From an uncultured Ruminiclostridium sp. (GTDB lineage Bacteria; Bacillota; Clostridia; DSM-8532): DNA of 29,935 nt. This document shows, in pieces, positions 1-29,935 of this stretch (positions are counted from its first letter, which is position 1; each line of letters opens with the position of its first letter). The position numbers were made by a program, and so were the translations under genes. The notes beneath the pieces were generated by a model. That model was not told the origin of the DNA and searched no databases. It worked only from the letters and a program-made list of their open reading frames with translations. Where the stretch lies: positions 702-30,636 of the forward strand of contig CAYUZC010000001.1 in assembly GCA_964449525.1 (NCBI GenBank). The letters are read 5' to 3'.

Positions 1-177
1 TTTTTGTTTTTCAGGCTACTATGTAATATGCCGCACATTATTAGCTATTGTTTTAAATATTACTTTATTATAATATAATAATATATAACATGATCTCTTA
101 TTTATTTTTAAAATATGACAAAAAACAGGATTTGTTAAGCTACTAAAGAAAATGGTGTTTGTGCCGGGGGAATTTAC

Positions 178-2202
178 ATGAACAACAGAAATTTGATGGT
201 TGCCGTAAGTGTGGTTTTAATAATACTCTTTATTATCATGCCCATCCCTACCTTTCTGTTGGACATCCTTCTAGTTATCAATATTACTCTGTCTCTGCTA
301 ATATTATTAAACACAATTTACTCTACAGATACACTTTCAATGGCGGCATTTCCCACTATGCTTTTATTTACAACTCTATATCGCCTATCCCTTAACATTA
401 TTGCAATAAGACTTATAATAGGTCAGGGCGAAGCCGGAATGGTTATAGAGAATTTCGGAAAATTTGTCGGCGGAGATAACTTGGTTGTTGGCGTTATTGT
501 ATTCTTGGTTATCATGATTGTCCAATTCTTGGTTATTACCAAGGGCGCCGAACGTGTATCCGAAGTGGCAGCACGTTTTACTTTGGACGCGATGCCCGGT
601 AAACAAATGGCTATTGATGCTGATTTGAATTCGGGGCTGATTAGTGAGGCTGATGCCAAGGAACGTCGTAAAAAAATACAAAGGGAAGCCGACTTTTATG
701 GTTCTATGGATGGTGCTACTAAGTTTGTTAAGAATGACGCTATTGCCGGAATTCTTGTAGTATTCGTAAATCTCATCGGTGGTATCGTCATGGGGATGAT
801 CTTTTTAAACAAATCCTTTGAGGAAGCCATCGCACTTTATGCTATTCTTACTATAGGTAACGGGCTTGTAGGTCAGATACCATCACTTCTAATTGCAGTA
901 GCAACAGGTATTATAGTCACACGAGCCGCCTCTGATGATGATCTCGGAAGTGATATAGTCAAACAATTATTTGACAGCCCAAAGGTTCTCTTTATTGGAG
1001 CAGGGGGCTGTTTTTTATTAATACCTATCCTAAGGCAGTGGTCACTGCTTTTAGTTGCTATAGGATTAATCTATTTGGGCTATTATCTTCAAAATAGAAC
1101 AGAGAAGGATTCTAAAGCCGAAGAACTCAAAGTTGAAGAGAAGGAAGTTGAGGAAATCAGGAAGCCTGAAAATGTGGTTTCATTGCTTCAGGTTGATCCA
1201 ATCGAGCTAGAATTCGGATATGCCATTATACCGCTTGCCGACAAAAACCAGGGTGGCGATTTATTGGATAGGGTGGTCATGATACGAAGGCAGCTTGCTC
1301 TTGAGCTTGGTGTTGTTGTTCCTATTATAAGGCTTAGAGATAATATACAGCTTTCTCCAAACCAGTATATAATAAAAATCAAAGGTGTTGAGGTGGCAAG
1401 TGGAGAGCTTATGCTGGATCATTTTATGGCAATGAATCCCGGTGTGGCAGATGAAGGAATTCAAGGTATACCAACTGTAGAACCGGCTTTCGGTTTACCG
1501 GCGCTCTGGATTCCTGAGACAATGAGGGATAAGGCCGAAATGATGGGATACACTGTTGTGGACACTCCTTCAATTGTAGCCACGCACATGACTGAGATAG
1601 TAAGAAGACATATCCACGAGCTGTTGGGCAGACAGGATGTACAGGTTCTTGTTGATAACGTTAGAAATTCGTATCCGGCTATTGTAGATGAACTGATACC
1701 GAAGATATTGGCTCTCGGAGAAATTCAAAAGGTGCTTGCAAATCTGTTAAGAGAGAATGTATCGATAAGGGACATGGTTACTATTCTGGAAACTCTCGCC
1801 GACTATGCACCAGTTACAAGAGATCCGGATATGCTTACCGAGTATGTAAGGCAAGCGCTCGGAAGAGCCATTTCCAAGGGGTATCTAAGTAGCTCCGGTT
1901 CTGAAGTGATTACTTTAGATCCCAAGCTTGAACAATTAATTATAGATTCGGTCAAAAGGAATGAAGCGGGAACGTATATGGCGATTGAACCTGAAATTAG
2001 CAATAAAATAGTTTCCAGTACGGCAACCCTTTCCGAAAAGATGGCACAATCAGGTAAACAGCCCATAATTCTCGCTTCTCCTGTAGTAAGATTGTATTTT
2101 AAAAGACTAACCGAAAATGCTATACCCGGGCTTATTGTTCTGTCATATAACGAACTGGATCCCAGTATAGACGTTAATGCAATTGGTATGGTCAGTATTT
2201 AA
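178..2202 (+). CDS. flhA: Flagellar export gate protein FlhA
   Basis: N-terminal multi-TM region, FHIPEP signature RVSEVAARFTLDAMPGKQMAIDADL, ADFYGSMDGATKFVK and a large cytoplasmic C-domain. GGGGG RBS precedes the ATG. Confidence 0.98.
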   Translation: MNNRNLMVAVSVVLIILFIIMPIPTFLLDILLVINITLSLLILLNTIYSTDTLSMAAFPTMLLFTTLYRLSLNIIAIRLIIGQGEAGMVIENFGKFVGGDNLVVGVIVFLVIMIVQFLVITKGAERVSEVAARFTLDAMPGKQMAIDADLNSGLISEADAKERRKKIQREADFYGSMDGATKFVKNDAIAGILVVFVNLIGGIVMGMIFLNKSFEEAIALYAILTIGNGLVGQIPSLLIAVATGIIVTRAASDDDLGSDIVKQLFDSPKVLFIGAGGCFLLIPILRQWSLLLVAIGLIYLGYYLQNRTEKDSKAEELKVEEKEVEEIRKPENVVSLLQVDPIELEFGYAIIPLADKNQGGDLLDRVVMIRRQLALELGVVVPIIRLRDNIQLSPNQYIIKIKGVEVASGELMLDHFMAMNPGVADEGIQGIPTVEPAFGLPALWIPETMRDKAEMMGYTVVDTPSIVATHMTEIVRRHIHELLGRQDVQVLVDNVRNSYPAIVDELIPKILALGEIQKVLANLLRENVSIRDMVTILETLADYAPVTRDPDMLTEYVRQALGRAISKGYLSSSGSEVITLDPKLEQLIIDSVKRNEAGTYMAIEPEISNKIVSSTATLSEKMAQSGKQPIILASPVVRLYFKRLTENAIPGLIVLSYNELDPSIDVNAIGMVSI

Positions 2203-2225
2203 TAGAAAGGGTCGGATAATTAAGA

Positions 2226-3578
2226 ATGAAGATTCGCAGGTACACATGCAAAGATATGCAGGAAGCCTTGATCAAGGTAAAGATGGACCTTGGTAGCGAA
2301 GCTGTGATTATGAACAGCAAGAAGGTTAAGCCCAAGGGATTTCTTGGTCTTTTTAAAAAGCCTATGATCGAGGTTGTGGCTGCCATAGATGATGATTATG
2401 TCCGCCCGGGCAGATCAAATTACAGTCAGAGACAGGCTCCGGCCTATGGGGCTTTTAGACCTCAGTCGAACCCTGAGAAATATATGCCGGCTCCTGAACC
2501 GATTGTGGAGCCACCGTCTGTTCAAAACGAAAAGTATATACAAAGTACACCTGCACAAGCAGTTGCTGTATCCGAGAATATTGCTCCAACTCAGGAAAAC
2601 CAAAAGATTTCTGAGCTGGAGGATAAAGTAAAGAGTATAGAAAGCATGCTGGATAAAATATATAAGGTTGTTCAGGTGAATAATGAAATAGGAACAACAG
2701 AGGTAGCATCAAAAATTGGACAGGAAGCAGAAAATCAAGTAATAGAAGAAAAAATCAATGTAATAGAAGATAATAATGACAATGAAAACTCCCCGGAATT
2801 TGAAGAAAATTTTCTTTTGTCACTTAGAAATATTCTTTTTGAAAAAGATGTAGAACCAAAGCTTATTGAAAAAATTCTTGAAAAAATAAGAGAGCGCGGA
2901 GGCCAGAGCCTGAAGAAAGAAGAAGTGTTTCAACTTGCTGCAAAGGTTTTGGAGGTTTTATTAGGTGAGCCTGAACCAATTAAACTTATTGAGGAGAAGA
3001 AACCTCATGTTGCTATTTTTATCGGACCTACCGGAGTAGGAAAGACTACAACCCTTGCCAAGATAGCGGCAGACTTTACTTTGCGACAAAAAAAGGTAGG
3101 CCTTATCACGGCTGATACATATAGGATAGCAGCAGTGGAACAATTGAAGACCTATGCGGAGATATTAAATCTGAAAGTAACAGTTGTGTATTCGCCGGGT
3201 GAGATTAAGGATGCTATTGAGAGTCTAAAGAGCAATGATTTGATTCTTATAGATACTGCAGGCAGAAGCCATAAGAATAAAAAGCATTTCGACGAGCTTA
3301 AAGCATTGGTAAATGCAGCAGGGGCAGATGAAACATATCTGGTTATGAGTAGTAATATCAGTAGAATTGCAGTTCGTGAAATTTTAGAATTCTATGCATT
3401 TATTAAAAATTATAAACTCCTTTTTACAAAGCTGGATGAATCACCGGCGACAGGAGTTATTCTAAACGCAAGATATATGACGGGAAAGCCTCTCTCATAT
3501 ACCACAGCAGGCCAGAGTGTGCCGGATGATTTGGATATAGCCAATGTAAAGCAACTTGTGGCAAGCATATTAGATTAG
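2226..3578 (+). CDS. flhF: Flagellar SRP-family GTPase FlhF
   Basis: N-terminal MKIRRY...EALIKVKMDLG, P-loop GPTGVGKTTT, DTYRIAA, DTAGRS and TKLDE motifs. Follows flhA. Confidence 0.97.
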   Translation: MKIRRYTCKDMQEALIKVKMDLGSEAVIMNSKKVKPKGFLGLFKKPMIEVVAAIDDDYVRPGRSNYSQRQAPAYGAFRPQSNPEKYMPAPEPIVEPPSVQNEKYIQSTPAQAVAVSENIAPTQENQKISELEDKVKSIESMLDKIYKVVQVNNEIGTTEVASKIGQEAENQVIEEKINVIEDNNDNENSPEFEENFLLSLRNILFEKDVEPKLIEKILEKIRERGGQSLKKEEVFQLAAKVLEVLLGEPEPIKLIEEKKPHVAIFIGPTGVGKTTTLAKIAADFTLRQKKVGLITADTYRIAAVEQLKTYAEILNLKVTVVYSPGEIKDAIESLKSNDLILIDTAGRSHKNKKHFDELKALVNAAGADETYLVMSSNISRIAVREILEFYAFIKNYKLLFTKLDESPATGVILNARYMTGKPLSYTTAGQSVPDDLDIANVKQLVASILD

Positions 3579-3623
3579 AACTCTAAAGTTAGCAATTAAC
3601 TGAGGGGGAGGAATGAGAGACGA

Positions 3624-4517
3624 ATGAACGACCAGGCAGAGATGCTTCGTAAAATAATAAATATGAAAACCGGAAATCAGCAAAGTGGTCTTCCTGAAGA
3701 TAGCTCTATGAAAAAAGCAAGAGTAATAACTGTGACCAGTGGCAAAGGAGGAGTAGGGAAAACCAACATTACCATTAATCTGGCTTTAGCATTAAGCAAG
3801 ATGGGTTTAAAGGTTGTAATCCTAGATGTGGATTTTGGGTTGGCTAATATCGACGTACTGTTTGGTATTGTTCCCAAATATACTATGCTTGATCTTATAC
3901 ATGACGAAAAGAATATTTTCGAAGTACTGACAGACGGGCCGGATAATATAAAATTTCTTTCCGGAGGGTCAGGTGTTGAAGAACTTATACGTTTGGACAG
4001 GAAAAAGCTCAGAAAGTTTGTCAGTAGTATAGGCCTATTAGATAAGCTTTTCGATGTGATTCTTATAGATACCGGAGCAGGGCTTTCACAAAATGTTATG
4101 AGTTTTATTATGGCGGCAGATGAGGTGCTACTGGTTACAACACCGGAACCTACTGCAATAACAGATGCATATGCTTTAGTTAAAATGGTTTCACGCCGCG
4201 ATAAAAAGAAGCGGATTAATATATTGGTGAATAAGGCTGACAATGTCAGAGAGGCTGATGAAATAGCAAATAAGCTCTGCGTTGTATCAGAAAAATTTTT
4301 ATCTTTAAGATTATTAAAACTTGGGTATATATTATATGATGATAATGTGACAAAAAGTGTCAAGTTACAAAAACCTTTTAGTTTGGTTAATCCAAAATGT
4401 CAAGCGGCTAAAAACATTACAGAAATAGCAGAGAAGTTATTTTTAGATAAGCCGCATGATGAAACCGGCGGGGCAAGAGGGTTTATTTCGAAACTTTTGT
4501 CTTTTTTTGGTGTATGA
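3624..4517 (+). CDS. flhG: MinD/ParA-family ATPase FlhG (FleN)
   Basis: Deviant Walker A SGKGGVGKT, DVDFGLANID, DTGAG and TTPEPTAITDAYA. Directly follows flhF. Confidence 0.95.
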   Translation: MNDQAEMLRKIINMKTGNQQSGLPEDSSMKKARVITVTSGKGGVGKTNITINLALALSKMGLKVVILDVDFGLANIDVLFGIVPKYTMLDLIHDEKNIFEVLTDGPDNIKFLSGGSGVEELIRLDRKKLRKFVSSIGLLDKLFDVILIDTGAGLSQNVMSFIMAADEVLLVTTPEPTAITDAYALVKMVSRRDKKKRINILVNKADNVREADEIANKLCVVSEKFLSLRLLKLGYILYDDNVTKSVKLQKPFSLVNPKCQAAKNITEIAEKLFLDKPHDETGGARGFISKLLSFFGV

Positions 4518-4677
4518 TAGGGATAACTGTGTTATAATAACCTATAATAATACCCGTTAACAAACTTGATACGAGTAACTGAGTTTTTTTGCGGGTGTCA
4601 AGAACATTGGCAGGTTTTATGTGAACCAAGCAAATTGAAGTTTGAGAATCAAATATTTCTATTTTGAGGGTTTGTTA

Positions 4678-5358
4678 ATGGAAACAATAAAGCTTAACCT
4701 CGGGGATAAACTTGAGATAGAGCTCTATAATAGCAACGGAGAGCGGGTTTCACCACTTTTAATAAGTCAGTACGAACGGTTGCTGCCGGATGGCAGTATG
4801 GAAATTTTGGCTCCTATAAAGGGTGGAAGGATTTTTCCTGTATATCGTGGAGTTGAAATAGGTGTGATATATGAGAAAAGTGGCGAGTTGTATAAATTTA
4901 TAGGCGAAGCTATTGAACGACGGTTATCAGGGAACATATTTCTTTTAAGGATAATGCCCAAATCAAGTGCTGAACACTTGCAAAGAAGAGGTTTTTTTAG
5001 ATTTGATTGTATTTTTGATATTAAATACCGCCTATTTGAAAAAAAAGATACAAATAATGCAGACAAAGGCGAATATAAAAAGGCTATAACTAAGGATATT
5101 AGCGGAGGCGGTTTATGTATTCTGACAAATGAAGAGCCGGAATATGGGTGGTATTTGGATGGAATAATTGAAATTGGCAGTAATATTCGCTTTATAGGGA
5201 AAGTGGTCCGCGTTATTAATGTTCATGATAAAGGGAATTTTCATTATGAAGCGGGAATTGAATTTATAGATATTTCAGACCCGGAGAGGGAAAAGGTTAT
5301 CAGTTTTATTTTTGACTCCCAGAGAAAAATGCTTAAAAAGGGCTGGTCAACCAAATGA
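4678..5358 (+). CDS. PilZ-domain c-di-GMP receptor, flagellar brake type (YcgR/MotI-like)
   Basis: RxxxR (QRRGFFR) and DxSxxG (DISGGG) PilZ motifs after an N-terminal beta domain. Start moved to ATG 4678, which has a GAGGG RBS. Overlaps cheB (ATGA). Confidence 0.9.
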   Translation: METIKLNLGDKLEIELYNSNGERVSPLLISQYERLLPDGSMEILAPIKGGRIFPVYRGVEIGVIYEKSGELYKFIGEAIERRLSGNIFLLRIMPKSSAEHLQRRGFFRFDCIFDIKYRLFEKKDTNNADKGEYKKAITKDISGGGLCILTNEEPEYGWYLDGIIEIGSNIRFIGKVVRVINVHDKGNFHYEAGIEFIDISDPEREKVISFIFDSQRKMLKKGWSTK

Positions 5359-6422
5359 GTGGTAGAAAAATAAGAGTATTGATAGTTGATGATTCTGCAC
5401 TGATGAGACGCATTCTACAGAATATTTTGGTACAGGATCCGGATATTGAAGTTGTCGGAATTGCAAAAGACGGCATTGATGCATTAAAAAGAGCGCAGGA
5501 TCTTAAACCCGATGTAATTACACTCGATGTTGAGATGCCTTTAATGGATGGAATAAATTGCCTTGAAAACTTGCTTAAGCAAGGTTCTTATGGCATTATT
5601 ATGGTAAGCAGTATTACTAAAGAAAGAGCAAATGCAACCATTCGTGCGTTAGAGTTAGGTGCTTTTGACTTTATTACTAAATCCGATAATATTTTTGATA
5701 TGTCTTCGACAAAAAAGCATAATGAAATTATTGAGAAGGTTAAACTGGCCTTCAGAAGTTTGAACAAAACTAGCGCATTTAATGAAGTTAGAAGAAAACA
5801 ACAGGTTGACGGCGTTGAGAAACAAGAAACTTCTTCTGACTTGAAATATATAGTTGCTCTTGGTATTTCCACGGGAGGCCCAAGAGCGCTTGCCGAGATT
5901 TTACCTGAGTTTCCGGCAAACCTCCCGGCAGCAATTGTAGTCGTTCAGCATATGCCGCCGGGTTTTACCGCATCATTGGCTACTAGGCTAAATGAAGCCT
6001 GTAGTTTAAATGTTAAAGAAGCGGAAGATATGGAAGAAGTACTAGCGGGGTATATTTATATAGCACCGGGAGACTACCACTTAACCTTTGCGGAAAAAGG
6101 TGGTAAAATCCGGATTAAGCTTACAAAAACACCGCCTATAGGAGGACTAAGACCAAACGTAGACATAATGATGACCTCTTTGGCAGAAACAAGCTTTAGC
6201 AATATTATTGGTGTAATTATGACGGGTATGGGGAGTGATGGCACCAAGGGATTACTAAAGCTTAAAGAGGAAAATAACGCCTTTGTAATTGCACAAGATG
6301 AGAATACAAGTATTGTTTTTGGTATGCCTAGGGTTGCAATAGAAAAAGGAGTGGTTGATAAAACCGTTCCTCTACAAAATATACCGACATGCATAATGAA
6401 TTTTATGGGGGTGCGCAGGTAA
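5355..6422 (+). CDS. cheB: Chemotaxis response regulator methylesterase CheB
   Basis: Receiver domain (VDD...DVEMP) plus methylesterase triad motifs GISTGGP, QHMP and GMGSDG. Confidence 0.97.
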   Translation: MSGRKIRVLIVDDSALMRRILQNILVQDPDIEVVGIAKDGIDALKRAQDLKPDVITLDVEMPLMDGINCLENLLKQGSYGIIMVSSITKERANATIRALELGAFDFITKSDNIFDMSSTKKHNEIIEKVKLAFRSLNKTSAFNEVRRKQQVDGVEKQETSSDLKYIVALGISTGGPRALAEILPEFPANLPAAIVVVQHMPPGFTASLATRLNEACSLNVKEAEDMEEVLAGYIYIAPGDYHLTFAEKGGKIRIKLTKTPPIGGLRPNVDIMMTSLAETSFSNIIGVIMTGMGSDGTKGLLKLKEENNAFVIAQDENTSIVFGMPRVAIEKGVVDKTVPLQNIPTCIMNFMGVRR

Positions 6423-8488
6423 TGGATATGAATCAATACCTCGATATATTTATTGAAGAATCAAGAGAACACTTACAACAATTAAACGTATCACTTTTGG
6501 AACTTGAAAAGGATAATAGAAATAAGGAAGTTCTGAATGAGGTATTTCGAGTTGCCCATACGCTGAAGGGTATGTCAGGAACCATGGGCTACACAAAAAT
6601 GCAAACCTTAACCCATCGGATGGAAGATGTTTTAGATGCCCTAAGAAATGATAGATTTATTGCAGATTCCAATATGGTTGATGTATTGTTTAAGTGCTTG
6701 GACGCATTGGAAACCTATGTTAATACCATTGCTGCCAGTGCACAGGAAGGTGACGAAGCTTTCCTCGATGTGGTAGACGCTTTACATAATATCATGGAGA
6801 ATGCCGGATCTGAAAAAAAAGTTGAAAAGAGAACGTCTTTTTCTTCTCAGCCAATAAATTTTGAAGCCGAAGCAACACCCGCCAAATCTGGAATCGTCGA
6901 ACTGAACCAATATGATGAAAATGTAATCAAAAAGGCAATAGAAACCGAAATGAATGTCTTTCAGATACACGTAGTTCTGGATAAAGGTTGTTTATTGAAA
7001 GCTGCTAGAGCATTCATAGTGTTTCAGATTCTTGAGAAGAATTCCGAGGTAATAAAATCAATTCCAAAAGTTGAGGACATCGAAGATGAAAGGTTTGATT
7101 TTGATTTTACTGTTGTCATTATAACAGAAAAACCAGAGGAATTTTTTATGAAGGAAATTAACTCTGTTGCAGAGATTTCTAAAGTTGAGATTATTTCAAT
7201 ACTTCTTGATGCATTCGACAATACCGAGGACAACAAAGATGATGAAAAGAAAATCGATCATGAAAAATCAGAAATTACAGTGGCTACAGCTACAACTCAG
7301 AGCAGTGCTTCCGACCAACACAAAAAGTTTCAAAAGACAGGTAAAACAGTCAGAGTTGATATCGAACGGCTTGATATTCTTATGAATCTTGTAAGTGAGC
7401 TGATTATAATAAAAACACGTCTTGATGAATCCAGCGTTAACAAAGATGATGCAGACATTGAGTCCATAGAATATCTTGAACGTATAACGACAAGCCTACA
7501 TGATGCCGTGATGAGAGTACGTATGGTCCCTGTGGAAACTGTGTTCAACAGATTCCCCCGAATGATCAGGGATATTTCGAGAGAGCTTGACAAGGATATA
7601 GAATTGCATATGTCAGGAGAGGAAACAGAGCTGGACAGAACAGTTATTGATGAAATTGGCGATCCCTTGATACATATTCTGAGAAATTCAGCAGATCACG
7701 GTCTGGAGACACATGAGAAAAGATTAAAAGCTAACAAACCTATTGCAGGTAATATATACCTTCGCGCTTTCCAAGATGGCAACAATGTTGTCATAGAGGT
7801 TGAAGACGACGGACAGGGTATTGATGTCGATAAAGTAAGAAAGAAAATTATTCAAAAGGGTCTTGAATCACCCGAAATAGTTGGGGCACTATCTGACAAA
7901 GAGATAATTGAATATCTGTTTAAGCCTAATTTCAGCACTGCTGATAAGGTTACTGACCTGTCAGGCAGAGGCGTTGGGTTAGATGTGGTTAAGACTAAGA
8001 TTGAAACTCTTGGAGGTATTGTTGAGGTAGATTCGGTAAGAGGCAAAGGAAGCAAATTCATTATCCGTATACCACTGACTCTTGCGATCATTCAAGCGCT
8101 TCTGGTCAGGGTAGGAAATGAAAAGTATGCCATACCTTTAGGTTCAATACAAGAGATTGAAAACGTAAAACCCCAGGAAATACGTTTAGTTAGGAACCAA
8201 GAGGTTATATTGCTTCGTGACATGGTTATCCCAATTGTCAGACTTGGAAGTATATTGAGTGTACCGGGTACTATACCGGATGAAGAGAAAAAATCGATTA
8301 CCTGTGTCATTGCCAAGAAGGGTGAAAAGCTGTCTGCCTTTATTGTAGACTCGCTTATAGGCCAGCAGGAAATCGTAATTAAATCCCTTGGCAAAGTATT
8401 GGCAGGAGTGAAATATATTGCAGGCGCGACTATCCTTGGTGATGGTAATGTTGCGCTTATTTTAGACGTAAATTCTCTTGCTCTGTAA
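6422..8488 (+). CDS. cheA: Chemotaxis histidine kinase CheA
   Basis: HPt (AHTLKGM), P2, dimerisation (TVRVD), HATPase (RNSADHG, DDGQG, SGRGVGLDVV) and CheW domains. Start set at ATG 6422, which overlaps the cheB stop (TAATG). Confidence 0.97.
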   Translation: MDMNQYLDIFIEESREHLQQLNVSLLELEKDNRNKEVLNEVFRVAHTLKGMSGTMGYTKMQTLTHRMEDVLDALRNDRFIADSNMVDVLFKCLDALETYVNTIAASAQEGDEAFLDVVDALHNIMENAGSEKKVEKRTSFSSQPINFEAEATPAKSGIVELNQYDENVIKKAIETEMNVFQIHVVLDKGCLLKAARAFIVFQILEKNSEVIKSIPKVEDIEDERFDFDFTVVIITEKPEEFFMKEINSVAEISKVEIISILLDAFDNTEDNKDDEKKIDHEKSEITVATATTQSSASDQHKKFQKTGKTVRVDIERLDILMNLVSELIIIKTRLDESSVNKDDADIESIEYLERITTSLHDAVMRVRMVPVETVFNRFPRMIRDISRELDKDIELHMSGEETELDRTVIDEIGDPLIHILRNSADHGLETHEKRLKANKPIAGNIYLRAFQDGNNVVIEVEDDGQGIDVDKVRKKIIQKGLESPEIVGALSDKEIIEYLFKPNFSTADKVTDLSGRGVGLDVVKTKIETLGGIVEVDSVRGKGSKFIIRIPLTLAIIQALLVRVGNEKYAIPLGSIQEIENVKPQEIRLVRNQEVILLRDMVIPIVRLGSILSVPGTIPDEEKKSITCVIAKKGEKLSAFIVDSLIGQQEIVIKSLGKVLAGVKYIAGATILGDGNVALILDVNSLAL

Positions 8489-8517
8489 GTTGTTGGAGGG
8501 AATAGGAGGAACTGTTG

Positions 8518-8973
8518 ATGGAAAATAAATCATTGGACAAAGAAATAAAGCAGTTTGTTGCGTTTAAGGTGGGAGATCAGGAATATGGTGCAGATATTCA
8601 TAAGGTTTCAATTATAGAGAAATTACTAAACACCGCAAGAGTTCCCACAACACCGGAGTATATTAAGGGAGTTGTCAATCTTAGGGGTGAAATTGTTACT
8701 GTTATGAGTTTAAGGCTTAAATTTGATTTACCTGAGATTGAAGAGGACGACGATACAAGGACTATAATATTTAAATTTAACGATGCGCTTCTGGGAATCA
8801 TCGTTGATTCTGTTGATGAAGTTGTATCGCTGAAGGAAAACGACATTGAAAGCGTTACTTCAATTACAAATGATAGAAGTTTGGATTATATTCTCGGCGT
8901 TGCTAAGGTTGAAGGAAGACTCATTACCTTATTAAATGTTGAGAAGCTGATTACCGAGCTTCTTGAAAAATAA
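8518..8973 (+). CDS. cheW: Chemotaxis coupling protein CheW
   Basis: RVPTTPEYIKGVVNLRGEIVTV motif. AGGAGG RBS precedes ATG 8518. Confidence 0.96.
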   Translation: MENKSLDKEIKQFVAFKVGDQEYGADIHKVSIIEKLLNTARVPTTPEYIKGVVNLRGEIVTVMSLRLKFDLPEIEEDDDTRTIIFKFNDALLGIIVDSVDEVVSLKENDIESVTSITNDRSLDYILGVAKVEGRLITLLNVEKLITELLEK

Positions 8974-8994
8974 TTCGAGAGGGATATTGATAAT

Positions 8995-9618
8995 ATGGCA
9001 AGTGATATTGATATTAATAATATTAATAGTTTTCATCTCGATGTACTTAAAGAAATCGGAAATATTGGTGCGGGTAATGCTGCTACAGCACTCGCCAAAA
9101 TGCTGGATAAAAAAATAGATATGAAGGTACCCCAAATTAGAGTTATGAAATTTTCAGAGGTAAGTGATGTTCTTGGCGGAGCGGAAACAGAGGTTGCGGG
9201 TATACTTTTGGGTGTAACGGGAGATATAAACGGTAATATTCTTTTTGTTCTTGATTTATTAAGTGCTCGGCGCCTAGTAAATATACTAATGGGTAATGAA
9301 GTGAATGCAGAGATTACGTTTGACAGCATGGAATGTTCGGCATTACAGGAAATTGGGAACATACTTGCAGGATCTTACTTATCGTCCCTATCGAATTTGA
9401 CTAACCTAAAAATTCTTTCAGATATACCGGGGTTGGCGATAGACATGGCAGGAGCTATTTTAAGTGTTCCTGCTATTGAATTTGGTAGAAGCTCTGATAC
9501 AGTTTTATATATAGAGAACGAATTTACTTATGGAACAGACAGTGTTATTGGGGATTTTTTCCTTGTACCTGATGAGGTTTCCTACGGCCGTTTGTTAAGT
9601 GCATTGGGAGTGGCATAA
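8995..9618 (+). CDS. cheC: CheY-P phosphatase CheC
   Basis: Two D/S-x3-E-x2-N motifs (DVLKEIGN, SALQEIGN). Lies between cheW and cheD. Confidence 0.95.
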   Translation: MASDIDINNINSFHLDVLKEIGNIGAGNAATALAKMLDKKIDMKVPQIRVMKFSEVSDVLGGAETEVAGILLGVTGDINGNILFVLDLLSARRLVNILMGNEVNAEITFDSMECSALQEIGNILAGSYLSSLSNLTNLKILSDIPGLAIDMAGAILSVPAIEFGRSSDTVLYIENEFTYGTDSVIGDFFLVPDEVSYGRLLSALGVA

Positions 9619-10103
9619 TGTTAGAAGTGGTAAGGGTAGGGATGGCTGATTTGAAAGTTGCATGCCACCCATCAATTTTAACTACGCTTGGCCTCGGGTC
9701 ATGTGTAGGGATAGCCTTATATGATAGTAAGAAAAAAATTATTGGTTTGGCTCATATTATGCTCCCAAACTCAGCGATTGCTACAGCCAACACTAACAGA
9801 GCAAAGTTTGCAGACACAGGAATAGTTGATCTTTTATCAAAAATGGTAGCATTAGGAGGGAACCGGAAGGAAATAGTAGCAAAAATTGCCGGAGGCGCAC
9901 AGATGTTTAACTTTGCCGGTTCAAATGAAACATTAAAGATAGGGGCCAGAAATAGTGATGCAACAAAGCTTGTTTTAAAAGAGCTAGGTATTCCTATCAT
10001 AAGCGAAGATACAGGCGGAAATCATGGTAGAACAATTGAGATTTCCTCTGAGGACGGAAAACTCATGGTAAAGACCATTGGTTACGGGGTAAATTATTTA
10101 TAG
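9618..10103 (+). CDS. cheD: Chemoreceptor glutamine deamidase CheD
   Basis: TLGLGSCVG, GLAHIMLP, AKIAGGAQMF and EDTGGNHGR motifs. TAATG overlap with cheC. Confidence 0.96.
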   Translation: MLEVVRVGMADLKVACHPSILTTLGLGSCVGIALYDSKKKIIGLAHIMLPNSAIATANTNRAKFADTGIVDLLSKMVALGGNRKEIVAKIAGGAQMFNFAGSNETLKIGARNSDATKLVLKELGIPIISEDTGGNHGRTIEISSEDGKLMVKTIGYGVNYL

Positions 10104-10178
10104 AGAGAATAAAGAAGTGTATCAACCTGCAACTGATTTTAGGTAACGGGTGATATTATTAATAATGAAAGGTGTTAT

Positions 10179-10577
10179 ATGGATTATATCCGTAAGCTGC
10201 CTCTTCTGATGGCTTTATCGGGCGCGATAATAACAGGATTGGTGGGATATACGCATCAAGTAAATAATAATGAGAATATGATAAATATGCTCATTGCCAT
10301 GGTAATATTTTACTTAGTGGGCTTATTAATAAGAGGTACGGTTCTTGATATAATAGAAACAAACAGAAAAAAAGAAGAAGAAAGAATAAAAGAAGAAGAA
10401 CGTATAGCTAAAGAGAAGGAAAAAGAAGAGAAAAAACGTAAAAAGCAAAATGCGGAAAAAGGTTCGGGCAGTACATTAGATATTATTGCAGATGAAGACT
10501 TGGATCTAGGTATGACTGAGGAGGAGTTTAATGCTCTTCCGGTTGCGGACTATATAACAAATGAACTTAAAAAGTAG
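10179..10577 (+). CDS. Hypothetical membrane protein (2 TM plus charged coiled tail)
   Basis: Two hydrophobic N-terminal segments and a K/E-rich region. AAAGGTG RBS. Co-oriented in the operon. Confidence 0.8.
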   Translation: MDYIRKLPLLMALSGAIITGLVGYTHQVNNNENMINMLIAMVIFYLVGLLIRGTVLDIIETNRKKEEERIKEEERIAKEKEKEEKKRKKQNAEKGSGSTLDIIADEDLDLGMTEEEFNALPVADYITNELKK

Positions 10578-10633
10578 AATATTTATTATGGATAGCCCTT
10601 ATCTTCATTTTTTAAGGGAATATGGAGGTAGAG

Positions 10634-11407
10634 ATGTCGGCATCTGTTTTACAGAGGCAACAGGAGTTATGGAAAAAATATAGTGAGACTAAAGATCAGA
10701 GTACGAAGGGACAATTGATTGTTGAATATGCTGACTTAGTCAAGTATGTAGCCGGACGATTAAGTATATATTTCGGCTCTAATGTTGAGTACGACGATTT
10801 GGTGGGATATGGAGTATTCGGGCTTATTGATGCAATAGATAAGTTTGATTTAGCTAAGAAGGTAAAATTCGAAACCTATGCATCCTTACGAATCAGAGGG
10901 GCAATTATTGACTCAATAAGGGAGCAGGACTGGGCACCTAGGTCTTTAAGAAAAAAAGGTAAAGAACTAGAACGAGCGTACTTCGAATTAGAAAATCAGC
11001 TCGGACATTCAGCTTCAGACCAAGAGGTTGCCGATAAGCTGGGAATTACGCTGGAAGATCTCAATAAGCTTTTACAGGACGTTAATATATCTCAAATGAT
11101 TTCACTGGAGGACTATCTGGAACAAAACCACGAGACCGGATTTGATCCGTTTTCCATGCAAAGGGAAACAAATCTGCCGGAACAGCGATTAGAGGTATTG
11201 GAGCTAAAAGAAATTCTAGCCGAATCAATTGACAAGCTACCGGAAAAGGAAAAAACAGTAGTTACTTTATATTACTATGAGGAGCTTACACTAAAAGAAA
11301 TCAGCCTGATTATGAAGGTATCTGAATCAAGAATATCTCAATTGCACACCAAAGCAATTATGAGGATGAGGGGAAAGCTTGAAAGGCTGAAAAGTGCAAT
11401 ATTATAA
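10634..11407 (+). CDS. fliA: Flagellar sigma-28 factor FliA/SigD (WhiG family)
   Basis: Region 2 (DDLVGYGVFGLIDAIDKFD...FETYASLRIRGAIIDSIR) and region 4 HTH (LTLKEISLIMKVSESRISQLH). GGAGG RBS favours ATG 10634. Confidence 0.96.
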   Translation: MSASVLQRQQELWKKYSETKDQSTKGQLIVEYADLVKYVAGRLSIYFGSNVEYDDLVGYGVFGLIDAIDKFDLAKKVKFETYASLRIRGAIIDSIREQDWAPRSLRKKGKELERAYFELENQLGHSASDQEVADKLGITLEDLNKLLQDVNISQMISLEDYLEQNHETGFDPFSMQRETNLPEQRLEVLELKEILAESIDKLPEKEKTVVTLYYYEELTLKEISLIMKVSESRISQLHTKAIMRMRGKLERLKSAIL

Positions 11408-11452
11408 ACATATGCGGAGGAATAGCAAGGAAGAATAAGAAGGAGATTCAAA

Positions 11453-13063
11453 ATGCCAGAGGGAATGATGCAAAAAGATAAAGGCTTTAATCTGACGTTT
11501 GAAAATGATGGTGTTTATCTCACCGTCTATAAACCCTTGGACTTTTTCAATAGAGTAAATGAAACTGATATTCTCAATATCATTCGTAAGAAAAAAATAC
11601 AAAACTATAATGCAAATATAATCGCCGATGCAGTTAGTAAAAGTACAGGGGAACCTGTTAAAATTGCAGAAGCTCAGGAAGAACAGAGCGTTAATTCTAC
11701 AGTTGAGGCAATTGTATCTCAAGATAAAATGTCAGCGTTTATTATTCTGTCGCCTCCGGAAGCCAATGGAATACCGCCTTCACTTGAGGCGATTGTTCAG
11801 GCATTGTATTCTAAGGGTGTAGTTTGGGGAATGAATGAAAGCAAAATACGTGAGTTAGTTGCAAACCCTGTTTATAATATACAAATTCAAGTTGCAGAAG
11901 GTGTCCCTGCTATAAACGGGAAAAACGGTGAAGTTAAATATATATTTGATATAAAAAAGGACAGAACCCCGACTATATTGGAGGACGGGACAGTTAATTA
12001 TAAAGAAATGAACCTTGTAGAAAGTGTAACAAAGGGGCAGAAGCTGGCAGAACTAATTCCTCCTATAGCAGGAAGACCCGGTAAGAATCTTGTAGGGGCT
12101 GAATTAAAGGCCATTGATGGCAAAAATGCACGTATACCAAGAGGACGAAATGTAGTATTAAGTGACGACGGGTGTGAATTATATTCTACTATTGATGGAC
12201 AATTAATGTATGTTGATGGTAAAATAAATGTTTTCCCAACATATGAGGTTATGGCAAATGTAGATAACTCTACCGGTAATATTAAGTTTATAGGAAATGT
12301 TGTGATCAGAGGGAATGTTCTATCAGGTTTTGAAATCGAAGCCGGAGGCAATATAGAAGTAAACGGTGTCGCAGAGGCTGCGATTCTGAAAGCCGGAGGA
12401 GATATTATACTTAAAAGAGGTATGCACGGCAACGGAAAAGGTATTTTGGTTGCAGGTAACGATATTGTATCAAAGTATATTGAAAGTGCAAATGTCGAAG
12501 CTCGCAATGATATTAAATGCGAGGCTATCATGCACTGCGATATTAAATGCGGAAACAAACTGGAACTGGGCGGTAAAAAAGGTCTTTTGGTTGGAGGAAC
12601 GGTTAGAGTAGGGAAATTGGTTGAACTAAAATACCTTGGCAGCCAAATGTCTACGGCAACAGTTCTTGAAGTAGGAATAGACCCCAACTTGCGTGAACGC
12701 CTTAAGTTTCTTAAAGTAGAAATTCCTGTTATTGAGGAAAGTCTTTTTAAAGCCAACCAAGCAATAACATTGTTGAACAAATTGAAGCAAACCGGGGAAC
12801 TTTCAATGGAAAAGCGTGAGATTCTTGCAAAGAGTACTCGTACCAGATTTGTTTACGAGAGTAAACTGCAGGAATATAAGAAGGAAATCGTGCAAATTGA
12901 AGAAATGTTGCAACAAGGCGCAAACGGACGAATCAGGGTGACGGGAAGCGTTTTCCCGGGTGTAAGGGTTGCTATTGGAAAGAGTATGATGTATATTAAA
13001 CAAGAGGCTCAGTATTGTACTTTATACAGTGATGGGGCCGATATTCGTTTTGGCCCATTGTAG
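11453..13063 (+). CDS. FapA / DUF342-family flagellar assembly protein
   Basis: Two N-terminal DUF342-type repeats, VAEGVPAINGKNG, VDNSTGNIKFIGNVVIRGNV beta-helix repeats and a C-terminal coiled coil. Follows sigD. Confidence 0.85.
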   Translation: MPEGMMQKDKGFNLTFENDGVYLTVYKPLDFFNRVNETDILNIIRKKKIQNYNANIIADAVSKSTGEPVKIAEAQEEQSVNSTVEAIVSQDKMSAFIILSPPEANGIPPSLEAIVQALYSKGVVWGMNESKIRELVANPVYNIQIQVAEGVPAINGKNGEVKYIFDIKKDRTPTILEDGTVNYKEMNLVESVTKGQKLAELIPPIAGRPGKNLVGAELKAIDGKNARIPRGRNVVLSDDGCELYSTIDGQLMYVDGKINVFPTYEVMANVDNSTGNIKFIGNVVIRGNVLSGFEIEAGGNIEVNGVAEAAILKAGGDIILKRGMHGNGKGILVAGNDIVSKYIESANVEARNDIKCEAIMHCDIKCGNKLELGGKKGLLVGGTVRVGKLVELKYLGSQMSTATVLEVGIDPNLRERLKFLKVEIPVIEESLFKANQAITLLNKLKQTGELSMEKREILAKSTRTRFVYESKLQEYKKEIVQIEEMLQQGANGRIRVTGSVFPGVRVAIGKSMMYIKQEAQYCTLYSDGADIRFGPL

Positions 13064-13080
13064 AGGGAGGGAGCATCCGG

Positions 13081-13398
13081 ATGTCAATTGGACCGGTGGA
13101 CTACCAAATTCTTGTGCCAAAGGTAAATGAGACGGGAAAAATACAGAGCGAAGCACAACAAAAGATGGTAAGTCAGGCTCAACAGCAGGCTGATAGTTCA
13201 GTCAAGCAATCTGAGCATGATACCAGAAGTGTGCATACGCAAAGTGAAGCCCAAAAGACTGCAATTACTGAGGATCAAAGGCGAAGGAACAACAATAAGG
13301 GGCAAAACGACAAGAGCGGTGATGACGAAAATAATGATAATAAAGAAGAGGAAAAATTATTACCACAGGAAAGACATACAATAGATATTCGCATATAG
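13081..13398 (+). CDS. Hypothetical protein (Q-rich, ends HTIDIRI)
   Basis: GGGAGG RBS, co-oriented ORF of 105 aa, no hydrophobic segment. Confidence 0.75.
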   Translation: MSIGPVDYQILVPKVNETGKIQSEAQQKMVSQAQQQADSSVKQSEHDTRSVHTQSEAQKTAITEDQRRRNNNKGQNDKSGDDENNDNKEEEKLLPQERHTIDIRI

Positions 13399-13458
13399 AT
13401 TTTTTACGAAGATTAATTTATTAAATTACTTAAGATAAAAGTTTTGAGGTGTAAAAAG

Positions 13459-14007
13459 ATGGCTGTGTTTTTTACCTGCATTATTCTAGTAGGTTCATGT
13501 CTAACGATATTTGCTTTTATTCTGATGCTGTATGAGAAGAAGCGGCTCCATGATTACAGGGGCGATCTTAAAGAAAAAAAAGAAGAGCTTATCAAAGTAA
13601 TTGAGGATGCGGAAGAGCTTATATCCGAAATGAATCGCTTCTCTGATTATACTGTAACCCAAATTGAAGAAAAGAATAGTGTATTACTGGACGCTATTGC
13701 AGAGGCCGATATGAAACTTCTACAACTGGATTCGAAGGTTATAGAAGAAGTTTCTATAGATGAGCCTGCATCAACTTACTCACCTGAATATAATGAAGCC
13801 TCTATTTCTAGAATTCTTGAAGAAGACAAGCCTCATGATAATGAAAAAAAATCATTATATGTTGGTAAAGGTAAGGTATTGACCTTTGATATTAAACGCC
13901 GGGAAATTGTCAAGCTTGCAAAAGCCGGTATGGAAAGTACTGAAATAGCTCGTATCCTGAATTGCGGAAAAGGAGAAATAGAGCTCATTTCCAGAATGAG
14001 AAGGTAA
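13459..14007 (+). CDS. SwrB-like (DUF6115/DUF2802-type) membrane-anchored protein
   Basis: N-terminal TM, coiled coil, and C-terminal HTH-like EIVKLAKAGMESTEIARILNCGKGEIELI resembling the B. subtilis SwrB C-terminus as I recall it. Same position (after sigD). GAGGTG RBS favours ATG 13459. Confidence 0.75.
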   Translation: MAVFFTCIILVGSCLTIFAFILMLYEKKRLHDYRGDLKEKKEELIKVIEDAEELISEMNRFSDYTVTQIEEKNSVLLDAIAEADMKLLQLDSKVIEEVSIDEPASTYSPEYNEASISRILEEDKPHDNEKKSLYVGKGKVLTFDIKRREIVKLAKAGMESTEIARILNCGKGEIELISRMRR

Positions 14008-14010
14008 AAA

Positions 14011-14406
14011 GTGAGGTTATTAGACAGTAAAAGTATTATTTTAGGTTTAGGTATTGGGATAATTATCACTTCACTGTTGGGCGTTATATTTTTTGCTGGA
14101 TATGAGCCACAATTAAGCGATGCAGAAATAATTAGTCTCGCACGTGAGCGTGGAATGGTAGACCGTTACGAATCCAGTAATGACATAAAACGGAATCAAG
14201 ATGGTAGCTTACTTTTTATAATTCATGAGAATGAGAGTTCTACAGATGTATCAAAACGGCTTTATGACGCAGGTATAATAGAAAGCTCAATAGAATTTGA
14301 AATCATAATTAAGAAAGAAAAACTGGAAAATGCCATAAAACCCGGGGAATACACAATTAGCTATAGTGATGATACCAAATCAATTATTGAAAAGATCACT
14401 CCATAA
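14011..14406 (+). CDS. Small membrane protein with YceG/MltG N-terminal-like domain
   Basis: N-terminal TM, then VSKRLYDAGII...IKPGEYTI, typical of the YceG-like domain. No catalytic transglycosylase domain. Confidence 0.7.
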   Translation: MRLLDSKSIILGLGIGIIITSLLGVIFFAGYEPQLSDAEIISLARERGMVDRYESSNDIKRNQDGSLLFIIHENESSTDVSKRLYDAGIIESSIEFEIIIKKEKLENAIKPGEYTISYSDDTKSIIEKITP

Positions 14407-14429
14407 ACTAAATTTATGGAGTGTTTTTT
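14397..14429 (+). terminator. Intrinsic terminator ending the fla/che operon (possibly bidirectional)
   Basis: Perfect 11-bp stem CACTCCATAAA/TTTATGGAGTG, loop CTAAA, followed by T6. Sits between convergent genes. Confidence 0.85.
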
Positions 14430-15720
14430 ATTTAGAATATCTCATTCCAAGAAGCTTATATGCGCTAATTCTTTCGTAGAGATTGGGATAATCAGTTAAA
14501 GCTTTTGAAGCGAACATGCCTTGTGACATATCATCTGTTGAAGCTAATTCGTGCCCTATCATAGCCCAAGTGGAGTCCTTTAAATTATTGAATGAACCAT
14601 CCTTCATGGCTTCACAGACGAAGGATTGCCTTGGTGAATTGATATCCTCACCGCTTATTTCAAATAAATTGTGTTTTCTACATAGGCCTCTTAATCGTTC
14701 AAGCTGAATAGTGGTGTTTCTTGAGGGCATATAAGTTACTCCGTTAAAGCCTAAATTTACGATAGTATCGAAAACTAGTTCAAGATAATCATCTTCAAAT
14801 TTCTGTGGCTTTTTGTCCCCGGTAACCGAATCTGTAATATCCCCAAGATAAGCATAAGCAGAAATGCCACCGATTTCTCTTGAAAATGTAAGAAGGTCTT
14901 TAATCGACGGACATTCTTCTTTTGCCTCAATGTAGAAGGATTGCACTAAATCACTTTTTAAAATACCCAAAAGGTCGTAATCATAATAAGGATTGTACGG
15001 GTCTGCCAGCAAGGTGTGCAATTTCTGGGAGACGTCTATTGATAAATGATTTTTTAGTGCATTAATAAGAGCTTCACCCTTGCCGTATTTATCAATAAGA
15101 TTAAGGGATAACCCATAAAGAAGATGTCTTTCGGTAATACTTCCGCCTTCTGCGGCTTTAGACAGCGGGATGATACCATCTTCAAAGTCAAGTTGTACAC
15201 GGGATTTATGAACCAAATCATTGATTTTTTCAACCATTTTCATATTGCGTTCATTCCGCCGTTGACGGTAAACAGTAAAGAATTTATCAACCTTTGAAAT
15301 CTGTGTATGAGGTATGCCGTGAATGGCAACATAAGCTATAGAATTTTGGTCAGGATTATTTATTCTCTTACCATAAAGAGGAGTTGCTGAAAAGTCGGCT
15401 CTGCACTCTACTCCAATTGTAGTTGCAATACCCGCTATTTTCCCCGCTTCAATAAACTCCGTGGCACCGCTTATGGAATCATGATCCATGATGCCTGCAG
15501 TGGATAATCCAGAAGTAAATGCCATCCAAATTGCTTTTGAAGGTGAGTATGGTGAAAATGAATAATTTGTGTGTATATGATTATTTACATGTCCACTAAC
15601 AGGCGTGAAACCATATACTCCGGATTTCGCTGCTTTAATCATGCGAGAAAGACTGTGAAGTCTTTTAGTGGGATTATTATGGTTTAAATCATTAGTAAGT
15701 TCTTCAATATTTTTAATCAT
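14428..15720 (-). CDS. PHP-domain metallo-phosphoesterase-like protein, atypical ligand set
   Basis: NNHIHTNYS, MDHD, GVE, ITERHL and GEDIN at the positions of PHP motifs. AAGGAAG RBS. Confidence 0.8.
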   Translation of the reverse strand: MIKNIEELTNDLNHNNPTKRLHSLSRMIKAAKSGVYGFTPVSGHVNNHIHTNYSFSPYSPSKAIWMAFTSGLSTAGIMDHDSISGATEFIEAGKIAGIATTIGVECRADFSATPLYGKRINNPDQNSIAYVAIHGIPHTQISKVDKFFTVYRQRRNERNMKMVEKINDLVHKSRVQLDFEDGIIPLSKAAEGGSITERHLLYGLSLNLIDKYGKGEALINALKNHLSIDVSQKLHTLLADPYNPYYDYDLLGILKSDLVQSFYIEAKEECPSIKDLLTFSREIGGISAYAYLGDITDSVTGDKKPQKFEDDYLELVFDTIVNLGFNGVTYMPSRNTTIQLERLRGLCRKHNLFEISGEDINSPRQSFVCEAMKDGSFNNLKDSTWAMIGHELASTDDMSQGMFASKALTDYPNLYERISAYKLLGMRYSK

Positions 15721-15751
15721 AGCTACTTCCTTAACTTAATAATACAATACA

Positions 15752-15780
15752 AGTATATATAAAATGTTGTAATATGTCCA
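15752..15780 (-). promoter_or_regulatory. Putative sigma-A promoter of the PHP gene
   Basis: Minus strand TGGACA-N17-TATACT. Confidence 0.6.
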
Positions 15781-15808
15781 CATAATTTTGATAAATTTTG
15801 ATTTAATG

Positions 15809-15837
15809 TTGATTTTAATGTTGATTTGTAATAAGAT
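15809..15837 (+). promoter_or_regulatory. Putative sigma-A promoter of the dehydrogenase operon, overlapped by TTGAT direct repeats
   Basis: TTGATT-N17-TAAGAT. TTGAT occurs at 15788, 15798, 15809 and 15821. Confidence 0.55.
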
Positions 15838-15888
15838 AATAATATAAAACAAAACAAACAATCATTTAATTAGTGAGGAGGAGTTTTT

Positions 15889-17157
15889 TTGAGATCAAAA
15901 GCAGTCAGGTTATATGGCAAAAAAGATCTGAGACTTGAAGAGTTTGAACTTCTTGAAATTCGTGATGATGAAATACTTGCCCAAGTTATATCTGACAGTA
16001 TGTGTATGTCTTCTTATAAGGCGGCCATACAGGGAGCCGATCATAAACGAGTCCCCGCAGATATTTTCGAAAATCCGATAATTGTAGGACACGAGTTTTG
16101 CGGCAGAATAGTTGAAGTAGGAACAAAGTGGCAAGGAAAGTTTAAAAAAGGAGATAGGTTTTCAATCCAGCCGGCATTGAACCTTAAAGAAGACCCTTAT
16201 GCCGCCCCTGGATATTCGTTTAGACACATAGGGGGAAGCGCCACATATATTATTATTCCCAATGTGGTTATGGAATCTGGAAGTTTGCTCCCATATCAAG
16301 GTAAAGCGTATTTTTATGGTTCTCTTGCAGAACCTATGTCCTGTATTGTTGGAGCTTTTAATGCCAGCTATCACACTACCCAAGGAAGTTATATCCACAA
16401 GATGGGTATAGTTGAAGGCGGGAATTTGGCAATTCTTGCAGGAGCGGGGCCTATGGGTCTCGGAGCCATAGATTATGCAATCAATAATCCTCATAAAAGG
16501 CCGGGACTTATTGTTGTGACAGATATTGATGACAGCAGACTTAAAAGAGCACAAGAGGTTATTTCTGTTGAACAGGCTGAGAAAAAGGGAATTAAACTTA
16601 TATATATTAATACCTCAGAATTTACCGATCCGGTCGGGCCTTTGATGTCCATAACTAATGGAGAAGGATATAATGATGTATTTGTTTTCGCTCCGGTAAA
16701 GCCGGTTGTTGAGATGGGAGATAAATTACTTTCTCAGGACGGTTGCCTTAATTTCTTCGCCGGGCCCAGCAACACAAAGTTTACCGCTGAATTGAATTTT
16801 TATAATGTGCATTATAGCAGTACACATATTGTCGGAACAAGCGGTGGAAATACCGAGGACATGAAAGAATCATTGGACCTTATGGCTGATGGTACAATAA
16901 ATCCCGCAGCCATGATTACTCATATTGGGGGACTCAATAGTGTTGTCAACACTATATTGAATCTGCCTGAAATCCCGGGTGGGAAAAAACTTATTTATAC
17001 TAATATTAATTTAGAACTTACCGCATTAACGGATTTCGCGGCGAAAGGAAAAGATAACCCTATGTTTGCTCGTCTCGCCGATATTACGGAAAAGAACAAC
17101 GGACTATGGTCATATGAAGCCGAAAAGTTTCTTCTGGAGCAGGCTGAAACAATTTAA
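15889..17157 (+). CDS. Zn-binding MDR dehydrogenase, L-sorbose-1-phosphate reductase (SorE)-like
   Basis: SDSMCMSSYKAA, GHE, AEPMSC, Rossmann GAGPMG, DGCLNFFAGP and HIVGTSGG. No structural-Zn 4-Cys loop, consistent with the SorE subfamily. TTG start with AGGAGG RBS. Confidence 0.8.
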   Translation: MRSKAVRLYGKKDLRLEEFELLEIRDDEILAQVISDSMCMSSYKAAIQGADHKRVPADIFENPIIVGHEFCGRIVEVGTKWQGKFKKGDRFSIQPALNLKEDPYAAPGYSFRHIGGSATYIIIPNVVMESGSLLPYQGKAYFYGSLAEPMSCIVGAFNASYHTTQGSYIHKMGIVEGGNLAILAGAGPMGLGAIDYAINNPHKRPGLIVVTDIDDSRLKRAQEVISVEQAEKKGIKLIYINTSEFTDPVGPLMSITNGEGYNDVFVFAPVKPVVEMGDKLLSQDGCLNFFAGPSNTKFTAELNFYNVHYSSTHIVGTSGGNTEDMKESLDLMADGTINPAAMITHIGGLNSVVNTILNLPEIPGGKKLIYTNINLELTALTDFAAKGKDNPMFARLADITEKNNGLWSYEAEKFLLEQAETI

Positions 17158-17188
17158 GTTTTGATTGTATAAAAAAGGAGTGAAGAAT

Positions 17189-18490
17189 ATGCCAACACCT
17201 GTTATACTTCCCCGTCAAGGGCAATCTGTGGAGAGCTGCATAATTGGAAAGTGGAATAAGAAGCCAGGCGATATTGTAAAAATCGGTGATATTTTATTCA
17301 GCTACGAAACAGACAAAGCCACCTTTGAAGAAGAGGCAAAAGTAGCCGGGACTCTTTTGGCTACGTTTTTTGATGAAGGGGACGATGTACCTGTTCTTAC
17401 TAATGTTGCAGTTATTGGAGAGCCGGGAGAAAACTTTTCAGAGTTTGTACCCGCTAACAATGAGGAATCAGATTCAGAATTGTCGGAATCTAAAAATAGT
17501 GAAAAGTCTAACGAAGAGATTGTCCCTTCTGTTACTCTTTCCTTAGACCAATCCAATATTAGTTCAGAGGCAAGGGGAATATCCCCCCGTGCGAAATCAG
17601 CCGCACAACGGTTGAGAGTTGATCCATCACTCGCAATGGCTACCGGCCCAAAAGACCGGATAATTGAAAGAGATATTTTCAAATTGAAGAAGGAAATGGG
17701 CATTGGGGCAGGAATAATAGATCAACAGCAAAGCTTTGACGAAAATACTTCGGCAGCCCAAATGGTCAATGCAGTTTCGAATAATATAGAGACTGAGTTT
17801 GTTGATGAATCACTTACGAATATTCGCAAGGTTATAGCTAATACTATGCATCAAAGCCTATCTTCCATGGCACAGCTCACTCATAATTCCTCCTTTGACG
17901 CAACATCAATTTTAGAATACAGGAAGCAACTTAAAGCCATATCGGAAAAAATGGATATCCCAAATATAACAATTAACGATATTATTATATTCGCTGTTTC
18001 TCGAATTTTAACAAAACACAAGTATCTAAACGCACATTTTCTTGAGAATAAAATACGTTGTTATAGTCATGTACACATGGGAATTGCGGTTGACACACCG
18101 AGGGGGCTTATTGTACCCACTCTGTTTAATGCAGATACTAAGAGTCTTAAACAGATTGCAATTGAATCAAAAATTCTGACAAAGTCTGCCCAAGAGGGAA
18201 ATATTAATCCGGATCTGCTGGCAGGAGGCACTTTTACCGTATCAAATCTGGGTGTACTGGGAATTGAAAGCTTTACTCCGGTTATTAATCCGCCTCAGAC
18301 AGGTATCTTGGGGGTTAACTGTATAGTGGAACGAGTTCGGTCACAGAATGGTCAGATAACAGTATATCCTTCAATGAGTCTTTCTCTTACTTATGATCAC
18401 CGAGCTCTTGACGGTGCTCCGGCATCACGTTTTCTTATGGATCTTAAAAATGCTCTGGAAAATTTCCCTGTTCTATTGGCGGGTAATTAA
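17189..18490 (+). CDS. Dihydrolipoamide acyltransferase (E2), single lipoyl domain
   Basis: Lipoyl motif ETDKA (Lys at 17315-17317), E1/E3-binding domain ISPRAK...ATGPKDRIIERDI, catalytic DHRALDG. AAGGAG RBS favours ATG 17189. Confidence 0.95.
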   Translation: MPTPVILPRQGQSVESCIIGKWNKKPGDIVKIGDILFSYETDKATFEEEAKVAGTLLATFFDEGDDVPVLTNVAVIGEPGENFSEFVPANNEESDSELSESKNSEKSNEEIVPSVTLSLDQSNISSEARGISPRAKSAAQRLRVDPSLAMATGPKDRIIERDIFKLKKEMGIGAGIIDQQQSFDENTSAAQMVNAVSNNIETEFVDESLTNIRKVIANTMHQSLSSMAQLTHNSSFDATSILEYRKQLKAISEKMDIPNITINDIIIFAVSRILTKHKYLNAHFLENKIRCYSHVHMGIAVDTPRGLIVPTLFNADTKSLKQIAIESKILTKSAQEGNINPDLLAGGTFTVSNLGVLGIESFTPVINPPQTGILGVNCIVERVRSQNGQITVYPSMSLSLTYDHRALDGAPASRFLMDLKNALENFPVLLAGN

Positions 18491-18503
18491 GGAGGACTAA
18501 TAT

Positions 18504-19868
18504 ATGAACTATGATCTTATTGTAATCGGCGGAGGGCCTGCGGGGTATTTAGCTGCTGAACGTGCTGGACAAGCAGGACTCAATGTTATTTGTTTTGAAA
18601 AAAATAGTGTAGGCGGTGTCTGTCTAAATGAAGGCTGTATACCGACCAAAACTATGCTCTACAGCGCAAAACTGTTTGATGGGGTGGTGAACGGAGAAAA
18701 ATACGGCATCACATCTACAGGCCTTGCTATAGATCACAGCAAAGTTATCGGAAGGAAAAATAAGGTTGTAAAGACACTTGTCAGCGGTGTGAAAGCTACC
18801 CTAAAATCCAATAATGTCACCATTGTAGAGTCTGAAGCGGTAATAACCGAAAAAACCGGCCAAGGTTATACAGTTTCTGCAAACGGTTCAGTCTATACCG
18901 GAAAGAGGATTCTTATTGCAACCGGCTCCTCACCTGCCGTGCCACCGATTCCCGGGCTAATGGAAGGAATCGAGTCAGGCTTTGTAATGACTAATAGAGA
19001 AGCACTTAGTATAGTAGAACCTCCGGAGAAACTGGTCGTAATCGGTGGCGGAGTAATTGGTCTTGAGATGGCATCCTATTATAACAGCATAGGTACTGAT
19101 GTTACCGTAGTTGAAATGCTTGACCATATTGGTGGCGAAAATGATATTGATCTTATAAAGATTTTACAAAAAAATTATGAGAAAAAAGGCATAAAGTTTT
19201 ATCTAAGCGCTAGAGTTACAGAGATTGGTAAGAATGAAGTTATTTTTGAAAAAGATGGTCAAATTCAAAAAGCTTTGGCAGATAAGGTTTTATTGTCCAT
19301 TGGTCGCAGACCTAATATATCGGGAATTGGCCTGGAAAATATCAATATTTTCACCGAACGGGGAGCCATAGTAACCGACGAAAAGATGAAAACAAACCAG
19401 CCTGAAGTATATGCAGCAGGAGATGTAAACGGAAAGTCCATGCTTGCACATACTGCATACAGGGAAGCTGAAGTAGCGGTTAATAATATTCTGGGTAAAA
19501 GGGATATTATGCGATACAGTGCAATTCCTTCGATTATATACACTAACCCGGAGCTGGCGTCAGCCGGTGAGACCGAAGCTACAGCAAAGGCGAAGGGGAT
19601 GGATGTCGATGCCATAAAGCTTTCAATGCGTTTCTCCGGCAGATATCTGGCAGAAAATGAAGGTGGAGACGGTATAGTAAAGCTTGTAGTTGAGAAAAAG
19701 AATAAAACTATTGTAGGAGTACAAGCTCTGGCAAATTACTCATCGGAGTTCATAGTGGCATGCAGTTCCTTTATTGAATTGGGACTTACCATTGATGAAA
19801 TAAAGAAAATTGTATTTCCGCATCCTACCGTGAGCGAGATTATCAGAGAAGCTGTTTTTCAATATTGA
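18504..19868 (+). CDS. lpdA: Dihydrolipoyl dehydrogenase (E3)
   Basis: FAD motif GGGPAG, redox disulfide GGVCLNEGCIP, NAD motif GGGVIG and C-terminal HPTVSE. Confidence 0.96.
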   Translation: MNYDLIVIGGGPAGYLAAERAGQAGLNVICFEKNSVGGVCLNEGCIPTKTMLYSAKLFDGVVNGEKYGITSTGLAIDHSKVIGRKNKVVKTLVSGVKATLKSNNVTIVESEAVITEKTGQGYTVSANGSVYTGKRILIATGSSPAVPPIPGLMEGIESGFVMTNREALSIVEPPEKLVVIGGGVIGLEMASYYNSIGTDVTVVEMLDHIGGENDIDLIKILQKNYEKKGIKFYLSARVTEIGKNEVIFEKDGQIQKALADKVLLSIGRRPNISGIGLENINIFTERGAIVTDEKMKTNQPEVYAAGDVNGKSMLAHTAYREAEVAVNNILGKRDIMRYSAIPSIIYTNPELASAGETEATAKAKGMDVDAIKLSMRFSGRYLAENEGGDGIVKLVVEKKNKTIVGVQALANYSSEFIVACSSFIELGLTIDEIKKIVFPHPTVSEIIREAVFQY

Positions 19869-19892
19869 ATTAATATAGGAGTGTGATATTAA

Positions 19893-22358
19893 ATGTCAAA
19901 ACAATTACCCATAATACCTGAGGAAATGCGTAAGCCCGGGAACTTGGCGTTCCAAGATATCCCTGTTAACAGTTATCAGAAGTCTGTAAAAGATGAGCTA
20001 GGTAGTTTTACAACTGAAGAATTCATGAATATATATCGGGATATGCTGTATATCCGTGAATTTGAGACAATGCTCAATCTAATAAAGACGACAAGTGAGT
20101 ACGAAGGAATTTCCTATAATCATCCCGGTCCGGCTCACCTTGGAATTGGCCAGGAGGCAGCTTATGTGGGTGAGGCCTTCCACCTTACTATTGATGATTA
20201 TATTTTCGGTTCACACCGAAGCCATGGCGAGATATTGGCAAAAGGATTAAGAGCTATTGAAATATTAGATGAAGAAAAGCTTACAGAAATAATGGAAAGT
20301 TTCTTCGAAGGTAAGATTTTAAAAATAGTTAAAGAATCCGGTAAAACCATGAAGGAAATTGGCCGGGACTTTTTGCTTTACGGTACCATGTGTGAGATCT
20401 TTGCCCGTGAAAATGGCTTTAATAAAGGAATGGGCGGTTCAATGCACGCGTTTTTCACTCCTTTCGGTATTTATCCCAACAATGCTATCGTTGGCGGGAG
20501 CGGAGATATATCGGTTGGTGCCGCTATGTACAAGCTTATAAATAAAAAGCCCGGTGTTGTAGTGTGTAATATAGGGGATGGATCATTAGGCTGCGGACCT
20601 GTATGGGAAGGGCTGATGATGGCGGTCATGGATCAGTGTAAGACACTTTGGGGTGAAGATGGCGGTGGCATGCCGATTATATTTAACATCAACAACAATT
20701 TCTACGGAATGGGTGGCCAAACCTTCGGTGAAACCATGGGTTACGGAATGCCTGCACGAATTGCAGCAGGAATATCTCCGACCCAGCTTCATGCTGAGCG
20801 TATTGACGGATTTAACCCTCTTGCAGTAATTGACGCCTACAAACGCAAGCTTCCTGTTGCCAAGGAGGAGGGACCTGTTCTTTTAGATGTTGTTACATAC
20901 AGATATTCCGGACATTCTCCTTCCGATTCATCGAGCTATAGATCCAAGGAAGAAATTGAATCATGGGAAAAGGTTGATTCAATCGTCGCTTTTAAAAGCC
21001 AGCTTATTGAGGCCGGTGTATGCACTGAAAAAGATTTAGAAACAGTATCATCACAGGTCAAAGCCGATATTTTGCGAAACTTCAAATTATCAATTGATGA
21101 AAAGATATCGCCACGCACAGACATATTCGGAACACAATCCAATTTTATTAGTGACCTTATGTTTTCAAATCAAGAAGTCCGATCCTTAGATGGTTCGAGA
21201 AAGCCAGATGTGCTTTTGCCTAAGAATGAATGTCCAAGAGTAAAACAGCTTATGTCAAAGGAGCGCTTTGGCTTTGATAAAAACGGAAAACCTGTCTCCA
21301 AAAACAGAGTTTATCAGCTCCGAGACGGAATAGCAGAACCTATAATAAACAAATTCTATGAGGACCCTACCCTTGTTACCTATGGTGAGGATGTCCGCGA
21401 TTGGGGAGGCGCTTTTGCAGTTTATCGTGGAATGACAGAAGCTATTCCTTATCACAGATTGTTCAACACTCCCATAAGCGAAGCAGCTATTGTCGGCTCA
21501 GCCGTCGGTTATGCTATGTGTGGGGGTCGTGTAATAGCAGAACTAATGTACACAGACTTTTTAGGACGTGCAGGAGATGAAGTATTTAACCAGCTGAGTA
21601 AATGGCAGGCCATGAGTGCAGGGATTTTAAAAATGCCTGTGGTATTGCGTATGAGCGTTGGGAGCAAGTATGGCGCACAGCATTCCCAAGACTGGTCAGC
21701 TCTATGTACCCATATTCCGGGGTTAAAGGTGGTATTCCCTGCAACTCCATATGATGCTAAAGGCTTGATGCAAGCAGCATTGAATGGTACAGATCCGGTG
21801 ATTTTCCTTGAAAGTCAACGAATATATGATGTCGGTGAACAATTCCATGAGGGAGGGGTCCCTCAGGAAGAATATGAGATTAAAATTGGTGACCCGGATA
21901 TAAAACGGGTGGGTTCCGATGTTACTATCCTGTCTATAGGTGCTACCCTTTACAGGGCAATTAAGGCTGCAGATATTCTAGCTGAAAAATATGCTGTCAG
22001 CGCGGAAGTGATTGATGCCAGAAGCCTTGTACCATTTAATTATAGTAAGGTTATTGAAAGTATTAAAAAGACAGGGCGTATTATAATAACAGGCGATGCT
22101 TGTGAACGCACATCGTTTATGAGAAATATGGCCTCACACATTACAGAACTTGCTTTCGATTATATGGATGCACCGCCTGTAGTAGTGGGAGCTAAAAATT
22201 GGATTACTCCTGCCCATGAATTAGAGGATGCTTTCTTCCCGCAACCTGAATGGCTTATAGACGCTATCCATGAGCGGATTCTTCCAATACCGGGACATAT
22301 ATGTACTCATAACTTCACAGAGCTTGAGCAGCTTCGTGAGAACCAGATGGGAGTATAA
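19893..22358 (+). CDS. Fused ThDP-dependent dehydrogenase E1 alpha/beta, substrate unknown
   Basis: Alpha half: HLGIGQEA, SHRSHG, GMGGSMH, GDG...NNN, YRYSGHSPSD. Beta half: GEDV, TPISEAAIVG, GAQHSQ, EVIDARSLVP. One 821-aa ORF. Confidence 0.93.
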   Translation: MSKQLPIIPEEMRKPGNLAFQDIPVNSYQKSVKDELGSFTTEEFMNIYRDMLYIREFETMLNLIKTTSEYEGISYNHPGPAHLGIGQEAAYVGEAFHLTIDDYIFGSHRSHGEILAKGLRAIEILDEEKLTEIMESFFEGKILKIVKESGKTMKEIGRDFLLYGTMCEIFARENGFNKGMGGSMHAFFTPFGIYPNNAIVGGSGDISVGAAMYKLINKKPGVVVCNIGDGSLGCGPVWEGLMMAVMDQCKTLWGEDGGGMPIIFNINNNFYGMGGQTFGETMGYGMPARIAAGISPTQLHAERIDGFNPLAVIDAYKRKLPVAKEEGPVLLDVVTYRYSGHSPSDSSSYRSKEEIESWEKVDSIVAFKSQLIEAGVCTEKDLETVSSQVKADILRNFKLSIDEKISPRTDIFGTQSNFISDLMFSNQEVRSLDGSRKPDVLLPKNECPRVKQLMSKERFGFDKNGKPVSKNRVYQLRDGIAEPIINKFYEDPTLVTYGEDVRDWGGAFAVYRGMTEAIPYHRLFNTPISEAAIVGSAVGYAMCGGRVIAELMYTDFLGRAGDEVFNQLSKWQAMSAGILKMPVVLRMSVGSKYGAQHSQDWSALCTHIPGLKVVFPATPYDAKGLMQAALNGTDPVIFLESQRIYDVGEQFHEGGVPQEEYEIKIGDPDIKRVGSDVTILSIGATLYRAIKAADILAEKYAVSAEVIDARSLVPFNYSKVIESIKKTGRIIITGDACERTSFMRNMASHITELAFDYMDAPPVVVGAKNWITPAHELEDAFFPQPEWLIDAIHERILPIPGHICTHNFTELEQLRENQMGV

Positions 22359-22433
22359 AAGTTTAGTGGCTGTAGACTGAAGAACACTCAACAGATACAA
22401 TTCGGTTCGTGAAACCTACAGTCGCGAAGCTTT
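22358..22433 (+). other. Intergenic RNA stem-loop enclosing CUGAAGA...GUGAAAC
   Basis: Arms 22358-22375 and 22416-22433 give 14 Watson-Crick pairs, 3 G-U pairs and 1 mismatch. Confidence 0.6.
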
Positions 22434-22466
22434 CATAAATTTAATAAGCATATGGAGAGGATTTTT

Positions 22467-23252
22467 ATGATACAAAACCTTGAAGGACAAGTTGCCATAG
22501 TAACAGGTGGAGCACAGGGCTTAGGAGAAGCTCTGTGTCGCAGATTGGATGAGGAAGGATTAAAGGTTGTTGTGGCCGATATCAATCTTGAGCAGGCTCA
22601 AAAGGTGGCCGAAACACTTAAAGATGCCATAGCTATAGGCGTAAATGTTTGTGATGAGGCCCAGGTTGATGATATGGTAAACATGACTATTGAACGTTTT
22701 GGCAAGCTTGATTTATTGGTCTCAAATGCCGCCATACTCATTGCAAAACCTGTGGTAGAATTCTCATATAAAGAATGGGAAAGAATGATTGACGTCAATT
22801 TGAACGGATATTTTCTATGTGCCAGGGCCACTGCACGTGTTATGATTCCAAACGGAAAGGGAAACATTGTTCAGATTAATAGCAAGTCGGGGAAAAAGGG
22901 CTCTTATAAGAATTCGGCATATGCTACAGCCAAGTTTGCTGGAGTCGGGTTCACCCAGAGCTTGGCGCTTGAGCTTGCTGAACACGGAATAAGAGTTAAT
23001 GCTATCTGCCCGGGAAACTTACTCAACTCACCTTTATGGAACGATGGCCCAAATGCTCTGTTCAAGCAGTATGCAAGAAATCAGGGAATCACTGAGGCAC
23101 AGGTTAAACAGAAATATTTAGATCAGGTCCCCTTGAGAAGAAGCTGTGAATATGAAGATATTGCTAATGCTCTTGTCTTCATTGCCTCGGATTCCGCCAG
23201 CTATATGACCGGACAGGCCATAAATGTGACAGGTGGCCAGGAAATGAGGTAG
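22467..23252 (+). CDS. srlD: Sorbitol(glucitol)-6-phosphate 2-dehydrogenase-like SDR
   Basis: TGGAQGLG, QINSKSGKKG, YxxxK (YATAK), GNLLNSP, VPLRRSCEY and TGQAINVTGGQ closely parallel SrlD/SorD. GGAGAGG RBS favours ATG 22467. Confidence 0.85.
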   Translation: MIQNLEGQVAIVTGGAQGLGEALCRRLDEEGLKVVVADINLEQAQKVAETLKDAIAIGVNVCDEAQVDDMVNMTIERFGKLDLLVSNAAILIAKPVVEFSYKEWERMIDVNLNGYFLCARATARVMIPNGKGNIVQINSKSGKKGSYKNSAYATAKFAGVGFTQSLALELAEHGIRVNAICPGNLLNSPLWNDGPNALFKQYARNQGITEAQVKQKYLDQVPLRRSCEYEDIANALVFIASDSASYMTGQAINVTGGQEMR

Positions 23253-23291
23253 TGGGCGAAGCCCTTATTGAATAATGTGGGAGGCGATAAT

Positions 23292-24080
23292 GTGCTCGGT
23301 GTAGAACGAAGAAATAAAATCTTGACAATGATCAATGAAAAAAAGAGTATCCCGGTTCAGGAAACAGCGGCACTCTTCAATGTTACTGAAGAAACAATAA
23401 GAAGAGATTTTAAGTATCTTGAGAAAAAGGGGTTGTTGGTTAGAATACACGGAGGAGCCGTTATATCCGATGAGTCAAAAACTGAACCATCCCTTGAAAT
23501 GAGAGAGGGTATCAATATACCCGGCAAGGATGCTATAGGCAAAAAAGCTGCTGAATTGATTGAGGATTACGATACCATTATATTGGATGCCAGCACCTCG
23601 GCACTATATGTTGCTAAAAATATAAAAGATAAAAAAGGTCTCACTGTAATAACCAATGCAGAAAGAATTATTTTTGAGCTTTCTTCCTGTGATGATATAA
23701 AACTTATATCATCCGGAGGGGTCTTAAGAAATAAAAGTTTGTCCTATGTTGGAAAAATGGCTGAAACTGTGATTAAAAACTATTACGCCAATAAATTGTT
23801 TTTCTCTTGTAGGGGATTTATACCTAAAATAGGACTAACGGATTCCAGTGAACAAGAGTCAGAAATTCGCAGAACTATGATGGAATGCTCGGATAAGGTT
23901 ATTTTTCTGTGTGACCATACCAAGTTTAACAGGGTTGGTTATGTAAACACCGCAAAGCTGGATGAATTAGACTATATAATAACCGATAAACCCTTTCCTT
24001 CCGAATGGGATGAATATTTTGAAGGCGAGTCACCGGTTATAATTGGTTCCGATACACCAAACAATATAGGAGAGATCTGA
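23292..24080 (+). CDS. DeoR/GlpR-family transcriptional regulator
   Basis: HTH FNVTEETIRRD, RIHGGA and sugar-binding domain IILDASTS...TVITN. GGAGG RBS favours GTG 23292. Confidence 0.95.
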   Translation: MLGVERRNKILTMINEKKSIPVQETAALFNVTEETIRRDFKYLEKKGLLVRIHGGAVISDESKTEPSLEMREGINIPGKDAIGKKAAELIEDYDTIILDASTSALYVAKNIKDKKGLTVITNAERIIFELSSCDDIKLISSGGVLRNKSLSYVGKMAETVIKNYYANKLFFSCRGFIPKIGLTDSSEQESEIRRTMMECSDKVIFLCDHTKFNRVGYVNTAKLDELDYIITDKPFPSEWDEYFEGESPVIIGSDTPNNIGEI

Positions 24081-24164
24081 ATTAAAGACTATATAAAAAG
24101 CTGTTTATTCCTATTATAGATTGGTAAGATTCTTATATAGAATTATTGAGAAAAAGGGAGATTA

Positions 24165-25154
24165 ATGATGAATTACAGAACTCTTGGGAAAACAGGATTT
24201 AAAGTATCGGAGGTGTCTTTAGGTACATGGCAGTTGGGAGGCAAGTGGGGCGGAAAATTTGATGAGCGTAGTGCGGAAGAAACCTTAAAAAAGGCAGTCG
24301 AATTAGGTGTTAATTTTTTTGACACTGCTGATGGATATGTCGATGGTCTGAGCGAAAAATCGATAGGAAAGTTTGTTAAGACGATAAGCGATAGAATTTA
24401 TGTGGCCACAAAATGTGGACGGAAGCTTAACCCACACAATGCCGACGGATACAATCGACAGAATATAAGAGAATTTGTACATGATAGCTTAAAAAATATG
24501 GGACTAGAGGTTTTGGACCTCATTCAACTACATTGCCCTCCTACAGAGGTTTATAGCAAACAAGAGGTATATGATACTCTGGATGAGTTAAAAAAGGAAG
24601 GTAAGATTCTAAATTACGGTGTCAGTGTAGAAAAAGTACAAGAAGCATTGATAGCAATGGAACATGAGGGAATTGCAACCATACAGTTGATATTTAATAT
24701 GTTTAGACAAAAGCCGATAGAAGAAGTATTTGAAGTTGCAAAAAATAAAAATGTCGGAATTATTGCAAGGGTCCCTCTAGCTAGCGGTATGCTATCAGGA
24801 AAGATAAACAAGAACAGTACCTTTGAAAAGAACGATCACAGATTATTTAACAGAAACGGTGAATTCTTTGACAAAGGTGAAACTTTTTCGGGAGTAGATT
24901 TTGAAGTCGGGATTCAAGCTGTGACAGAGCTTAAACAAATATTTGGGGAAGATAAAAAATTAGCACAGTATGCATTACGATGGATATTGATGTTCGATTC
25001 AATAAGCTGTGTAATACCCGGGGCAAGCAATCAACTGCAAGCAGAAGGTAATGCTTTAGCATCATCACTCCCACCTTTTACTAATGAGCAAATGGAGAAA
25101 GTAAAGGAAGTATATAATAAATATATCAAAAAAGATGTTCATAATTTATGGTAA
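24165..25154 (+). CDS. Aldo/keto reductase
   Basis: YRTLGKTG..VSEVSLGTW, FFDTADGY, ATK, LIQLH, GIIARVPLASG and VIPGAS motifs. Confidence 0.93.
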   Translation: MMNYRTLGKTGFKVSEVSLGTWQLGGKWGGKFDERSAEETLKKAVELGVNFFDTADGYVDGLSEKSIGKFVKTISDRIYVATKCGRKLNPHNADGYNRQNIREFVHDSLKNMGLEVLDLIQLHCPPTEVYSKQEVYDTLDELKKEGKILNYGVSVEKVQEALIAMEHEGIATIQLIFNMFRQKPIEEVFEVAKNKNVGIIARVPLASGMLSGKINKNSTFEKNDHRLFNRNGEFFDKGETFSGVDFEVGIQAVTELKQIFGEDKKLAQYALRWILMFDSISCVIPGASNQLQAEGNALASSLPPFTNEQMEKVKEVYNKYIKKDVHNLW

Positions 25155-25294
25155 GAGTAATTATTTAATAATCGTACGTATTTTATGAGACGTATAATGT
25201 CTGTAGATGAACTTCTTGTTGATTCCTATAATTAAACTCAATGGGGATATACTAATGAGGATTTAGCATAGAGACGGGATGAGGGGAATCAATA

Positions 25295-26125
25295 TTGAAA
25301 AGATATTTCGAAGGGTGGTATTTTAAACACCAAAAAGAACAGGAAACATTATCAATAATTATGGGTCGCGCGGATGATGGGGCCTTTATACAGGTTATTA
25401 CCCAAGAAGATTCTTACCGTGTACGATATCCGCTTTCAACATATCATAAAGAACAGACCCTTCGGCTGGCCGATAGCTGGTTTGAGCAAAATCATATTCA
25501 CCTTTCCATTCATCATAAAGAGTTGGAGCTCTTCGGTGATTTGTATTACGATAATCTTACTCCCATATGCGGAAATATTATGGGACCTTTTCGATTCATA
25601 CCAATGCAGTGTAGGCATGAGGTAGTCAGTATGAACCACACACTGAAGGGAAGTATTACTCTTAATGGAAAAGAGATTGATTTTACAGGAGGTAAAGGCT
25701 ATATCGAAGGGGATGCCGGATGCTCTTTTCCCAAGAGCTATACCTGGGTTCAATGCAATAGCTTTACCGAAAATTGTTCTATTATGGCGGCTGTGGCACA
25801 TATCCCATTTATGTTTGCTTGGTTTTGGGGCTGCATCTGCGTGATATGGTTAAATGGAGTGGAATATAGGCTAGCGACATACCGAGGAGTAAAGATCAAA
25901 TATAGGGATGAGCGACAATTGGTATTGGTTCAGAAAGATTTAACCTTACAAATTCAATTTCTGCAGCAACATGCTGGAAATATCTTAGATGCCCCTAGCA
26001 AAGGAAAGATGGAGCGAAATGTATGGGAGGTTCCTTGTGCTCCGGCTTATTTCGAGTTTCGGAAGGGAAATGTAATCCTTTTTAAAGGAGAGAGCCGCTT
26101 TGCCAGTTATGAACACATCGTTTGA
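25295..26125 (+). CDS. Tocopherol cyclase-family protein
   Basis: N-terminal YFEGWYFK and GKGYIEGDAGCSFPKSYTWVQCN motifs. TTG start with GAGGGG RBS. Confidence 0.75.
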   Translation: MKRYFEGWYFKHQKEQETLSIIMGRADDGAFIQVITQEDSYRVRYPLSTYHKEQTLRLADSWFEQNHIHLSIHHKELELFGDLYYDNLTPICGNIMGPFRFIPMQCRHEVVSMNHTLKGSITLNGKEIDFTGGKGYIEGDAGCSFPKSYTWVQCNSFTENCSIMAAVAHIPFMFAWFWGCICVIWLNGVEYRLATYRGVKIKYRDERQLVLVQKDLTLQIQFLQQHAGNILDAPSKGKMERNVWEVPCAPAYFEFRKGNVILFKGESRFASYEHIV

Positions 26126-26168
26126 TAGGGAAAGCCACAAGTTACCCATAAAGAGCGGAACGTAATAC

Positions 26169-26197
26169 TTGATTTTATGCTTACCCTGTGCTAAGAT
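26169..26197 (+). promoter_or_regulatory. Putative sigma-A promoter of tRNA-Leu
   Basis: TTGATT-N17-TAAGAT with extended TGn, 13 nt before the mature tRNA. Confidence 0.7.
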
Positions 26198-26210
26198 AAA
26201 AAAGCATTAT

Positions 26211-26297
26211 GCCGATGTGATGGAATTGGCAGACGTAGTGGACTCAAAATCCACCGGTGGCAACACCGTGCCGGTTCGAGTCCGGCCATCGGCACCA
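26211..26297 (+). tRNA. tRNA-Leu(CAA)
   Basis: Acceptor stem GCCGATG/CATCGGC, anticodon arm GTGGA-CTCAAAA-TCCAC, long variable arm, GGTTCGAGTCC T-arm, discriminator A and encoded CCA. 87 nt. Confidence 0.97.
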
Positions 26298-26303
26298 GTT
26301 AAT

Positions 26304-26356
26304 AAGCTACATTTTTTATTGATAGTAATTCAATTAAAATGTAGCTTTTTATATTT
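26304..26356 (+). terminator. Intrinsic terminator after tRNA-Leu
   Basis: AAGCTACATTTT...AAAATGTAGCTT inverted repeat (extends to TTGA/TCAA) followed by a T-rich tract. Confidence 0.8.
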
Positions 26357-26380
26357 ATGATATGTCAGAAAAACTAAAAA

Positions 26381-26500
26381 TTAAACTGCATTTAGGTTAT
26401 AAAAATGGCTTTTCATTTTCACAAATGGCTATTCAAATACAAAAACTGAGTTTCATCTTACAAAGTGGCATCTCACCTTTCAATTAAGTCTGTCAACTCA
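26381..26500. repeat. Degenerate 20-bp tandem array (4 clear units, up to 6)
   Basis: Units at 26401, 26421, 26441 and 26461. Unit 1 (AAAAATGGCTTTTCATTTTC) matches the other three at 15, 14 and 13 of 20 positions. Weaker units at 26381 and 26481. Confidence 0.55.
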
Positions 26501-26536
26501 ATTGCCTCCCCCAATATATTGCATATAGAAAATATA

Positions 26537-26589
26537 TTATCGATAAACAATAAATAAATGTTGACATTCAATATGTTACGTGATATATT
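26537..26589 (+). promoter_or_regulatory. Sigma-A promoter of the DUF2975 operon with upstream inverted repeat
   Basis: TTGACA(26561)-N17-TATATT with TGn. TTATCG-N5-CAATAA at 26537-26553. Confidence 0.65.
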
Positions 26590-26619
26590 TTATTCATAAA
26601 AGCATAGGAGGCTCCGGCT

Positions 26620-27075
26620 ATGGATTGGAATAAGGATAAAAGTATTCTATTATCACGGATTTGTGTTTTAATTTTTGCGACTTTATTGGCGCTCGCCGAT
26701 ATAGGTTCCTACTGGTTGGTTTCATGGTTTATGTGGGTTTCTCACACCCTTAGTGGTTTAAAAGATGGCTATATGTTAATGGGAACACTTTACTCATGCA
26801 GTATTTTTTCTTGGATTTTGCTTGTGAACCTTTGGAAGCTTCTAGCTAATATACAGCGTGGTATGGTTTTTGAAATGACCAGTGTAAAGTACTTGCGTAT
26901 AACCGCTTGGTGCTGTGCAGGGGTATGTATAATATGTTTTCTAAGTGCGCTTTACTATACTCCATTTATTCTTATATCTGTTGCCGCCGGATTTATGGCA
27001 CTGATAGTTCGTATCATTAAAAATGTTTTTGAGCAGGCCATATCAATGAAGGACGAGCTTGACTTTACAGTTTGA
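26620..27075 (+). CDS. DUF2975-family membrane protein
   Basis: Four TM segments, VFEMTSVKYLRITAW and C-terminal VFEQAISMKDELDFTV. Coupled to an XRE gene. Confidence 0.85.
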   Translation: MDWNKDKSILLSRICVLIFATLLALADIGSYWLVSWFMWVSHTLSGLKDGYMLMGTLYSCSIFSWILLVNLWKLLANIQRGMVFEMTSVKYLRITAWCCAGVCIICFLSALYYTPFILISVAAGFMALIVRIIKNVFEQAISMKDELDFTV

Positions 27076-27086
27076 GGAGGGGTTGG

Positions 27087-27305
27087 ATGGAAATTATAAT
27101 TAATATTGACGTGATGATGGCTAAAAGGAAAATCTCAGCAGGTGAGCTTGCAGAACGTGTTGGGATAACACCTGCTAACCTCTCAATTCTTAAAAATAAC
27201 AAAGCTAAAGCGATCCGTTTCTCTACATTAATTGCACTTTGTCATGAGCTTAAATGCCAGCCCGGTGATATCCTTGAATTTCGGGAAGATGTTGAACCAA
27301 AATGA
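27087..27305 (+). CDS. XRE/Cro-CI HTH regulator (YozG-like)
   Basis: ELAERVGITPANLSILKNNKAKAIRFSTL...CQPGDILEF. GGAGG RBS favours ATG 27087. Confidence 0.92.
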   Translation: MEIIINIDVMMAKRKISAGELAERVGITPANLSILKNNKAKAIRFSTLIALCHELKCQPGDILEFREDVEPK

Positions 27306-27347
27306 GTAAATAAGAGGTTTTCTGTGATTATAAGGAGGATTACAAAA

Positions 27348-28655
27348 ATGGATTCTATACCTGAAAATAGCAATAATACTAGCATTCAAAATATAGACGT
27401 ACCCCAGCTCTATGAAAAACCCTTTAAACCTTCAAAAGCAGAAAAAGTTGCATTGTTATTAAGCCTTCCCATTGCATTTCTTTACACATATATTCTATTA
27501 CCATCTTATAATGATGGAAGCTGGTATACTGTAATTGCTACTTTTACGGCTCTTTTTTGTATATCGGTGGAGGTTATATATAAAAAGCAGAAAGCTATAA
27601 GAGAAAGCTTTGTATGGCTTGGATGTATTGCAGTAATATTAGCGTCCATGCTTCTTGGGAGAAATCAAGTCTGGGGAGACGAACTGGCAGTGCTTTTTAT
27701 CCATTGCTATGCTGTTTACTGGTTGGTATCACGGTCGGGTAGACTTATGGAGGATGGGAGTGGAGCATTTGCCCCGATAGATATGGTAAATGGGTGTATT
27801 GTATTTCCTTTTAAACATTTCTTTCTGAGAATCAAAGTATTATGGTCGTCTATAAGCTCAACAGTAAATAAAAGGGACAACAAGGAGTCAAGAGCAAGTG
27901 CTTGGACTGCTATTGCTGTTGGACTTATCTTGTTCTATGTAGCCGGTACTTTACTGGCCTCTGCTGACGAAACATTTAACAGAATAATAGGTGATTTACT
28001 TAGATATGTGAGCTTCGATATATTCAGTGAAGTTTCTATTCGATTTATTGTAAGCCTTCCTGTCGGAGCATATCTTTACGGACTAATAGTTGGAACCAAT
28101 AGAGAAGATACAATCAAACTGAAGAATAAGAAAAAATATCTTTTACAAAGGTTAGATGAGTTAAAGAAAGTACCGGCAAAAGTTTGGACAATCATTCTGG
28201 CTGCGTTTAGCATTCTTTACTTAATATTCTTTTTTATACAGGGGTCTTATCTGTTCGGGGCTTTTACACGAACACTACCGGAAGGATTCACTGTTGCTCA
28301 ATATGCAAGGCAAGGCTTTTTTGAACTCTGCCAAATAATGGGACTTAATTTCCTTTTGCTTTGGATTGTTATAAAAAGCAGCAATGAGGGTGTACGTCAA
28401 AACAGACCGGCTTTAGTAATGTGTATCGTTCTGCTTGTAGAGAGTATTTTGTTTTCTATTACGGCATTCTCCAAGCTGATGCTGTATCTCTCCTGTTTTG
28501 GTTTTACACCTTTGAGAATTCAAAGCACTTGGCTTATTTTTGTATTATTCTGCGGAAGCGTTATGGCAATTTATTCTTTATGGACAAGTAAGAAGTCTTT
28601 TAGAATATGGATTTTTATCAGTGGGATATCCCTTGCCCTGACACATCTATACTAA
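27348..28655 (+). CDS. DUF4153/DUF4173-family multipass membrane protein
   Basis: About 12 TM segments, SADETF, QYARQGFFELC and YLSCFGFTPLRI motifs. AAGGAGG RBS favours ATG 27348. Confidence 0.8.
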   Translation: MDSIPENSNNTSIQNIDVPQLYEKPFKPSKAEKVALLLSLPIAFLYTYILLPSYNDGSWYTVIATFTALFCISVEVIYKKQKAIRESFVWLGCIAVILASMLLGRNQVWGDELAVLFIHCYAVYWLVSRSGRLMEDGSGAFAPIDMVNGCIVFPFKHFFLRIKVLWSSISSTVNKRDNKESRASAWTAIAVGLILFYVAGTLLASADETFNRIIGDLLRYVSFDIFSEVSIRFIVSLPVGAYLYGLIVGTNREDTIKLKNKKKYLLQRLDELKKVPAKVWTIILAAFSILYLIFFFIQGSYLFGAFTRTLPEGFTVAQYARQGFFELCQIMGLNFLLLWIVIKSSNEGVRQNRPALVMCIVLLVESILFSITAFSKLMLYLSCFGFTPLRIQSTWLIFVLFCGSVMAIYSLWTSKKSFRIWIFISGISLALTHLY

Positions 28656-28661
28656 ATAAAG

Positions 28662-29237
28662 CTAATACTTCTGATTTATATAATTATCGGTTAATGATTT
28701 TCTTTTATTGTCCTCTAAAATGTTGTTTGCATTCAGAGCGTTTGCAATAAAAACACTTTTTGTATGGAGGATAAGATAATCATTGTCATTTAGCCCGCTT
28801 ACAGAATAGAAGGCGTTGATTTCTAGCAAAATATCGGGGTCTTTAATTACAATCTCTATTAGCTTATCCTTGAGCTTTTGAGATTTAACCCTTACATAGT
28901 AAGCCTCTGCTTTGAAATCAATAAGCCTTAATAATGACAGGGTAGCATTATCCTTATTATGATAGAGATTCAAGGACTCAGTTAAATATGCACGGCGCTC
29001 TTTATCGCTATTTTTGGGATCACGGGCAATCCATTGCCAATACTTGGCGCTGACATTATAATAATGGTAATTATAAACGGCTTTTTTTACATTATCAATT
29101 CTTGTAAATGGCTTTATACGAAGGCTCTCCATATATCTGTAGTTTTCTTCAATAAACTCGTTTTTTGTCATGTCGCCCATCTTGTACTGTATAAGTAAGC
29201 TCTGTCTATGTTTAAGGAATTTATTAAATCTATCCAT
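28662..29237 (-). CDS. DUF6648-like hypothetical protein
   Basis: N-terminal FLKHRQSLLIQYKMGDMTKNEFIEENY and YNYHYYN motifs recalled from a clostridial conserved family. AGGCGGTG RBS. Confidence 0.65.
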   Translation of the reverse strand: MDRFNKFLKHRQSLLIQYKMGDMTKNEFIEENYRYMESLRIKPFTRIDNVKKAVYNYHYYNVSAKYWQWIARDPKNSDKERRAYLTESLNLYHNKDNATLSLLRLIDFKAEAYYVRVKSQKLKDKLIEIVIKDPDILLEINAFYSVSGLNDNDYLILHTKSVFIANALNANNILEDNKRKSLTDNYINQKY

Positions 29238-29260
29238 CTAATACACCGCCTGTATGTCAA

Positions 29261-29289
29261 ATGATAAACAAGTTTTAATAAAAAGTAAA
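29261..29289 (-). promoter_or_regulatory. Putative sigma-A promoter of the DUF6648-like gene
   Basis: Minus strand TTTACT-N17-TATCAT. Confidence 0.5.
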
Positions 29290-29376
29290 GGCTACAGATG
29301 TGAAGGAAAAATAAGGTTGACATATCAAAATAAGCTATGATAATTTGTATAAAATTGTATTGATGTTTTGTGTCAT

Positions 29377-29520
29377 GAGGAGAGTATATTATTCTGTTTG
29401 AGCGGTCACGGTAATTTTGATTTGACTGCCTATGAAGAATATTTAAGCGGAAAGCTTGTGGATGTAGAATACCCCGATGAAATTCTGGAGAAAGCCTATG
29501 AAACGCTACCCATAATTTAG
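29377..29520 (+). pseudogene. trpB2: 3' remnant of TrpB2 (TrpB-like PLP enzyme)
   Basis: Translates EESILFCLSGHGNFDLTAYEEYLSGKLVDVEYPDEILEKAYETLPII*, the characteristic TrpB2 C-terminus (SGHG rather than the TrpB1 SGRG). In-frame TAA at 29350 and no credible RBS/start. Confidence 0.8.
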
Positions 29521-29539
29521 AACGTATAATTATTATAAT

Positions 29540-29587
29540 TAACGGTGCCTGTCGCAATCTCTTCAGGCACCGTTATGTTTTTTTTAT
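29540..29587. terminator. Intrinsic terminator between the trpB2 remnant and the convergent flavodoxin gene
   Basis: Perfect 12-bp stem TAACGGTGCCTG/CAGGCACCGTTA, 12-nt loop, T-tract on the + strand. Confidence 0.85.
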
Positions 29588-29934
29588 TTAAGCCATTCCA
29601 ATATTGGTGCGAGATTCTCTTCCTTTACAAGAGATCTTCCGTTATTTATCATATCAATTGATTCAAGGTCTTCATCGGTTTTGGTTTCTTTTTTATCTAT
29701 TTCCTTAAGTATCACTTTTGACATTATCTTCATCATAAATTTATAAATACCACTTAACTTGTTTACGTCGTAACCACCCTGGAAATAGAAAGCTTTAGGG
29801 CCTGAAATATGATTTCTTCCAACCATGTCTTTGACAGCTTCATCGGAAGGACGTCTCATACCTACACCGCATACGGCTTTAACATCATAATTTTTAGATG
29901 CCTTTTCATACCCCTTTATACCTGACGCAAACAG
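29584..29934 (-). CDS. Flavodoxin-domain protein (HemG-like), 5' end outside the window
   Basis: Frame is open to the window edge (LFASGIKG...VCGVGM...FYFQGGYDVNKLSGIYKFMMKIM), typical of the flavodoxin_5-type C-terminal half. Confidence 0.7.
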   Translation of the reverse strand: MFASGIKGYEKASKNYDVKAVCGVGMRRPSDEAVKDMVGRNHISGPKAFYFQGGYDVNKLSGIYKFMMKIMSKVILKEIDKKETKTDEDLESIDMINNGRSLVKEENLAPILEWLK

Positions 29935-29935
29935 C

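Follow-up and report, generated by a model that had tools for sequence, protein, structure and literature searches.

A gene module joining an acetoin/pyruvate-dehydrogenase-like complex to two sorbose-pathway-type sugar-phosphate dehydrogenases, with a probable role in L-fucose and L-rhamnose breakdown

Several described systems are close to the locus analyzed here. The acetoin dehydrogenase enzyme system (AcoA/AcoB/AcoC/AcoL) uses a ThDP E1, a lipoyl E2 and an E3 to cleave a methyl alpha-ketol to acetyl-CoA and an aldehyde, and the pyruvate dehydrogenase complex of Firmicutes (PdhABCD) has the three corresponding catalytic components. In the L-sorbose pathway, SorE (L-sorbose-1-P reductase) and SorD/SrlD (glucitol-6-P 2-dehydrogenase) relay a carbonyl from C2 to C5 of a ketohexose-1-P. 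[quoted passage not shown] The nearest described locus is the rhamnose-associated cluster of Caldicellulosiruptor (C. bescii Athe_0695-0706; C. saccharolyticus Csac_0865-0876), which is reported as highly upregulated on rhamnose (PMC4187192) and whose complex is listed as a 'predicted dehydrogenase in rhamnose utilization' (PMC8579813). The gene set is not unknown to the literature, although its function is unassigned there too and we found no biochemical work on it.

The locus lies in a 29,935-nucleotide stretch of DNA from an uncultured Ruminiclostridium sp. (contig CAYUZC010000001.1), hereafter the window, and all the genes listed in the earlier note were confirmed. A flagellar/chemotaxis operon lies upstream, and its tail gene is separated from the 3' end of the PHP gene by a bidirectional terminator-like hairpin at 14397-14423 (a stem of 11-12 pairs followed by T-runs on both strands) that marks the left border of the module. 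The gaps within the plus-strand unit are 7, 13, 24, 93 and 15 nt, slightly different from the 13-108 nt of the earlier note. No AcoR, AcoX, LipA, PTS, isomerase, kinase or transporter was found in the window.

The PHP gene (14428-15720, minus strand) encodes an atypical PHP-fold protein of 430 aa (Pfam PHP, 30.7 bits) and is the most specific marker of the module. The nearest folds to its AlphaFold model (pLDDT 92) are the phosphoesterases 3e0f, 2yb1 and RNase AM, with TM 0.70-0.73 by target and 14-18% identity. The HxH, DHD, E and H positions are invariant, whereas DxN replaces DxH and AYAY replaces AHP in all 19 homologues. Its role is unknown, the candidates being a sugar-phosphate phosphatase or a metal-dependent epimerase/isomerase. 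The 168-nt divergent promoter region (15721-15888) holds the tandem direct repeat TTTAATGTTGAT x2 at 15802-15825, preceded by TTTTGAT words. This is the only tandem copy of the word in the 2.36-Mb genome and is inferred to be a candidate DeoR operator.

The first gene of the plus-strand unit (15889-17157) encodes an MDR Zn-dehydrogenase of 422 aa with ADH_N and ADH_zinc_N domains, which is 50.6% identical to annotated SorE and 55% identical to E. coli YggP. Orthologues of 55-72% identity sit in fuc/rha operons. The SDR (22452-23252, plus strand, 266 aa) scores 368.7 bits with the NF009050 sorbitol-6-P dehydrogenase model, above the 307 cut-off, and is 49% identical to E. coli SrlD, with the S6P dehydrogenase 5o3z as its best PDB match. 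The labels 'SorE-like' and 'SrlD-like' given in the earlier note therefore hold, and the two proteins are close relatives of the only characterised pair that moves a carbonyl along a ketose-1-P.

The complex is encoded between these two dehydrogenases. The E2 dihydrolipoyl acyltransferase (17165-18490, plus strand, 441 aa) has a 2-oxoacid_dh domain (238 bits), a lipoyl domain with the ETDKA motif, a weak E3-binding domain and the catalytic DHRALDG motif, but it scores below all NCBIfam equivalog cut-offs. The E3 dihydrolipoyl dehydrogenase (18504-19868, plus strand, 454 aa) scores 470.9 bits with TIGR01350, above the 408.8 cut-off, and contains CLNEGC and HPTVSE. The E1 (19893-22358, plus strand) is a single fused alpha-beta ThDP enzyme of 821 aa carrying E1_dh, Transket_pyr and Transketolase_C, in which GDGS-x38-NNN (an insertion of about 10 aa) and YRYSGHSPSD were found. 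It falls below the PDH cut-offs (TIGR03182, 186.7 against 393.9; NF006667, 240 against 321), and its alpha half is highly divergent, scoring 84 bits or less against any solved E1 alpha. A total of 8000 or more homologues were found, with the top 120 at 73-100% identity. The E1 belongs to a distinct fused family, being 50% identical over its full length to a Rhizobium plasmid E1, against 39% or less for two-subunit E1 beta proteins. The Rhizobium and Agrobacterium plasmid genes sit beside kinase, mutarotase, sugar ABC and SorC/RpiR genes without any aldolase.

The SDR gene is followed by that of a DeoR-family repressor (23268-24080, plus strand; HTH_DeoR and DeoRC) with a sugar-phosphate sensor domain, which is the likely local regulator and the counterpart of RhaR2 in C. 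bescii (PMC8579813). A DeoR gene also flanks the module in six related loci. An aldo-keto reductase (AKR) of 329 aa follows 84 nt downstream (24165-25154, plus strand; Aldo_ket_red, 221 bits) and shows weak similarity to the YdjG methylglyoxal reductase (110 bits against a 550 cut-off). It may reduce an aldehyde or ketol side product such as acetol, lactaldehyde or methylglyoxal, but its membership is uncertain. No match was found in any related locus compared, and one locus, whose contig ends at DeoR, could not be assessed.

The association of these genes is far beyond chance, as shown by both conserved synteny and phyletic co-occurrence. Out of 301 sampled Clostridia genomes, 62 carry this E1 and 55 carry this PHP, with both present in 52, the E1 only in 10 and the PHP only in 3. 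Fifty-two of the 62 E1-positive genomes have L-fucose isomerase (FucI) and/or L-rhamnose isomerase (RhaA), whereas among 238 E1-negative genomes, 77 have FucI and 82 have RhaA. The order FucI-FucU-FGGY-SDR-PHP-MDR-E2-E3-E1-DeoR occurs in the related loci L004/L088 with no aldolase in the operon, RhaA-AldII-(FGGY)-SDR-PHP-MDR-E2-E3-E1 occurs in four loci, and MDR-E2-E3-E1-SDR-PHP-FGGY forms one operon in a complete genome of the window's own family. Where E2-E3-E1 stands apart, the SDR/PHP/MDR trio still sits in fuc and rha operons elsewhere in the genome, as observed in one genome. In 29 Christensenellaceae-type loci the operon is DUF89 phosphatase-E2-E3-E1-transketolase-LplA, which places a consumer of tetrose-4-P inside the operon, although this transketolase is the only full-length one in those genomes and its position may be incidental.

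These observations partly support the interpretation in the earlier note. The complex is tied to sugar metabolism and not to general pyruvate oxidation. The host has two PFORs, so it does not need a PDH. The SorE/SrlD/PHP linkage is conserved across many genera, and the E1 is not an ordinary PDH, BCKDH or AoDH by curated models. However, the regulon is not the generic ketose/polyol one that was suggested but a 6-deoxyhexose (L-fucose/L-rhamnose) module, seen in relatives with FucI, RhaA, FucU and rhamnulokinase-type kinases. Of the two activities put forward in the note, the decarboxylation of 2-keto sugar acids has no support, whereas the oxidative cleavage of a ketose phosphate (1-deoxy-ketose phosphates were also named) to acetyl-CoA and an aldose phosphate is also our preferred reading.

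In this reading, to which we assign a probability of about 0.45, the cluster is the core of an alternative catabolic branch for L-fucose and L-rhamnose, with every chemical step being inferred. An isomerase and a rhamnulokinase-type FGGY kinase, encoded elsewhere in this genome (FucI and the kinase lie on another contig), would make L-fuculose-1-P or L-rhamnulose-1-P. The MDR is proposed to reduce the C2 carbonyl of this compound (or an epimer) to give a 6-deoxyhexitol-1-P, as SorE does with L-sorbose-1-P, and the SDR to oxidise C5, as SrlD oxidises the hydroxyl next to the far end of glucitol-6-P. Because that end is a methyl group, the product would be a 1-deoxy-ketohexose-6-phosphate (CH3-CO-CHOH-R), a substituted acetoin and a homologue of DXP. 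The fused E1 would then add ThDP to the ketone and break the C2-C3 bond, releasing a tetrose-4-phosphate and leaving hydroxyethyl-ThDP, which is oxidised onto the lipoyl arm of E2 and passed to CoA as acetyl-CoA while E3 regenerates the lipoamide with NAD+. The PHP protein probably adjusts stereochemistry so that D-erythrose-4-P results, or removes phosphorylated by-products, and in relatives a RhaE-like class II aldolase/epimerase may share this role. DeoR would repress the unit until a sugar phosphate accumulates. The absence of a PF00596 aldolase hit in one genome carrying a fucose-type cluster also favours this reading.

Some observations do not fit easily, and no biochemical data exist. 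C. saccharolyticus ferments rhamnose to 1,2-propanediol, acetate, H2 and CO2 at 1:1:1:1 (PMC4187192), which accounts for all the carbon through the classical aldolase route under those conditions. With SorE-type stereochemistry and no epimerisation, the predicted product is D-threose-4-P and not E4P, so that extra, unproven steps are needed. In addition, the SDR/PHP/MDR copies in the fucose and rhamnose operons of one genome are nearly identical and must either accept both C4 epimers or act on a common fragment formed after aldolase cleavage. A RhaE-like class II aldolase is also a frequent member of the module, and the host genome has a canonical class II aldolase.

The strongest alternative, although unlikely on present evidence, is that the module works after classical aldolase cleavage, where the complex with MDR, SDR and PHP disposes of the C3 fragment, either from L-lactaldehyde through lactate and pyruvate to acetyl-CoA or from lactaldehyde through methylglyoxal to acetyl-CoA and formate, with one of the dehydrogenases also serving as the missing lactaldehyde reductase that makes 1,2-propanediol. 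This is essentially the suggestion of Rodionov et al. for C. bescii, in which the complex performs the final lactaldehyde step because FucO and AldA are missing in Caldicellulosiruptor (PMC8579813). It is consistent with the propanediol yield, with the RhaE-like and host aldolases and with the near-identical trio copies, as expected if they act on a common intermediate. Moreover, the RhaW SDR domain of RhaEW is related to SrlD-type SDRs and was assayed as a lactaldehyde dehydrogenase (PMC3870299), the window SDR scoring 180 bits on TIGR02632. On the other hand, the roughly 50% identity of the MDR and SDR to enzymes acting on C6 sugar phosphates is hard to reconcile with an unphosphorylated C3 aldehyde as substrate, a phosphoesterase-fold protein has no role in C3 chemistry, no lactate dehydrogenase is in the module, and ThDP E1 enzymes are not known to take 2-hydroxyaldehydes. 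Fucose-type operons and the Rhizobium and Agrobacterium loci have no aldolase, and the host already has two PFORs for pyruvate.

A more doubtful variant places a branch point at 1-deoxy-ketohexose-6-P, which the RhaE-like aldolase would split into hydroxyacetone and glyceraldehyde-3-P. The hydroxyacetone would be reduced to 1,2-propanediol, for example by the AKR that follows DeoR, and the lipoyl complex would be the oxidative alternative used only when reducing equivalents can be disposed of. This reconciles the 1:1 propanediol yield of Caldicellulosiruptor, which lacks FucO, with the SorE/SrlD homology. It is, however, entirely inferential. The AKR is not conserved in the relatives compared, an AldII-type aldolase was not found in the host genome, and class II FucA-family aldolases are known with ketose-1-P or ribulose-5-P substrates but not with 1-deoxy-ketose-6-P.

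It is improbable that the complex is an ordinary acetoin or pyruvate dehydrogenase, with the two dehydrogenases being butanediol/acetoin reductases or unrelated neighbours and the linkage to sugar genes having no functional meaning. The closest characterised proteins of the C. bescii orthologues are AcoC, AcoL and AcoB at 33-42% identity, the SDR also scores 206 bits on a meso-butanediol dehydrogenase model, and many Christensenellaceae loci show E2-E3-E1 without the trio adjacent. Nevertheless, the SDR passes the sorbitol-6-P dehydrogenase equivalog cut-off and not the butanediol one, the MDR is SorE/YggP-type, AcoR and AcoX are absent, the E1, E2 and AcoC model scores are all below their cut-offs, the host has two PFORs, the E1 co-occurs tightly with the PHP even when the two are unlinked, and the complex is embedded in kinase-containing operons. 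Least likely is a genuine L-sorbose/glucitol pathway (sorbose-1-P to glucitol-6-P to fructose-6-P) with the complex as a separate function, which matches the SorE and SrlD identities and the 'Sorbose?' label in the supplement of PMC8579813, but there is no sorbose PTS or transporter, the pair lies in FucI and RhaA operons between the deoxyketose kinase and E2, and in the window and in the complete genome of its own family the pair flanks the complex within one transcription unit.

Compared with the described systems, the Caldicellulosiruptor locus has, by the annotations of the two papers, the same gene set of SrlD-like, SorE-like, E2, E3, an acetoin-DH-like E1 and a DeoR regulator (RhaR2), next to RhaA and aldolases, but it also carries LipB/LipA, FucA, RhaD1 and RhaA, which the window lacks. 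RhaEW resembles the module in combining a RhaE-like class II aldolase with an SrlD-related SDR on rhamnulose-1-P, and relatives of the module carry a RhaE-like protein of about 350 aa beside the SDR, whereas no RhaE-like gene was found in the window's genome and RhaEW works without an MDR, a PHP or a lipoyl complex. The pyruvate dehydrogenase complex of Firmicutes shares the motifs and cofactors, but all PDH equivalog models score below their cut-offs, including TIGR01349 (258.5 against 445). The L-sorbose pair shares the logic of the carbonyl relay, but here the pair is embedded in fucose/rhamnose operons in relatives, and with a 6-deoxy substrate the product is a 1-deoxy-ketose phosphate, which cannot enter glycolysis as fructose-6-P does. 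Finally, the acetoin dehydrogenase system carries out the chemistry proposed here, but in the window the E1 is a single fusion with insertions, the gene order is E2-E3-E1, the NCBIfam AcoC model scores 57 bits against a 307 cut-off, the partners are sugar-phosphate enzymes and the presumed aldehyde product is a tetrose phosphate.

Open reading frame listing and profile searches confirmed the set of genes listed in the earlier note. A 430-aa PHP-domain protein is encoded on the minus strand at 14428-15720 and, divergently after a spacer of 168 nt, six genes follow on the plus strand, namely a 422-aa Zn-dependent MDR (15889-17157), E2 (17165-18490), E3 (18504-19868), an 821-aa fused E1 alpha-beta (19893-22358), a 266-aa SDR (22452-23252) and a DeoR regulator (23268-24080). 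The gaps within this plus-strand unit are 7, 13, 24, 93 and 15 nt, and an aldo-keto reductase follows after 84 nt (24165-25154). Upstream (1-14406) lies a flagellar/chemotaxis operon encoding FlhA, FlhF, a FlhG-like protein, a PilZ/YcgR protein, CheB, CheA, CheW, CheC, CheD, a sigma-28-type factor, FapA and DUF6115, which is unrelated to the module and is closed by a bidirectional terminator at 14397-14423. Downstream, an ORF of 276 aa (25295-26125) has a short match to the tocopherol cyclase family (PF14249, 44.6 bits) without any NCBIfam hit. No kinase, transporter, PTS, AcoR, AcoX or lipoate gene was found in the window. The module has a G+C content of 39-43% (16001-23000) against 35-38% in its flanks.

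We also searched the spacers for regulatory elements. Rfam detected only a tRNA downstream of the cluster at 26211-26294 (RF00005, 50.9 bits), with no riboswitch or other RNA, and no inverted repeats were found in the three spacers. However, the divergent PHP/MDR spacer carries a perfect tandem TTTAATGTTGAT repeat (x2, 15802-15825), the only tandem copy in the genome, which we infer to be a candidate DeoR operator, although the word was not found upstream of the fucI operon on contig C97 of the host genome. The DeoR protein itself contains both the HTH_DeoR and the DeoRC sensor domains (66.8 and 164.7 bits) but scores below every equivalog cut-off, for example 199.6 against 260 for AgaR.

The labels given to the two dehydrogenases in the earlier note, SorE-like and SrlD-like, were found to be right. 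The SDR is 49% identical to E. coli SrlD over 260 aa, with the shared motifs INSKSGK.GS and VPL[KR]R..VTGGQ, and its best solved relative is an S6P dehydrogenase, whereas a literature search for SrlD phosphate-binding residues gave nothing usable. The MDR is 50.5-50.7% identical to the annotated sorE (L-sorbose-1-phosphate reductase) of Serratia and Citrobacter and 55% identical to E. coli YggP, and its length of 422 aa agrees with the long MDR architecture of about 410-420 aa, although no SorE model was listed among the NCBIfam hits.

The PHP protein scores 30.7 bits on the Pfam PHP model, above the cut-off of 26.4, and was modelled by AlphaFold with high confidence (pLDDT 92). The model matches 3e0f, 2yb1 and 9etk in Foldseek (E 5e-12 to 2.5e-10, TM by target 0.69-0.73) and superposes on phosphoesterases of the TrpH/Cv1693 type (TM 0.70-0.73 by target, 14-18% identity). 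In an alignment of 19 homologues, HIH, DHD, E104 and H198 are invariant, whereas three of the canonical metal-ligand positions are replaced in all the sequences: the Asp after HxH is Ser/Phe (YSFSPYSP), AHP is AYAY, and DxH is D358-x-N360. The complete trinuclear metal-ligand set (HxH, D, H, E, H, H, DxH) is therefore not present, with the ligands being assigned by motif position and not by superposition, and the chemistry of this protein is open.

The E1 has thousands of close homologues. Eighty loci were fetched from species genomes and compared with the proteins of the window, and about twenty of them were found to carry SDR-PHP-MDR next to E2-E3-E1. Pfam annotation of their surroundings revealed two main arrangements. 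The first is FucI-FucU-FGGY kinase-SDR-PHP-MDR-E2-E3-E1-DeoR (loci L004/L088), an operon that has no aldolase. The second is RhaA, a class II aldolase-like protein (AldII; about 350 aa, RhaE-like) and (FGGY)-SDR-PHP-MDR-E2-E3-E1, followed by LplA or by a PfkB kinase, FucU and a ribose-type ABC transporter (loci L042/L086, L059, L034 and others). In a complete genome of the window's own family the operon is MDR-E2-E3-E1-SDR-PHP-FGGY kinase, with RhaA-AldII elsewhere. Where E2-E3-E1 seems to stand alone, the SDR, PHP and MDR trio is located elsewhere in the genome inside fuc and rha operons, as in the genome G003 (loci L092 and L093). AldII is not restricted to genomes with RhaA, as it follows E1 in one locus (L101) from a genome that tested negative for RhaA.

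Among 301 sampled genomes of the class, 62 have the E1 and 55 have the PHP; 52 have both, ten have only the E1 and three have only the PHP. FucI and/or RhaA were found in 52 of the 62 E1-positive genomes, whereas among 238 E1-negative genomes 77 have FucI and 82 have RhaA. These are descriptive counts, as related genomes are not independent, but they do span 36 to 42 genera. The linkage is thus conserved and points to 6-deoxyhexoses.

In the host genome, the fucose genes occur on a separate 7.3-kb contig (C97) that ends right after the kinase, and comprise a CUT2 ABC permease, a binding protein, LacI, FucI (1122 bits) and a rhamnulokinase-type FGGY kinase. One canonical class II aldolase sits alone on a 2-kb contig (C376), while no RhaE-like protein was detectable with our query. 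The host also has a lipoate-protein ligase, only this one E1 and two full-length PFORs, and a PDH would therefore be redundant. None of five other genomes of the same genus has the E1 or the PHP which, together with the slightly higher G+C content of the module, suggests acquisition by horizontal transfer.

Outside the Clostridia, a tblastn search of plasmids with the beta half found the same 821-aa fused E1 in Agrobacterium (pAt15955) and Rhizobium (Rhizobium binae p6), with an identity of 59% in the beta half and 50% over the full length, whereas all two-subunit E1 beta proteins are 39% identical or less. In these loci the E1 is followed by a separate 77-aa lipoyl protein and an alpha/beta-hydrolase in place of a normal E2, and it sits beside a PfkB or xylulokinase-type kinase, FucU, sugar ABC transporters, a sugar-phosphate isomerase/epimerase and SorC/RpiR regulators, with no aldolase. 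This favours a ketose phosphate over a C3 compound as the substrate class of the family. Another lipoyl complex in a sugar-phosphate setting was observed on plasmid p1 of a Shinella sp., where a two-subunit acetoin-DH-like complex has a transaldolase-family gene inserted between E1 beta and E2, flanked by a class II FBP aldolase, a HAD hydrolase, an RpiR regulator and a phosphoglycolate phosphatase.

The mechanism that we propose is inferred. SorE and SrlD together move a carbonyl, as L-sorbose-1-P is reduced at C2 to glucitol-6-P, which is then oxidised at the other end to fructose-6-P. L-fuculose and L-rhamnulose are 6-deoxy-L-ketohexoses that share the C5 configuration of L-sorbose, and the same relay applied to their 1-phosphates gives CH3-CO-CHOH-CHOH-CHOH-CH2OP. 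This 1-deoxy-ketohexose-6-phosphate cannot be isomerised to an aldose but is a substituted acetoin and a homologue of DXP. An acetoin-dehydrogenase-type E1 would cleave it between C2 and C3 into hydroxyethyl-ThDP and a tetrose-4-phosphate, and E2 and E3 would convert the former into acetyl-CoA and NADH. The only stereocentre that distinguishes fuculose from rhamnulose (C4) becomes the aldehyde carbon, which would explain why one complex and nearly identical copies of the trio serve both sugars. Sugar-specific paralogues of the trio would have argued for action on the intact C6 skeleton, but the tree showed that the fucose and rhamnose copies in one genome are nearly identical and hence this test did not discriminate.

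With SorE-type stereochemistry and no further step, our Fischer-projection analysis gives D-threose-4-P, whereas inversion at the original C3 would give D-erythrose-4-P. This inversion might occur either through a 3-epimerisation of the ketose-1-P to 6-deoxy-L-sorbose-1-P or through an AraD-like 4-epimerisation of the 1-deoxy-ketose-6-P. The PHP protein and the RhaE-like class II aldolase/epimerase-family protein are candidates for these steps, although nothing in our data shows it. A tetrose-phosphate product fits the arrangement seen in 29 of the fetched loci, largely MAGs labelled Christensenellaceae/Christensenella (for example L006, 6229-15527), where the operon is DUF89/ARMT1 'damage-control' phosphatase-E2-E3-E1-full-length transketolase-LplA. 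However, this transketolase is also the only full-length one in the three such genomes checked.

Taken in full, this reading makes the fused-E1 complex a lipoyl dehydrogenase whose substrate is a sugar phosphate, and it would give anaerobes an aldolase-independent route converting all six carbons of fucose and rhamnose into acetyl-CoA plus a tetrose-4-phosphate (E4P after epimerisation) instead of discarding half as 1,2-propanediol, with the atypical PHP protein acting as a non-hydrolytic epimerase/isomerase. The evidence does not exclude it, and we tentatively give it a probability of about 0.35. Fucose and rhamnose are major sugars of mucin, plant pectin and algal polysaccharides, and their anaerobic catabolism is thought to run through lactaldehyde to 1,2-propanediol and propionate. 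If true, this reading would add a sugar phosphate to the substrate range of the 2-oxoacid/acetoin dehydrogenase complexes, explain why strict anaerobes with PFOR keep a lipoyl complex, and assign functions to a PHP subfamily and a SorE/YggP subfamily that are currently unassigned. The system was found in about a fifth of the sampled Clostridia genomes, including Christensenellaceae, and is of high interest because it is widespread and directly testable.

The strongest alternative is that the module acts after aldolase cleavage, on lactaldehyde or its products. This is favoured by the propanediol stoichiometry in Caldicellulosiruptor, the frequent RhaE-like protein, the shared copies of the trio and the precedent of RhaEW (PMC3870299). 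In the RhaEW assays neither DHAP nor lactate formed without NAD+, which could mean that oxidation precedes C-C cleavage in that enzyme and bears on how RhaE-like and SrlD-like partners work in this module. On the other hand, the roughly 50% identity of the MDR and SDR to C6 sugar-phosphate enzymes, the partner with a predicted phosphoesterase fold, the aldolase-free fucose operons and the proteobacterial contexts all argue against action after aldolase cleavage. A branch-point variant, in which an aldol split of the 1-deoxy-ketose-6-P yields hydroxyacetone plus GAP with the complex as the oxidative alternative, would reconcile both sets of facts but is speculative. An ordinary PDH is unlikely given the curated cut-offs, the two PFORs and the co-occurrence of the E1 with the PHP, an ordinary acetoin/butanediol operon is unlikely given the identity of the SDR and MDR and the missing Aco neighbours, and a true sorbose pathway is likewise unlikely.

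The association of these genes is real, conserved and biologically meaningful, and the central inference of the earlier note, that a lipoyl/ThDP complex works on a sugar, is supported and sharpened here to fucose/rhamnose catabolism, with the chemistry being unproven. The module has already been noticed in Caldicellulosiruptor. Rodionov et al. 2021 (PMC8579813) list in C. bescii FucA, RhaD1, a hypothetical protein, SrlD (51% to E. coli SrlD), SorE (54% to a Klebsiella SorE), LipB, LipA, three 'predicted dehydrogenase in rhamnose utilization' genes homologous to AcoC, AcoL and AcoB, the DeoR regulator RhaR2 and RhaA; they suggest that the complex performs the last, lactaldehyde, step and leave it unassigned. 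Bielen et al. 2013 (PMC4187192) report that the orthologous Csac_0865-0876 cluster is highly induced on rhamnose, that the role of the non-canonical genes is unclear, and that rhamnose gives 1,2-propanediol, acetate, H2 and CO2 at 1:1:1:1. Other papers call the complex a putative PDH or keto-acid dehydrogenase without enzymatic evidence (PMC3561251), and no biochemical characterisation was found in our literature search, which was incomplete.

Compared with the 2-oxoacid/acetoin dehydrogenase multienzyme complexes, the catalytic signatures are intact. The E1 contains E1_dh, Transket_pyr and Transketolase_C, with GDGS-x38-NNN at 228-270, including an insertion of about 10 residues, and YRYSGHSPSD at 336. 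The E2 contains Biotin_lipoyl and 2-oxoacid_dh with the lipoyl ETDKA and the catalytic DHRALDG, and the E3 is a standard dihydrolipoyl dehydrogenase (TIGR01350 470.9, above 408.8) with CLNEGC and HPTVSE. On the basis of identity gaps and HMM cut-offs, however, the E1 is set apart, and both the E1 and E2 fall below every curated equivalog cut-off for PDH, OGDH and the AcoC-type E2. For pyruvate dehydrogenase the scores are 186.7 against 393.85 (TIGR03182), 116.9 against 411.35 (TIGR03181), 240 against 321 (NF006667) and 258.5 against 445 (TIGR01349), and the alpha half of E1 is only remotely like any solved E1 alpha, at 84 bits or less. For the acetoin dehydrogenase system, the AcoC-type E2 model NF011457 scores 57.1 against 307 and no sigma-54 activator or AcoX is present in the window, whereas the SDR scores 206 against 270 on BudC but 368.7 against 307 on the sorbitol-6-phosphate dehydrogenase equivalog NF009050.
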